Assembly (NCBI GenBank): GCA_002633005.1 | Contig: NMRA01000047.1 | Location: forward strand, 374,913 to 438,912 | Length of the DNA: 64,000 nucleotides | From: Phoronis australis | Taxonomy: Eukaryota; Animalia; Phoronida | Direction of reading: 5' to 3' | In this document: positions 1 to 64,000 of the stretch, piece by piece | Layout: the number at the start of each line of letters is the position of its first letter | Numbering within the stretch: position 1 is the first letter of the stretch | The notes under the pieces: generated by a model | Told to the model about the DNA's origin: nothing | The model's input: the letters and a program-made list of their open reading frames with translations, nothing else | Databases searched by the model: none | Program-made: the position numbers and the translations under genes

Positions 1-1272
1 CACCTTTAGTATTTTTACTCATAACGTAAAATTGCCGTGAGGAGTTGACAGGGACCTCAGGGGTTTCACACTCCACTGATTTATCCACAGTATTTTGAAA
101 ACGCTTTGCCCAGTCGCACATTGTGTGTCATAAAAGAGATAAGCATACCAGCAGCTGACGCAGCAAGTAAAACTACTCTCGTTTATCACATTGGTGTAGA
201 CTCACAGTTGATCTATGGTTTTCTGTAGACCCCAGACCGTCCCGAGTTGCACCACATACCAACTCGGGACGGTCTCTCACGACGATTAAGCGTTATGTAT
301 GAGGCCCATTTATATGTGAGGTGCTTTGTAGGTTCTGTACAACCCGAGGAAACTTGGGACATTTGGCCTAACAGATGGGGAATCAACAGAGCGTTTGTGG
401 TCCTATTTACGGCGATTCTCAAGAATAACGAAAGAGATGACTGCTTCTCACAGACAGGATGTTTTAGTAGATGCATTGATGTTTTATGGGGAACGCCTAA
501 GGTCTAGTTTTGGTAAGTCAGCAGGGTCTCATTTATGCGGATTAAGCACATTTTAGCATTCTCGGCACATAGGTGAGCCTTTGTCTGACAAAGAATATAT
601 TTGTTTAGTTTGAAGTTAATATTAAAATTAAAATGAATTTTCAAACATCATCAGTTGTTTACAATATAATACAAACCTTGTATTACTTATAAACTGGTAT
701 ATGTATTGTGTGGTGACTTTTATTGAACTCTGTCCTTGTGCGTCCACATATTTATGTGATTGTGCTCATTGTCGTCATCTCTGTCTGGGTGTCTGGCGTT
801 CGTAGCTGCATCTCCTACTTCCCTCACAGGATTGTAATGAAATTTTCCGACTGATCTCTGTGGTGCTATAGAGATCCAACAAGCGCTGTGCCTAGTGGCA
901 ATTTCATTTTTTCAGGTTCCATCTGTTTCTCTGAAGTTCCTTGGCAGTTTTTTATGAAATTTAAGAAATAGCTTTCTTTTTAAGAAACAACATCTTTTGC
1001 TTTTGGTTGGATTTGGCATATTTTGTGACATTTAGTGGCTATTTTATAATGCAAATGAGCACCCCTAGATGCTAAATGTTCGCTGAGCATTCTTAGGTGC
1101 ATTTCAATGCTCTGCGTTGCTTTTGTTAATAATATGGAATGTGCCCAATACTCTTTCTTTGATTTTTCTGAAACTTGTTCAATGAAAGTTTTTATTCATA
1201 TTCTAATAAAAGATCTACTATCTAATATTCATCTGTGTGCTTTAACTTTTGTACTCATTGCTTGTTTCTCAG

Positions 1273-3057
1273 GTAAGGGCTTGTCATCTAAACTGCAAAA
1301 GGCACAAGATACTCAAGCATTGTATGATTCAGAGCTGAGACAGTTGGCAAGTCTTGTACCAGGTACACCATTGCTTATCAGTTGTGGGTTTGTAAAAACT
1401 TAATTGTTTTTTATACACTTGGAAGTTTTTACTGTGTTTTCAGGTATGTATAAAATCTAATGCTGCATGTTTTATGGGCAATTGCCATCAGTGTTTCCCT
1501 TGTACAAGTTTAATAGTAAGAACGAGCTCAGAGAAGGAGACACCTCTCCAATGCTCAATTGTCAGCCATTAAAACCAAGATTCAAACCCATGTTTCCCAA
1601 ATGGGAGCCTAGAGCTCAAACCACTGGGCCGCACTGTCTAATCATTGAGAGTTGGTATCCTCATGCTCATAAATGTGTTAACAAATTTCTTCATTGAGTA
1701 ACGATTTTTCAGGAGGTGTCACTAGTGAACAAGCTGAGCAATGGCACGAAAATGCAAGGCAGTTCCATTTGAACAGTCATGGAACACGTTTAGGTATATA
1801 TTTTTAACAGTAAACCCCTACCTGAAAGCATCGTAACTTAAAAATCGTCTGTAATTTATCTTAAATTTTACTTAAAGCAAATTTGTATTGTGTTCCACAA
1901 AACTGAGATAATATCTATTCTTATCTTAACTTTAAAACAGCTCAATCTTATCTTAAGTTTGCCTTAACTAACTTAAGAATATGTGTTCTGCTTTTGCCAT
2001 CAAAGTGAAAAAGAAAGGTTACATTATAATTTTTGTTTAAAGGATTTAAGATGGCATGATAACTTGTACCTTAATGCATGTTATCTAGTGACTCACTTGG
2101 GGAAAAATACTGTTAGTGACATGACAATCATGCACACTGTGTTCAGAAAATTGTAAGATGTGATTTTATTATAATGATTAATAGAACTGTCAAAAGTTAA
2201 ATAACTTGTATTTTCACAATTCAGGTACAGAATCAAAACACAGTCGAATGTTGGTTGACATCCAAAAACTCTGTCACGAGAGGACATACCTTCTTTCACT
2301 TAAGAAAAAGTATGCTGGTAAGTATTATTTACACCACTTGTATATTCGCTCTTGTTTATGTTGACATTGTGTATCTTTTTATAACATTTTGGACACGTGA
2401 TTCGTTGTCATGTAATTGAACAAAAGCTCAAGTGCAAAATTAAGCTTCTATGACATGGTTCTTTCAGATGGCCAAACAATAGCAATGAGGTTGACCAAAC
2501 AATTGACTAAAACGATGAAGTGCCTGCGAAAGAGAATCTGTGACTACAATAACCTGGAGCAAGATGTGTCCGGAAAGTATCCCAAAAAAATTCAAGAAGA
2601 TACCGTTTTCAACCATGGCAACACTCTATGGGCTCTGATTAGTGATGAGACCTCTGTTTTAGGGGATGGGCTGCAGCAGTTGAAGGCTGATGTAGTGAAT
2701 GCACATCTGTACAAATTGCGTGCTACAGAAGAAATAATACTACTTAAGGATGAAATGAGGCGCGTGAAATACTTTTATGTTTTGGAACATGAGAAAGCAT
2801 TTGAAGAAGCCCAGCGGTATAAGAACCAAGGTGATGAAGCACAGGCATCTATGTGGTTGAACAAATGTATGAGGTTAGAGTTGAGATTGCAAACTCTTGC
2901 ACATCAGCTTAACGACAACAGTGGCCACCCCAGTATTTTGATTGATGCCATTGAAACTGTGATTGAAAGGTCAAAACTGAATATAGTAGACTGTGAAGAT
3001 GTACTTGAGAATGATGAAGAAGAATCAAGTGACAATAGTGGGGATGAGGATTGTTGA
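1273..3057 (+). CDS. C-terminal exons of a probable KDZ (Kyakuja-Dileera-Zisupton)-type transposase; 5'-partial
   Basis: Four phase-1-joined exons with canonical ag/gt: 1273-1362 (KGLSSKLQKAQDTQALYDSELRQLASLVP), 1713-1793 (GVTSEQAEQWHENARQFHLNSHGTRL), 2225-2317 (TESKHSRMLVDIQKLCHERTYLLSLKKKYA), 2468-3057 (DGQTIAMRLTKQLTK...KLRATEEIILLKDEMRR...acidic tail, TGA). The motifs KKYADGQxIAxRL and RAxEExxLLxxEM match my recollection of the helical C-terminus of animal KDZ-family proteins; no catalytic core is in the window. AATAAA at 3925-3930. Confidence 0.65.
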
Positions 3058-5068
3058 TGCACATAATTAATCACCATTCATCAGTGTGTAATTACTGGAT
3101 CTGACACTCAGTTTGAAGTAAAAAGTTGCCATTGTAATGGTGAATAAAAATGTTTTCATCTGTCAAATGCCAGAAAGTAAACCTCTGTGTGATAGGCATG
3201 TTAACAAAATTCAAACTTTGATAATAGTCACTTACAAGATTATGTCTTTGGAGAACCAGCATTCTCCTCTGAGTAATGGGCATTAAACTGGTTCTCAACA
3301 TTCGGGGACCCTTGTAAGTGGCTGTTGCCCAGTCTTTGTGCTTAACCTTCGCCATCTGTTCTTTCACGTGTATATTCTTTGGAATTTTTTTAACTCCATG
3401 TGCACTCTGTACTTGAAAATGTGGTACCATATTTCATTGTTTTAAATGACTACAAACCAGCTGATGTCAGGAAAAAATTCGCCATGTGTCTTAATCATTT
3501 TGGAATTGGAGATGTTAATTATTCCCCAGTATGGTTTGGAATTTTTGGAACCGTTGTAAGTCAAGAGTGTATTCCACACACAATAGACCTTTTGATTACT
3601 GCAAGTCCAGTTGGCCTGTTAAACAAAAGGGTCTGTGGTCGTGGCTGAGAAGAGGAAGTGTTTTAATGTCCCCTGTGGATCAGTGAATAACCAAACCCAT
3701 TATTTCAGACTTTAATTCACGTATTCTGAAACAGTAATTTCTTAATTGGGCATTGGGAAGTGGAAAAGTGTTTTGCTGTTAATAAGTCTGTATAGTTAAC
3801 CATTTCTTGTTTATTGTGACAGAGACTTTATGATGTGCTAGGCAGCGTTGTGTGTTTTCTCTGTTTCCTCGAAAACCCGTATTTGTGAACGTTGATGTTA
3901 TACATAAAATAATCTTTGTATTGAAATAAAAGTTATATTGAACACGTCAAAGTGATAATCATAACTTACAAAACATATCCATCCATTTCCGCAAGAGTAA
4001 TTTAACTCCCTGAGAATCAGCCGTATAAATTATTAGAAAAATACTTGTGTAAAATGTAAATTTGTTAGTTTTGCAATTGTCTTGCCGGCTAGCGTGGTGT
4101 GCCTACGACCGGTAAGACTTAGATAAAGAATGTAGAATTTTGAGAGAAAACCAAAACACGTCTTATCTTGAAAAGAAGTTCGGCTGAAACTCCTCAAACG
4201 CTGAAAATCAAACGCTGCATCAAATGCGATACACTAAAAATTAATCAATGAGAATTTGCCACAAACGCCTATAAACGTCATACACCACTGTTGACATCAA
4301 GCTTAAGTAACAGCTGAAAACCTAAACAAAGTTCGAGGACTCCAGTTACATTATGTAAATACGTGACAATTGTTTGCGTCTTAGTTATTGAAAGTCTCTC
4401 TCAATTGATATTTGACCAAAGAAATATATTTTCATGTTTGTAATGTGGAAGGCAAAACACTAAATTTCAAGAAAACCAGCATCTAGGTTGCATATTTGAC
4501 CTGGAAAGATTGAGAATTTAAAGCCTCGGCTTGTAAGTTATTTTAAACTTTGTGTTCGAAACGATGCAAAGATTTTATTTGGTTGTTATGGTTCAGTGCC
4601 TTAGGTTTTCAGTCTTGAATTCGATCTCTCATACCGAGTTTGAGATATTAAACCGTTTTTTAAGCTTGATTTTTTTGCTGTTAAATTCTTCGTCGTCACA
4701 TTTTACTGGCGTTTACTATAACTTTGATTGCTGTTATTCTCATTAAATTTTGGTTAGTTTCCTAACAACAAGCTCCTACCACCGGCAAGTCAGAACGTAC
4801 GTCCTACCTTTTTACACATTTTGCTTAAGCATGAGTGCCACATGTCTCAAAACTGGCTTCCTCCAATTGTCATTTTCTTCTTTATGGTAACATTTAAGCG
4901 GTTAACCGTAATTTAGGCCGTAATACTGGGTTGGGTCTGCTTTTGGCGGTTTCCTCTTTATTTCTTTGTTTTATTCGTTTTGCAATAAAATCTTCAGTTG
5001 CATGTTTCGACTTTTGACGGTTTTACCCATTAATGATGAATACATTAGTATGTAGACATTTCCGCCCG

Positions 5069-5180
5069 GCAGTGCTGTAGTGGTAAAATTAGAGGTAAGT
5101 AGGCGCCCAACCCATCGCATCGCCTTGAGCGCTGAATTTTAATAGTACATTGAACTCGCAAAAAACTTGATTCGCAAACA
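5069..5180. mobile_element. Partial copy of the same hAT-type MITE family
   Basis: CAGTGCTGTAGTGGTAAAATTAGAGGTAAGTAGGCGCCCAACCC resembles the reverse complement of 24155-24205. Confidence 0.6.
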
Positions 5181-7867
5181 TGCACATACGTAGGCCTACT
5201 TTGTGACTCACGAGTGGCCATTTACATAGAGTCTGCATTGGCGGATCTGGTATGTCGGAGAAAGAGGGTCCCGAACCACACATTTTCGCAAAGCAGAGAT
5301 CCATGTGCATTCCAAGCGGTCTCTGAAGGGGCCCAAGCACAATTGTAACGCCCAGAAATTATTTGAAGGTGGACATTTTTAGTCGCCCGTCGGGTGTGTC
5401 CTCGGGGCCCTTCGCCACCCGTTCCCCTTTATCCACCTATGCTGGGACACCATAACTGTTTCTTTATCTTGAAACTATCTTGAAACATTGATAAAAAATT
5501 CCGTTTCTCGGTGAGCGTACATGTATGACTGGTGGTCGCGCGCCCAAATGTCTTCAGCGTAGCGCATTGATGCCGTAAGCATCGTATCGAGACCCCTACT
5601 CCTCACTATACCGTTACTTACGGTACTTAGACGTTACTTTAAAACGTAAAAAGGTGGTTGGCTGCAACTATGTGCGCTTATGCCCCACTATACCGTAACT
5701 GCGCCGATTCATAAATGGACTGCAATTGAATCCAGAGCTGTACGCATGCATGTGTAATAAAAGTGTAGAAGTTTCCCATTTCAGGCAGAGCGTGTAACGC
5801 AAGCTACAGGCTTTGGATAATGTTTCCATTCGTTTTGGACAATAAGGGAAGCTTTTAAATCATCACACTGCTTTGTAACATTTCACACGTTGTTCAAAGG
5901 TCTGCTAAAAATTATTGTCATCGCAAAAATTATGCGGCCACTTAACTCCAACTGACCAAGCATTTCACTCCCAGATGGTCACCTGACCACGGTTTTCTCA
6001 TCGACTAGGGCGGGTTTTTTCGTTTCTAACCATTCCATTAGTGTCTGGTTTATTTTTGAAGCCCGTTACCAAACGTACCAATTTTCCGATACTAACTTTT
6101 TCTAACATATTCTGATGTGAGGAAATAATCGAACACACATTTTTTTCTCTCGCTTTGTGCGATTTTCTATGCTTTTTGAACTAGAATCAGGCGACTCAGG
6201 ATTGCCGCTATTTTCTACTTCTGTAGTCTTAGTACTTTTCTCGCATGTGAGTAGACAAGATCGGTGATTGTGAAATGTCTTAACTATAAAGTATTAATTG
6301 ATTTCATTACTGATTATAGTTATTTAAACATTTAAACATTAAAATATAAGAACGAAGAAAAACATTTTCAACATTTATTTCCAAGTACATCTGAAGATCT
6401 TGAAAATCAGTGTACACCAATAATCACAAAAACAAAGACCTTCACTAAATAATCACATTTTTGCTAGAAAGTGAACCATATCCAAGTAATAACTATGGCT
6501 ACTCATGAACCATTTCAACCACCACGTTATTGTTTGTCAAAAAACGGTAGTACAAGACATAACATAGCTAATAAAACTGAGAGAAGTTGTTTGAGAAGAA
6601 TATTTATGATCAAGGTAACATTTACAATCTACACCAATATCAAATAGGCTACTACTTTGTACAAAACACATACCCTATTCGAAGATTACATGCAAACACC
6701 ATTCAGCACTTACAAATATGAATGAAGTCACATTTCATAGAAAAAAATGATCATTGTTTTAATCAGTTAAAAGGTCTATTACAGAATATAGTCTCATAGT
6801 ACAAACAATTTGTTGCATTCAGTTTTAAGCCAGGTGCATAATTGGGGCTTGGAGAAATCGCATAACATGAGCCAGAAAATCTGCACCAAATAATAATAAT
6901 GGATAAACATAAAACAGGGATTAGACACTTACCTATGACACCATGAACCAATTGTATTACATCAGGAAAAGTTCACTGATATTTTTCAAACCTACTTTTA
7001 TAGCCCTAACATTGGCAAGGTGTGTGTCAAAAGATGAAATTACCCAATTCTTCAATTTCTAAGAAGCCATGAAATATATATTGTTGGCACTTAAAATGTC
7101 ATGTCTTGTGTACCCACTCTGCAGTTGAAACTGGTACATCATCGAGATTTCTACAGTTTTAATAATTGGGAAATACAGTAGCTTATTTCAGGAAGCATAA
7201 TGGACAAAAATCGCCACCAGAAGACCTCACGATTGTCACACCCTTCCAAAAATCAATGCCTATTTGGCAAACTTCCTGGAAATCCACCGATGAACTTTGA
7301 AAACACAGAGGCAAACGTGAACATTTAAACTGCAATTAGAGGACACTGAGATACGCCAATGGGTCCAAAACTTGTCATAAAATTTTGTCACCTCTGAAGG
7401 TGCATGTTTGCCAAATTTCAGAAAGATCCTACAAAAAGTTAAGGATTGAGGAACAGAAATGCCAAATGTGGCGCCAAAGTACCGGAACCAGTTCGAATAC
7501 CAACGTCAGCCACGCGATTCTCATCAGAAAAACATGTGCCAACTTTAACAGTCCTCCAAATAGTTTTACAGAAAGGGAAACGCCAAAAAAGAAACGGTCT
7601 CAAAATTACAAAAACGTCCACTAAGGTGGCATAGAACCGTTGATTAGACGTCCGAAAATTCCGTCACCTTAACAGTAGAAACCTATCTGCCAAAATTTAA
7701 CAAAATCGATCTAAGAATTATGAAAATACAGAGGTAACTGAAAAAAATTCAAATTGCCACTATGAGGCACTGCAGTTAAGGAGATAGAACAGCAGATGGT
7801 TGGACAAACATGACAGTAATATGCACTCACATACAAGTACGTGGACTGGGGAAATAACAACAACAAC

Positions 7868-10800
7868 TTATGAAGACAAGTTTGGGAAATGAGACTCAAT
7901 AACATCTTTTAAGTTTTCATATGGCTCGAATGTCACTTCCCCAGTCTCCCACAGCACCTCTGCTTGTTTTTCGCCATCTTTAGTAATACGCATACTTAGA
8001 ACATCCTTTACAATCCAAAGTTTCTGCTTTTTTGGTTTCTTTTTTTGCTGGCGGGTTTTCTTTCGTTTCTTTTTTGAGTCTGTAACAGAATTTACAACAT
8101 CCATGAAAACACATAATTGTTGATTACTGAAGCAATAAAGTCAGAAAAAAATTAATGATCACCATTTGGTAACTGAGGTTGTCTCAATTCTAGAAAGCCA
8201 TTCAAACGAATGAGCTGTTGAGACATTCATTCAATGAAACCACATCCTGAATTCCATTTGTGGATAAACGAAAATTGGATTGTACAATTGACCGAGTTCT
8301 CAAAAGTCAGGGCCACTATCGCACACTTTTGAGCTTAGTCAGAATAATAAGCAGCTTTTAATTTTGTGTAGGCATGGCAATTTTGTGAGCAACAGTGAAA
8401 CATTGTTGACCTTTCAATGACTAGAAAAGAAGGAAAAAGATGAAGATGCACAGAATACATGGTAATTGGTCCATTTGAACAAATCACCAGAGCTAACACA
8501 CGACCAATGTTATTAATCAACAGGTTCTTTGAGAAAGAAATTTAAGATTAAGCATCACCTTTAACTTCCACCATGTGCACATCTCCTCTCTCCATCATCT
8601 TAAATATGTCCACTGTAAAAAAAAAAAAACATCACATGCTTAAGTACCAAAATTTAACAAAGCAGGTATTCCACCTATTCAATCTTTTATATAGTATATG
8701 AGTTATACTTGTTTGTCTTACTCCTCAAACTTTTTATTTAAAAATTATCAATTTTTCTTACATGTGTTAACACCAGTTTAGTGTTGCATAACTTTTCAAT
8801 TCAATAGGACTGCTGACACACAGTTGGCTCAAATCAAGTTGCCCATGACTTGATTAATGGCTTAGTGAACATAATGCACCCTGTTCACTGGCAGGAACGA
8901 CCACCCATAATTTGAGTTTTTTTCTGAAGACCACCACCCATGAATTTTTATTTCTACTGCCGTCCCCCCCCCTCCCACACGGATTTTACTGGAACAGCCC
9001 TAAGCACCACTGGCAACCCCAGATTTTATTACCAACCTGGCATTTTTAGTTTTGGCAACCTCTGAGGTTTTTGCCAAGCCACCCAATGGGACTTGGCATT
9101 AAGTTAAGTGAAATCCCAGGACACCGCATAAAGTCCAGGGTAGCTGATTCTGCATACAATTCGGCTGACAAAAAAAGACAAGGGGTAAGGTCGAACTATT
9201 GTAATGTGCCCCACAGTATATTACAAGTACCTCCCAAATTCTCCCAGTTAGTGTACATTCAGCTCAGGTAATTATTGTATGACTTTGATACTCGTATTGA
9301 CGACTTTGTGTCAACTTGGTCCCGAACACATTCTGAGGTCGCACATTCACTTGTTACCGTTGCTAGGGCAAAAAGTCAAAATAGATCTTCGTCTGGTAAA
9401 TTTGATTATTTGTTTCGCAGCCTATATCTATTTTAAAGAATAAAAAAATACATTTTTCATATCAATTTCTTTCAAACCTTAATAAAATCTTACTTAATAA
9501 GATTCTTATTAGTTTTCGACTTCAGATTAGGGTTTTCTGAGAACTGAGAAGTGAAAACTTACTCGCAGTTTCAACCTCTACAAGAGGTGTCTCACTCACA
9601 CGCTCAATTAGTGGATGTGATCGAACACCTTCTTGTGCATGTGGGACATCGTGCCAAGTCTGTTCCTCAACCACTGGATGCTCTTGTGCAACTTCTTGTG
9701 CATGTGGGACATCGTGCAAAGTCTGGTGCTCTTGAGTCTCCTCCTGTTGGAGTCTGTAAAGTTAAACCAGACAGCCTCAGAACATGGTGAATTGCTTCAA
9801 TATTCTTGAATAATTAACCTTTTTCAAACAACATTTCACAGGTTGCGTTGTATAGAAGCTCAAATATTCATTAAAAGCTCCCACCATGTGTAGTATACAA
9901 TGAAAGCCACTTACATACATTCAGCCATTTTGAAATTATAGTAAAATACTATTTCTGAAAAGGTCCATGTGCTTTAAGCTTGTGCAAGACCTTTAGAAGA
10001 ATTTTAGCCAACTTCAGAATATCATAAATGTACCTCAGTAGATGATGAACAGAATCTATGCCAGACACTATGTTATGTGCACTGTTATCCTAACCGCTGT
10101 GAAGAATTTTTTATAAAATGTTAAACTTTTGCATGACGGGCAATGAAAAGACAAGACTTGAACATTTATATCATACGAAATTTGGTCATGTAATTGACCC
10201 TGTTGTTTTGTTATGAATGTATGTTTCTTTTTTCTGGTAAATATGGTAAAAAGCATGGTCATGACAGTTTATGTCAGATTGGTATAAATTCAACAATTAA
10301 ATTCTACAGAATTTCCTCTTGCAGAGTTAACTTTTGTATACAGTATACTTTTGAAGACTGTAGGCTAAATGTAAACTTGTCAATGAGGCCCTACTTAGCC
10401 TTATAACAAACATGTTGAACAAACCCCGACCAAGTTAGATTTACTCATAGCTCTTAGTTAAACTATAAGCACATAATTGATAGTTATACCTCGTCACCCT
10501 AAGTACAAGTCCTGTCTTCTTGTGGAAATCTAGAATTTCCTTCAATCGGGTCAAGCTGTAGTAGTCTGGTTTTCTCAAAACTAAGCCTGGCATATTGGTT
10601 TCAACAACTATTTTGCCTTCCCTAACATTTTGGTAAGGTAGTCGTGAAGACTTTCCCACAGCAGTTGCTACAAAGAAAAATTTAACTGGTTTAAGCACAT
10701 ATTTTTAATGGAACAACACAGGAAATAGATTAACTCCACAACTAATATTTATTCGGCTAACCTAACACGTGTGCACCAGGGCCCAGGATTGCAGTCAAGT

Positions 10801-13800
10801 TTACATAACCATTTAAGTAAAAATATTCACCATAGTGTAAGCAAACATTTGATCTGGTGCAAATTTCCCCTAAGCTTACATGAAAATTAATTTTTTATGT
10901 TCATATAAAGCTAACTTTGTAAAATGAAGAATAGAGTGTACTTTTGAATGTCTTTTGATTGTTTAAACAAAAGTTTAATACTGCATCATTTAAAACCTTC
11001 TGAGGGTGTATATTTGTATCACAAAAATGGCCATCAGATGGCACGAAATTCATTAAACCCATTCGAAACTGGGAAAGTGTAGTCGTCTGATAATAGAGTA
11101 TGATCCCATATCCAAGTGACTTAGTGTAACTGCATGTGTATGAGTTGTTCAGAGAATTAAGCGTTATGTAATACATCCCCAAGTTAGTCATGAGGAATTG
11201 TAGTAAACATGTTTGTATGGTATATCCTGTTATTATTCATGTATGTAAGTGTATGATCACATGGATTGTAACAGATTCAGTAGTATCAGTAGAAGAGTAT
11301 GAAATAAAACTATATTATCCTCCATCAGACTAGTATTATCCTTGGACCGCGTTCTCGCACTGTGTCGTGCATTCAACCTTCCTAACCGAACATAATGCCT
11401 TTCACTGCTAGAACACCAACATCATCTCTCAAAGTTATTTGTCAAGTAGTATGTAAATTCCGTTAAAGAACTCCAAAGATGCAAAGGTAAATGGAAAAAA
11501 GCTGCCGTTAGGAGCAGACAGATACAGAAGCAAAACACAAAAAACAGTTGATGCACAAAACAGAAAGATCCTGGTGTCTTCAAAATAGAAAATTGTTTGG
11601 CCAATTTCATGAAAAACATCAAGAAACCGAAGTTAAGATGCAAAAGTAAAAAGAAAAAAGACACTATGGAGCACAACTGTAGTTAGATTTGTCTGAAATG
11701 GCATCATCAGTTGCTGTGTCCTGTTTAATTTCAGGAGGGTCTTGCTGCGGTTAAGGAGATACAGCCATGGACGCAAAAACTTGGGATGGCACTACGGAGG
11801 CCATAGAAGTTCAAGACGGAAAATAAATGTCAGTCTCAATCTTTTTATCAGGAACATTATCTCCAAATGATAACGGGAAGATAAATATGTGGGTACATAG
11901 ATGTGATGGGTGAGTTAGGAAACCAAAACAGTGGAACAGGATTTGTTATATAGAGCACAAATTGGACACTGAGGTTTATCGTTATTGATTCTCTCATTAA
12001 TTTACAGTGACGAAGCTTTTGCAATAATATATTTTAACTTACAGTACAGATCATTTAGCAGATGGCGCAACTCCACCCTCAAGTCTTTAATTTGCACCGC
12101 TGTCTGGTTACTTTGACTGCCTGTAAATTGAAACAAATATTATGACAAATTAATGTATCGTTATTTCTCTAGAAAAATTAAAGACTATTCTACTGAACAT
12201 TTCAAAATAGATTTACTTAAACATTTCTAAACCCACTTAAAGATGAAAAGAGTGGTTTAACAACTCACATTAGACGGTTCAATAGTGAGTGCACTTAAAA
12301 GTAGGACAAAGGGACTGCATTGGGACAATTTCCTAAATAATAAACACCAAACCTCAATAACAGTTAAATATCCATTTTGAGACAACAAAAAATGACATGA
12401 ACCTTATTAGCATTGTAATCCTTATCCTACGCTAGCCGAGGTCAACCCACATGCCAATTAACATATTACAAATTGCCTTGGGTTTACTCAATGGACTATC
12501 ATAAGCTGCACCTGGGCTGCGCCAGGAGAGTGCACTCACCCCAGGAGACAAGTGATTTTCATTCAGAAATTGGGAGACCTATGGAATGTTGTTAAGATAT
12601 GTGAGCATACACATTCTATAGTTCACAGTTTCTGATTTAAAACATAAGGCTGTGTTTACTAGTTTGGGAGATGTTGGCAGGTTTATGTAAATATAGACAC
12701 ATAGTTCCATTATATGGCTGAAGCCAGACAGGACCTGGATGACAGTGGATCAGTTAACTTTCACTAGGGCTATGATGGAGATTTACATATGGTGAAAATC
12801 TCCATTAAATTCTGAACAACTTTTATGTCGGCTCCTTTTCTGTGAAATTTAAACATTTCCTCTTCAAATTTCCAATTTAAAATTCTTAGGTCATTAGTCT
12901 GGGTGAACTTCATAACAACTCAGTGTACAGCAGTAGTGGTGACCTACAGTACAGCCACTGAATTATTAGACTTCATCCGGGCTACCTCACGCCTAGCCAG
13001 ACCGGAGCTTAACCGGAGACAGACCAGAGAGTGAGGCGTGAATCAACCGTGACAGCTGGCGTGAGCCTAAGCGTGACTGTACCCGGAGCTTACCTTAAGT
13101 TAGGCGTGAACGAAGCGCGAGCCCGCCTTGAGCCAGGCGTGAGTTTCACTGCCTTGTCTAGAGTTGGAACAGTGTTTAATTGTTATCCTCACTCGTTTAG
13201 CGAACAAAATACTGTATCGTATTTTGAGTGGCATTTCTCATCGCTAGAATCATCTTAACTAGTACGCTATTCAAGTTGACTAGGACATTATTTAAGATTT
13301 AATTTAGGTTTGTCCGGACACACTACCAAGAGGGTCTATTTGTCTTGAACAAGTATATTACGACTAAATATATCGGCATTGTTTCGTTCAAGTTAGTGCT
13401 TGCAATTTAATATTAATTTCGCGACTAAGGAAGTGTTTGTGTTATGAGTGTGTACGTATGCTAGCAATGGAGGCAAAATGTACAGCACTGAAAGTGACAC
13501 GAATACGTGTTTAGATAATATCTTATTATAATGAGTAGCTTTGCATTTAGATAAACACCGTAGGCCTAGTGGAGCTATGAAATATGAACAAGAAGCCCAG
13601 ATCATCTAACAAACGGCAGTAAAATGCGAGCATGCATGCATGCAGAAAAGAGTAGTGCGAAGACTATCAATTAAATAATAATACCACTACTGCTACTACT
13701 AATGATATTACAGGTTAAAGAAATACTGATTGTAACTATAATAGTAAGTATACTAGTAAGAACTACAGTATCAACTTTATTGCAGACACACAAGTACATG

Positions 13801-16800
13801 TACATTGTAGGCATACAAAAAGCAGGGAAGGCGGGACGAAAGCGTGAGGTAAGCGTTAACTAAACCGGAGGTAAGCGTGAGGTAAGCGTTAACTAAACCG
13901 GAGGTAAGCGTGAGGGCTACCCAGAGAGTAAGCGTGAGGGCTACCCGGAGAGTAAGCGTGAGATGACCGTGACTGATTTCTGTCACACCTGCGTGAGGTA
14001 GCCCGGACGAAGTTTAATAATTCAGTGGCTGTACTGTACTTAGCTCTGCACACAGGGAAAGTAGTCTGAATAGTCAGCAGGATAAGGCCGGGGTTAAAAA
14101 ATACAACTTGCATACAACAAGCTGTGATTCACTCACCTTTTGTTGCATGCAAATAGAAATCTGTCATCATGACATTGTCAAAGAAAGATGCCAGTGCTGC
14201 CTTTCCAAAGCTGTTCACCTTATCGGCAGAAGAGTCCCACACAAGACCAGCTATATTAACTCCAAATTTTGACAAGTCTTCAACCTGAAATTAAAAAAAT
14301 TTTCTCAATATTTTTCTTATTTATTTTTTGTTCATGACTGATTATAATTAATAGGATTGGTATAATGCAGACAGGACTAGATTCTCATAAAATTCAAGTT
14401 CTTGTTCATGATTAAGAATACAAGTTAGTACAAAATAAATACTCAAACTCACTGTTCGGGTAAAAATCTGCATAAGCTTGTTCTTTGAGCGTGGGGATGG
14501 AGTGACAGAGGATTTTTCTTTGTACTTAATTTTCTCATCCATGGAAAGTTTTTTCCATTCTTCCCCCCACTGTTTGAACTTTCCAGCCCCAACTTCAGCA
14601 CCTGTTGATCAAATATGAAACTGATAAAATAATGCATTATGAATAAATACACCAGCCTTCCAGTTTCATTAAGTGCCCTTCATCTTGTGTATTTGCCATT
14701 GTGTGGTGTAGCAGTGTTAGCAGAGTATTGTGTAGAGAGAGAACTTAAAGTCACCCTAACAAGTGCGAGTTGCTTAACGAATAAAAGCTGTTATGTCTTA
14801 TTTACCAACAAGATAACAAGAATATGTTCATTTTAGTAAAGAAAGGCATATATGAAATTCAAGGTGTAATTCAGAAGCAAATTGGACAAAAAGGATCTAA
14901 GTATAGCACTCACCCTTTTCATGACAGAATTGGTTGTATCCACTTTTCCCTTTCAGATAAAGCGTTTTCCGCCTTTCATATGTTTTTCCCATAATTTTTT
15001 TTCTGTAGTTGTTGACCCATGTCTGAAAAGTAGAATCAAAACTTTCAGACTTACTGACATAAATCCAAATGCAAACAAAACAACTAGATAACAAATCCAA
15101 GCGTGAAAATATAAAATCTATATTGTGGTTGAAATTTATTCAAATTCTTAAAGACATTAGAACAATCACAGCGGCTCTAACAAATTAATAATATACTCTT
15201 TGAACAGCATAACTCAACTGGGGTTACATTTAATAGCTAGTTTTCATTTTACCTCATAATCCCATTGATATACTTGACTAGGTTTGAACATGTGCCCTTT
15301 GGGCACACCTGATGATACAAAGTATGCCCTTTTTAAAAAGGGTGTGCCCAGCAGACATAATGTAATTAAGGTGGCACAATATGAATCAGAAATCCCAAGA
15401 GCAACCAAAATAACAGCCACGTTTTCACCTGACCTGCTATTCGTTGACTAGAATCTTGGCATTTTTGAAACAGCGCTGTGTTTAAAAGGAGGGGCCGTGG
15501 TGGGAAGGGGGTGTGCACTGCTGCAACGTACATGTGCTCTAATGGTGCAGTCCAGAATATCCCTGTAATCCATGTTCTGTTTCATCTTCATTTAACTACA
15601 CTGTACAAACCCAGAAAGGTGTTTTAGGCTATGCTAAAGACTTGTACCCTCACAATTAACCAGGAATGAAAAAACAAATTATAATTAACATGAGAGCAAC
15701 ACATGGCAATGATATGTTCCCACCGAGTGTGGATCGCAAATGGCAAAATCCTAAAGGTGCTAATTATCTAAACATTCTCAAACACGCAATATGCAGCAGT
15801 CAGAAAAATGACCATTAATGAATTAGACATGAATTGAGCTAGACAAATCAGAGCACAATTGCCATTAGGTGGCAGCTGCAGCACTTAAATCAGCCAAAAA
15901 AGGATGCCAGCAGTGCTCCTCTAGTAATAACTGAAACATCCGCCACGTTTCAAAATGATGCTTCATATGGATAGAGAAGCAGATGTCACCATGACACCTT
16001 GATAGACACATAGACCTACGAATTTGCATGATCCTACGAGCGGTTTGGTAGATACAGGAGGCAGATGCCAGACACAGAGATGACTGTAGTATATGCCGGG
16101 CTAATATATGCAGGTGCATGTAAATGCATGTTACTGTTTCATCATTTCAGTTAGCATTGTCAACTTTCTAGATATGTCTAATTTTGGTCTTGCTACAAGT
16201 TTTGAGCTCAACACTATACTGTACCTTGACTCGTCTCTCGGAGCAACCCAATTTCTTGGCAGTTTCCTTGACTTCTGCAGAATTCTCTTTTCTCATCCCT
16301 TGTTCCCAAGCTGACTGTAAGATGAGTACTTCACTATTTGAGAAGTTTATCTGAAATTAATCAATCAAAGTGCACAAAGGTTGTCCATTAAACAGACTGC
16401 AACCACTACTAAGACACAGAACAAAAATCTATCAATCTGAACCATGAGACTAAAATTCGAAGAAACTAACAGGAACTTTGGAAATAAAAATGAGATTTTC
16501 AGACTCAAATCCACATTTGAAAACACAAAAAACTAATGACAAGAAATGGGCTCCGAATATGTTCAAATCAAAGGGTGTCTTATGTATTTGGTCCCTGAGC
16601 TTTTGTAACATGTCATTTAATTATTGTTTACTGAAACAAAATAAGACGATAAAACCAAAACGAATAACAGGAGCCAGTTTTCACTCACTAATGGCCATTG
16701 CTGCTATACAAGTGCAAACTCTTCCCAGCAGCCACTTTGGTTTCTTGTATATATGCATTTGTAGCCAAAATTCACCTGTAACCAAGTTGGTGGTTTGGGG

Positions 16801-18803
16801 TAGCAATGGATGGTGAAAATTGATTGATGTCGAACCTAAGACCTGCCAACACTTGGATGACAGTATTAATAATAATAGACAAAACCAAATGAGGTACCAG
16901 ATGACTAAAGCTTTGGAGTTATGGAGGGACGCACCTATCAGACTATTACCAATACATTGTTCCCACGTCTGTGAAATCAAATTCTCTCATCGGGTAATTA
17001 TCAATCATTAAGCCAATGACATTCTCTTCAAAGTCTATTTTGAACATCATACACAAATAGCATGTGATCTGGGCATGCCATCTTGCTTAGTGAGCTGCAT
17101 GACGTGTGGGGCATCAAATTAATAGTGACTGGGAGAGAGGATGCCAAATTGGGAGAGTGCAAATGGTGAGCAGTGGAGCGGTAAAAGTAGAGTACACTGC
17201 CCCCCCCCCTCCCCTCTTCCGGTGAATCATATTTATAAGCATCTGTTAGCTACTCGCTAACGGGCAATTGCCTATTAGCTGAATGGTTAGCACACTCGTC
17301 GGTTTTATAGGGGTCGCTGGTTTGATTCCCAGGTAGGGTAATCTTGGCTATTGTTTACTCCAAGAATGCCACATTGACTGCCAAATCCAGCTTTCAATGA
17401 ATAATGGACATTGCCCGTTACTCGACTTTTATCTACAACGCTTAATTTTTTGTTTGAATGCGGTATTTAGGGAGGATGTTTTTTACTTTTTTTTTGCAAT
17501 ACCCATGTGTCATACATTTTTGAAAAGCCCTTGGTGTGAGCAATGAAATGGTGCAAAAATCAGGAAAAATTGGGTGAGCGGTTACCGAGAAAATGACCGT
17601 TGAAACGCAACAATTATGCATAAAATATCTGCCTTCTTACATAATTTCGTAAAAAATAAAAGAATATACATGTGCTGCAAATAAAAATTGAGACAAACAT
17701 GGTGGTGTGTATTATATATTTGTATTTGGATCGATTTCTACAGAGATATTGCTGTTTAAATGTGTTGTTTAATTAGCATATGGAACAGGCTCATCATGAA
17801 CCTCATGTTTAATGAAAACAATGGATTGCACAGCTTTAAAGGTAAAGAGCAAAAAAACAACATATCAGCTCAGAAATAAATACATCTGAGCTAGGAAGAA
17901 ATTTCACATCAAACCACAAAACAACATTGGTTGATTTTGGGAGAGGCAAGGCCCCCCCCCCCCCCCTAAAAACTCCCAGATTTCATTTGGCAGTGTGAGG
18001 GTGCAAATATCTTACAGGTGAAATCCTGCGTAATACTCTGCCCTTCCCCCCATCTAAAAATCCTAGATCTGCCCCTGAATACTACTACATGGGCAACACA
18101 TCATGGCCCGACAGGGGGCTGTGGAAGGCTATAGCACCCCCAATTTTTCAGAGCTGGGTGCCACCCATGTACTATTAGATCGTATCATAGCAAAAAAAAC
18201 ATCAGAAAGTAGACAAAAGACCATGATTTGGGAAAACAAATCACTCTTAACATGAACGATTTCATCATTTACGCAACAAAAACTCTTTGTAACAACTTTA
18301 TTTCGAACGGTGAGTTACCATGCCCGAACTTCAACGTAGCCGCTCGTGGCGTCGACGTGCGACGACTTAGTGAACTAACGACTGCTGTTTGAAAAGTGCC
18401 AATTGGCGCAGCAGTTTGACAGAATTTCAGAAAACATTTCGTAAACATGATTCATGGCTTCGCATGAATGATTCGTAGGTTCGTAGATGATTCTAAGTTC
18501 CTGCACTTCTGGAAGGATTTTCTAATGGACATGATAACATTTAACAAATCAGACAAATACGTTTTATTAAAATAATACATCATAATTCTTTTCAAAATCT
18601 CTACGGAATGTAGAAGTCAAAATGGCGCAATCAGACGACAAAAAGATGGCGAAAAGCGAACGTCTGGCGATGGATCGTCCGATTCAGTTCATCATTACAG
18701 TAGTTTAACGATGTAATTAGGCCGGTGAAAAGTAAAAAATAGTGCTAAGTGTGAAAGTTCAACTCACCCTGACTCTTTTCCTGCATCTCTCACGAGGCTC
18801 CAT
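7868..18803 (-). CDS. 426-aa multidomain chromatin protein: HDX-like homeodomain + HMG box + GTF2I-repeat-like domain + chromodomain (10 exons)
   Basis: Exons (minus): 18803-18768, 16350-16225, 15022-14914, 14601-14453, 14284-14137, 12120-12043, 10667-10490, 9753-9563, 8612-8559, 8079-7868. All introns GT-AG and phase-compatible; 1281 nt, no internal stop. Homeodomain RKRVRINFSNSEVLILQSAWEQGM...AKKLGCSERRVKTWVNNYRKK; HMG KSGYNQFCHEK...WGEEWKKLSMDEKIKYKEKS; I-repeat-like LRVELRHLLNDLYSTAVGKSSRLPY...GLVLRKPDYYSLTRLKEIL; chromo LWIVKDVLSMRITKDGEKQAEVLWETGEVTFEPYENL. Possible polyA signal at 6379-6374. Confidence 0.85.
12947..14036. mobile_element. Non-autonomous Tc1/mariner-pogo-type element (about 1.09 kb) in an intron of the homeo-HMG-chromo gene
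   Basis: Imperfect TIRs of about 45 bp: CAGTACAGCCACTGAATTATTAGACTTCATCCGGGCTACCTCACGC ... GCGTGAGGTAGCCCGGACGAAGTTTAATAATTCAGTGGCTGTACTG, with TA on both flanks; subterminal AGCGTGAG/ACCGGAG repeats. Confidence 0.85.
17258..17420 (+). mobile_element. Degenerate tRNA-like sequence bracketed by 11-bp inverted repeats
   Basis: TAACGGGCAAT (17258) ... TAGCTGAATGG (A-box-like) ... GGTTTGATTCC (B-box-like) ... ATTGCCCGTTA (17410-17420). Confidence 0.45.
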
Positions 18804-21800
18804 ATCTGTTTTCGCTGTAATAATTTCCGCGGTGGTAGAAGCAAGATTTCAAGAGCGCGCGTGGTGAAAGTGAAGCTCTCGTTGATCTCGCGAGATAGTT
18901 TTACGCAACCGTTACCCATTGTTCATTTGAACCGGCGACTCCTGATTAAAGGCCCAAGGCGTATATTTCAAAGAACTCGAACTGGAAATTTCGATACAGG
19001 AACATTTTCTTCACAAATCAATACAACATTCACAGTCTATGCCAGCACAGGTATGAATTTATATCAGGTACGGTTTTGATTTCATTTCCTATTCAACCCC
19101 ACAATCGTTGGAGCTTATAATGGGGTTTTATGCAGAAAAATACGAAAGCTTTTGTAACGTTAGGCTGAAAGATCAAGTGGTTGAAGCAGTAACTGTACCT
19201 GCTAGAGCGTTAGCAGTGCGTACTGGACACTCTTTCAGAGCGTAACTGCGCACAACTTTTTTTTGGTTTGAGCAAGTAACTGCGTAAGGAACGGGTGTCT
19301 ATTTTGGGGAAATTGCTTTTTGTTTACCGTTGATAAAAATTGCCCAATTGAGCATTTCGCTTAGTTGTACACTGTGTTAATAGTCGTATCGACATGGTTC
19401 ACAATTTTTAAATTGAGATTGTGGTTTTTTTCAAATCACATGAACATAAACATATTTTTGATCGAAATAGATGTTTTGGAAGACCCGGCAATTCATGCTG
19501 CAGTGTGAGTCCTGAAAGGCACATTATCGTTGTTTTTACGTCAGTAGAATCTACTGATTACATTTTGGTATTGTTGAGTAGGATAGACTTTTTGACCAGA
19601 GCTGTAAAACTTTGAAATCAGTGGTGTCGATATTGGTACAAATCGCCAATTCTCGCCTTTGTTTGAAGGTAATTTTCACCAGTTAAGTACATTTAATGTG
19701 CATGCGCTATTTTTCAATTGGGGTTTAGCTTTGCCAGCAGAGCGTTTACTACGAACGCGAAGGTTCAGTCCAGGTTCGAATTAGCCACACTAGTAGGTAG
19801 GTTGTGAGGGTATATTATTATTCTCGCTGGGGCTAATCTCGGAAAGAGTACTTTTTTCGCCGATATAGACATTTTTAGCAGAATCATGCAGTCTCAATGC
19901 TTATTACTAACATCGAGACGCTTATGACCATGAATCATTTCAGACAAGTACATGTCACAAGGAAATCAAACTTTATCTCGTCAGCGCAGCTGTGTTTTGG
20001 CTTGATGTCGTTTAGAGTACCCTATGACATATCATCACGCATCGTGTTGTGTGCGGAATCGTACGCGCTTTATCAGAGTGAACGTTTTCACATTACATAA
20101 GGGTCAGTGTGCTTCACACTAACCTAAGATTCGGGATTAAATTCCACTCCAACAAGCTGAACTCGGTCCATTCGAGGATTTCTCCGAAAGTTTAACAAGT
20201 AAGTCACGTTGATACTACCATTACCACTCGATCTTACTTCTACCATTATTCATGATTATCAATGCGACTGTTATTGTTATTATCATTTTATTATTATTAT
20301 TCTTGTTGTTGTTATTATTATTATTATTATTATTAGTGGTAATATATACTACTCTAACTACTTCTACTACTACTTCTAATATTACCATGAGTATGCAACT
20401 GTCAGTTACCCTGTGGTAGCACTACGTTATGTTGTTATTGACATGCCTTTTATCAGTATTAGTACACAAAAATTATTTTGCAATTCCAACTTGTTTCCAA
20501 GGCGGACGTCATCACGGAGTTTTCTAGAAATAAATTGTACTTGTGGCTTAGAAATATTCTTCTTTTTGACCTCAGTTTGGTTATAATGGTTGTCGTCATA
20601 ACAGTACTTATCACAGCCTAGTCATGTCAAAACTTGATAATAACAGGGACTTTCATTAAGAATGCGTTTGTTTCTCAAAAAAATCTGCTGAGGTTCAACA
20701 AAAACTGTTTCATGCGGTCGCGTTGCCCACTGAGCGGGAACGCTGCACCACAAGCCATCACCCAGCCGATTATGCTGGTCGCGCGATGAAGAACGCTGCT
20801 ATGCCATTCATTAGCGCAGGGTGACGTCCTCTTGTTAATTGTACATCTCATTATCTAGAGCACTAAAGTTGAATATTTAATAAGCTTGGTAAATACGCTA
20901 CGTGTATTGATCTAACGTGAACAAAGGAACTTCAGGCGTGTTTGTGAGAAGTAGCGTCTCCGTTGTCTGCTTTTGTCGCACACCATGTGTTTTTCAAGGT
21001 AACAACGTCGATTTTATATCAGTCTTTGTCACGTACCTTACCGATATCTTGAAATACTTTGACTAGCGCAAGGTTGCATGTACTGGCATCATCTACAGAC
21101 TGTGATAAATTTTGCCGCAGTCTATCAAATCCTGGCTGAATATCCACCAGACTTACAGCTAGGACACTCCATTTGAGGGTCATAGACGATTGGGATAGAC
21201 TTTTTGAAGTTAATAGCTTTGACCAGAGCTATAAACAATAAAGACGTTGCATTTTGTAATTTCATTACAAATCTCCAATGTCGTCAACGTTGTCTGCCAG
21301 ACAACTTTTAAGGCCAGTGTCTTTTCGTTACGATGAAAATACTCTGTTAGGATTTGGCTCAGGGGCATAGCGTTCGAATGCTCCTGCATAGTTAATGGAC
21401 TTTTTTCCCGTTAATGTCTCTTAAAAATACTACCGTCGGTTACACTGGCGAACCTAACAACATTCACCTTGGACCTTGTGCGTGTTGTAGGTATGTAGCA
21501 GTGGCTGCGTTTGGGGTCGAAACTATTTACTATTTAACTGTCCCTCAGTAGTACAAAATCTAACGCTAATGTTTCTTGCTAATTGCTGTCTAAATCACTA
21601 ATTTCCAACTAATTTGCTTATCCATTCAAGATATATCAAACAGTTTTCTTACGACCATAAAAATCATTTCACTCTCAAATGTATCCTTTATGGCTTCAAC
21701 AAACAACAAGAGTGTCAAAATCCACCATCACTTTCGACTACAGGCTAAGGTCTTTATAAAATTGAGCCGCTTCACTTGACTAGATTGTGCGCTCTCAATT

Positions 21801-21879
21801 CCTGACCAGTGATTAAAATCTGTTGATCAGTTGAGGATTTCACTCAACAGTTTTTGTTGATTTTCAGCTTGACAAATCA

Positions 21880-21994
21880 GGTCCTGGCAGGTCCAACAAT
21901 CTGGTCCTGGCAGGTCCAACAATCTGGTCCTGGCAGGTCCAACAATCTGGTCCTGGCAGGTCCAACAATCTGGTCCTGGCAGGTCCAACAATCT
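21880..21994. repeat. Perfect minisatellite, 5 x 23 bp
   Basis: Unit GGTCCTGGCAGGTCCAACAATCT, five identical copies. Confidence 0.95.
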
Positions 21995-22974
21995 GTTCCA
22001 CAGGGTGTATAAAACCTGGAAATATGAACAAAACACTGGCCCAAAGACTTCAAAGACCTTGCATACAGTCTACTGAAACTGATGCCAAAGTTGATTTTTC
22101 ATCTTTTACGAGTACGCAAGTGCAACCGGCTACTTAAAAAACGAACAAGGTACACCAAATCAGCAGTTTTCACCCCAAAACCACCATTTGCATGCGATTA
22201 CTACGAAGTGAGAGACAGTACCTACATTCAAAATGCCAAAAGTTTCCAGATTACAAAAACCAGGTGAAAAGTGGGTGCTGAACAGACAATTTTTTACCGA
22301 TCTAAAGTGTCTAAAGAGAACCTGAATTTCTTACTAAATTTCGTCTTCGCGCTTGCAAGCAGTCATGCAAAGTTTTTAGAAACCCACGACTGAGCAAAAA
22401 GGGAACAAGGGACCAACAACTGTGAACCTTTCACTCAGAACACACTCAAAAATCAACATAAGCAAATGTCATTCGTAGACTTCACATCATCATGCAGCAC
22501 AAAACTTAAAATACCCTGCCAACCCAGCAGCCGCCAATTTTTAATGAATCTGGTAAATTCAACCGTGGCTCAGAAACTATTGAATGTCACCTCTAAGTGC
22601 TGACAAAAGAGGGATAAGATCGCCATATTATTGCATAGCCTCGCATCTCATAATGTGATATCTCCGTAAGTGAAAAAACCAGTGACAGTCTTTCAAATTT
22701 CATGCTGTGTTAGCACCATGACTGACCCTAAGGAAACTGAATGTAACAACAATACGCCTTGCTTTCTGTATCACCTATGGCCTAGAACAAGGTAAGCTTG
22801 TGTCATGATCTTCACATTAATATACGTACATGTACGTGCAGTATCTGGGCAGGGAATGCTGCACAGATTTCAGTTACTCTAGAATAGCGCTAGAAAAGCA
22901 AGGCGAGGTTATCAGAGATATTGGCTTGTATTTTAATGAGAACACTTTGTTTTGGCTAAATTTTTCTAGCGGCG

Positions 22975-23340
22975 AGAGACCGCTACCGATGGAACTCTGC
23001 CCTGGTTAAACTTTTTAAAATCAATTTACGTCGTGTATGGAACGCGAAATGAAGAACCGAGGTAGAACACTCGTGGAAGAAGAACAGTTGATTGAAGAAT
23101 CGGCGAAAAAAGAAACTGGCCAATAGGTAACGCAACATTCCATGACGCCGAAAGCCGACGCAAAAGATTGCTCCACAAATTTGACAGCAGAATAACGGTA
23201 GAACGCCATTTTTTCTGAACACTGGTAAATACTTTAGTTTACTCAAGGAAAAGTGTAGTTTTTAGTGACACTAACTTTTTGTCAGATTTTTTTTGGCCAG
23301 TTTTTTTTTACCCACGTCGGTGCAAAGCTGTATACACCAA
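22975..23340. repeat. Dispersed repeat, copy 1
   Basis: Colinear with 39330-39660 (AACAGTTGATTGAAGAA...AAAGCCGACGCAAAAGAT...TTTAGTTTACTCAAGGAA). Confidence 0.8.
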
Positions 23341-23607
23341 AGCTAAGTGATACCTAGCCAATACGATAGTCTTCATACAGCTAGCTGGCTGGCTAGATAT
23401 CTTTCTGGAAAACATACGTTGAACCATTGTCATCTTCAAGTCCTCTGGGGTGCTAAAACCATTCTCTTCGTCACATGAATCATCACAGTCACTTCGGCAT
23501 CCTGACAATGAGACTGCCGAGTGGGGAGAGACAATATTACATTCTTAGTGTGTTGATCCCAGCTCAGTGCATCCACACCAAGGTCAAGTGTCACTTCTTT
23601 TACTCCT

Positions 23608-23851
23608 CTCCCTCCCTCCCTCCCTCCCTCCCTCCCTCCNTTTTACATTTCATTGGTTGACAACAAAACTCCAACATATACCATGTGTTGTCCAATAACA
23701 GCTGTAAAGTGACATAACAGTGATATAAACACAATATTTTCCTTTATTTACATTTTAGTAATTTGACAAAGAAAAATTTCACTCCCTTAACAAATTTCAT
23801 ACTAAATTCTGAAAATTCAAACTTTTAAGGTGTTGCACAACACCTCTCCCT

Positions 23852-23890
<39 letters not shown>
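23608..23890. repeat. (CCCT)n and (CT)n microsatellites
   Basis: (CCCT)n at about 23610-23639, ending at an N at 23640; (CCCT)/(CT)n at about 23845-23889. Confidence 0.9.
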
Positions 23891-23892
<2 letters not shown>

Positions 23893-24056
23893 GTTTCACT
23901 TTTTCCAACTAAAGCACTGGCTTACAACGCAAGCGTTTTCGCTGGCGTTGAAGCACGGACGAACTGTCGGTGAAAGGGTAATTTTCGCCAGCAGTTGATT
24001 TGTTTCCTCACCAACCGAGTCGCCTTTTAGCGAAATTAATATCAAAACACGCGCAC

Positions 24057-24205
24057 CAGTGCTGTAGTGGGACGTAGGTGCACGTAGGCGCAGCCAACCA
24101 CCTTTTGGCATTTGAACGTAGCGCCTACTTACGTTCAGTACTCAATGTGATACAGTGGGGTTTGGGCGCCTACATTCCTCTAATTTTATCACTACTACAG
24201 CACCG
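24057..24205. mobile_element. hAT-type MITE
   Basis: Ends CAGTGCTGTAGTGG ... CTACTACAGCACCG; flanks ACGCGCAC / ACGTGCAC form an 8-bp TSD with one mismatch. A related end lies near 5069-5140. Confidence 0.75.
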
Positions 24206-25173
24206 ACGTGCACTCTTGCCATAAATTAATTGATGCAACGCACCATACAGCAAGGCTATAAGAAAGCGTACTCCCTTGGCAATGCGCTCATCCATTTATA
24301 AGACCACAAAACGTTTCGTGATCGCATACAGTCGACATCCCGTCTGAGATCGTTCGTCGTTGTCTTAGCTTCTCCGTCGCTAACCTTGAAAACCGTTTGA
24401 CTAGTCATGGATGTAATTATGATTACCTTAAGCATTTTTTATGCAAAGGAAGGCCGCCATATTGCACAAAATTCTGTTTTTGCTCAGAACATCGTTACCA
24501 AGGACCATAGATAGATTGTTTTGATCTGTTACCCACGTTTTTAAGATGTGTGAATTCAGGGAAGCTAGTTTACAGGTGGATAAGTCCTGAATTTACATAA
24601 GTTATGCAAGTTAAGGCCGCCATTATTTACAAATCTATGCTTATAGCTAGTTGCAAGATTAATTTGAATAATTTATGCAAATAATGGCCACTATTATCCA
24701 AAATTCTGTATCTATTCGTAATTGCCTTAAGGTGCACTTCGTGTAGATTATCTTGATATTTGCACCCATATTTTCGTTGTCAATGAGTTTAATGAAATCA
24801 GTTGGCAGGTAATTATATCATGAATTTGCATAACTTATAATGCAAATGCAAATACGGCTTGACATTATTCATTTCGAATGCACCCCTCTAACAGATACAA
24901 ATTGTGTAGGTGAATCAAACGATTACAATTAATTAAAAGGTTTCCACGATCCATGTAATTCATTCTAGTTTTCCACAAAGCAGCTAATTATTTACTATCA
25001 TATTATCAAGGGGTGAAAACACTGTTTGTGTAAGCACCTTAAAGTTCCAGTTACGCCCACCCTAAACTCCAGTCCCAGATCAGCTTCCACCAAATTCGGA
25101 TTCGCGTCTCTAGAGGTGCTATTGTGGAGTTGTTTCCACCCCCTGGTTGTGTACGTAGCAAAATCATTACGGC

Positions 25174-25326
25174 AGTTCGTTCATTTGCAGTCAGCCAATT
25201 GATACAGACAAGTTCGTTCATTTGCAGTCAGCCAATTGATACAGACAAGTTCGTTCATTTGCAGTCAGCCAATTGATACAGACAAGTTCGTTCATTTGCA
25301 GTCAGCCAATTGATACAGACAAGTTC
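25174..25326. repeat. Perfect minisatellite, 4 x 37 bp
   Basis: Unit AGTTCGTTCATTTGCAGTCAGCCAATTGATACAGACA, four identical copies, no spacers. Confidence 0.95.
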
Positions 25327-26038
25327 TGGATGCGTGGCATGATATGGCTTGTGAATTGTGGGTAATTCCATTGTATGCACTGAAAGTGGACCTCCTCGGA
25401 TATTTAACAGTTTGTTGAAATGAGAACAACTTAGCTTGACTTTTTGAGAACGTTAAGTTATGATAATTTTCAATTTTCAATGAAGACAATTTCCGTGGCG
25501 GTATAGGTGTATTTTGCACCTCCGTTTACCATGCCAGTAATTTTGCTTTATTCTATCGATTTTTCTGCGAAAACCAAAACTTCAACACTAGATTTGAAAG
25601 AACTAAATACCAAGAACTTTTTCATTTTGATAGCGTTAGCATAACGTTAAACAACAGTATAATGCCTCTAATATAAATCTCTGTACAGCATTGTGATGTT
25701 TTTCAAATTTTCATTAATATTAGCACTAGGGCACACTGCAAAACCCTTGAGCCAGGTTTCTAGCTCCTCGGGTCGGTTTTAAGTATATATTAATAAAGCA
25801 TAAAATGGTTCCAGGTGATCAGTGCAATGGGCCCACATGCGCGGCCTGCGCACGTCTGGTACAACGTGCATCAGACCGCCTGCGATTATTTTTTTAACGC
25901 ACTATAATATAATGTAAAATCTGCAAAATACATTTCTATGATATACTGCCAGTAACATGGTATCAATTCTTACCTGTTCAATGGTTCTTTAAATTCTCTT
26001 TTATTTTTATTCTTTTCTGTTTACACATCTGTAATAAG

Positions 26039-26111
26039 ATACCTGTATTGTATTATGGGTAATACCTGTATTGTATTATGGGTAATACCTGTATTGTATT
26101 GTGGGTAATAC
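26039..26111. repeat. Minisatellite, about 3 x 23 bp
   Basis: Unit ATACCTGTATTGTATTATGGGTA. Confidence 0.9.
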
Positions 26112-29100
26112 AACTTTTTCATGGACTGTACACAGTTATCCTATGTGCTACATATGACTTTTGGTCCCTTTTTAAGATTCATGACCTCAGGCAGATATAT
26201 AATGCAGTAAAGAACGAGGTGGTGGCATCGTACTTGCCAACGGATCCCCTTTTGGCGTGAATGTCTTGCTTTTTCAAGGTTTCTTTCACCATTCCTTTGC
26301 ACCGTCCAAATGTCCAGCTTTTTGACATACAGCAAAATTGGCTTAGTTGTTACAAATTATCGTTGCGATTTACCACGTCGTTCTAGTAAAAGAATGAAAA
26401 GCGTTGTTGGGGCGTTTCAGGTGCCTCACTCTTCCGTTTTGGCATGAACCCAGGTGTCCCGGTTTTTCAATCCAGGTGTCCCATTTTTTTCTTTTTTTCG
26501 AATTATGGCAACTAGTATTTAACGTATGTGACATGCATATAGAGTTGCAAGCTTTTCTCGATTCATTGAAAATCAGCCAATGAAATACCCAACTCATGCT
26601 ACTGCTCATATATATCAATTAGAGAATGAGATGCACTTAGCCGAAGACGGAAGAGATAGCGCTGAAGATCAAAATTACACTGTCTGTCAGGCGCTGCTCA
26701 CGTACTTCTACATTTGACTTCAATTGCATTGTTAATACTGTGGCAACGACGTTACATAAAAGATAAAATCTCAACAGATGGGAACGTTTTATCAATTATG
26801 AAATAAATGAAAGACCAGAACGTCCAAGCTTCGCGAGAATAGTATAAGAAGTGTGGGGACAAGTGCAAATAGGGGTTACAGGGGTACCCTCTGCCGACGT
26901 ACACTAGCGCAAGAATTATCTGTGTTCGAATTCAGTTTGTTTTAAACCCTTGAAAAGTTTTTAACCTCTTGGTTTTGATACAAGGTTAAAAAGTTATAAA
27001 CAAAAGTATGCGTGTGAAATTAAAGTTGCCTGTCGTTCTGTTTTATTAGCTAGCCAAAACAAAAGTCGAATTACATATTAGTTTAATTCTAAAAATTGGT
27101 CTCATGACCTTCTGAAAACTTGGCAGTGTATTCCAGACCTGCTAACTTGGCAACAGATGGACAGATCCGACAACCGCTATGCTTCCTAATGGCAATGTTT
27201 TTTCTGCACATGACGTTTTCGATTTATGAGCAGGCGCGTGTATTATTTTCTGTCTTCTCTGTTGGATGAAATAATTACTTTATTTTTTCACGTTTGCCTC
27301 TGTATCTCTGGAGTTCCTGTACGGATTTTCATGAAATATGGCAATTAGTTTTGTGTTGGGGAGACGACTACACCTTTCAATTTTTGGACAGGTCTGACAT
27401 ATTCTCCGCCATCATCTCATGCGCGCACCCAGCCTTCAATGTGGTGGGCTCGAATTCCTGACGTTGTGGAACTGTTGGTAACAAAAAAGCGGGCGGACAA
27501 AAAAAAAAAACGGGGGCACCACTGTGAATTGCGCGTTTGTGCTTGTTTAGTGGACTTTTGTCTCATTTTCTCGGACTTTTTGTTTCTGGGAGGCGGACCT
27601 TTTTGCCCACTTCGCCAAATAGGGGGGCTCGTTCCATTTTTATGATACTAATAAACACTCATAAAAGTATACCATTTGTGATACAGTCGTGATCTCATTT
27701 CAATGCTCCACGTTGGCTCTTGTTTAATTTACAGATACCTTCAGAACGCAGTCTCCAAGATGGACCCGTCTTCTAGGCAGAATGCCATAAAAGAGCTTCA
27801 GCGGGTAACACGGACAATCGAGGAGATGTACTTGCGTCCCATGCAGAAAACAATTACGAACGCTTATAAGAGCCAGTTGACTTTGGCCTTCCTAGCACGA
27901 TTCAGTCGGCTGAGCCACTTGGTTGAAATCATGTCCGAAGTAGTCGACGTGACCTCGGATGTTCTACGCCGACAGACTGACTTGTCAACAGAGCTTAACA
28001 TTAACCGAGATGACGTTCAGAACAGTTGCAAAAAACTAGATATTATCCTACACGAGGTACGTCGAATCGAAGTTACTGATTGATTAAAGCCACCTCTAAG
28101 AGAAAAAATCCTGCGGTCCAGTTACTAACACACATGTACATAGGTGGCATGAACGGGACGTGTCTGAGTGTCTTTGATGACTTTTTCACAACCAAGTTCC
28201 CCAAATGGGCGACTCGTCCAACAAATTAAAGGGACATTAAAGGTTTTACAGCAGAAAAAGGGTTTATATGCCCAAGTATACATATGTGGGTGTACATGTA
28301 TATTGCCTTCGTCCTGCGTCCGCTGCTGTATCTCGCCAGTGCCTTAACAGAATTGATCCTAACGAGCTTTAATAGATGTGTTCCTATGAAACCGACGACA
28401 AATGACGACGAGTTTCGGACCGATCCGGATCTGTTTTTTACATTAGCTTCTGAACTTTTGGAGTTCCTGCACGGACTTTTTTTGTGGAATTTTGTAAATA
28501 AGTTTCTATTAGAGATTCTAAGAGACCTTACCATTTTTGCTCGGATTTGACATATTTTGCGTCATATAGTGGCCATTTTATGACACAATTGCCTTAGAAG
28601 CATACCGTTGATGATGCAGTCTTGTGATTATTGCTGGATAAGATGGACTTCTTTAAATTTCTCCCTTTAAATTCCCCGTGGAAGGGTTCTGTCCACGATA
28701 TTTTAGACTGGAACTAAACAACGTCCATTTTGCGGCAAAACAAGACTGAAGACGTATTTATTTAAGGCGGCTTCAGTCCAGGGGACTGTTTATTCAATTT
28801 TCCAGTTAAAAACATTTTGTAGGGTTCAGAGCCATTACAAAAGTATCATGTGCTTGTATGGGGAATAACTTTTCCTTGGAATCTCCATATGGATGGGTCC
28901 CTTTAATCATGCTTACTCTCTAAAAAGGAGCCAAGTCTTATATCTTGCCGAATCTTCAGTGACGTGCAGAGGTATCATACAGTCCCAGCTGCCCCTCTGT
29001 AAGTGAAATAGTCAATGTCCTAACACGTAATTTTCAGTTAAAATGACATTATCGACAAGAAAGGGGACACTGTGTATTTCTATTTGAGGGTCCAAATCGC

Positions 29101-32100
29101 GTCATAATAGTGGCAAATACAGGCTCGTTAATGGAAAAAGTACTCAAGGCTGATGTCACAGATTTTAAATACTGTTTACAATTGAAAATTTGATAATAGC
29201 CAATGAGCAAAGAAGTCCGGTGATAATGTGACGAAACTGACTGTGTGATTCAGTATTTTCTCATCATTTACAGAGTGCTCGGATGCAGAGTAAAATATGG
29301 CATGTCGCGCAATACCACTCGCCGAAGTTGCAGTCTTCGCAATTCGTTCAACCCAACCTATGCAATACTGGTCCTGCGGACGCAATTACAGAGTCGTGCG
29401 TTCTAAAAGACTTGGGCCTGAAAGAAGCCTATGATAATGTTCCAGTGAATGGCTATGACCTGGATACAAAAATTTGTTGCCTCCACGATTCGGCGGACGA
29501 ACTTCTGTCAGCAGCGAGACAATGTTGCGATTCTTCTGAGGGCTACATCGTCTGTCGCACAACGCGTTCGCGAGTCGAAGCACTGCGCAGCATGCTACCC
29601 GAGAAAATTTTTCCCCTCAAACGCAAACCAGACAAGCGACACGCTTGGATTACTTGCTCTCAGCTGACTAGCAAACAACAACGATAAACTCGCAGAGTCT
29701 GGAAACGGCAGCGACCTTTTATGCTCACGACACACCAGAATAGGCCTACGAAAGATTATTCAACGAGTTTTTCAAGACAGCAACTACTTACAGGCGTTAA
29801 TGCTGGAGTTCGTTTTTGTATTCATTTTAAACATCTGATTTTACATTTACTAGCTGTGTATTGCTAAAGCAATTTTAAATGATTTTTCACTTGAACAACT
29901 TGCATTTTATTAAATCGTTTTAACACCACTTGTTTCTCTGTTCAATCTTAACAATTAAGCCAAATGTACATGTATTAAAATGATTGTTTTCAGGAGCTAA
30001 ACTTGAAGAAATCGAATTAAAGATTAGATAGGCGATGAAACCAAGAATGACCCATGACCACGACACCGACGACCTTGACAGCAGCTGACGTTACAGTGCG
30101 TAAGCCAACAATAACTGCGTTGAGAAATCAGCCAATAAAAAGTCATCAAATCGGAAAGCATAGAAAACACTCCAGATAGCCTTCGCAAAGATGTAATCTA
30201 AATAAATTCAGAAGGTTCTGATAAGGAGGCCATCACAGGACCATCCTAAGTCCGATTTCACCCCAAAACAGATTCGCCTCGAGCTTTTCTCGAACCACAG
30301 TGTCTGCTTTGTAAATTTCATATCGATCTGACGAAAAATGCGACCTGTTGCACGGGCCTCAGTGGCAGATCCAGGATACCACAAGGGGGGCCAACATGTT
30401 GCCAAAGCGCGATTGTATGTGCGATCTGGGGTCTGAGCCCCTCAACCGCTGCTAGTTACTGAACTCAATATTTCCTCACGCTTCACGCTGTTGCTGTCTC
30501 ATCTTGCTTGCGGCAGCCAAAAGGAGGGGGGGAGGGTTAATTTAAATACGCCTATGGGCCTACGTGCACGGCGGACCAGTAATCTCGGATATCTCGCCAG
30601 TCAAAACGAAAAACGGATTCAGATAGCGCTAGACGAGGTGTACCACAAAGACACGTCAAGGGACGACGGAGATGTACGACACGCAAAATTAATCGGAATA
30701 TTTCGAATAACTCGAGACTAGTAATTCGAAGCGAAAACGGACGGCACACCCCATGTAGCGTTTGACGAATTTCAAGTCAATCCCGAAGAAATACATGCGA
30801 CCTATAGCATGCGAAATAAAAAACGAAAAATGAAAGCCCTCTCGCACGAGCGATTCTTGACAAAATAAACGTTTGCCTCAGTATTTTCGGAGTTAATGAA
30901 TGAATTTTCATACTTTTCTATCAAGGAGACTACAACGCCTTCCTATTTGAGACAGATTTGATGTTTTCTGCACCACCTGGAGGACATTTAAATTTTCTTT
31001 GGGAATGCTTTTGACGTCCGCCTATCTATTTGGCAAACCGCTCAAAGAACCATTACGAAAATTGACGGTTATGTTCCTGATGCGAAGACCGCGGATGATG
31101 TACTCTGGCGTACCTTTGGAGCAATTTTGCTTTTTTTTGCGTCTACGACTGGACAATCTCCTTAAGGTGTTTAAAATCCCCAATTTCTTATTGAAAACAC
31201 CAAAACCAACCCAACCAGTCGATCAGCTGTCAAATTAGAACACCGGCAAACAGTATCTTGGCAATATATTAATTAGCTGATCTAGAGTTACCATTATTCA
31301 TTGGTCTATATATACCGGTACTACGGAAAATCGGGGATGACCAATCACTGCACTGGTCATCAATTGTGTTTAGTGTGAAAAGTTGCAGATATTGCTGCTC
31401 GTTTTCCTGTGGTATATGGTACAGCAAAGAATGCAGAGGCAATGTTTGGCTTGGTCCTGACAACTTAGTACCAGACCACTATGTGAGTGAGTAACAACTG
31501 ATATTTGAAATAGATACCTAGTCTATGAACATTTAAAGAAGTTTCTTACAAAAATTGCCCAAAGATTGGTTTCAGAAACCTCCCTTCATTGTCACACCAC
31601 AGACCTAGTAAAGCAAAAAGTAATTTAACATTGTCTTATTTTTGAATATTAACAAAACAATGATGTAATAAACCCTTCTCTTCTTATTCACAAGAAAAAA
31701 CAAACTGTCTGGAACACTAGGTCTTTGTAAGGGACACAAAAGTAGCTATCCCATACATTTTTGAAGCAGGTACAACAATCCTCTGTTTCGTCAAAGGTCG
31801 TAAGTTCCGTCTCAGCTTCAATTTTAATTTGCAAACAGACTATTGACCCGGCATGAGATGTGAAGGTGGTCCTTAAGACTGAATATGAAAAACTATCAAG
31901 TTTACGTCAGTTGTAATGTTTCCACTTGTCTAAAATACCAAAGCTGCCTTTGCAATTTAACGTGTCTAAGACCGTCTCAGCTGTGACTTGAGATACAACC
32001 TTTGATAAAACAGGCAATTAGTAAAAATACTACATGCAACTTATCCAACAGCATTCCATAAATTTTCGGATCCTATTTATAAACAGCCTTAAAAATATAC

Positions 32101-32766
32101 TCTAATATAAAGCCTGTCCAATAGAAGTGAAGAATCAGAAAAGTGTACTACTCGGATGATTAACAATTCTTGTCAACAACACTTTCAAATAATAAATGCA
32201 TTAAACGTTCCATACAAAACCATACCTTAACAAAGTGGCTGAAAAGATAGGCGTTGCTATTCCGAAGGAGTTGCTCACATGATTACTTTAAAAACATGGC
32301 AAGAGTTTTGGGCTACGCTATTCTACACTACTCACCTAAGGAAATGGAAATGATCACCAAGGCTACCTGTAAAACACTGTCTCCCTCACCTTAATCACCC
32401 TGAACAGATATCGTGTTAAACATTCCGAGTCATGCACAAACAAATTTTCAGATCTTTATGTTCTTCCTTCTGGAACGTACTAATCCTTCCCTTATTTTGC
32501 ACAAACATACTTGCCAAAGTCATTTTTCTATTTTTCAAAGCATGATTACCTTCTGACAAATAATGTTTTACATCAACCTGTTCAGTTCAAACTGAGGTAA
32601 TAACAGATCAACATTTCCTTAATCTTTACTTTTGTTGGGAAATTCAACAAAAGAAAAAAATTTACTTATGGGCAGTATCGCCTGCTAAACAGGTGAATAA
32701 TTATGTCACCAGTGTGTACGTCAAGATTACATCATTCTGTTCAATGATTCTCAACACATGCAAACG

Positions 32767-35700
32767 TTATTGAATATTTCTCTCACCCTCGATGCCTCCA
32801 CCAGGGCATGCTTCTATTGCCCCAGCAATGTCAGATGGTCGTTTGTCAGACACCTCCCTAGCAATGTCATCATCACCACTGGGTACTAAATTACCAGTCA
32901 CCTCACTGCTGTCTGGCACAGCTGTCTGACAACTAGCCTCTAATGATACGAGAGATCCTCGACTCTGTGATACCTCACATTGCTTTGCATTGTGTAAACT
33001 GGCAGACATCTCCCTCCTTTGGTTGTCATACGATAATGGAGTAGCCAACTCCTCTGGACTCTCAATTTGCGATAAATTAGAAGTTGTCTCCCCTGGTCTC
33101 TCGATTTGAGATGAATTAAAAGTTGTCTTGTCTGATCTCGCGTTGTGTAAGAAATTAGTAGTCGTCTCCCCTGATTGTAATTGGCCAGCTTTTTTTACAG
33201 GGATTCCTATCAGTTTGTGGGTCAGAGGGATTTTCTTGGAAGACTTCTTGGGCTTTTTCTGCAAGAAATCATGTAAAGCTTGAAAGATACAAACTGAAAT
33301 TCTGGTGAGCCCAAATTATGAAAGAGACAAACATTGCCCTCACGCACTGTCACTGAAATAAAATAAAATAAAATAAAAAAAAATTGGCCAATTTTTCTAG
33401 TTGGAAAAGTTTACAAAAAAATCTAATGCCCAATTTGCTAATGATGCTTATTCTCATCCCACATTCCACCATGAATTTGCCGTCATTGCAATACTACAGG
33501 TTCAACAAAGTCGCCGTAAATTGGTACATAACTCGCCGTGCACCGTAACATGCAAAATACCATGTTTTACTTTTGTCTGGCCAGAAGTCCATGGTAAGAA
33601 CAAAATAGTAAACCAACTTACTTTGGGCATGGGCCTGTTAGGGTCATGGAGTTTTCTGTGGTTGTTAAGTTTTTGCTGTAATAAACCAAAATTCATCAGA
33701 ATTCCTCAAATCCGTTATTTTAAGACTTGAGCATAAAACAAACATCTCAAAAACACATCATTTCAGTTCCTCTTTTTTGTAGCGCATGAAATAAACTATT
33801 TTGACATAATTAAGACAAATGTCACATGTATCAGCTACAAATACAGGTCAAATACTACAATAGCTATCGTGCAGTGTAACACACAACTCACTTCTCCTAT
33901 ACCTAAATTCCATAAGACACCGTCACGCAACCTAAACAATAACAGATTAAATGAAAACTTTCACAAAACCAATACCTACAGTTTTCTAGAAATTCGGCAA
34001 AATGCACAGACTTTTTAATTAGGTCTTATGTAACCTCAGATCAGTTTTATTACAGTACCCACAAATGTCATAGATCCAAAGCTAATTTAAAGCCATTCTC
34101 AAACCGTAAGCATGATTACCATTCCAAAGCTCAAACGAGACTTGAACATAACATATCATACAATCATGTAAATCTTGCCTGGCTAGCCCGGATGCTGGTG
34201 TTAAGTTGCACTTGCTCAATTCATCACGTGACTTACAAACGATTCAACAGCGGAACATAAGAAATCAGGGAAGTATGAAAGATCATGGATCTGGTAAGAT
34301 GGTAAAAATAGTCAACGGCAAATGATCACTTTGAAGTAACTTAGCACCTGTCTTTCTTTGTATACTGTGAGTGCATGATCTATACCATATTTAGACTGCT
34401 AGTAGCGTGTCTTTACACAGTATTTTAACTATATTATAAAATCATGCATCGGAAATTTGCTTTCAACTGGCTACTTTGGTTTGCGAACTTTGTTTTCCGC
34501 TAGCAAGTGGAATGTAAACAATCACCCTCACTGTTCAAGTCTCATCAGAGAAATTAATGTTCATTTTTAAGAATCGCTTATTCTTGTTAATAAAATATTT
34601 TTTAAAAAATGTCAAACTGACAAAAGGTGGATTAAGAGCTGCTTTAATAACCACATAATTACGAACAATTTCAAAGAACTGTGTGTCAGCCATTACCTAA
34701 GGTACGATAATTTCATCTACAACTGGGTGCACAACCTTTTAAAAAACAGGCCCTAGAAGTATACCTTATTCACAAATGTCCTATCACACTGTTCACACTT
34801 CAGCCTGTGTCCCAGGTGGTAAGATTTCACGTGAGCCGTCAGGTTCCGTTGACAATAGTAGACACGTGGACAGCCCTCGTATGTACAGTGGAAGATAATA
34901 CGCTCCTCGCTGTGAATCACAGAGTGCTGCTTCAACCAAGCCTTAGTGGCAAATGACTTGCCGCAGAGTTCACACGTGAACGCTGAAATGTAGGTCAAAG
35001 GTGAATGACGAAATGTATGTAATGTGATTTGAATGAGTGAAACACAGATCACCGCTACTGTACACAACAGATTAGACAAGTGTAATGTAACTTATCCGTA
35101 ACAAGATAAGACCTTGATACGATCATTTTAACACCAACAATCAAACTGGCTGGACCCAACATTAGATGAATGACTATAGTTCAAAATTTTTAATATTTCA
35201 TACATCATAATGTATGATCTGGGTACAAAAAATCCCCAAAGACGCGTCCTTGCATTTCCAACAATATTTGTGAGAAATTTAATCGAGACCACGCCTAAAA
35301 AAGCCCGATTTTCGTGCACAGCATCAATGCACTAAACCCAAGCACACGACTTCCAAGAACAACATTTTGGTACACATGTCTGACCTTACCTGTTCTATGG
35401 TCCACAGCCACATGTTTTCTAAATAATGACCACTTGTCAAAGACCTTGCCACAACCCTCTTGCGAGCATGTAAACCCTGTGGGATAGAATGACTAATAGT
35501 CAAAATGTTTGTACGATCAACTGCTTTAATAAAAATCCCCAAAGCCTTTCGTCCCAAAAACTGGCAAAGTAGCAAAGAACATTTTTGCTGACTCCTGGAC
35601 TCTCGAATTAACTCAATCTCACTCCTCTCTTTGTCTAAGATGCAAATTCCTCCGAATAATTTTGTCAAGGTTAAGCAATAATAGTGACCTATCAACAGTC

Positions 35701-38700
35701 CGATTTCTTACAAATAGCCTGGTTTTCACATTCATCTTGGACCCATCTTTGAAGAACTGAGCAGGAATTCTTGATCATATGACCATCAAAAGTTGACCTC
35801 TGGTGAGTGATTAGGTTCCCAATAGTGGTCGCGTGAGAAGCTCTCGAATATGGCAGGAACTTCAAAGCCACCATCTATGTTGTGACCAATTCCAAGAATG
35901 ACTTTCTATAGCTTGTCTACTCAAGAGAAATTAGGCTGCTGATAGGAGGCTATCATTGCTCATTGTTGTGACAGTGACAGTAACATGACCTCATGCCACA
36001 GACTGTCAAAGTTCTCGTCCTCTCAAAATTGTCTTTCAGATGTTTTGATTTATTTCCATTTCTGAGTCAAGCCCAGGCTACCAAATTTTGCCTATTTTGA
36101 AAAATACCCAATCATGAAGTCAGTCACTAAGTCACGGTTGAATTTCAAAGATGGCTTTTAATAGGGAGGGGTCATCTGTAAAAAATAATATGGAGAAACA
36201 ACCAGCAATCATTACGATTGTAGTTTTAACAACTATACCTAGATTTCTTTGTTACATTTTTGAATGAGATGTTAGAGACATTTCCTTACAAAATAACAGT
36301 TTGATATAACCATCATTTACATATGTGCGTGTCAAAACCAATCAAGGAAAATGACCCAGAATACTCCATCATCACGGCTGAGCACAAGCGGAATTCTCTG
36401 TTATGACTGCTGAGAGCAAGCAGTAAATATAGAATTCACCATTGTTGTAGCACGAATGACCCATCTTGACAAATAATATGTAATGGAGGGTAATAGACAT
36501 TTTGTCCTCTACCATTGGTATGAACACTGAGGCAAACCAAATACAGCTACACTAGCTCAAAAAGATATTTAGTTAAATGACAAGGTTATTTACAAATACA
36601 TTAAACGTGATCAGCCACAGGAATCTACTGACCTTCGTGAGTTTTATTGTGCCGTTTCAACTTAGAGCGGACACTGAATGACTTATCGCAGCCTTGGTGA
36701 GTACACTTGAACAGTTTCTCATCGGTGTGTTCTGCTCTGTGACACTTGAACAGAGTGTGCTTCTTGAACACCTGTTCACAGCCATCAACTGGACACTGAC
36801 AAGAGTGAAGAAAGTAAACAAGTGCGAACACATGAATAGACTTTTATGCAGGTACATATGCATGAGTCAATTTCATAAATACACTTGATGACTTTAACAA
36901 AAATCCTGCAGAGCCTTTAGGAGATAGAGCCATGGGCGCAAAAAAACTGCCACTAGGAGGCGCCACAGTAGTCAGTCGTTAGAAAATCGTCAGCCGTTCT
37001 CTTCACAGTATGTGCCAATTTTCACAATCATCCTTAGAGTGGTCTGGTTGATAGAGGGGCGAATGCCAAAAAAAAAAGATTCTTAAACAGTACAAATGGC
37101 CACCAGGTGACACAAAATATCTTGAATCTGTCTGAAAATGGGCAGACAGTGTCATCTCTCATTTAACAAGTAATAAAGAAACTTGATTTATTTCAGTGGT
37201 CCTAATGCCACATTTTCCACATCTCTGTCACAAGCCAGAAATACAAAAGAATCCGATAAGAACCCCCATGTTGGGCGAGGCTCTTTTGGAAATTTCCGGT
37301 GAATCGAAACATTGACCGTGAACCTTCTTGCATCTATTTTGCTATTCAACACAAGGTACCTTATACAGTTTTCCATGAAATCTGTGACGATGCTTTAAAA
37401 GGCAGTCACGGCTGCTAAATGTCTTAGTGCAACCATCCATTTCACACCTGTAATACAAGTTCACCAGTGTAAATTTCCCAACTCATGTGGGGTACAGAGG
37501 TTACACTGTGAAGCGTGAATATTTTTCCAAAAATTGTCTGATGGTAGCTCAAGGAAAGGGCTAGAACACTGAAAACTATCAATTCAGTGGTACATACCTT
37601 TTGTGAACAAATTAAATTTCACCAGTCTAGCACACTACAATGGTGAGATTGTATTGGATTTTGGCCGTCTTCAGTTGACTGGTGTTTAGATAGGAAGCTA
37701 AAGTTTACGTCCATTATTACGGCAGACCATGGATTAACTGCTGAACAAACGCTGCTGAACTCATTTTCACTGCAGCTTCTGAACCAATCAACAGATTGAA
37801 TCAAGTGAGCCTTGCCAATTTTTTTTCCATTCAATTTTAAACGGTAAAATTTCAACATAACCCCTATCCCACTCAGCGAGTACCAGAGACATCTTCAGTA
37901 TTGATAAACGAAAATGAAATCCACCCACGACTAATATACACCCAAGTCAATACTGGAGGTATCATTGGTAACTCACCTCAGTTCATGAATTCAACATGAA
38001 CTTGGAAAATACTCCTTGAAACTTTAAACAGAATAGGCTAGGTAAGCGTAGCATAACTCACCTGATTTTATTTTCCATTGGTTCGTCATCCTCAGAGATG
38101 CCATGAGTTGCTAAGTGACGGTTGAGGTGGGCCGGACGGGTGTATGACCTTGAGCAGCCTTCGTGAGGACATAAATAAGGTCTCTGGAATGTAACACTAC
38201 ATGTGGGTACTTGCCACATGCGACAGTGAGCATGAAACAATTTAAACCCAATGTAAGATATTGAATGAAGCTTTACTTGACTAGAAAATAAACACACGAA
38301 ACATTCAAATCTAACAATGAAACCCCGGATTAGCTTCTGTTTTGAGACGACAAGAAATTTCGTCCCCCACGACCTTACCAAGGAGTTGGCCAGTGCAACA
38401 TTGATACCACCGTGTTCTTCCCACATGTTTTCAAACTTGACGTTACACCATGTTTGAAAGGCTCTGAACCATGCTTGGTAATCTTCATCCATGCTTGAAA
38501 AGCTCTGAGCCATTTTAACAATTTTCAGCCATGGTTGAAAAATATCTTTTTCCAATTACAAGACATTCTGGTGCATTTGCATACAGTAGTTTTCAAAATA
38601 AACGAGACAGGCTTTGACAGAACTCTGTCAAACTTGAACAAACATCTTGCTAGAATTATTTGGCAGTTACGCTAAACTTTGTGATTAAAATGGTGTTCTT

Positions 38701-40880
38701 GTTGAAATTTGTATGAGTTTAATTTGACATTATTGCACCTAGCTGCTAATTATTTATGGAGTTGAGCAGTCTGCATTGAAATAGTATTAGTCACAGTTTT
38801 GTGTGCTGAAGTTTTGTCAAATTTCGAAGCTGCAGTTTGCTAAATGAAAACTCGTGTTAGTAGAAATTCTCTTGCTTTATTATTATTTTCATGTATAAGA
38901 AATGATTATGACATGCAAAGCAAGTGAAAATATAGCCAGCCAGCTAGCTGTATTGTCAAAATACAGCTAAGTGTCAACTGTGTGTTTATCTTTGACAGAT
39001 GTTGAAATTGCACAGAGCATGGGTTGTTCTGCTCATCACCGCCCCGTGAAACTTGTATCAAAATGTAGAGCTAAAAACTGGTGGGGGTGCAGGCAAAATC
39101 TGGGAGTCAATCGACAATCACCTTGTCCATTTCAACCATTTAAGTAGAAAACAATCTAATATTACATCATTTTATTGCATAATTCTCCGCCTTTTGTCAA
39201 AGAAAAGTATGTCGTCTTTTTGAAAACAATACACTCATGACATGCGCACGTGCCATTTCCTAAATTTTTGTGACATCTCTCTGGAGATGATAACAGCTTT
39301 GTTCTGAATTTAGTTTGCTGTGATCAAAATTCTAAAAACTTACTATGAAGAGAAACCTGTTCCGATAATTTGTACTGACGAGTACGCAATCTCGTAAAAG
39401 AACAACAGTTGATTGAAGAAATTGGCAAAACAAGAAGCTGGCCAATAAGTGACGTGATATTTCATGGCACCCAAAGCCGACGCAAAAGATCGCACCACAA
39501 TTTTAGCAGCAGAAAACTGTAGAATGCAAATTTTTCCAACAACAGTAAATAATTTAGTTTACTCAAGGAAGAGTGTAGTTCTTAATGAGACTAAATTTGT
39601 GTCAAATTTTATCAGGTCAGTTTTTCGCCCACATTGGTGCATAGCTGTATATTCAGTATACAGCTCTGTACCAGGGCTATTGAAAGTAATGATGCCGAAC
39701 TTTAAGTGTTGCTCTGATAAATAGAAATCAAAATTAAGACATGAAAACACAGCAGCCAGTTTGAAGCATGTTGACTAAAGAGAACGGTAAGTCAGTATTA
39801 ATCATTTTCACGGTACTACAATTTAGGAGTCATGCCCACAAGGCACATTACAGGTTACAAACTTTTGTGCCACCGCTCCAATTACTGAATTAGCACTGAT
39901 CAGCAGCTTTGGCTCATGCTTGAGTAAGACTAGACAGTGCCACTGTTGTTTAGATAAGCAGTAGAGACAGTGATGCTGCTATATAGGGCCTTCATATGAC
40001 GAAGCTTATCGGCGAATTATGCCTCACAGTTATTTAACGATCAAAGTCACGTTGCATGATGTCATATGCCGTGGTGCGAGCAGTGTAAAAATGGCCAGTT
40101 CCCGATTTTGGCAACTGAAGGACTGCTCGAAAAAAAATTAATTACTGAAGTATTTGTTCGAATTGGAAGGAAGGTGTCCCTCTATGTGCAAAAGGTACTA
40201 ATAGGAAGGTGATTTGTAATCAGTGTGAGGCATTATTTTCCAAAAAGCTTCCAGTGTAAGAAGGCCCAATAGGGGTATTCAGTGACCACAGTCTCTACTT
40301 GAACTACAGACTGTAAAGCTCCTATACGCACTTCATACGCCGAAAGCTTTTCGGCGAATTATGCCTCACACTGATTAAAGAATCAAAGACACATTGTTAT
40401 TTATAGTGCCTTTTGGCTTTTGCACATAGAGGGACACAATAGGAGACCGTGGATATCTTTAGTTCCTTCCAACTAGAAAAAATACTCCTGTGCTCAAATC
40501 GGCAACTGGCCATTTTAACACTGCCCATGGCAGGTGGTGTGACGTGATATCACCCTGGCGTGCGCTGGGTAAACATGGCCAGTTTCCGATTTTGGGATCT
40601 GAATTCTGAACGAAAGACTGCTCGAAGAAAAAGTTTGATAGCAGTTTTTACAAGATTAACAGAGGCTCATATAATTTGCTGGAAGCACATCTACAATAGA
40701 GGAAAGAATTTTCAAAAAATTTGGGTACGGTGAATTTGAAGCAGAGTCGTGAGAAATCAGAAACGTGCACCATACCTCACCCGTGTGTGTTCGTTCGTGG
40801 TGGAGAAGTCGAGAAGGCTTGGAAAACATCGACGAGCACCCGGGAAAGGAGCAGATATACAGGCGGTTGTCTTGTTCCAT
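32767..40880 (-). CDS. GTF3A: Transcription factor IIIA (5S rRNA gene factor), nine C2H2 fingers, about 442 aa, 8 exons
   Basis: Exons (minus): 40880-40776, 38183-38062, 37447-37360, 36795-36633, 35476-35390, 34982-34765, 33675-33622, 33258-32767; GT-AG, phases compatible, 1329 nt. Nine tandem fingers, most of type CxxxGC. TFIIIA hallmarks: HTGE|RP after finger 1, FKKHxxxxxH in finger 4, KW in finger 6, NLxxHVKSYH in finger 8, HDP after finger 9, then a basic KKPKK stretch. Confidence 0.92.
36890..37140 (-). repeat. Fragment of the HINE core repeat in reverse orientation (GTF3A intron 3)
   Basis: GCCATGGGCGCAAAAAAACTGCCACTAGGAGGCGCCACAGTAGTC is nearly the reverse complement of the units at 49963-50010 and 52605-52650. 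Confidence 0.7.
39330..39660. repeat. Dispersed repeat, copy 2 (GTF3A intron 1)
   Basis: Colinear with 22975-23340. Confidence 0.8.
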
Positions 40881-41680
40881 CTCTTAAAATTTCTAGTAAT
40901 CGTTATATATCTAACTTCAGAGACAAATTTGGGCACAACTTACGGGTACATTTTAGGAAAAACTGACTAAGATATTTCTTATGGAAACTCATGCTTGTCA
41001 GCGGAAGTTCAAATCTAGCTGATTGCGACCCCTGTTGCCCAAGAACGGAGACTACTTTCGTAAATGTTGTGGTTTGTTGCAATCGTTTACCGCCTAACCC
41101 GTGTAACATCTGTTGTCGAAGCTAACTGGGCAGTGATTCGAACCATCCTGTAATTGCTGCATGGATCATGTCATGTGTAAGTTTTGTCTGAGGTAAGCGC
41201 TTAATCTTAGGTCCCCTGTTCTCTCAGACATGTCACTGAGTTAGTTCTTCTCTTCATCCACTGATCCAGGCCCCTGTCAGGGTCAGTGCCTCACACCCGC
41301 GTTACGGCCGCACGACCAATTTGCGTTAAGATTTCTTTCAATTTCTCTCAGTTAACTCGATTAACTTTCATGAAGTCGAGATTTAAAGGCTGTAACGATT
41401 GAGAAACGCTAATCAATGTCTTTACGATGTCATATACTTCGATGTCATTGTCTTCGCACAAGAAATTTACTCGGTTACCCATTTTTACAGATCACGTGCC
41501 TGCAATTTAAACGCTTGATTACCCGCTTGGTGACGCCACGCTCTGGGCAAGCAGTCTACATGTATGGTATGTAAACAAAGATAGTGAGCTGTCATGTGAC
41601 ATGTACTATCTGGCATGAATATAGGACAAGGAGGTCTGGACTTCAAACGCCATATATTATATCACAGGTGAGTGTATGTG
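40881..41680. promoter_or_regulatory. Probable bidirectional promoter (GTF3A / OCA2-like) with M-box/CLEAR-type E-boxes and a putative non-coding first-exon donor
   Basis: CpG-richer segment directly upstream of the GTF3A ATG. GTCATGTG at 41170, TCACGTG at 41492, GTCATGTGAC at 41591; strong + strand donor CAG|GTGAGT at 41667/41668. Confidence 0.5.
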
Positions 41681-41998
41681 ATCGGACATTTTCTTGCAAA
41701 ACTTCCTGTTTTTTAGTGACTTTGTAAAAAGTGAATCTCCAATTTCTGACAAATCTGCTCTTTGGTGGACTTGTACTTTCAGAATTTTGTAAAACTATAA
41801 GGTGTAGTTTACTGGTTCCTAGTTTGAAGAGAAAGTAGAGGATCCAACTACAGTTAGTTCAATAATGCAACTTTGGTTAGATCGTTGACAAATGAGCTTT
41901 ATTTAAACAGTCCTGGAGAAACTCATCAAACAGTAACTTATTTTAAGGCATAGTTATGATGCAATCATTGGTACTTAACAGATAAACAATTATGTTAA

Positions 41999-42520
41999 GG
42001 TTGTATGGGCCCTATGTGTGTATTGAGCCTAATATCCGTCAACAAAACTAGGTTTTAATAATGTAAAAGCAAATATTTTCTAAAAAAGGAAAGACTATGG
42101 GATAACATTTCATTTTTGGCTTTTTAACTGTCCGTAATTAATTAAGTCATGTAACCTTGTCTTTGTGGTAAAATTTAGCAAAAAGAAAGGTACACAAATA
42201 GCAAAACATATGGGTTTCAGTAACGTGACCAAATTTTATTTGATACAAGTGTTCAGTTTTCTAGATGGTGAAATCCTAAACAGGCTGTTACAGCTTTTTA
42301 AAGTGCCATTTTGCTTTCTTTTCATAAAGCCCTATTTATGATAGTCCCTCATGCAAAAGTGGAACATTTTAAAATAATTCCTAACAGCATTATGGAGAAC
42401 ACTGACTGCACAAAGTACACTATCTGAAAGTTTCATATGAATCCAAACAGCCATTTTTGAGTTATGAAGTTCTAAAGTTAACCAAATTTCAACGTTTTTT
42501 AAGGGTTTTACATAATCGTT
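41999..42520. mobile_element. AT-rich Kolobok-like non-autonomous remnant
   Basis: Starts TTAA|GGTTGTATGG; shares GACCAAATTTTATTTGATAC...AGATGGTGAAATC and GCAAAAGT.GAACATTTT...TATCTGAAAG blocks with 62760-63250. Confidence 0.45.
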
Positions 42521-42861
42521 ATAGTATTTGGAGAAAAAGTCAGTGTGTAGTATTTTAACTTCTTGGAATAATTGGCAAATAATTGGTTTTCATATCAAAT
42601 GATTGGTGTTTTATTTAATAATATGAAAAAATAATGCTCATTTACTTTGTTCATTTGGAATGATGAAATATGAAATACTTAAAGTTTGTTGTCAGCTGAA
42701 ATATGACGTTATCTTACGGTCATCAACTGGCGGTGTTTAAACACCTGTGATCACAAGGTTAACAAAGTCCGTTGTACTCTTTTGAAACTGATAAATATGT
42801 AATACCATAGGAATTTTCTCACATCATGTGACCTAATGATTATAAATCTGAAAAGATTTCT

Positions 42862-42938
42862 GCCCCCCGACTGGGACTCGAACCCAAAACCTACTGCTAA
42901 CCATGCAGACGCTCTAACCCATGAGCCATCAGGACCAC
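42862..42938 (-). mobile_element. tRNA-derived SINE head / tRNA-like sequence
   Basis: Minus strand GGTCCTGATGGCTCATGGGTTAGAGCGTCTGCATGGTTAGCAGTAGGTTTTGGGTTCGAGTCCCAGTCGGGG: A box TGGCTCATGGG and B box GGTTCGAGTCC; acceptor and anticodon stems imperfect. Confidence 0.6.
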
Positions 42939-45900
42939 CAGTCAAACACAGAAATCCAATGAGACGTGGTAATGGTAATCTTACCCAATGATCCCTTGAA
43001 AAAATATTAAAAGTCTTTGAAATATGAAAGAAATCAACTCTCATGGGAGTTATCTTTGTCTGAATCGGGTAAGATTTTGCTGAGTTATAGTTTAAATGGA
43101 GCATCCCTTTTACCTTTTTGTGAGCGCAATGTAAATATTGAGTTAACCTATGCTTCAGATAAGGTCAGGTTTACAGTTTCTGCTTTTTTGTCCTGTATTT
43201 TGACCTCTGGGCTTGCACATGTGTTGGAATGAGCTGTCAATCTTGTTGTGGTCTTTATCTTTATTAGGAAAAAAGGTTGCCTTTAGAAAGCGAATGAATT
43301 TGAATTTATTTTGCTGTATAATCCTAAGTAGAGGTTATTCAATGTCAACTAGCTGAGATTGAGTGAAATATTGAGACATATTGTCTGAGAGTTTCTAATT
43401 ATCCTTAGGACTCACCAACATCTTTGTAAACTCTGCAGTCTGGTATTTGAGATGAAGAAGTTTTGATTTTCAACTCTCAGATTTAAAAATGTTTGAAATG
43501 CCAGTTGACATGATTGGAATTTGTGAAGGAGATCTAGATGTTACAAAGCTTTATCAGGAATAAATTCAAAAGGTTAAGGAAGTTTTAGTGTAATATATTG
43601 GCTTCATTGGACTAAAATATTGACATTTGTTTTTTCAATTTCCCTGTTCAGATGAGCCATGCGAGGGAGAGAGAGTGATACAAAATGTTTGGGTTTACAT
43701 TGGTATTAAATCCTTCATTGTTGACCTTATATTTGTCCGATTCTAAATTATTTGAATAAATCTTTTTGCAGAAGAACAATAAAATTCTTTTCACATTACT
43801 ATAAAAAGTTGGGGGTTTACTATTAGGCATTGCTTATATTTAATATTGTTAGAAAAGTTGTAGACTATAATATTGAGCCATGGAACATTTTTCAGTTAAG
43901 TAGATGGGTATTGTTGCACATTCAAAATGCAGTAACTGGGAAACAGGAAAAAGAATACATACCTGAGACAATATGAAGTGACTGATAAATAATTGTACCT
44001 TAGACACTAGAGAGCTCTCATTAACCAAAGTGTTACACATTCATGCACCCAACTTAGGAGCTTCCCCAAATGTACATGTGTGCCTACTGTAAACACTGGT
44101 GTAGCTAGGATGATTATCGCCACCCAAGGCAGAAGACAATGTTGCGATCCCCAGTCTGTCATCACTTGTGCTGCTTCTCTGGGGTCATTTTTGACAACAT
44201 TATCTTTCCTTTTATAAAGTGTCAGGCTTAGTGGAATAAAAATTTTGTTGTCCAGTAATCCATATGAAAAGGTTGTTGTTAGGTTTATGGGGAATCAAAC
44301 CCTAGTGCTTCTGGAAAAAATCATGACGGCGACATCCCGTTGCTCCCAACTTGTTCGATTCTATAGCCCAACAACAAGTTGGGAAGTTTACCCCCTTTGC
44401 CAATATCTTACTAGACTGATTAACTCCATTCTGGCATTTATGGCTGGAGGACCTGTGCTCTTTTCGTTCGATAATTGCTCTAATCTCCGATCAGATCGTA
44501 TCTAGCCTCCTGGGCTGGGCTGATAAAAATGAAAGTTAAGTTATAACATATTTGAGCTTAAACCAATAGCATTTCTTAATTCCTCGTCAAATGCTGATCA
44601 TGTTCCATTTTTGAATCACCAAAATTGCCCAACTACAACAGAAGTTAAGACAATCTATTCTGTCCAAACGGATTACCAACGCACTGGGTTTGACTGTGTT
44701 CATAGGCGTTCAGTAATAGCGTGCCTGCTTGTTATCATACGAGACAAAAGACTGAGCTGGGCAGTTAACAAAAGAGCCAGATGTTATGGCACGTTCAGCA
44801 CCCCTCACGTCTGGAAAAGTTACTGAACGACAGAGCGCTGTAATGTTTCAAAAAGGTGACTTTGTCTTGGAGGCTTGCTACAAAAGGGTTCTTTTTTCAA
44901 GTTTGTTCTCAAAATGGTTGGATATCCTAATTTTCTGGTTACACCCCTCCCCCTCCAAGCCAAAAATATAGTTGTGTAACCCACAAGAAGGCATTCATGA
45001 ACATCTTTGACCTTGAGAAGTACAGGCTGATTCAACCAGCCTTGACCTGAACAAGTGTTACACAATGAATACTGGGTGACACTGTATTTAGGCTGCTTAC
45101 TTTCAATGGCACCCATGAGCAGGGATAAGAAAGGCTTTTGTTCATTGCTGCATTAACCAGTTTATTGAAGAGAGTTCCAGTATGTTTTTGACATCAAATT
45201 TCACTTAAAAACTACTGCAGTGAAGTGAAAACTTTTTAACTGCTGGTGAAAACGACTTCTTCATATAGTGCTTACATGGCTAAAACGAGAATATTTCCGC
45301 TTACAAAAACGCTAGTAATGTAGGCAGTTACAAGTGTCCTTTTGGTGGCTCTTTGCGGGTGGTTATCTCAAAACAGCTGACCTTTTTGTCAAACCCTTTT
45401 GTAGCCACATTCTTCATATCAAAGCATGGGCATACACAGAGGTAAGAAGCCTTTGTTTACCCTTGCATTATCAATTTACTGTAGTTAGTGTAAGCATGCA
45501 TGCTTTGACATCAATTTTCACTTCAAAAGCAGATTTTGGTGATAAAGAAAGTACCTAAATGCCCATCTGTGTCTTGTGATAATTTTCTTAAGTATTTTAG
45601 CCACTGAACAACTGCAGTGAAAAACTGCAAGGATTATTTCCGCTACTCATCATGTGACCTTAAGTATTTGTGTACTAAATTTGTATATAGGATTTTCAAA
45701 TGACAGTTTGTGGCAAGATTTTCATAGTGACTTTGTTCTAATGTTTGAGTAACCTCTGAACCTACTTTGGATACTTAACAAAACATGATCTGCAGTTTAG
45801 TGTTTGCTACCTGTTGACAGCTGTTGGGTGACTCTCTTCTCTTATTGTCTGCTTTCATCTGATGTTCAGGTAATCCAGCAATTTTGTTGTAAGCAGTGCT

Positions 45901-46807
45901 CCTGAGGCTAACCGATATTTAAAAATATTATTTTCAAACGGCTTCCAACAAATGTCAGAAGCAGATATGTTTTGTATGAAATACTTTCACCAGAAACTTT
46001 GAATGGAGAAAAATAGTTGACTTTCAGAGAAATTATTCTTAACTTTCACATGTTTGATTCCTGACCAGCTTAACCACAGTATTGTGTACCAACACAAAAG
46101 GCGTGCTTGACAAGCTTTATCCAGCATGATTCTAGATTAGATGGTGATACCATTGTGGAAATTTCTTGATTTTTACTCTCCAGGAGAAAGATATGTAGCA
46201 ATGAATCTTAATATGGCTGACGGGATTTACAAGATACTTTAATTAGATATTATGTTTTATGTACTGTCCTCGTAATCACTGTTAGGATTTGTTTATAGAA
46301 TGTTCCACTTTTACAAGAGGACCTATCAAACATGGGATTTGTATGATTTTTTTGAAACAAAAACTACAATTGCACAAAAAATGCAAATTGAGAAAACTTA
46401 CAGCAGCATTTTTGAGATTTTATATTGAACATTTATCCCATATGATATTTGGTCAATGTTATTGATCTTATTGTTATGCTAGGAATGTAACTTTCTTTTC
46501 TTAATTAATTACCTTTTCTAAAAAGTATGGTCATGTGAGTGTATTGGTGGCAAACTGGTGTAATGAAGTCAACAATCAAATTCTATGGGATTTCTGCTTT
46601 CAGAAAATAATACTTTTTCTGAGTTATATTCTACAATTTTGTGATATTTTGCCAATTGTACACACTTGGCAATAAGTCCTACATGATCTTAACACAAAGC
46701 CAGGTTTTCATAGTTCTAAATGTATTTCTGATTTCAGTCATAAACAATAATTCTTTTTCACTGTCTGTGCAACAAACTGCCAGTTAAAACTATGGGTGTT
46801 TATACTA

Positions 46808-48535
46808 CCGTAATCGTTCGGGTTAACGCCCTGGGCGGTTAAATTGGCGAACCCAAAAAATCGGGGGTGGGCGGTTAACCAGACATGGGCGCTTAAACGT
46901 GAAATTTCAAGAAATCGGGGGGGGGGCGGTTAACTGAACATGGGCGCTTATTACGACCGGCAACCGCCCTGGGCGGTTAATCTTACCTTATGATCTGAGT
47001 CACCACACGTACTAAGCCACATACTGGGATCGCCTAACACTTTGAAAAGAACTTTATCGCCACCAAGTGCGTACTCTGCGCACTCTAATTAACAAATAGT
47101 TTCGAAAATGTAGAGTGTGGTCAAACTCCGAACGCTTGCATAGAAAGTTTGCTACATAATATGGCGCCTCAGGTGAGACCGATTATTGCGAATTATGCTC
47201 ATTATTTCACTATACTTCGCAGACGTTGAACATGTTCACCTGCGTAGCAGACGGTAGCTGTGCTGTCGTTTTAACCCAGTTGTGGTCACGTGCTGACCCA
47301 TTTTTCCTGTGATCAGTGCACTCCCATAATAAACAACTTAACTGACGGTCACGTAGACAAGGACTACCAGCAGTTCCGAATTTCAGTTCAAAATCATTTC
47401 GAGATAACAGAATGTACTCCTGGTCTGAATGGTCAAAAAGCATAAAAATGTATAATCAATCACGAAATCGGGTTCAACTATTCAGCTGCCATGCACTGTC
47501 GATTCGCCTGTTTATGTTGCCGGTATGTGGAGTTGACATGTACGGTACTCTGGCCTTTCAATGGCTAAATACAATAACAAACTTTTTGTTAACAAACTCT
47601 ACATTCAAAAAATTGCCACCAAGTTACATTGCAAAACACAAACACGAGTTTCTGTCTACACTCGCGTTTTTACTGGTCGACTTAGCAAACAAGAAGTCGG
47701 CCGATTCCAGTGTCGACCTTGAACAACCGTCGTTGCGGTTTTCGTTTCGACTGCGAGACGCAGCTTTTGTTAGCAAATGAAACCATCTATTCTCGGTAAA
47801 AATAATTCTTAGACGAAGCCTTAATTGTTCGGGTAAGTAACCCCGGTTTACTATATGCGACGAAATTACCGTGACGAGAGTACTCGAAAGACGGGGATCT
47901 CGATAACCCGGCAATTACACTCACCAAAATATAAAGAATTTATCAACTTTTCGCGGTTTATGGGAATTCTTCAAAATCCCGAGAGCTTACAACCTAAAGC
48001 GCATTGAGAGGGTTGGCAAAAGCAATGTCACATTTCTCTGACCTGGTTATTTCGAATGCATCTTTTATATAGTGCACTGTAGTCGATAACTCAGTGCGGC
48101 AGAGATTGTGGCTGAAAGTGGAGGTGTAGACGCCAGCGCGGTTCCTAAAGTTTGCGAACATGAGAAGAAAAGAAAGTGACAAAGTGTTCAAGTATTACAT
48201 TTTGAAGTTAATCGATGACCCGTTACAATAATTTGTTACTGGTATCATAATTCACATTGCTAAACCGCGGTCTCTGAGGCCGTCGTTGCACTCAATGTTA
48301 TCATCGATCTTAATCTAAAAGGTCGGGGATTCGCGTTTCCTATTAGCACAGGGCGGTAATCACCAATCGGCAAAAGTAGGGGATGGGCGGTTAACCGAGC
48401 AGTGGGCGGTTAATTGGAAATCTTCAAAAATAGCAGGGGGGCGGTTAACCGAGCAGTGGGCGGTTAAATCGAAATTCACCTAAAGTAGGGGGTGGGCGGT
48501 TAACTGAGCATGGGCGTTAACCCGAACGATTACGG
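46808..48535. mobile_element. Non-autonomous pogo/Tigger-like element (about 1.73 kb)
   Basis: Perfect 24-bp TIR CCGTAATCGTTCGGGTTAACGCCC ... GGGCGTTAACCCGAACGATTACGG with TA on both sides; subterminal GGGCGGTTAA arrays at both ends; no transposase ORF. Confidence 0.9.
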
Positions 48536-49476
48536 TACAACTGGTTAGAGACTGTGACTCTATGGGGAAGAAATATATTTGCTTAATGTTAGTTTCAAGT
48601 CGGAAAAAAATCATATTTAAGGGCAATTCCATTTGTGATGGACGTGCAATCTGAGAACATTTTGATCAATAGTGAAAAAGTGTTCACCCTAGGAAAATAA
48701 TTAATACATCAATTGATAGGTCTCACGGATAGCTTTCAAACCATATATCAACTTTCCCCCTATCTTTTAATCTGACTGAGAAAATTGTCTTTAATGGGGT
48801 GTGACGGACGTACGCAGAGAATTTGAATTTTTAAAAAAAATTTTTAACGTTAATTTTCTGTGAGTTGCAATAAGTTACATTTTTATGTTTTACATGATGA
48901 TTTAGTGGAATGTTTACAAAGTACAACACACTAATTTTTTTGGTGATATCTGCTAAGAAATTTATGTCAGAGAGCTCGGCATAAGTTGAGTTACTGTGAC
49001 GGACGTACGTGATGGACGTACGCTCTGAATTTTTAGTATTAAATTAATTGTTGTGACTAAGATATCAATTCAGAATGATTCAAACTTTTGCAGTATTTAA
49101 CCTATATTGGTCTTTTGCTACTAATTCAATGTTTTTTAATTAAAATGTACCGATTGACCTTTTGCACGAAATCACAGGTAGGGCTACACTAGGAATATAC
49201 ACTAGGAATTTAACTTTTCAATACATTTGATTAAAGATATAAAACAATCACCTAAAATCTTCACTTCCTTTTGAAGAGGGTAAGTATTATTGGTTGGATT
49301 GAGAGTGATAATCATTTTGTATTTGACAGCTGTTAGTTATCAGGAAAATCTGTTTTTAAGCGATAAATAGAACACTAATTCAAAACTAGTAAGTAAATAT
49401 GACTGTCAAAATATTATATGTGACAAAGTTTGAAACATTACTAATCACTGTCATAAAAATGCATTTTAATTAATTG

Positions 49477-52400
49477 TTATGCGCCCACATATTTTTATGT
49501 GGACGCATTATGCCATCATCTCTGTTCGTCCGTCCGGGCAGCGTCTGTCCGGCGTCCGCTGCTTTATCTCCAAAACCCTTTGACATACGTTCATGAAATT
49601 TGGCACATATGTTCCATTGATGAATGGGACGGCGGTGCGAACTTTCGGACGGATCCGACTACCGGTGTGCCCCCTAGTGGCACTTTTAGTTTTTTACGCT
49701 TACCTTTGTATCTTCAAAAGTCCTGAACGGATTTTCATGAAATTTGGTATGTAGGCACCTATTAGTGAGATGACGCTATCCTCCCATTTTCAGATGGATT
49801 CGACGTAGTTTACGCCACCTAGTGGCCATTTTTAGTGTTTTCGAGTCTGTTTTTGTGCGTCCACCCCTCTATCAACCAAACCGCTCAAACGATGATTGTG
49901 AAAATTGGCATGTATATGCTTACTATGTAGAGAACGGTTGACGATAATTTTCCGACGATTTCGACTACTGTGGCGCCTCCTTGTGGCAGTTTTTTTTTTG
50001 CGCCTATGGCTGTATCTCCTAAACCATTCGCAGGAACTTTACGAAATTGTGTAAGTATATTTATATGATGTTAACAACGGAAGATGACGACTTTTGGATG
50101 AATCCGACTACCGGTGTGCCCCCTAGTGGCAATTTTATTTTTATGCTTACCTTTGTATCTTCAAAAGTCCTGAACGGATTTTGATGAAATTTGGTATGTT
50201 AGCACCTATTAGTGAGATGACGCTTTTCTCCCGTTTTCAGATGGATTCGACATAGTTTGCGACACCCAGTGGCCATTTTTACTGTTTTTGAGTCTGTTTT
50301 TTGGCATCCACCCCTCTATCCAGGGCTCGACATAACGAGCTGCAGGTCGCATCCGCGACCTGAAATTTGGAAATGCGAGCTGAGATTTTTGTCAGCTCGT
50401 ATCAAGTCGCAAAATGCGACCTGGAATTTCCAACGAATGCGAGCTGAGTTTTTACACTTCTCAACAGATGCCTGGCAAATACAAAGCAGCACTTGTTAAT
50501 CCGATCGTTATTTGGTTGTTGCCAAGTCCAAGTTCAAAAGAACACTAACCGAGAACAGCCCTCCCGATGACTTGTAAGCAAGTCGCGTGAACATGGGATA
50601 TGCAGAATCGATCTTTGACGCGTTTCATTGGCTAACACTTTCGGCCACTTTTGTAAATTTCCGGATTCGCCGAAGAAAGTTTCGGGCCACTGCTTAACAC
50701 GTGATAAAACTTCACAAAACAACGGTGTTTCTACTAATTCTTAAGCGATCAACTTACCAAACATTGTGGTGGACAAAAATGTTTATTTTTAACATAAGAT
50801 GTCCTTATTACATGTACTAAATATCCACGACAATATCCCTGATATCGCACTGCGGCACCGTTAGCGCGCAAGCGGTCCCGGCAGACAATCGTGACTTAGA
50901 CTGAGATGTGCTTCTCCTTTTTATCGTATTAAGACAGCCAAAGAGAAAATGACAACCTTATTAATCCCCAAACGACGGTCACGTCTTTACTTTCAGTTGC
51001 CAAGAAATTCTCAAACCCTTTAGTTGTTTCTGGGGCTACGTACGCGAAATATGATTTGTATTTCACCGTTGTTGCCAACGTAAAGTGTAGGCCTACTCCA
51101 GCGATTCAAGTGCGTGAACTTACGTGTGCGCACCACTTCAAAGAACAGCGACAGTCCTAAATGAAAGAGTATACCGGCTTGGCTCTAGTTTATTTGAAAA
51201 TGAACTCAGATTCCCAGCGGTTATAAAAGACCCGATGTCCCGGTACAGATATAACCCAGAACTGACGTTTTCCTGTTCCGATTTTTCCCGAGGTCGATGT
51301 TCTGTAAACCCTGTATTCTATGCCCGTAGCCAGCTATTGCGTCTAAACTGGCACTAGATGCGAAATTGTGGTTCAAGTTAGCGAACTTTTCATTCTTCTC
51401 TTTATACACCCCCCCCCCCCGCAACTTTTCGCTCCCCGAACCACCGTCGCCGTAAAATGTTCAGACTCCTATAGAAACAACCTTGTTCCGGCTGAAGCGG
51501 GCAGTTAAAAACAAAATCATTCCGGGTGGCTAAAAAGGGTACAATGTAGGTGGTAACGATATCCAGAAAGTCACCCCTACTAGATGGAGTTTGCCTCGCA
51601 AAATCGTATTATTATAACGTTTCTTACCATTGCAGCGTTTTAATATCTTATTACCGCAAACACTGAGGTTAACGACTATGCTCACGCACAAGCCTACTCC
51701 CTACCTTTAAAGTGTTTCATAATAAGCGCTCACTGATCTATTAAAAGTCCCCCCTTAAATTTTGAGAATTTCCAATTAAGCGCCCACAGTTCAAGCTAGC
51801 GCCCATCATAGCACACTACAAACGACCGTATGTGGTTTAAAATTGACACGCAGCTTATATGGTGTGTCACTTTCATTTTACACAACTTCAGTTTTCAAAA
51901 ACGTCTTTTCACAATATGTAAAAACCAAATCCCGGCTTTGTTTTATACCTCGGAAAGAAAGTTAACACTAGTGACATGCGTGTCGTTTTGTGACTGACCT
52001 ATTTTTCCCGTACTTGGAAGGTATTGAGGAGCAAACTCGCCATTACCCGAGTTAGTTTGAATCGTTAACGACTTTGATGACAGCCAGTAGCAGGCCAGAT
52101 CTAACAAAATCCCGGATACTTTTTCAACGGGCATTTTCTCCCTTTTCACATCGCAAATTTAGCTACTCGAATGCACAAGTCAGTTAGAGAGCACTGATTC
52201 AACTTTCACGTCGGCAACTTGCCTTGCGCTCTAGAGTCTTTCAATGGCGGTCGTGAAGAACAGTAAGGCCGTACCTGCATGAATGAAGTCAATTTTGAGA
52301 TCCGAAATTTGTGAGTATTTAACGCTGCAGGTAAGAGCATAATCTAAACATTTTCTCGATGATCTAAAAAATCTATTTTGGCGCGTAAAAATGGCGGGAA

Positions 52401-53173
52401 AATTTTGCGACCTGGCATTTACGAATGCGAGCTGGATTTTGAAAATGCGACCTGGGATTTTGGCTAGGTCGTAAAATGCGACCTGGAGATTTTAATAGCG
52501 TCGAGCCCTGCTATCAACCAAACTGCTCTAAGTATGATTGTGAAAATTGGCATGTATGTTCTTACTATGAAGAGGACGGTTGACGCTGAATTTCCCATGA
52601 CTTTGATTACTATGGCGCCTCTTAGTGGCAGTTTTTTTTGCGCCCATGGCTGTATCTCCCAAACTGTTTGCAGTAGCTTTACTAAATTTAGCAAGTGTAT
52701 TTATGTGATGTTGACAACGGACGATGACGACTTTAGGATGATTCTGACTACCGGTATGCCTCTAGTGGCAATTTTAGTATTTTACATTGACCTCTGTATT
52801 TTCATAGGTCTTCAGGTGTATACTTTGTGTTACTTGTTACTTCGTGACTATGAAGGAAAAGTTCCAAATAGAAATTTGTTTCTGGCATTCTAATGCTGTG
52901 CTAATCTCGTATGTTGGTAAATTTGTTTTAAATTCTATATTTCTGTGGTGCTTTAAGCAACTGATGTATAGAATGTGCTTGTATTATGAAGATCACTCAC
53001 ATTTTGCCCCTAGCCTATTGAGGAGACAATAACCATGCCTTTCCATTTTGCAAAGTACAACATACTACATATATGCCCTCTACTGGCCACTTTATGGTAC
53101 CAATAAACAACCCTAGAAGGATACCGTATATGGTGCAATTGTGGGCGCATTTCAACGCTCTGCGTTGCTCTTG
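49477..53173 (+). mobile_element. Helentron-associated non-autonomous element (HINE/DINE-1-like) with internal satellite-like array
   Basis: SubTIRs ATGCGCCCACA (49479) / TGTGGGCGCAT (53140); GTCC-type microsatellite near the 5' end; diverged units of about 150 bp (GAAATTTGG...CCCCTAGTGGC); 3' hairpin CAACGCtctGCGTTG followed by CTCTTG|TTTT. Confidence 0.75.
50321..52510. mobile_element. hAT-like non-autonomous element with a 5-bp TSD (hAT5-like), 2190 bp
   Basis: TIR CAGGGCTCGAC ... GTCGAGCCCTG with CTATC directly on both sides. The empty site CCCTCTATCAACCAAAC survives in a sister repeat unit near 49865. Subterminal TGCGAC/TGCGAG motifs. Confidence 0.8.
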
Positions 53174-55509
53174 TTTTTTAAATTAGAACTTGTCCAAGAC
53201 ATTTTAAATTAATTGCATTTAGGATTATGATTTAGAAATATGTAGAGCTAACTTATCAGATGCTGGTTTCTATTTAGTGATTAAAATGAATAAGGTTTCA
53301 TCCAGCTCTTTAACTCATGCCTTCTTTTCAAATTTAATAAGAGGCTTTAAATAATGCCACATCACAGAACGTTCAAGTACAATTATGAATTTATTGATCC
53401 ACGATGGTATTTTTTTCGAGTTTCTGAGAATATTCCAGCAGATATTTATTCTTCTTCCGGTTGCGTCTGTTCTTCCCGTGGTCTCCCACAATTTCCTCTA
53501 TACTTGCTAAATGTGGTTTAATCTCCTCGAAGCTCAGCAGAAAAAAAAATTAGTCGACTAATTCTTAAAAAGATTGAAGGATGAAAAATATGAAAGATTA
53601 GACAATGTAATAATTTGCTATGAAAAAATTTCATACAAGCCACCCAATGACCCAATACACTGAAAAACGCAAAAACAAAAAGAGTGCTTACAGTCCGTGA
53701 GGGTGTGACAAAAATGCTCAATATAGTAGGTTACAGATTCTTACCGCTTGAAAATTCACGGTATCGGCTTTTTCAACAGAAACACAACATACATGTAGCA
53801 GGTCGAAGCAGAAATAACATGATTGTTGATTCCAGTGCAATAGCAACTTGACATGTATTCCTTTAGGTCTCTTGTTATTTGCTATATACTCTAGAACACC
53901 TTAGGATTTCTTTTGTATGAATATTTTTGCATCCTGAATTTCCCAAAAGCTAAGCATTTCTGTACTTACACGGGGTACCAACAGAAAAACAATAAGTTCA
54001 TTAAATTAACATTTTGTTTTATTTACATTTTATAATGTGGTATAACTGTTTGATTTTAATAAGTTGAATTCTACTAAGAATAACTAGATGACATTGTAAA
54101 CTATAAGTTTTCTGAAAATAGTTTTGAAGTTGAAAAAAATCAATGCATTTAAATGAAATCTGTAGCAACTTCTTCACTTAATTTTAAAGGTGCCTTTGTA
54201 ATATTTTATGGTTTTAAGGTTCTCAGGTGTGAGACACATTTTATCATGCAAGTTTAGAAAGTAAAAGTATGACCTAAGATTATTTTTATTGGCTGAAAAA
54301 TTTCAATTTCATGAGTGTGACGGACGTACTTGACGGACGTACAAATTTGCTGTACGTCTGTCACACAATTTCTGACTAAACGAATAACTCCTGGGATCTA
54401 AAATTTTGGACAATAGTAATGACTAACAAGTTAAAAGAGAATCTGAAATAAAATTATTTTAATTTTGATTAAAAACTTTAAACGTAACTAAACTTTTTAA
54501 CACTTTTTTGTGATGGACGTACGGCACCATGATATCCAGGAGTTGACCTTTGACTCCAAGAGGTCATTGATGTGCCAAAGTTGAAATATTATTTTTTATA
54601 AAGTTTGGGGTTCACGTAATTGCACAAAATTGATAGTATAGTGAAAACCCCATAATTAGCTTTTTTATGACAGTAATTAACAACACACATGAAAATCAAG
54701 CTCATTTTTTGGGGTCAAGTGACTCCCAAAAATGGGTCCATTTAAGCAAAAAATTGAAAGTTATAAGACAGTCAAATATGGGTCCCGAAACTAGAGAGAG
54801 AGGGCTTTCAGATGAGACCAGAAATGTTGGTGTAGCCAGAATTTTAATTTTTTGTGTCGAGGTTGACCTTTTCATGGAATTGTCCTTAACAAGAGAAGAA
54901 ACCGCCAATTCTCAGAATGACCATGGGGTAAGAACTGGTTTCTTTGATCAAGTATATATAAAACAAAGTCATGAATTTATGACGTGTAAAAAAGTTCAAC
55001 TGGAGCCATCTGATAAATGCCTAATACGTTCTGTCAAATGTTGGAAAGATGTATGTACCTATGTTCTTTCTACACTTCCTGGCCTTCTTCAGAAAAAATT
55101 GAATACGTTGTAACATATCTGCATGGTAATTTTTGCATTGGAACATGGGAAAATATTTCGTCCAGACTCTTCAGTTCTTGTTGTGGGTTGTGGAGGTACG
55201 TTTTCGGTTTCAAGTTTGCCAAGAAATTGACAGCATTGAATCCAATGATCACTTGACATGTCATGAAGATAACACTTGTTTGTATCTGGAGAAGAGATGT
55301 TGAACATCTGATATTGGCTGAGAAATCCCATAAAGTCTGTGAGAGCCTCTTTAGTGAGGGGTGGGTGGCTGGGGTTTAAAGCCAACTTTAAAGGAGCTTT
55401 ACTGTTAAGCCTACTGTTGACTCTATCTTCAATTTGGGGGTCTTGAGACTTGTAAGTATGAAAAAGATTTTCACTGTTTGACAAAATTCTTAAGCACATG
55501 GCAAAGAAA

Positions 55510-56260
55510 AGTCCCGTCCACTCACAGACTTACCCTAGAATAACTTGCACTTAAATGCAACTTCGTGCCCCTTTAAAGTGGAGTGTCCACAAACACATAT
55601 CCTATAACTAGGGTAAGGCGGAAGTTGTCACTCTGTGCATGACAGTGATGGAAAAAAGAAAACCTGCCTGTATGTAACCACAGCAAATAAAAGTACTTTG
55701 GCCTTTCCCCAAGGTTTTGGCCACACAGCCGCATAGTAGTGACGCAATTGTTACCCTAAAACAAGGTACACTACCTCGATAAGGTACGTGGAGTAAATGT
55801 CCCAAGTGGGGAAATTGCACTTGTTTAAATAGTGTCCAGATAGCCCCCAAACCCAGCGACAACTCATTTTGGGAGTAACTTATTCTAGGGTAAGTCTTTG
55901 TGTGGATGTCACAAGTAGGGCAAGTTGCACTAGTTCAAATAGCGTCCACACATCTCTCAAACCTAGTGACAACTCTCGTTCTAGGAGTACGGTAACTTGT
56001 TCTAGGGTAAGTCTGTGTGTAGATGTCACAGGTGGGGCAACTTCCACCAGTTTGAATACTAGTAGCATCCTCACTGCCCTCAAACCAAGCGACAACTAGT
56101 TCCAGGATTTACTTGTTCTAGGGTAAGTCTTTGTGTGGATGTCACTAGTAGGGCAAGTTGCACTAGTTTAAGTAGCGTCCACATAGCCTCCAAACCTAGA
56201 GTGACAACTCGTTCCATGAGTAAGTTGTTATAGGGTAAGTCTGTCTGTAGAAGGCACTAA
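55510..56260. repeat. Diverged tandem array of about 110-118 bp units with one inverted partial unit
   Basis: Recurrent TCTAGGGTAAGTCT(T/G)TGTGT(G/A)GATGTCAC...CAAACC...GACAACT at about 55884, 56001, 56117 and 56229; inverted ACAGACTTACCCTAGAATAACTT near 55523. Confidence 0.8.
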
Positions 56261-57766
56261 GGAGGATTGCAATATTTGTGAAAGAATTTGTGTAATTACT
56301 CCAGGTGGCACTGCTGTGCATTCAAAGGTCCTCTTTAAGTTTCGTCACATATTGCTAGGATGATTTCTGTCGTACTTGTCTGGATTATAGCTCAGGATGC
56401 CCAAGTTGGGAACACAAAAATCAGGAGGTGGGCGTTAAGGCGGCCTTTATCCACTTATCATTCAGTCAAATCGCAAATGGTTTCAGGCATTCTAAAGAAC
56501 TTGCAGTGCATTATTGGTTGGTGTAGGGCTCTGCACTAGTTGGGTTATCACAGGGTCATTTTATGTTGTGAGCATGGTCTTGCAAACCGTGGAGAAATTG
56601 CTTCTCATCTTATTAAGGAACAAGCTGAGATCAGTTTATAGGTGGTATCTAGTCAAAATAAAGTTTGAACAGAAGTTGGGTTTATAGCCAATTAAAACCA
56701 AATTCGTAGTTGGTTGTTTCCCTGAACCGACGGCCAATATGGATAAATGCTTCAGACTCCTGTTTAAAAATTGGTAGTTTATACAGAGGTGAAAAATTTA
56801 ATAACAGTTTCAACGAAAACATCTATAATAAAATATCGAATTGTATTACGAGATGTTTTCTCTCCATTTTACTCAGCATGCAGGAGGAACAAGGAGAACT
56901 GGAGTTGTGACACTGGCAATATGTGTCTATAAGATAACACAGTGAGGCTTTAAGCGAAAATAACGAGGTTACTGTTATCACAATAACTGCTGTGTTCACA
57001 TGCTGGGCAATTTTTCACCTATTTAGCTCACAGTATAGCAGACGAGTAGAACTTCATTTTGTCTAGTTTTTGAACAAAAATAAGGTCCAAGAAAAGTTTA
57101 GTCTGTTGTTAGCTAATAGTTTGTAGTGGGCAGATGTCATAAAACAGCATTTAGTAGAATTTATTATCTGTGCTGTATAGAAAGTTAAGTAATCATTGTT
57201 TGAAAGATAGAAAAATGGGATTTTGGCAGTTGTTTTTGTTCGAATTCAAAACATGTTGCATTCAGGGACACAATTTACAAGGTATTTTGAATTCCACCAT
57301 ATTGGACTTTTGGTACCAGTTAAGAGTTGCTGAACTAATGTTCTTGCTACCGAGACAATGAACAGGGTGACATTAACAAGGCATTGTCATTGGAATAGAC
57401 CTGTCATGAAATAGCAAAGCGCCACTCTCATTCTAAGGTATTAACACACAATGCAACAAATATCAAAGCTTTCTTGTTGTCATGTCCTAATGCAGAATAA
57501 CTTGCATAATTGCATTTTGAGCTACAATGCTGACACCACAAAATTGGCAAAAGGTGTGTACATATGAGTGCTGGATGTGCTTCCCTTGTTTAGTCAACTT
57601 TCGAGTTCTTGACCTTTCGAAAAGTAGGCCAACCTTGCAATGTATTTTTCTACCTCTGAAAGAGGAGATTTCTCCTAAAGAAGGGCCTGTTGTTTTCATT
57701 TCTTCCACAATTTGTAGGACATTGACTGGTAGCATGAGGTAGCACCACCCCCACGTGTCAATCAAG

Positions 57767-60700
57767 ATGGGTTCCCGTGCTAACTCAAGGGGCGTGCTCA
57801 TGCGTTCAAAGACTCCTGTCATCCATGAGGATGAATTGTTGCTTGGGGGTCACACAGAAGAGACGTCACTTCTGGGAGACTTACAGAGTAATGGCAAAAT
57901 GAGGTAAGTGTAGATCATATGTCATGCATGCAGTTCTCTCTTTGTTGAAGAGGCTTCCATTTTCATCAAGTCATCACACAAAGTCTTGATAGTGTCTTGG
58001 GAAAGACAACTTTTAATCATTCTCAAACTACGTTTTACATATTTTCCATTATTGTCTAGGTCATTGTTTTATCATTATGCACATCTTTCAGTTATGTACA
58101 GGTGTTGCAGTTATATACCATCCACATTTGCAATCTTGTGTGAAACTTCATGAAAGTAATTTTAAGAACTTGGAGTAACTACAATTACTACATCTGTTGA
58201 AAATTTTGCAATAAGATCCACTGAGTCAATAATTTAGTTGTGCAAAATTAGTAATAAATACTCATTCACCAACTTCTAAAGTGCAGTGTAAACAAAACAG
58301 ACTGAGGATTATAAGGGTGTACTGCATTTGAGCTTATTTGTTCATTCAGGACTGGGGTATTCAAAACCCATAAGAGATAATAAAAACAGTTATCTTCTCA
58401 GCCAAGACCACACACCCTTTGTTAAGTTGTGTTTACTGATCAGTCCATCTGTGATAGTTGTATAGTACAGAACATGGTTCAATAAGAACTGCTTTCACTG
58501 AATAACCTTACTTTTCAATTTAAAAGGCCTATTGTGTGTAAAGACATATCTGTCTGCAAAACACCAACACGTTATGCAGACTAGTTACTCCTTCCAAGTC
58601 CAAAATGGTTACCCTGACCCAGTAGGATGACAAAAAAAAAATCTTGTGGTCGCATCTCCTGAACTGATTACAGAATTTTTATGTTGTTTGAATGAAAATC
58701 TTGTCACCTCACGGTGAGCTGGTTGTTTATTCATTGTAGCGAGAACTACTATCTTTCATGGGTCGTTATCGATATAGAACTCGTGAATATTATTTTTTCT
58801 TTTAAATAAGACTTGAAACAGCGTAAGGGGTGGTTTACATTTTAAACTAGTGTGGTTCATTGGTGGGGGTTGTTTGCATGATCTTCTCCGCTGTTGAAGA
58901 ATAAATCTAGCACGTCCTAGCACATAGCCTGAAACAGCTAGCTAAAACGTAAAGTCGCTCTGGGTCTAAAATGGCAAAAGAAGTGAAGCTCACTTTCTCA
59001 GCCCTCTAAATTTCTATTTGGAGTCAACTCAGTGAAACCATCATATACTCAAATGTCAGTCTGCCAGTTTTTGATAAACAGGCTTCTTGTTGACAGCAGG
59101 ACTTATACAAGTCTATTGGGGAAGTATAAGGTGCTCTGAAATAGGCCAAATTAGCCAATCATGGGCCAGATTAGCCAGTTCAGATCTATGTTATGATGCC
59201 GACTTGAGCCTCTTTTTGGCATTGAAATATTAAACGTTTATACATTTTAAGAAAGGATTATAGAGAAATTTATTTTCAGATAAAATTGTTTTATTAAATT
59301 GTGATAAATCCTTTAGGAATCGTTCAGGAAGTGATGTGTCAAATGTGACGCGGTACCTCAGTGTGGACCTGACTCATACCACAGACAAGGCGTCCAAGAC
59401 CGGCAAATTGCGTCAAGTGAAAGTATGGGTTTTATTCAGCATCACCGTGGTGTTCTCTGTAAGTTCATTTATTTTCAGATTAGAAACGATGATCCTAAAC
59501 ATGTTTCACTACAAGGATGCCAAACCTGACTTTGATCCATTAATATTTATTGCCACGAATAAATGGCCGGAATGATCTAAATTTTCCACCATGACTCCTG
59601 AGTGCTAGAGAAATTCACCATCGAAGTAGCTTTCTTTATGAGTCATGATAGGACATTATGTGTTATGACGAGGAAACGGGTTTTGTTTGCTTTGTTCTGT
59701 TCCTGAACAGAATGAGTCTAGTATACCGACGTCTGGTTCCAGCTTCCACAAAACTTTAGTTGATGTCTGGTTCTAGCGACCTCCAAACTTTACTCGAGAC
59801 TCCACTTGAAAATTAACCAGTCACATCTTGTGAAAGTGGAAAAAGGCTCAAGGCAAAGCCTGCCATTGGTCAATTTTTGAGTTGAATCTGAAGTAAAGTT
59901 GGGTGGTCAAACGCCCTCAGATCTTTCAGTCAATTCTTGACATAGATCACCCATATGTGACTCTACACCAATTCGCAAAGAATGGATTTCCTGTGACATA
60001 GTGACATTCTCTGACAAAACTTGCTTGCCTGAAATTTTGTGACATTTTAAGAATTTTGTGACAAATTGTGTGCCAAGTAGTTAGTGCTGGTGTCATGTTG
60101 GGTTACAGTTATTTTATGTTGCATCAAGGGATGGGTCCTTTTGTCAGAAATTTTAAAATTGTGGAATTCATCGTTCAGTCACCGAAAAATATTGTGTCCC
60201 GCGTACATGACAAAAGCAAATTTGTTGTGACTTATAAATGCAAAGAGCACCAACAGAGACTTCCCTGTGACATTTTGGAAATTTTGAGGTGTGACAAATT
60301 GTGATTCGCCATTAAACACGAGTCCATTCTCTGCAGTAATGGGTACTCACAGTTCATCACTCCTTGTTTTGCAGGTACTGTTTGTTATCAATGATGATGC
60401 AGCTGAAACATCTAATGTTGTCCATGTATCCAGCGCTAGGCCGTATGGTGAGTACGCGGTGGACGATGTATCCAGCAATGTCTACACGCTGGTTGGTTTT
60501 TCCTTTTGAAACAAATATTACTTTTTTCTTTGCATTTCTTGCCATTTTCCCATCCACACGAATACGCTAAACATGTGACTGACAACTCTTTTTTTTCTTG
60601 TGTCGAAAAAGTTTTCCCTGCACAGAAGTACATTTAATTGTTATGTCAGTGTTGTCAAACAGTTGCTTTTTCACCTGTGTGCATGTTCGTGTGGACGTGA

Positions 60701-62072
60701 GCATGTGTGTGTGTGTGTGTGTGTTGTGGAAAAATAAATTTCTCTACAAAAATATTTAACAAAAACTTACTTCTGGTTATTATAATTGTTGTCAGTAGAG
60801 TTCGTCACTTAAAATTGCTTTTAAGCATTAAATATGGTTATCGTGAAATACATTCCAGTTGAAATTGTTGTAACAATATGAAAACAAAATAAAGTATTTG
60901 GTTATAACTCAATAAGGTTTTGTGCAAAAATTCTCTCTTCAATTCTGTGCAAAGGATTGCAATTTCCACTTTTCAGAAAGTTGCATACGTTGCCATCTTC
61001 GTTAATACTCATTCAAAAGTTAACTCAAGTTTTGTCTTGTATTGGCTATTTAAACAGTCATACTAAAAATTGCAAGGTTTTCTCAATATTTATCCTTTGT
61101 TGAGGAAATTCACAAAGTGAAACATTTCCTGTCTTGCATTTTGAGGGCTGAATTGAAAATTGCTTACCATGTATTTACCATAAGCATGTACAGTATGCAT
61201 GAAACTTTACTGTTTTGAAATTTGCAGTCACCAACATATCTGATAAGCCTCGTGATCCTGTAGTGATGTTGAAAGTGACTGGCCCATTTGTTGATCTCCA
61301 GGATAACATGTCTTCCTCGATAGACAATATCACCTTCTGGATTCACGACAGGTGGACACAGTCAGTTAAACCACAGGTACAGGTTGTGCTAAATTCAAGT
61401 TAAATTCCCTCACATTACCACACTTAGTTCACACGCCGACTTGAAAATTTCAGTTTTTGCCACCTGACAAAAGAATCAATTGAATGTTTTCTGTAAAAGC
61501 AATGAAAATGAGTGTGCCCAGACAAAGAAACATGAAAAAATATATTTTACATGAATTGTCGACCAATCTATCTCAGAGGAGTAAGGGCAAAAGGTATGAA
61601 AATACTGTTTTAAAAGCCATGTCTACTAGATAAAATTTTCATCTTGGACGCATTGTTCAAGCACAGGATTTGATATGAACAGGAATGTCGCAGTTGCGAA
61701 AAAACAATATTTAAGATGAACAGTCATGACTGCAGAACCGTAGTTGTAAGTTCAATCATTCAAAAGTATACTTCATGTTATTTTTAGTCCATTCCCATAT
61801 GATTGTGTGCTTGGCTACTTTGTGGCGACGTGGGATTTTTACTAGGTCGCTAAACAAAATCTGAGGTTGCATTCTTGGTGACTTGCACGTCATCACATCG
61901 AGCCCTTTTACTTTCCACTATCAGTTTATGCCCTGCCATTGAAATGTTCTAGGTGATTCTTATATGAAGTATTTCTTTGTTGTCTCTGTTCTGTGTTGTA
62001 GAGATTTGACTTGGCCATAGACCCTTCATCAAACAGCAAGTCTCAAAAGACCAAACAGTTTGTTTTTGACAG
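57767..62072 (+). CDS. OCA2: P protein / OCA2-like melanosomal-lysosomal transporter, N-terminal exons (3'-partial; continues beyond the last exon found)
   Basis: Exons 57767-57903 (MGSRANS...EETSLL...), 59317-59458 (...KLRQVKVWVLFSITVVFS), 60375-60447 (VLFVINDDAAETSNVVHVSSARPY), 61228-61376 (VTNISDKPRDPVVMLKVTGPFV...), 62002-62072 (RFDLAIDPSSNSKSQKTKQFVFD); phases compatible. An acidic-dileucine tail, TM1 and luminal loop align by eye with human OCA2 [60 protein letters not shown] (from memory). Confidence 0.8.
60704..60724. repeat. (TG)n microsatellite
   Basis: About 10 TG units. Confidence 0.9.
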
Positions 62073-62596
62073 GTTTGTTATGTTTATGTTCCCTCATATA
62101 AAACTCCACGAGAGGGCGCTCTTTCACTGTTTTAATTACACATATTAACTTAGCTTCATTTGTTAAGATTATGTAGAACCTTATCGACAAGTCGGTGAAT
62201 GGAGCCAAGTATCTACACAACTATAGATTTTAATTTAGCTAATATTAACTGAAAGTACATTAGGGTTTGGCTATTCAAAACCTATAGGAGGTAATAAAAC
62301 CTTTGTTAAGCTGTAGTGTTTACTTACACAAGCCAATTGGGTATGACTAAGAGCCCACTTCACAAAGAACTACTTTCACTAACCTTAGGTGTCAATTTTA
62401 AAAGACCTTCTGTGTAAATGACACCGATTATTTACAACCATCCCCAAATTTTAAGCCACTTTATGGAATAGTTATCCCCTTCAAGATCAAAATGAGCCAG
62501 AACAATTTTGATTGAGGACTTAACATCAATCTGAAGTCAATTGGGTCGCATGAACATGTATTTTAATTTAGTAAAATTTAGCAGGAGTGAAATTAA

Positions 62597-63320
62597 GGTA
62601 GATTAATTAGTGGAACAACAGTATTGATTACACGATCAAGTTTTGTTTTACATATAAGTATTCAAGATGAAATTTCAAAAACGCTGTTACATTTTTCTAA
62701 ATTATCATTTCGCTTTATACAAATTTAAATTTTTTATGGAAGTCTTAATTTTCCTTAGTTCCTCGTGCAAAAGTAGAACATTTTGAAAACTGTACAATTC
62801 TTAAGAGCATTTTGGAGAACAGTACCTACAGTATGGTATCTGAAAGTGTTATATTAATATGATCAGCCATTTCCCAGATAGGAAATTCTTATTAGTTTAA
62901 CAGCCTAATTTGGTCAAATTTAGCAACTAGAATTAAGATATACCCGGTATTCATTGATATCAAAAACAAAACTACAGTGATGTCAGTAACATGTCTTGAC
63001 CAAATTTTATTTGATACGTTCAATTTTCAAGATGGTGAAATCTCAAAATTGCTGTTGCAGTTTTTTTTAATTATTTCGTTTGCGTTTTACACAACTGCAT
63101 ATTAATTTTTCTTGAAAATCATAAAAGTCCTTTTCTTGACAGCCTGTCATGCAAAAAGGGATAATTTGGAAAACAATTTCTACCAGTGTTTTAAAGAACA
63201 GTTTAGATAGCATAGATCTGAAAGTTTCATGTGAAACTGATCTGTCATTTCTAAAATATAATGTACTGAAGTCAGCCAAATTTATACATTTTTCTAGGTT
63301 CCTACATAAACCTAAAGACA
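62597..63320. mobile_element. AT-rich Kolobok-like remnant, same family as 42000-42520
   Basis: TTAA|GGTAG start plus the shared internal blocks noted above. Confidence 0.45.
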
Positions 63321-64000
63321 ACTTTTGGAATATGAACTGAATTCAATTTTGTGGTCCAAAAATTCAAAAGTAGGTTTCGAATATTACAAATTGGACTTGT
63401 AGACTTAAGGCTTTTGTTTGTTTTTCATGGAATAGTTTTCTGACTGTAGACAAAATTTTAAATGCGATACTGATTCAGTACTAACAGTGAGGCTCTGCAA
63501 GGGTGTCTTTCAAATTAGGAGATGTGCTACAGTAATACAAGAGTGCGCTTTGATGTTGTGAATAATGATCCTTGTATAAAGCAAACACAATCAAAATGGC
63601 CACTATTGATAGTGATTGGATGGACATACTGTAATGTTTTGGTACATTGACACCAGGAATGCTGGTTAATTTCCATTGTGACGACAGATGTATCTGCCAA
63701 AGTGCCTCAGCAGTGGTTGGTATTGACTGAAGGGGTCTCAGGTGTTGTTTCCGGAAATTGACCCTTTATGCAGGGTGACCCCAAAGTGATCCAAAAATTG
63801 TATACATTGTTCATTAACTTGAGGATGTCGTTTAAATTGTCTGCACTTCCTTTACATTTTTGAGCTTTCGGTAGCATTGCGCAATAAATTTTCACTCTCT
63901 GAAACTGAGTTGTTTGTTATATAGTCATTCTGAGCATATGACCTTGCCCTTCCTTTCACAAACATGGTGTAACCATGCAGTAAGCTTAGCGCTGAGTCTG

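What the first reader, a model, noticed from the sequence alone, without database searches (positions are those of the whole stretch)
1273..18803. Candidate giant two-gene KDZ-type transposon: spliced transposase facing a homeo-HMG-GTF2I-chromo partner gene
Seen: two multi-exon genes with open frames in convergent orientation, stops 4.8 kb apart, each with a plausible polyA signal. Known: KDZ transposons described in fungi travel with chromatin-related domains and TET/JBP genes, and chromodomains direct targeting in other mobile elements such as chromovirus integrases. Inference: the pair is one large (>19 kb) intron-bearing animal DNA transposon or a domesticated derivative, with the partner binding element ends or bending DNA (homeo/HMG/I-repeat) and reading chromatin (chromo). 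I know of no description of this pairing. The KDZ call rests on recalled C-terminal motifs only, and I could not locate termini.
Basis: partly seen in the sequence, partly recalled or inferred. Interest (0 to 1): 0.9.

Follow-up and report, generated by a model that had tools for sequence, protein, structure and literature searches.

The report
KDZ transposon carrying TFII-I-repeat partner gene
Two spliced genes that face each other are likely the right-hand part of one large animal cut-and-paste transposon: the tail of a KDZ transposase and a transcribed partner gene predicted to bind DNA, which carries a repeat best known from the vertebrate TFII-I factors and has a relative in the same position inside multicopy transposons of another genome.

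Summary
Both genes are real. Gene B (-; 10 exons, 426 aa) is transcribed and spliced; it has weak homeo, HMG and chromo matches and a convincing I-repeat. Among 80 related KDZ loci, 24 of 28 with 8 kb or more downstream carry a convergent second gene (nearly all one assembly). One three-copy family has a partner that matches gene B (0 of 3000 shuffles reach the score; three introns align in position and phase). The other partners end in ULP1-PHD and do not match B significantly. The related elements begin CACCCG; one complete copy has inverted repeats and a 7-bp target duplication around partner exons. The window has the matching end motif at 19292-19297, just upstream of gene B: suggestive only. 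Not shown: left end, target duplication, copy number in the host, partner function. This transposase lacks about 75 conserved residues and may be defective. I found no paper on the animal pairing; this scan has noted similar pairs on other DNA. New variant of a known kind.

The parts
332..512 (+).
   Evidence: Pfam KDZ E 7e-10, above cut-off; 58-70% identical to animal KDZ proteins
1273..1362 (+). Gene A exon, 90 nt, phase 1-1
   Evidence: open and GT-AG; an exon of the same length and phase follows the core exon in family F7 (read)
1713..1793 (+). Gene A exon, 81 nt
   Evidence: open and GT-AG; aligns to homologues
2225..2317 (+). Gene A exon, 93 nt; holds only the end of a segment that is about 75 aa longer in homologues
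2468..3057 (+). Gene A last exon (helical C-terminal region, acidic tail, stop TGA)
   Evidence: aligns to Patiria and Branchiostoma KDZ proteins, E 1e-10 to 3e-16
3143..3148 (+). AATAAA, likely polyA signal of gene A
   Evidence: use not shown
6374..7867 (-). 3' UTR of gene B with AATAAA at 6374-6379
   Evidence: strand-specific depth 34-42 in run X8 over 6501-7800; X5 contig 6384-7118
7868..8079 (-). Gene B exon 10: basic stretch, chromo-like domain, stop TAA
   Evidence: Pfam Chromo E 0.004, below cut-off; joints
8559..8612 (-). Gene B exon 9 (54 nt, alternatively skipped)
   Evidence: included in 4 reads of X8, skipped in an X5 contig
9563..9753 (-). Gene B exon 8: acidic linker with a 63-nt internal duplication
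10490..10667 (-). Gene B exon 7: second part of the GTF2I-like I-repeat
   Evidence: Pfam GTF2I E 0.0003; all 4 PDB matches are I-repeats; vertebrate TFII-I hits
12043..12120 (-). Gene B exon 6: first helix of the I-repeat
   Evidence: profile of 25 TFII-I repeats covers B residues 203-266, 22.5 bits
14137..14284 (-). Gene B exon 5: domain X, 148 nt, phase 0-1; possibly MADS-like
   Evidence: same length and phases as the F7 partner exon; fold hint only from related exons
14453..14601 (-). Gene B exon 4: HMG-box helices 2-3
   Evidence: Pfam HMG E 0.003, below cut-off; all 3 PDB matches are HMG boxes
14914..15022 (-). Gene B exon 3: homeodomain helix 3 (WVNN) and start of the HMG box
   Evidence: read from the sequence; related partners have an exon starting one codon before the same W
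16225..16350 (-). Gene B exon 2: homeodomain-like helices 1-2
   Evidence: Pfam Homeodomain E 0.036, below cut-off; no homeodomain in the PDB sequence search
18768..18803 (-). Gene B exon 1 from the ATG
   Evidence: joint to exon 2 in 36 reads
19288..19297 (-). Candidate right terminus of the element (reads CACCCGTTCC inward)
   Evidence: only CGGGTG between 5397 and 38141; joint first of 127,936 positions with a 10-nt matrix, 15th with a 16-nt matrix; not confirmed

Best explanation
Window 1-19297 is likely the right-hand part of one two-gene KDZ DNA transposon of more than 19 kb: gene A is the 3' half of its transposase, and the transcribed, spliced gene B is likely its built-in accessory gene, predicted to make a DNA-binding helper. 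Shown: both genes, the KDZ identity of A, the I-repeat in B, and the layout terminus > transposase > < partner < terminus in related elements. Inferred: the partner is modular. An N-terminal homeo-HMG-X(-I-repeat) block would bind and bend the element's own DNA, and a swappable C-terminal module (chromo here, ULP1-PHD in most related families) would deal with host chromatin, either keeping the element expressed or steering the transpososome. I favour a cofactor that binds the element's own DNA (about 50%) over a pure target-site reader (25%) or a pure anti-silencing factor (25%). This copy's transposase lacks a conserved segment and may be non-autonomous.
For: KDZ core above the Pfam cut-off; closest named homologues carry CxC1, CxC2 and KDZ. 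Convergent downstream partner in 24 of 28 loci with 8 kb or more downstream, 10 of 10 families; partner-profile hits in another position in 1 of 80 loci. Family F7 (L005, L007, L008; 98-99% identical, three contigs, different left flanks) has a partner whose four joined exons align to B: Smith-Waterman 96, reached by 0 of 3000 shuffles in two schemes (maxima 63 and 68); HMG+X part alone reached by 3 of 3000. Its three internal introns fall at aligned positions with the same phases as in B, and its X exon is also 148 nt. Eight families start with CACCCG; right ends lie beyond the partner in L037, L054 and L055; L055 has a perfect 30-nt inverted repeat and a 7-bp duplication. The window has the end motif in the expected place and orientation. 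The transposase tree separates the ULP1-PHD families from a group holding the window and F7 (UFBoot 96).
Against: Joined gene B gave 0 tblastn hits in the 80 loci at E up to 1 and no phmmer hit under E 1.3. A profile of the ULP1-type partners does not find B (1.6 bits; shuffles reach 11.7), nor does their X-exon profile (probability 0.3%), so only 3 of the 24 partner loci belong to a family shown to be homologous to B. F7 was picked by eye after the search, and the same permissive blastp also gave gene A a chance-looking hit at E 3e-4. The partner profiles were built from the loci they were counted in, and all 28 long loci come from one assembly. The end motif matches the relatives' ends at only 11-15 of 30 positions, and an identical 10-mer lies at 5416 inside an unrelated repeat. 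The window and F7 are not resolved as sisters. No chromodomain was seen in any related partner. No function was tested.
Confidence: 0.75

Rival explanations
1. The pair came from one two-gene KDZ element but is now fixed: gene B is kept as a domesticated host transcription factor while the transposase decays.
For: B is intact, well transcribed in run X8 and alternatively spliced, while A is weakly covered and lacks about 75 residues that 36 of 39 comparable loci have. B's introns hold several insertions, a sign of age. Transcripts differ from the window at 0-2 positions per piece, with no divergent paralogue among the pieces shown.
Against: A still has an open, in-frame chain of canonical exons; a candidate terminus is still in place; no close named homologue of B was found, whereas an old domesticated gene should have orthologues.
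Confidence: 0.15
2. Chance neighbours: a KDZ insertion landed beside an unrelated host or transposon-derived gene in a repeat-rich stretch.
For: Direct searches with B find nothing in the 80 loci; the 3.2-kb gap between the transcripts holds unrelated repeats; the window's ends are not proven.
Against: A homologue of B with matching introns sits in the same orientation beside a KDZ gene in three dispersed copies elsewhere; a convergent partner is the rule in these elements; the end motif lies just beyond B's start.
Confidence: 0.07
3. Gene B is passive cargo: a chain of captured host gene fragments carried by the element without a role in transposition.
For: The C-terminal module differs between families; partner sequences are highly diverged.
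Against: Position, orientation, open frames and intron phases are kept across families whose transposases are only 31-46% identical to the window's over the longer aligned pieces.
Confidence: 0.05

Closest known systems
Kyakuja (KDZ group), Kojima 2025, PMC12730594 (parts 1-4 of 7 read, one supplement row seen)
   Same: KDZ transposase; large multi-gene element; CA..TG ends; the one complete relative found has a 7-bp target duplication
   Different: Kyakuja as described is fungal, lacks terminal inverted repeats and carries TET/JBP; the relatives here have inverted repeats and a homeo-HMG-X partner. No TET/JBP gene was seen, but it was not searched for with a profile.
Zisupton (passages in PMC9297572, PMC12062965, PMC12730594; Bohne 2012 not read)
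   Same: animal, multi-exon KDZ transposase, terminal inverted repeats
   Different: Zisupton makes 8-bp duplications and has CxC7; the closest homologues here have CxC1/CxC2 and the relative makes 7 bp. The passages read mention no second convergent gene.
Fungal KDZ accessory HMG-domain gene (Iyer et al. 2009 and 2014; recalled, neither paper held)
   Same: an HMG-type gene travelling with a KDZ transposase
   Different: here in animals, with homeo-like, X, I-repeat and chromo-like parts; homology to the fungal gene not tested
Vertebrate TFII-I family (GTF2I, GTF2IRD1, GTF2IRD2)
   Same: the I-repeat
   Different: TFII-I proteins have 6-7 repeats; B has one, among other domains, inside a transposon. 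GTF2IRD2's transposon link is a fused hAT transposase (PMC10641963, passages), a different matter.
Two-gene PIF/Harbinger elements (transposase plus Myb/SANT protein; named in PMC12730594, mechanism recalled)
   Same: works-like model: catalytic transposase plus a separate DNA-binding protein
   Different: unrelated transposase and unrelated partner domains

Membership tests
KDZ transposons | KDZ transposase domain (PF18758) | tested here: met
   39.4 bits against cut-off 26.6, but only model positions 167-212 lie in the window
KDZ transposons | N-terminal CxC clusters and the first two catalytic acidic residues | not testable with these tools
   they lie left of the window and no genome is held; present in the closest homologues
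KDZ transposons | Defined termini in this copy | tested here: inconclusive
   candidate right end at 19297; left end outside the window
KDZ transposons | Dispersed copies or empty sites in the host genome | not tested
   no DNA-read result was obtained; the related families are multicopy
KDZ transposons | Complete transposase C-terminal region | tested here: not met
   about 75 aa absent that 36 of 39 loci with the last exon have; no remnant found in intron 1794-2224
Kyakuja | 7-bp target duplication and CA..TG ends | tested here: inconclusive
   met in relative L055, 1 of 31 end pairs examined; not testable in the window
Kyakuja | No terminal inverted repeats | tested here: not met
   relatives L055, L037, L054 have inverted repeats, 24-30 of 30 nt; tested on relatives only
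Zisupton | 8-bp target duplication | tested here: not met
   L055 gives 7 bp, with 2 mismatches at 8 bp; one case, on a relative
GTF2I-like I-repeat | Profile match over the repeat | tested here: met
   positions 1-68 of 75, 22.5 bits, single-sequence E 5e-9; exon 7 alone is under Pfam's cut-off, 21.7 against 27
TFII-I protein family | Multiple I-repeats | tested here: not met
   one repeat in B against 6-7 in TFII-I
Chromodomain (methyl-lysine reader) | Profile match and three-residue aromatic cage | tested here: inconclusive
   E 0.004, below cut-off; no chromodomain in the PDB sequence search; by eye two cage positions are Trp and the third is Gly (cage positions recalled)
Homeodomain | Profile match, Trp48 and Asn51 | tested here: inconclusive
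   E 0.036 on exon 2; WVNN at the start of exon 3 (numbering recalled)
MADS-box fold (domain X) | helix, beta-hairpin, helix matching SRF/MCM1 | tested here: inconclusive
   model of related exons (pLDDT 86): top rows NRF1 Z 3.6, rmsd 2.2, 47 aligned and SRF Z 3.3, rmsd 3.3, 47 aligned, among 48,161 chains, tied with an unrelated kinase at Z 3.0; Foldseek E 0.9; not shown for the window's own exon

The most novel reading that the evidence does not exclude
Animal CxC1/CxC2-type KDZ elements are an obligate two-component transposon lineage whose accessory protein is a chain of transcription-factor folds (homeo, HMG, MADS-like, I-repeat) with a swappable chromatin module, and the vertebrate TFII-I/GTF2IRD1 I-repeat arose by domestication of this accessory gene.
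Probability: 0.3. Interest if true: 0.82.

Novelty: new variant of a known kind. Interest (0 to 1): 0.64.

Why it matters
KDZ elements are poorly studied, and the papers I could read describe the animal ones as single-gene. A second, expressed gene inside the termini gives a concrete testable component: remove it and measure transposition, expression and targeting. It also puts the I-repeat, known mainly from the vertebrate TFII-I family, on an invertebrate mobile element, which makes a transposon origin of that family testable by phylogeny. In practice such partners will be annotated as host transcription factors; the CACCCG ends and the 7-bp duplication give a way to recognise them.

Tried and rejected
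No genome for the window is held and the related records could not be extended, so the window's left end and F7's right end stay open. No DNA-read result was obtained for the candidate end, so copy number and empty sites stay open. No RNA holder was listed as such; the RNA runs laid were added by species label. The inverted repeat 5077-5136/5615-5690 against 24065-24195 was rejected as the element's ends: both are copies of a short repeat family with many flanks in the reads. Word-seeded protein searches with the last exon of A (0 of 530 candidates) and exon 5 of B (0 of 69) were blank. The full-library search with exon 7 gave 8 hits: 4 TFII-I family proteins and 4 repetitive, apparently unrelated proteins. 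The protein atlas did not complete. PDB sequence searches with exon 5 and with the X profile gave 0 matches; the single-sequence model of the window's exon 5 gave 0 Foldseek matches. MAFFT placed the window's exon 5 out of register with the related exons. An ORF in intron 1794-2224 was considered as the missing transposase exon and rejected (no profile match, wrong phase). Literature searches showed no description of an animal two-gene KDZ element or of an I-repeat on one. Iyer 2009 and 2014 were not held; Bohne 2012 and Repbase were not seen, and only one row of the Kojima 2025 supplement was; any of these could hold such a description.
Full report
Observation. Reading the window and chaining exons by coordinates gave two open, convergent gene models with only GT-AG introns: gene A, five exons from 332 to 3057, 344 aa, and gene B, ten exons from 18803 to 7868, 426 aa. 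The stops are 4,810 nt apart.

Expression. Four runs were laid on 1-19500. For gene B, run X8 shows the exon 1-2 joint in 36 reads and the exon 9-10 joint in 4; a contig of X5 joins exon 8 to exon 10, so exon 9 can be skipped. Strand-specific depth of 34-42 over 6501-7800 marks a 3' UTR ending near the AATAAA at 6374. Gene A has sense-strand depth of 0.2-2.5 over 1301-3250 in three runs; no joint of A is among the rows shown, and 41 joints were not shown.

Gene A. The core exon finds 7 proteins among 23 candidates, named ones from Anneissia, Patiria and Branchiostoma. The two full-length ones scanned (867 and 912 aa) have CxC1, CxC2 and KDZ. The spliced A model aligns to them to the acidic tail but lacks about 75 residues, including a conserved RW segment. 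That segment is present in 36 of the 39 related loci that have the last exon, and no remnant was found in the window. Either this copy is internally deleted or it is a shortened subfamily. About 460-480 residues lie left of the window.

Gene B. Single exons give only sub-threshold Pfam matches to Homeodomain, HMG, GTF2I and Chromo. The I-repeat is the firm call: exon 7 finds vertebrate TFII-I proteins (4 of 8 hits) and only I-repeat structures (4 of 4), and a profile of 25 TFII-I repeats covers residues 203-266 across exons 6-7 (22.5 bits). The HMG call has 3 of 3 weak PDB matches to HMG boxes. The homeo and chromo calls have no PDB sequence support.

Do the two genes belong together? A scan of metagenome contigs with the core exon alignment found 174 relatives and kept the best 80. 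Many fall into multicopy families whose shared DNA runs far beyond the transposase. A convergent second gene was found in 24 of 28 loci with 8 kb or more downstream, in 10 of 10 families; partner-profile hits in another position occurred in 1 of 80 loci. All 28 come from one assembly (WLWD01, host not identified); L016 and L053, from two other records, also have it. The profiles were built from these same loci, so the count shows a conserved layout, not homology to B. Most partners have a W-initial exon, an HMG-like exon, an X exon and a C-terminal ULP1 protease with PHD finger. Their intron phases in L042 (0, 1, 0, 1) equal those of B exons 3-5, but their sequences do not match B significantly.

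Family F7 closes the gap. L005, L007 and L008 are 98-99% identical, on three contigs with different left flanks. Their partner has an HMG exon, a 148-nt X exon and two I-repeat exons; L005 is cut off after the I-repeat exons. Joined, the L008 exons align to B at 20% identity over 169 columns; the Smith-Waterman score of 96 was reached by 0 of 3000 shuffles in each of two schemes, and the HMG+X part alone by 3 of 3000. The three internal introns sit at aligned positions with the same phases as in B; the intron after the I-repeat differs. I picked F7 by eye after the search, and its C-terminal domain is not a chromodomain. In a tree of two transposase pieces (23 rows, 169 columns; L026 dropped for lack of one piece; families F4 and F10 not included) the ULP1-PHD families split from a group with the window, F7 and the named deuterostome proteins at UFBoot 96; the window's sister is not resolved as F7.

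Ends. Eight families begin with CACCCG. Matching right ends lie beyond the partner in L037, L054 and L055. L055 8583-14449 has a perfect 30-nt inverted repeat and a 7-bp duplication and encloses partner exons; it is the only one of 31 end pairs with a duplication. In the window the only CGGGTG between 5397 and 38141 ends at 19297, 494 nt upstream of B's ATG and in the expected orientation. It ranks joint first of 127,936 positions with a 10-nt matrix and 15th with a 16-nt matrix; the shorter length was chosen afterwards. It is a candidate, not a proven end.

Domain X. A model from 12 related X exons is helix, hairpin, helix. Its best structural matches are the MADS-fold proteins SRF, MCM1 and NRF1 in three searches, but all are weak (E 0.9; Z 3.3-3.7). 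The window's own exon gave no match. I treat MADS-like as a hint.

Mechanism. Shown: gene structure, expression of B, family of A, element layout in relatives. Inferred: that the window's pair is one element; that the partner binds and bends element DNA, by analogy with the Myb/SANT partner of Harbinger elements and with HMGB1 in RAG recombination (both recalled); that the C-terminal module engages chromatin. The chromo-like domain seems to lack the third cage aromatic (by eye, positions recalled), so methyl-lysine reading is doubtful.

Known and new. Kojima 2025 (PMC12730594; parts 1-4 of 7 read, one supplement row) gives Kyakuja 7-bp duplications, CA..TG ends and no inverted repeats, and Zisupton and Dileera 8 bp. 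The relatives here mix the two: 7 bp, CA..TG and inverted repeats. Passages of PMC9297572 and PMC12062965 describe animal Zisupton without a second gene; passages of PMC10641963 concern the hAT fusion in GTF2IRD2. An HMG gene beside fungal KDZ transposases is recalled from Iyer et al., which were not held. Eight searches showed no description of the animal pairing. Earlier notes of this scan report similar pairs on other DNA; they were leads, not evidence.

Verdict. Observation confirmed; interpretation right in outline; new variant of a known kind; interest 0.64.

Noticed in passing
window 12945-14038: A 1.09-kb element with 48-nt inverted repeats in intron 5 of gene B; reads in three runs (19, 14 and 42) lack it, so it is polymorphic or absent from other copies.
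   Followed up: partly
window 5070-5690 and 24058-24200: Two opposite-facing copies of a short repeat family, the first split by a nested insertion; they mimic terminal repeats around gene B.
   Followed up: yes
window 14583-14671: Reads in runs X6 and X7 (16 and 25) go back 89 nt across the start of exon 4 of gene B; a duplicated allele, another copy or back-splicing.
   Followed up: no
window about 32770-40780, minus strand: A multi-exon C2H2 zinc-finger gene (Pfam zf-C2H2), probably a host gene; TFIIIA-like by recall.
   Followed up: partly
window 46806-48537: A 1.7-kb element with perfect 26-nt inverted repeats and subterminal GGGCGGTTAA repeats.
   Followed up: no
window 21875-21999, 25174-25321, 26039-26111: Short tandem arrays with units of 23, 37 and 23 nt.
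   Followed up: no
window 18886-18895: Palindrome TCTCGCGAGA just upstream of gene B's ATG, a known animal promoter motif (recalled).
   Followed up: no
L039 12134-17352, L066 16150-18014: Long ORFs that look like hAT transposases inserted inside KDZ elements (by eye).
   Followed up: no
L023, L026: KDZ frames over 1.2 kb without introns; L023 groups with the window's transposase at UFBoot 88.
   Followed up: no
L007 15929-16369, minus strand: The F7 partner ends in a domain with no Pfam match under E 0.2, neither chromo nor ULP1.
   Followed up: partly

Follow-up and report, generated by a model that had tools for sequence, protein, structure and literature searches.

A ten-exon gene with homeodomain, HMG-box, TFII-I-type repeat and chromodomain-like modules, probably the partner gene of a Kyakuja-like KDZ transposon

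The window analysed here, a DNA stretch of 64 kb, contains ten minus-strand exons (Table 1) that, when spliced from the window sequence, give 1281 nt encoding 426 aa with a single terminal stop. The nine introns are all GT–AG. Both points had been anticipated in an earlier note, which proposed that ten exons join without frameshift or stop and that the splice sites are intact. Exon 2 ends at a phase-0 intron within helix 3 of the homeodomain, and the lysine-rich stretch of exon 10 is likely a nuclear signal. An ORF at 16684–16986, considered as an extra exon, was rejected owing to a stop in the exon 1 frame and the lack of a Pfam match. Tail to tail with this gene, 4.8 kb past its stop codon, lies a KDZ transposase gene of which the window includes the 3′ part. 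Its match to PF18758 at 332–553 reaches 38.5 bits (cut-off 26.6, E 1.3e-9); no upstream transposase exon was identified within the window. A word-indexed protein search with the last transposase exon found nothing, which is weak evidence either way. The transposase stop is separated by 3.3 kb with small repeats from the likely polyadenylation signal of the ten-exon gene. The earlier note had read the gene as encoding a free-standing protein. Its exon model and module calls largely stand, but it overlooked the converging transposase, the partner genes in other KDZ elements and a fifth module, the linker domain between the HMG box and the I-repeat.

Table 1. Coordinates of genes, exons and other features in the 64-kb window
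Feature	Position	Strand	Description
KDZ transposase gene, 3′ part	332-3057	+	Exons 332-512, 1273-1362, 1713-1793, 2225-2317, 2468-3057; 344 open codons
3′ untranslated region	7867-6374	-	To likely polyadenylation signal AATAAA (6374-6379); repeat interrupts; end inferred
Exon 10, coding part	8079-7868	-	aa 357-426; lysine-rich stretch, chromodomain-like module, stop codon
Exon 9	8612-8559	-	aa 339-357; optional, 54 nt; skipped in X1 contig
Exon 8	9753-9563	-	aa 275-339; acidic spacer with internal 63-nt duplication (family D8)
Exon 7	10667-10490	-	aa 216-275; rest of GTF2I-like I-repeat
Exon 6	12120-12043	-	aa 190-216; first helix of I-repeat; phase-1 intron common to L014
Alternative exon, intron 5	12403-12452	-	Spliced to exon 6 in X1 contig; upper end is the contig's end
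1090-bp insertion	12947-14036	.	Inverted ends bordered by TA on either side; sits within another repeat of intron 5
Exon 5	14284-14137	-	aa 141-190; linker domain, placed as the conserved linker of the partners
Exon 4	14601-14453	-	aa 91-140; remainder of short HMG box, first helix of linker domain; Pfam HMG_box E 0.0036
Exon 3	15022-14914	-	aa 55-91; last part of recognition helix (W56, N59, R61), first helix of HMG box
Exon 2	16350-16225	-	aa 13-54; helices 1-2 of homeodomain, beginning of helix 3; Pfam PF00046 E 0.036
Exon 1, coding part	18803-18768	-	aa 1-12; start codon, basic N-terminal arm of homeodomain; e1-e2 joint
KDZ terminal motif core, candidate right end	18928-18935	-	Only strict copy in the 64-kb window; 132 nt above the ATG

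The modules proposed in the earlier note are unequally supported. In a Pfam scan done exon by exon, all four matches fall below the curated cut-off (Homeodomain E 0.036, HMG_box 0.0036, GTF2I 2.7e-4, Chromo 0.0044). The I-repeat nevertheless is well supported: against a profile of 31 vertebrate repeats (PF02946, GTF2I-like), exons 6 and 7 joined score 25.1 bits over profile positions 1–77 of 84, with 9.0 bits as the best of 2000 shuffles. Exon 7 alone reaches 21.7 bits (Pfam GTF2I cut-off 27), and its five PDB matches are all TFII-I-family repeats. In an I-repeat search of 1.84 billion proteins, four of the eight matches are vertebrate TFII-I or GTF2IRD1 and the other four unrelated repeat proteins; protein searches revealed no homologue outside TFII-I. 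A word-indexed protein search with exon 7 found nothing, again weak evidence either way; the Atlas gave no usable match for this exon, and folding it alone gave no confident model (pLDDT 51). Support is weaker for the homeodomain, HMG box and chromodomain, and comes from key residues, from relatives and from an Atlas match. The homeodomain carries R12, F15, L23, W56, N59 and R61, which we take to correspond to R5, F8, L16, W48, N51 and R53 of the canonical pattern, with a one-residue insertion and the helix-3 intron. For the HMG box, the Pfam match covers the C-terminal half only, exon 4 matches the PMS1 HMG box (E 0.32) and HMGB1 (E 9) in PDB, and the F86–W106 span is about eight residues shorter than in HMGB1 box B. 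The exon 5 linker has no Pfam match and was not detected by a linker profile built from other KDZ loci alone; it aligns with the linker of locus L014 at z 3.8 and with TFII-I N-termini at z 1.4–1.8. The latter values are not significant, and no profile match to the TFII-I N-terminal leucine-zipper/dimerisation region was found in the window protein, so that the apparent resemblance to this region is suggestive only. Trimming of exon 10 improves its Chromo match to E 0.0022, still below the cut-off, and the Atlas match to a chromodomain (0.92) comprises 193 shared features; a single-sequence model (pLDDT 83, pTM 0.48) showed no chromo match and nothing clear (best Z 3.4). Its methyl-lysine cage, as we assign the positions, is incomplete, with two of three aromatics (W378 and W400, with G403 at the third position). 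PDB sequence searches were uninformative for exon 2, exon 10 and alignment A5. As in the earlier note, no characterised protein with this combination of modules was found.

The gene is transcribed in four libraries (X1–X4), chosen by species label. Among the junctions listed, RNA supports five of the nine introns: e1–e2 (36 reads in X4, plus 45 loose ends), e5–e6 (8, 10 and 3 reads in three runs, the last being X4), e6–e7 (in the X1 contig and in 2 X4 reads), e7–e8 (X1 contig) and e9–e10 (3, 2 and 34 reads). The joints e2–e3, e3–e4, e4–e5 and e8–e9 are absent among the junctions listed, where depth over exons 3–5 is mostly 0–2 (below 2 in exon 3 and without reads in the 3′ part of exon 4), too low to show absence. 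In X4, depth is 38 in exon 2 and 51 in the 3′ untranslated region (7000–7416, single strand only). Among the junctions listed the commonest splice is e2–e9 (40 reads in X4), which skips exons 3–8 and leads to a stop after 59 aa. The sole contig with the I-repeat, from X1, matches exon 8 with zero differences and skips exon 9; its e8–e10 joint is in frame and would give 408 aa if full length. This contig begins at the alternative exon in intron 5, whose translation contains in-frame stops, so that its product would be devoid of homeodomain and HMG box. A full ten-exon transcript was not seen in X1–X4 among the junctions listed, at the depth of 0–2 over exons 3–5. Because five of nine junctions are listed and alternative forms are seen, we only infer a single transcript with all four modules. 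Several sequence types are expressed, and in every run two or more kinds of read cover exon 6; these types would be alleles or copies. Eight of the 11 listed read differences are synonymous (22–28% expected; P 0.0005–0.003). The excess of synonymous differences partly bears out the earlier suggestion of selection or recent activity.

Other KDZ loci contain related genes. Of the 58 loci fetched, 26 extend 5 kb or more on the downstream side; these 26 belong to a single assembly and served as seeds for the profiles. A partner exon occurs in 20 of these long loci, always on the opposite strand, and 17 of the 26 have a homeodomain, HMG, linker or I-repeat exon, likewise always on the opposite strand. 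The six loci devoid of partners are L001, a shortened copy, and L007, L008, L017, L023 and L031, which are unexplained. Support from other assemblies is limited to three short loci (L005, L019 and L027). The relatives are multi-copy with differing flanks. The element in L030, 10.9 kb long, is complete: it has inverted ends, is flanked by a 7-bp repeat (6/7 match) and encloses its partner, whose ATG lies 197 nt inside the element end. Three upstream matches in this locus appear to be from another copy. In L024 and L045, the element ends beyond the partner exons. A tblastn search of 59 loci with the entire spliced protein found no significant match, and profiles were needed. A profile of six locus partners only matches aa 14–155 of the window protein with 21.1 bits (best of 2000 shuffles 12.1). 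The window I-repeat aligns with that of L014 at z 7.2 (0 of 2000 shuffles), and the homeodomain with the start of the HMG box aligns with L030 at z 4.3 (3 of 2000). BLASTP gave no alignment of exon 2 with the L030 exon, Pfam no Homeodomain match for the corresponding exons of L030 and L040, and a word-indexed protein search with the linker alignment two partial proteins only, weak evidence either way. Four intron positions and phases match those of locus partners, with locus splice sites read from sequence alone. The exon 2/3 intron site is the same in L030 and L040, exon 3 has equivalents in L002, L030 and L040, and the three 5′ introns without listed junctions coincide in position with introns of L030 or L040. 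The I-repeat family (L012, L014 and L015) provides three of the five best-scoring transposases. Partner tails vary, with a chromodomain here and, elsewhere, a predicted beta-rich domain or, in L036, a Ulp1 SUMO protease (E 9e-5, above cut-off) and a PHD finger. Collectively, the window gene lies on the opposite strand and downstream of a transposase, as the partners do, and has a homologous core and shared introns.

No suitably oriented terminal motif was found between the transposase and the partner gene, and the strict core motif occurs in the window only upstream of the ATG (Table 1), in line with one element containing both genes. Against this, the outer three bases of the candidate right end are unlike those of the relatives, and a looser search with two mismatches was at chance level. 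Inverted similarity between 5077–5690 and 24065–24195 was rejected as element ends, each being a small element with its own ends. The introns and 3′ region of the gene contain several insertions, among them the 1090-bp insertion of intron 5, presumably Tc1/mariner-like, for which empty-site reads occur in X2–X4.

By sequence homology and analogy, the gene is probably the second gene of a single Kyakuja-like KDZ element, a large cut-and-paste transposon of 19 kb or more, and its product is likely the DNA-binding helper of this element. It is likely a KDZ partner with a conserved homeodomain–HMG–linker core and a swappable tail. Direct support comes from the open frame, transcription, the converging transposase, and the homology and intron sites common to partners inside KDZ elements. 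By analogy, the homeodomain would recognise short sequence motifs close to the ends of the element and the HMG box would bend the DNA, and the linker with the I-repeat would dimerise the protein and either pair the ends or recruit the transposase. The C-terminal module may couple the element to chromatin state, and truncated splice forms could limit the amount of full protein. Precedents for two-gene transposons are the Myb/SANT partner of Harbinger and TnpA of EnSpm, and HMGB1 acts in RAG and Sleeping Beauty reactions. As in both transposons, a separate DNA-binding gene accompanies the transposase, but here the transposase and DNA-binding folds are unrelated to theirs and several modules are chained in one protein. 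Harbinger consists of a transposase and a Myb/SANT protein (PMC12730594).

As described in the available text on the Kyakuja lineage, extra genes are carried inside an element with a KDZ transposase; the CA..TG ends and CxC2 cluster of the relatives and the 7-bp flank repeat of L030 also recall this lineage (PMC12730594). The differences are an animal-type, intron-rich host DNA, inverted ends in the relatives instead of the ends without inversion of fungal Kyakuja, and a homeodomain–HMG–I-repeat protein instead of TET/JBP cargo (PMC12730594). Neither ‘HMG’ nor ‘homeo’ occurs in the main text of that paper (PMC12730594). Giant KDZ elements of Cryptococcus and Ectocarpus likewise exceed 10 kb and carry extra transcribed genes and nested insertions, but their extra genes are reported, in the parts of these sources available, to have no predicted domains or no known function, unlike the modular partner here (10.1101/2024.08.15.608186, 10.1101/2025.05.19.654958, PMC12477816). 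A literature search with most subscription journals, Repbase entries and supplementary files outside its coverage found nothing on a KDZ partner gene or a transposon origin of TFII-I.

Other explanations bear on the role of the gene. Possibly, though we think it unlikely, the partner acts mainly in counter-silencing or self-activation, as VANC proteins do in plant VANDAL elements, rather than in assembly of the transposition complex. The conserved core, DNA-binding and DNA-bending but not enzymatic, and the incomplete chromodomain cage argue against this role; the variable tails, being chromatin modules, fit it, as do the TET enzymes of fungal KDZ elements, which have been proposed to counter silencing (PMC12730594). 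A rather improbable variant is that this copy of a KDZ partner yields mostly separate or truncated products, namely the 59-aa homeodomain fragment and a short product with I-repeat and chromo modules that starts within an intron, with the four modules rarely or never in one protein; the truncated forms could then restrain the element, or stem from a copy with an internal deletion. The preponderance of e2–e9 over e5–e6 in X4 (40 reads versus 3), the contig beginning in intron 5 and the four joints absent among those listed point in this direction. They are countered by the presence of e5–e6 in three runs, by the open frame and canonical sites of exons 3–5, by the 5′ introns placed as in L030 or L040, and by the low depth itself.

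Adoption by the host of the partner gene of an immobilised element as a transcription factor, as may have happened to TFII-I, appears improbable. An intact frame transcribed in four libraries, the degenerate candidate right end and the several insertions are as expected from adoption, but the visible part of the transposase is open too, several sequence types are expressed and most of the transcripts seen in X4 are truncated. Moreover, insertions nested in giant KDZ elements that continue transposing are already known, and usual, according to the available text (PMC12477816). Finally, it is very improbable that an ordinary host gene lies by chance beside an unrelated transposase remnant. The 3.3-kb interval with small repeats would allow it; the recurrence, across independent KDZ families, of gene order, orientation, core domains and intron positions largely refutes it, and the protein searches, with nothing outside TFII-I, speak against it as well.

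The KDZ partner gene can be compared with the vertebrate TFII-I family (GTF2I, GTF2IRD1 and GTF2IRD2). Both have the I-repeat (PF02946), present once in the window protein versus six times in the family, as far as the source describes it (PMC8155576). The window protein differs by its added homeodomain, HMG box and chromodomain, and by the probable location of its gene in a transposon. Among 26,305 ORFs, the linkers of L002 (E 0.03) and L004 (E 0.005) match the N-terminal region of TFII-I, and in a contig-derived bird product the match begins at the I-repeat intron site of the window gene, which is indirect evidence. The best PDB match of a three-sequence homeodomain profile, 2da4, is weak (E 0.18), with a common aromatic-x-x-G-M turn; the protein is presumably HDX, which to our knowledge has no HMG box or I-repeat. 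HDX is a highly divergent homeobox protein (PMC2211742). A TFII-I repeat in a KDZ helper gene would point to a transposon origin of the TFII-I family. We tentatively consider, at somewhat less than even chances, that the animal KDZ helper gene is old and modular, with homeodomain, HMG box, dimerisation domain, I-repeat and swappable chromatin tail, and that the vertebrate TFII-I family was tamed from the dimerisation-plus-I-repeat part, the repeat then being multiplied; HDX, an orphan homeobox gene, may share this source.

In the papers covered here, the extra genes of giant KDZ elements are given as having no known function; in this locus, parts of one are named, and the gene is intact and transcribed. 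The same core with different chromatin tails provides a testable two-component model of KDZ transposition. Genes of this kind will be mistaken in annotation for lineage-specific homeobox or HMG transcription factors. A TFII-I repeat, apparently with the same intron site, thus seems to lie inside a transposon of a probably non-vertebrate host, and phylogeny can therefore test where the Williams-syndrome transcription factors came from.

The ten-exon minus-strand gene of the window is a transcribed member of a family of partner genes, which lie on the opposite strand beside transposases of the KDZ family (PF18758), and it stands beside its transposase. The KDZ domain of this neighbour scores 38.5 bits against a cut-off of 26.6; the transposase has 344 open codons over five exons, ends at 3057 and is convergent with the partner. 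Joining exons e1–e10 upholds the uninterrupted frame put forward in an earlier note (1281 nt, 426 aa, nine GT–AG introns, zero internal stops), and no second copy of the gene was found within the 64-kb window. The window resembles animal DNA in its ~38% G+C, its numerous small repeats and its C2H2 zinc-finger gene, which is probably the host gene lying nearest.

Coordinates of features in the window and in KDZ loci (L numbers) from other assemblies
Sequence	Position	Strand	Feature
Window	332-553	plus	KDZ transposase domain
Window	5070-5705, 24052-24208		One small element family, inverted ends, two opposite-facing copies
Window	7868-18803	minus	Partner gene
Window	8707-9004	both (reads)	Intron 8 repeat, very high coverage, depth 150-460
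Window	14583-14671		Reads jump back 89 bases across exon-4 acceptor (16 in run X2, 25 in X3)
Window	18935		Strict core of end motif, inward-facing
Window	21852-22022, 25137-25321, 26039-26111		Tandem arrays, units of 23, 37 and 23 bases
Window	27682-28080, 29241-29684	plus	ORFs of 133 and 148 aa, no clear Pfam family; may be parts of another mobile element
Window	32770-40883	minus	C2H2 gene, multi-exon, TFIIIA-like, weak TFIIIA_zf match
L003, L030	6584-6862, 5253-5807		B-box-like zinc finger, N-terminus of KDZ transposases
L030	5062-15946		Complete element
L036	14871-15968	minus	Tandem-repeat spacer, then Ulp1 SUMO protease and PHD finger at partner end

Identity as a KDZ partner gene is highly likely. 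A profile of six partners, all from other loci, matches aa 14-155 at 21.1 bits and tops 2000 shuffles (next 12.1). In pairwise comparisons, the GTF2I repeat (I-repeat, PF02946) reaches z 7.2 against L014, and the homeodomain-HMG start z 4.3 against L030. Four introns, with sites read from sequence, agree in position and phase: L030 and L040 share those in homeodomain helix 3 and after the first HMG helix, L040 also the one in the linker, and L014 the one that follows the first helix of the I-repeat.

A KDZ exon query retrieved 58 loci from metagenome assemblies, leaving out one weak viral-contig locus; since they contain introns, they are eukaryotic. Among the 26 with at least 5 kb 3′ of the KDZ match, all from one assembly and about six families, a partner exon is present in 20 and a core exon in 17, on the opposite strand every time; strand and side were not imposed on the search, and the count is not independent because these loci supplied the seeds of the profiles. 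The L040 partner was recovered although L040 was not a seed, and partners also occur in three short loci from other assemblies (L005, L019 and L027). Architectures are homeodomain-HMG-linker (L030, L040), homeodomain end-HMG-linker-beta-rich domain (L002, L004), HMG-linker-I-repeat-beta-rich domain (L014, L015; Pfam GTF2I E 0.009) and HMG-linker-Ulp1-PHD (L036); Ulp1 exons related to those of L036 occur in ten other loci. No chromodomain was found in locus partners, and thus this tail is known only from the window gene.

The four domains proposed for the window protein are unequal: the I-repeat is firmest, while the homeodomain, HMG box and chromodomain are weaker and all below Pfam cut-off. 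Single exons stay below cut-off (Homeodomain E 0.036, HMG_box 0.0036, GTF2I 2.7e-4, Chromo 0.0044), as expected because introns split the domains. A profile of 31 vertebrate I-repeats matches aa 200-272 at 25 bits (best of 2000 shuffles, 9.0), and all five PDB matches of exon 7 are TFII-I-family repeats; in a 1.84-billion library, four of eight I-repeat matches are TFII-I or GTF2IRD1, the remaining four being unrelated repeat proteins. The homeodomain retains R12, F15, L23, W56, N59 and R61, which correspond to R5, F8, L16, W48, N51 and R53 in canonical numbering. The HMG box has a short stretch separating helices 1 and 2, and a small exon may have been overlooked between e3 and e4, as their junction is absent among those listed. 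For exon 10, Atlas support for a chromodomain is 0.92; its predicted fold yielded no such support and two of three cage aromatics are present, at positions presumed to form the cage, so that methyl-lysine binding is doubtful. A fifth module (aa 126-189), the linker between HMG box and I-repeat, gave no Pfam match.

Four RNA runs (X1–X4), chosen by species label, were placed on the window twice, covering about one-fifth of each raw run. Reads over the exons have nearly all the same orientation, which fits a minus-strand transcript. The nine proposed introns are borne out in part: the junctions listed include e1-e2 (36 reads in X4), e5-e6 (8, 10 and 3 reads in three runs), e6-e7 (X1 contig and 2 reads), e7-e8 (X1 contig) and e9-e10 (3, 2 and 34 reads), i.e. 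five of nine, and lack e2-e3, e3-e4, e4-e5 and e8-e9, depth over exons 3-5 being mostly 0-2. Two forms count against a simple ten-exon model: the commonest in X4 splices e2 to e9 (40 reads; stop after 59 aa), and the X1 contig starts at an exon within intron 5 and omits e9. Either exon skipping or an internally deleted copy would fit these RNA data. Reads are of at least two sequence types, and 8 of the 11 differences listed are synonymous, versus 22-28% expected (P 0.0005-0.003). The back-jumping reads point to transcription of a copy that is tandemly duplicated at the exon-4 acceptor.

Element ends of the KDZ relatives have in common a short motif starting CA. The window holds a single copy of its strict core, 132 nt before the ATG of the partner gene, and none with the same facing was found between gene and transposase; because the outer three bases of this copy are unlike the relatives' ends and a looser search of the window did no better than chance, it is a candidate element end only. 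The L030 element (10.9 kb, two genes, ~100-bp inverted ends) encloses its partner, whose ATG lies 197 nt from the end, and is flanked by a 7-bp repeat with 6/7 bases matching. The relatives' transposases carry CxC2, which, with CA..TG ends and the 7-bp repeat, makes their elements resemble the Kyakuja lineage as outlined in excerpts of its description (PMC12730594).

Available text on TFII-I describes six I-repeats and a leucine zipper (PMC8155576). Among 26,305 ORFs, a TFII-I N-terminal profile ranks highest the linkers of L004 (E 0.005) and L002 (E 0.03); the window linker is not significant against this N-terminus (z 1.4-1.8). In a bird TFII-I cluster, the match of a 71-aa contig-derived product begins at the window gene's I-repeat intron position, an indirect sign that TFII-I may have this intron too. 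Transfer may have run from host to transposon or the reverse. The best PDB match of the homeodomain profile is 2da4 (E 0.18), presumably HDX, and kinship would be a lead only. HDX is classed as an orphan family in the part of the source consulted (PMC2211742).

That the gene is both a KDZ partner and a DNA-binding helper is probable. The homeodomain would recognise element end motifs and the HMG box bend DNA, the linker and I-repeat may mediate dimerisation and either bridge the ends or bring in transposase, and the C-terminal tail would read or alter chromatin. EnSpm TnpA is a possible analogy, as is HMGB1 in the reactions of RAG or Sleeping Beauty; like Harbinger, they serve as leads. Harbinger has a Myb/SANT partner protein, according to excerpts (PMC12730594). 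The main alternative to the helper role is that the partner counters silencing, and both roles may coexist.

KDZ elements with extra genes are already known; in the portions consulted, the extra genes in Cryptococcus and Ectocarpus are described as without predicted domains or of unknown function (10.1101/2024.08.15.608186, 10.1101/2025.05.19.654958, PMC12477816), and elements carry nested insertions along (PMC12477816). No description of a homeodomain-HMG-linker partner was found in the literature searched, a scope that did not extend to Iyer 2014 and Repbase. What the window locus adds is a partner that is intact and expressed and carries a homeodomain as well as a chromodomain, together with homology of KDZ partners across families at the level of introns; L030 would offer a ready experimental model, if its frames prove intact.

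Follow-up and report, generated by a model that had tools for sequence, protein, structure and literature searches.

A TFII-I-type I-repeat in a spliced gene facing a KDZ transposase in Phoronis australis

Gene content of the window

Two genes face each other near the left edge of the window, the 64-kb stretch of Phoronis australis DNA that was analysed (Table 1). The plus-strand gene encodes a KDZ transposase, whose catalytic exon and four further exons up to the stop keep a frame of 344 codons open that aligns with the C-termini of P0046, P0048 and P0049. Compared with three full-length relatives, in which CxC1/CxC2 cysteine clusters precede the catalytic domain, it lacks about 74 residues; the remaining 5' part of the gene is located left of the window. 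The nearest named relatives of the catalytic exon (60-67% identical) come from a crinoid, a sea star and two amphioxus species. The transposase exon joints were not seen in the RNA runs, and a word-based protein search with the last exon gave no match (weak evidence, by the search's own caveat).

The minus-strand gene, which we call the companion gene, lies tail-to-tail with the transposase, which ends at 3057; 3.3 kb with other repeats separate the ends of the two genes. Our model of the companion gene comprises ten exons with canonical borders throughout and an open frame of 426 codons, encoding, in this order, a homeodomain, an HMG box, a segment likely matching the TFII-I dimerisation domain, an I-repeat and a chromo-like end. 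RNA depth and contigs extend the 3' UTR to about 6400. For a profile built from other KDZ companions only, exon 2 (8.8 bits vs 8.7 for the next) and exon 4 (10.5 vs 7.6 bits) are the top segments of the window. Exon 3, which on its motifs we take to hold homeodomain helix 3 and the first half of the HMG box, has no Pfam match to Homeodomain or HMG_box, and no chromodomain is among the three PDB matches of exon 11. No Rfam family was found in positions 1-25,000.

Table 1 Features of the window, with the evidence for each
Feature	Position	Strand	Content and evidence
KDZ transposase, catalytic exon	332..512	+	PF18758, E=7.2e-10, 39.4 bits (cut-off 26.6)
KDZ transposase, four further exons to stop	1273-1362, 1713-1793, 2225-2317, 2468-3057	+	AG/GT borders
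Exon 11	7868..8079	-	basic stretch and chromo-like domain up to the stop; sub-threshold Pfam Chromo match, E=0.027
Exon 10	8559..8612	-	54-nt cassette exon, used or skipped
Exon 9	9563..9753	-	acidic linker with 63-nt internal duplication; joint from exon 8 in X1 contig
Exon 8	10490..10667	-	remainder of I-repeat; Pfam, PDB, RNA joint, profile
Exon 7	12043..12120	-	first I-repeat helix; RNA joint, frame, profile
Alternative upstream exon	12403..12450 (at least)	-	joined to exon 7 in X1; stops in I-repeat frame
MITE-like insertion in intron 5	12945..14038		48-nt inverted ends
Exon 5	14137..14284	-	148 nt, phase 0 to 1; likely counterpart of TFII-I N-terminal dimerisation domain
Exon 4	14453..14601	-	second half of HMG box; Pfam HMG_box E=0.0036
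Exon 3	14914..15022	-	presumed homeodomain helix 3 and first HMG box half; joint to exon 2 in 3 X4 reads
Exon 2	16225..16350	-	homeodomain helices 1-2, GM motif (HDX-like type); Pfam Homeodomain E=0.036
Exon 1	18768..18803	-	ATG and basic N-terminal homeodomain arm; joint to exon 2 in 36 X4 reads
Candidate right end of KDZ element	19189..19297	-	CACCCGTTCC at 19297-19288, inward-pointing

Reads join 12944 to 14037, across the MITE-like insertion. The cassette exon is joined on both sides (9563/8612, 4 reads; 8559/8079, 6 reads) and is skipped in an X1 contig (9563/8079), while the joints between exons 3 and 4, 4 and 5, and 5 and 7 were not seen in the RNA runs examined. The main transcript skips the I-repeat: in run X4, 23 reads lead from exon 2 directly to exon 10, with a stop at codon 60, and only 3 from exon 2 to exon 3. 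The X1 isoform that enters exon 7 from a stop-bearing exon offers no ATG from which the complete repeat could be translated. Because the skip isoform dominates in X4, X1 carries the stop-bearing exon and three joints are unseen, the full protein is a prediction of the gene model. This copy may be decaying or splice-silenced, so that its four-module protein is rarely or never made, a state compatible with the explanation preferred below and to which we give chances somewhat below even. Besides the two isoforms, the MITE in intron 5 and the shortened transposase point to it; against it, the ten exons retain their borders and a single open frame, the analysis covered just a fifth or so of each 2026 run, and splicing could be different in the germ line.

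The I-repeat and the exon preceding it

The TFII-I repeat is best known from vertebrate Williams-syndrome transcription factors. The first-pass annotation had recognised one such repeat in the window, in a gene linked to a transposon. The peptide is not a single open reading frame; it is encoded by two exons (exons 7 and 8, 78 and 178 nt) with AG/GT borders and a phase 1 intron between them, and their joint (10667/12043, CT..AC on the plus strand) is present in one contig of X1 and two reads of X4, and absent from X2 and X3.

Exon 8 alone, compared with Pfam GTF2I (PF02946) as that annotation had suggested, gives E=2.7e-4 over model positions 18-70 of 75, although its 21.7 bits stay below the curated gathering cut-off of 27 bits. 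The spliced repeat scores 24.8 bits against a profile of 37 vertebrate repeats and covers the whole domain of about 75 residues (positions 1-76); the maximum of 2000 shuffles was 8.1 and the next-best segment of the window reached 7.3. The residue pattern proposed in the first pass is matched less closely than was written there: 10 of the 22 conserved columns of the vertebrate repeats are identical, most others are conservative, and NMP stands in place of the GLP motif. The window repeat shares 20-26% identity with 13 vertebrate repeats. One I-repeat, and no second, was found by the profile scan in the gene model and in all six frames of the window, in agreement with the single repeat first reported.

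That the resemblance arose by chance or convergence is very improbable. The sub-threshold Pfam score, the best PDB match at E=0.063, two low-confidence AlphaFold2 models of exon 8 alone (mean pLDDT 51 and 46) and an ESM Atlas search with exon 8 that returned no usable match would fit such a reading. Against it stands the distance of the profile score from all shuffles, and the identity of the matches: all five from the PDB sequence search (177,635 entries, E<=10) are TFII-I-family repeats, as are four of the eight from an exhaustive search of 1.84 billion representatives, these being vertebrate TFII-I proteins. (The other four were rejected as unrelated repetitive proteins whose scores are sums over repeats; a word-based protein search with exon 8 found no match, weak evidence again by its own caveat.) The intron within the repeat, moreover, lies at the same residue and in the same phase in L009, a related KDZ locus, and, as fragment P0021 suggests, also in a GTF2I repeat of a bird. 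Profile tests and shared intron positions together confirm, at the level of sequence, that exons 7 and 8 encode one diverged TFII-I-type I-repeat.

Compared with the vertebrate I-repeats of GTF2I, GTF2IRD1 and GTF2IRD2 (PDB codes: 2EJE, 2DZR, 2D9B, 2DN5, 2E3L), the window repeat conserves the A-x-G, PY, P and L-x-x-I positions. It also shares their phase-1 intron behind the first helix and, to judge from P0021, a phase-2 intron where the last strand ends. It differs from them in the altered GLP and the low identity. The protein has one repeat where TFII-I has six according to PMC8155576, and where the vertebrate proteins scanned here have 6-7. Its repeat is also fused to a homeodomain, an HMG box and a chromo-like domain, and Pfam detects no such domain in the four vertebrate proteins scanned.

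Ahead of the repeat, exon 5 likely encodes the equivalent of the N-terminal dimerisation domain of vertebrate TFII-I. In length, phases and place it agrees with an exon of L009 for which a match to the N-termini of vertebrate TFII-I was obtained; its own scores against those N-termini and against the companion profile are not significant. The L009 exon was compared with four vertebrate proteins (0, 1, 16 and 0 of 2000 shuffles), and a profile-profile comparison of 16 companion exons with 5 vertebrate stretches gave 4/100.

Related KDZ elements and the borders of the window copy

From 174 related KDZ loci 80 were kept, and 37 of the 39 long ones come from a single metagenome assembly. The middle exon of a companion gene was found at 20 bits or more in 21 of the 80, always facing the transposase, and 10 of the 11 groups with long flanks contain a companion gene; the five companion-bearing groups unused in profile building scored 28.8-75.7 bits, with a reversed control at 9.2. 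Homologous facing genes thus occur in multi-copy KDZ elements: L006, L008 and L009, each on a contig of its own, are copies with 98-99% identity that start at the same sharp left end and have different flanks, and their shared span includes an I-repeat exon (18.8-18.9 bits vs 9.2 for the control). With the facing transposase, these elements uphold the link to a transposon made in the first pass.

The window and L009 companions are collinear from the HMG box to the I-repeat (score 96, null 29+-4, 0/2000), and their exons of 148/78 nt and 148/81 nt, respectively, have the same phases. Companions share a phase 0 intron after the homeodomain exon, a phase 1 intron inside the HMG box, the 148-nt exon running from phase 0 to 1 and the phase 1 intron inside the I-repeat, while the intron after the I-repeat differs (phase 2 in the window, phase 1 in L009). 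The window gene has the layout of a KDZ companion: it faces the transposase and combines homeodomain, HMG box and N-domain exon with a variable tail. Homeodomain, HMG half and N-domain are common to the companion families and the chromatin modules vary, other companions ending in an Ulp1-like protease and PHD domains. Since the I-repeat itself occurs in just 3 of the 80 loci, which are one family (1 of 11 groups), we regard it, on exon content, as an optional module of KDZ companions, and the C-terminal modules (I-repeat, chromo-like, Ulp1-like protease plus PHD) as exchangeable between families. The best PDB match of the joint homeodomain profile is 2DA4 (DKFZp686K21156; weak, E=0.018), which we take to be HDX, with a GM motif after helix 1; the window homeodomain exon alone does not retrieve 2DA4 in the PDB search.

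An ESM Atlas search with the L009 repeat exon gave matches at 0.91, mostly to fungal clusters, one of them with PF02946 on 11% of its members; we treat this as a lead only. L001, from viral contigs, is a phage terminase and was discarded as a false match, and a second scan of viral contigs and a phage collection found no match.

The candidate right end of the window element differs by one mismatch from the CACCCGNTTC termini of related elements and lies 494 nt upstream of the companion start codon. Among 127,960 positions it ranks tied first, 8th and 10th with matrices of 10, 12 and 20 nt, respectively. Exon 1 is placed inside this end in parallel to L055 and L038, in which the homeodomain exon adjoins the right terminal repeat. 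GTAACTG stands at 19189, 19242 and 19276, immediately inside the candidate end (3 of its 15 copies in the window). Neither a left end nor a target-site duplication (TSD) was found in the window; a relative, L056, has a 7-bp TSD. The end motif recurs once, at 5416; an element from 5416 to 19297, which would be devoid of the transposase, was rejected, as it has no TSD and 5416 falls inside a 538-nt stretch skipped by reads. The L007/L018 breakpoint was likewise ruled out as an element end because the homeodomain exon of L018 lies beyond it.

Possible role and origin of the companion gene

We propose, with a probability of roughly 60%, that the spliced gene carrying this genuine I-repeat is the companion of the KDZ transposase it faces and encodes a DNA- and chromatin-binding helper of transposition. 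The window copy would lie inside one element that starts left of the window and reaches about 19,297. Homeodomain and I-repeat would recognise short repeats at its ends, the HMG box would bend the DNA, the TFII-I-like N-domain would dimerise and so pair the ends, and the chromo-like domain may read a methylated histone, steering insertion. Harbinger and CACTA elements have second genes that assist their transposases, and in CACTA elements TnpA is a separate DNA-binding protein; by analogy, the companion would help in transposition. As in these systems, a second, non-catalytic gene of DNA-binding modules travels with the transposase, although transposase superfamily and domains are others; the Harbinger partner is a separate Myb/SANT protein, according to PMC12730594.

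Large KDZ elements that carry accessory genes are known from fungi (Kojima 2025, PMC12730594), and giant ones from brown algae (Ectocarpus, PMC12477816). The elements considered here resemble the Kyakuja type, as PMC12730594 presents it, in their KDZ transposase, in relatives starting with CA and in the 7-bp TSD of L056; unlike Kyakuja, given there as being without terminal inverted repeats, the related animal-type elements have them (CACCCG...). The accessory gene also differs, encoding a homeodomain-HMG-N-domain protein and not the TET/JBP dioxygenase that the same paper reports from fungal KDZ elements. Since those dioxygenases are thought to counter methylation silencing (PMC12730594), and vertebrate TFII-I is a transcription regulator (PMC8155576), the KDZ-borne gene could act in anti-silencing or as a transcription factor, holding the chromatin of the element open or driving the promoter of the transposase, with no part in cut-and-paste. 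The Ulp1-like protease and PHD tails of other companions, being chromatin functions, agree with such a role, which we nevertheless consider unlikely: the family-wide part is the homeodomain, HMG half and N-domain, and the candidate end is immediately followed on its inner side by short direct repeats, two observations that separate the roles poorly.

Less probable still is a host gene, an invertebrate TFII-I relative never or no longer mobile, with the transposase a chance neighbour in repeat-rich DNA. The gene has a promoter region of its own and a long 3' UTR and yields spliced transcripts, the repeat-bearing interval separates it from the transposase and the element borders are candidates. 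A chance neighbourhood is nonetheless opposed by the related loci, since all 21 that hold the exon have it facing the transposase, and no close orthologue was found among the 1.84 billion representatives or in the word-based search. Coding differences in RNA change the amino acid in 6/6 cases in X4 and 1/2 in X1 (neutral expectation 79%) and therefore give no sign of constraint, the numbers being small.

Our literature search found no paper linking KDZ elements to the I-repeat, though Repbase or InterPro may already list such genes, and the literature found does not address the origin of the I-repeat or of GTF2I/GTF2IRD1. KDZ transposons are a possible source of the vertebrate TFII-I family, as descent may have run in either direction. 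At just short of even odds, vertebrate TFII-I would be a domesticated KDZ companion that kept N-domain, I-repeat and introns, shed its homeodomain and HMG box and amplified the two-exon repeat unit; the vertebrate HDX homeobox may be a second domestication out of the same companion. The "transposon reservoir" for the I-repeat fold suggested in the first pass fits these data, as far as sequence comparison goes.

Animal-type KDZ elements thereby gain a second gene as a regular component. Such a gene, borne by a transposon and matching the vertebrate family in domain pair and intron layout, is a concrete candidate for its ancestor, and, because it offers a one-repeat protein whose natural binding sites may be the element ends, the original function of the I-repeat becomes testable.

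The I-repeat and its gene

The window, with ~38% GC, is eukaryotic DNA rich in introns, and the peptide in which the first-pass annotation recognised a GTF2I-type I-repeat is divided between two minus-strand exons (exons 7 and 8 of the companion gene), whose borders are canonical and whose shared intron is in phase 1. Exon 8 alone matched Pfam GTF2I (E=2.7e-4), under the cut-off. All five matches at E<=10 in a PDB sequence search were TFII-I-family repeats, and the spliced domain matched a vertebrate repeat profile (built from 37 repeats of six vertebrate proteins) end to end with 24.8 bits, versus at most 8.1 for 2000 shuffles. The repeat is diverged, showing 20-26% identity to 13 vertebrate repeats and identity in 10 of 22 conserved columns. 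A search of 1.84 billion representatives returned eight matches, four to vertebrate GTF2I/GTF2IRD1 and four to unrelated repetitive proteins, with no invertebrate relative of the repeat among the eight. The profile and PDB matches uphold the original claim and, judged by sequence, exons 7 and 8 encode a genuine I-repeat. Full-text searches of the open literature turned up no report of an I-repeat/KDZ link or of invertebrate I-repeats; the accessible text of PMC11203038, PMC5343945, PMC12428995 and PMC12062965 has no bearing on such a link.

The gene model, from 18803 to 7868 (-), has ten exons and a single open frame of 426 codons. The C2H2 zinc-finger exons elsewhere in the window resemble a TFIIIA-type host gene.

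Features of the window and Pfam matches of the companion exons
Feature	Position	Strand	Evidence
KDZ catalytic motif	332-512	+	PF18758, E=7.2e-10
Companion exon 1 (ATG)	18803-18768	-	
Companion exon 2	16350-16225	-	
Companion exon 3	15022-14914	-	
Companion exon 4	14601-14453	-	
Companion exon 5	14284-14137	-	
Companion exon 7	12120-12043	-	
Companion exon 8	10667-10490	-	
Companion exon 9	9753-9563	-	
Companion exon 10	8612-8559	-	
Companion exon 11	8079-7868	-	
Homeodomain			Pfam by exon, E=0.036, under cut-off
HMG_box			Pfam by exon, E=0.0036, under cut-off
Chromo			Pfam by exon, E=0.027, under cut-off
C2H2 zinc-finger exons	34753-38555	-	domain search
MITE-like DNA transposon	46806-48537		perfect 26-nt inverted ends, subterminal GGGCGGTTAA repeats

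KDZ elements and their companion genes

Four further exons carry the KDZ transposase on to its stop codon at 3057 (+), and this copy is ~74 residues shorter than three full-length relatives. Its nearest named relatives (seven matches) come from crinoid, sea star and amphioxus and, where full-length, have CxC1/CxC2 domains. In a scan of metagenomes, 174 stretches were confirmed as KDZ and 80 of them kept; the 39 loci of at least 9 kb, 37 of them derived from one assembly, fall into eight multi-copy families and three singletons. To the right of a family H copy, L062:16000-20159 (-) carries exons of a second transposase-like gene, presumably a Plavaka/CACTA-like transposase. Several families begin at a sharp CACCCG end with flanks differing between copies, and the right ends of related elements are marked by inverted copies of this end. 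The 7-bp TSD of one locus (L056) is shared with fungal Kyakuja, for which the accessible text of Kojima 2025 (PMC12730594) gives 7-bp TSDs and CA..TG ends and, unlike the families described here, no TIRs.

The middle exon of the companion gene scored at least 20 bits in 21 of the 80 loci, facing the transposase in every one, and was present in 10 of 11 groups (five of these outside the training set). This recurrence, with the opposite-strand transposase of the window, bears out the suggested transposon link, and the companion gene likely belongs to the KDZ element. In L055, L038 and others, the gene starts with a GM-motif homeodomain exon close to the right end; at L055:14200-15170 (-) this exon is present three times in tandem, adjoining the right terminal repeat. 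With companion-only profiles, exons 2 and 4 were the best window segments, exon 2 by a narrow margin, while the companion N-domain profile did not find exon 5 in the window.

The vertebrate-only repeat profile identified one exon each in three of the 80 loci (L006, L008 and L009; 18.8-18.9 bits against 9.2 for the reversed control), facing the transposase inside a span common to copies at 98-99%. In L009 the gene comprises an exon for half of the HMG box, exons of 148 and 81 nt, and the repeat exon; the matching window exons measure 149, 148, 78 and 178 nt, their phases agree with those of L009 as far as the repeat end, and the two companions align collinearly (score 96, null 29+-4, 0/2000). 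Next to KDZ transposases of fungi, Iyer et al. reportedly noted an HMG gene. Where other families were examined, their tails hold low-complexity repeats, an Ulp1-like protease or a PHD finger and no I-repeat; thus, as far as these sequences go, the companion gene is a regular feature and the I-repeat one of its optional modules. Accessory genes of large KDZ elements in fungi and brown algae are described in the accessible text of PMC12477816 and PMC12730594.

Transcripts and a candidate element end

Four sequencing runs (X1-X4; X1 being RNA by guess) were compared with the region. Exons 7 and 8 are joined in one X1 contig and two X4 reads, and neither X2 nor X3 held near-identical reads on these exons. 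RNA joints 1-2 (36 reads), 2-3 (3 reads), 9-10 (4 reads) and 10-11 (6 reads) were seen, as were 8-9 and 9-11; joints 3-4, 4-5 and 5-7 were not seen in the RNA of the four runs. A plentiful full protein is disfavoured, because 23 X4 reads join exon 2 directly to exon 10 (16225 to 8612, -), ending the frame at codon 60, and X1 splices exon 7 to an upstream exon holding stops in the I-repeat frame. The main X4 isoform omits exons 3-9, hence its homeodomain is without the recognition helix. Either decay or a splicing switch that keeps the helper silent in most tissue could account for this dominant isoform. Residue-changing differences, in small numbers, made up 6/6 of the coding differences in X4 RNA and 1/2 in X1 (79% expected without selection).

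At 18897, at a TCTCGCGAGA palindrome, 34 X4 reads depart from the window sequence, their loose part being absent from the window; the expressed copy may have another upstream flank or exon there. At 14583-14671, reads go back 89 nt (16 in X2, 25 in X3); this jump reflects a related copy that is tandemly duplicated across the exon 4 acceptor.

An inward-pointing CACCCGTTCC lies at 19297-19288, 494 nt upstream of the ATG. Scored with a 10-nt matrix built from related termini, it tied first among 127,960 positions, and it ranked 8th and 10th with longer matrices; the 10-mer recurs at 5416. Directly inside this end GTAACTG, a motif picked after the fact, occurs three times within 94 nt. These matches are suggestive, not proof, of the right end of the KDZ element. 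Just outside (19298-19312), a 15-16 nt motif matches the divergence point of two related loci (L007:17163-17181, L018:17843-17861), with three matches in the 80 loci plus the window and none in 3 Mb of simulated DNA.

Proposed role and relation to vertebrate proteins

The companion core, a putative homeodomain, HMG box and dimerisation-type domain, would be suited to helping the transposase. We propose, by analogy, that the protein would bind short repeats at the element ends, then bend and pair these ends for the transposase, while its variable tail might read chromatin. This role is likened to that of the second genes of Harbinger and CACTA elements, the latter being TnpA. The main rival reading gives the companion an anti-silencing or transcriptional role. 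For Harbinger, a Myb/SANT partner protein is described in the accessible text of PMC12730594.

TFII-I has an N-terminal dimerisation domain, according to the accessible text of PMC4055408 and PMC8155576. An L009 segment aligns with it gaplessly over 52 residues (four vertebrate proteins: 0, 1, 16 and 0 of 2000 shuffles); in a local profile search the segment ranked no higher than controls. Window exon 5 was not significant in any test; by its size, phase and place it is the likely counterpart of this domain. P0021, a 71-residue protein fragment that clusters with bird GTF2I, starts at the position of one of the two introns of the window repeat and stops at that of the other, with 60 whole codons between; from this protein alone we infer that the window and bird repeats may have these introns in common. 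The ESM Atlas neighbours of the L009 repeat exon (16451-16609, -) are mostly fungal clusters, with PF02946 on 11% of members in one, and the distribution of the repeat may extend widely beyond animals.

The window gene is a relative of the vertebrate TFII-I family, not a member. The best match of the companions' GM-motif homeodomain (window 16225-16350 (-), L055:14892-15047, L038, L035, L056, L018) is PDB 2DA4 (E=0.018), which we take to be the vertebrate HDX homeodomain; HDX may therefore be a second domestication.
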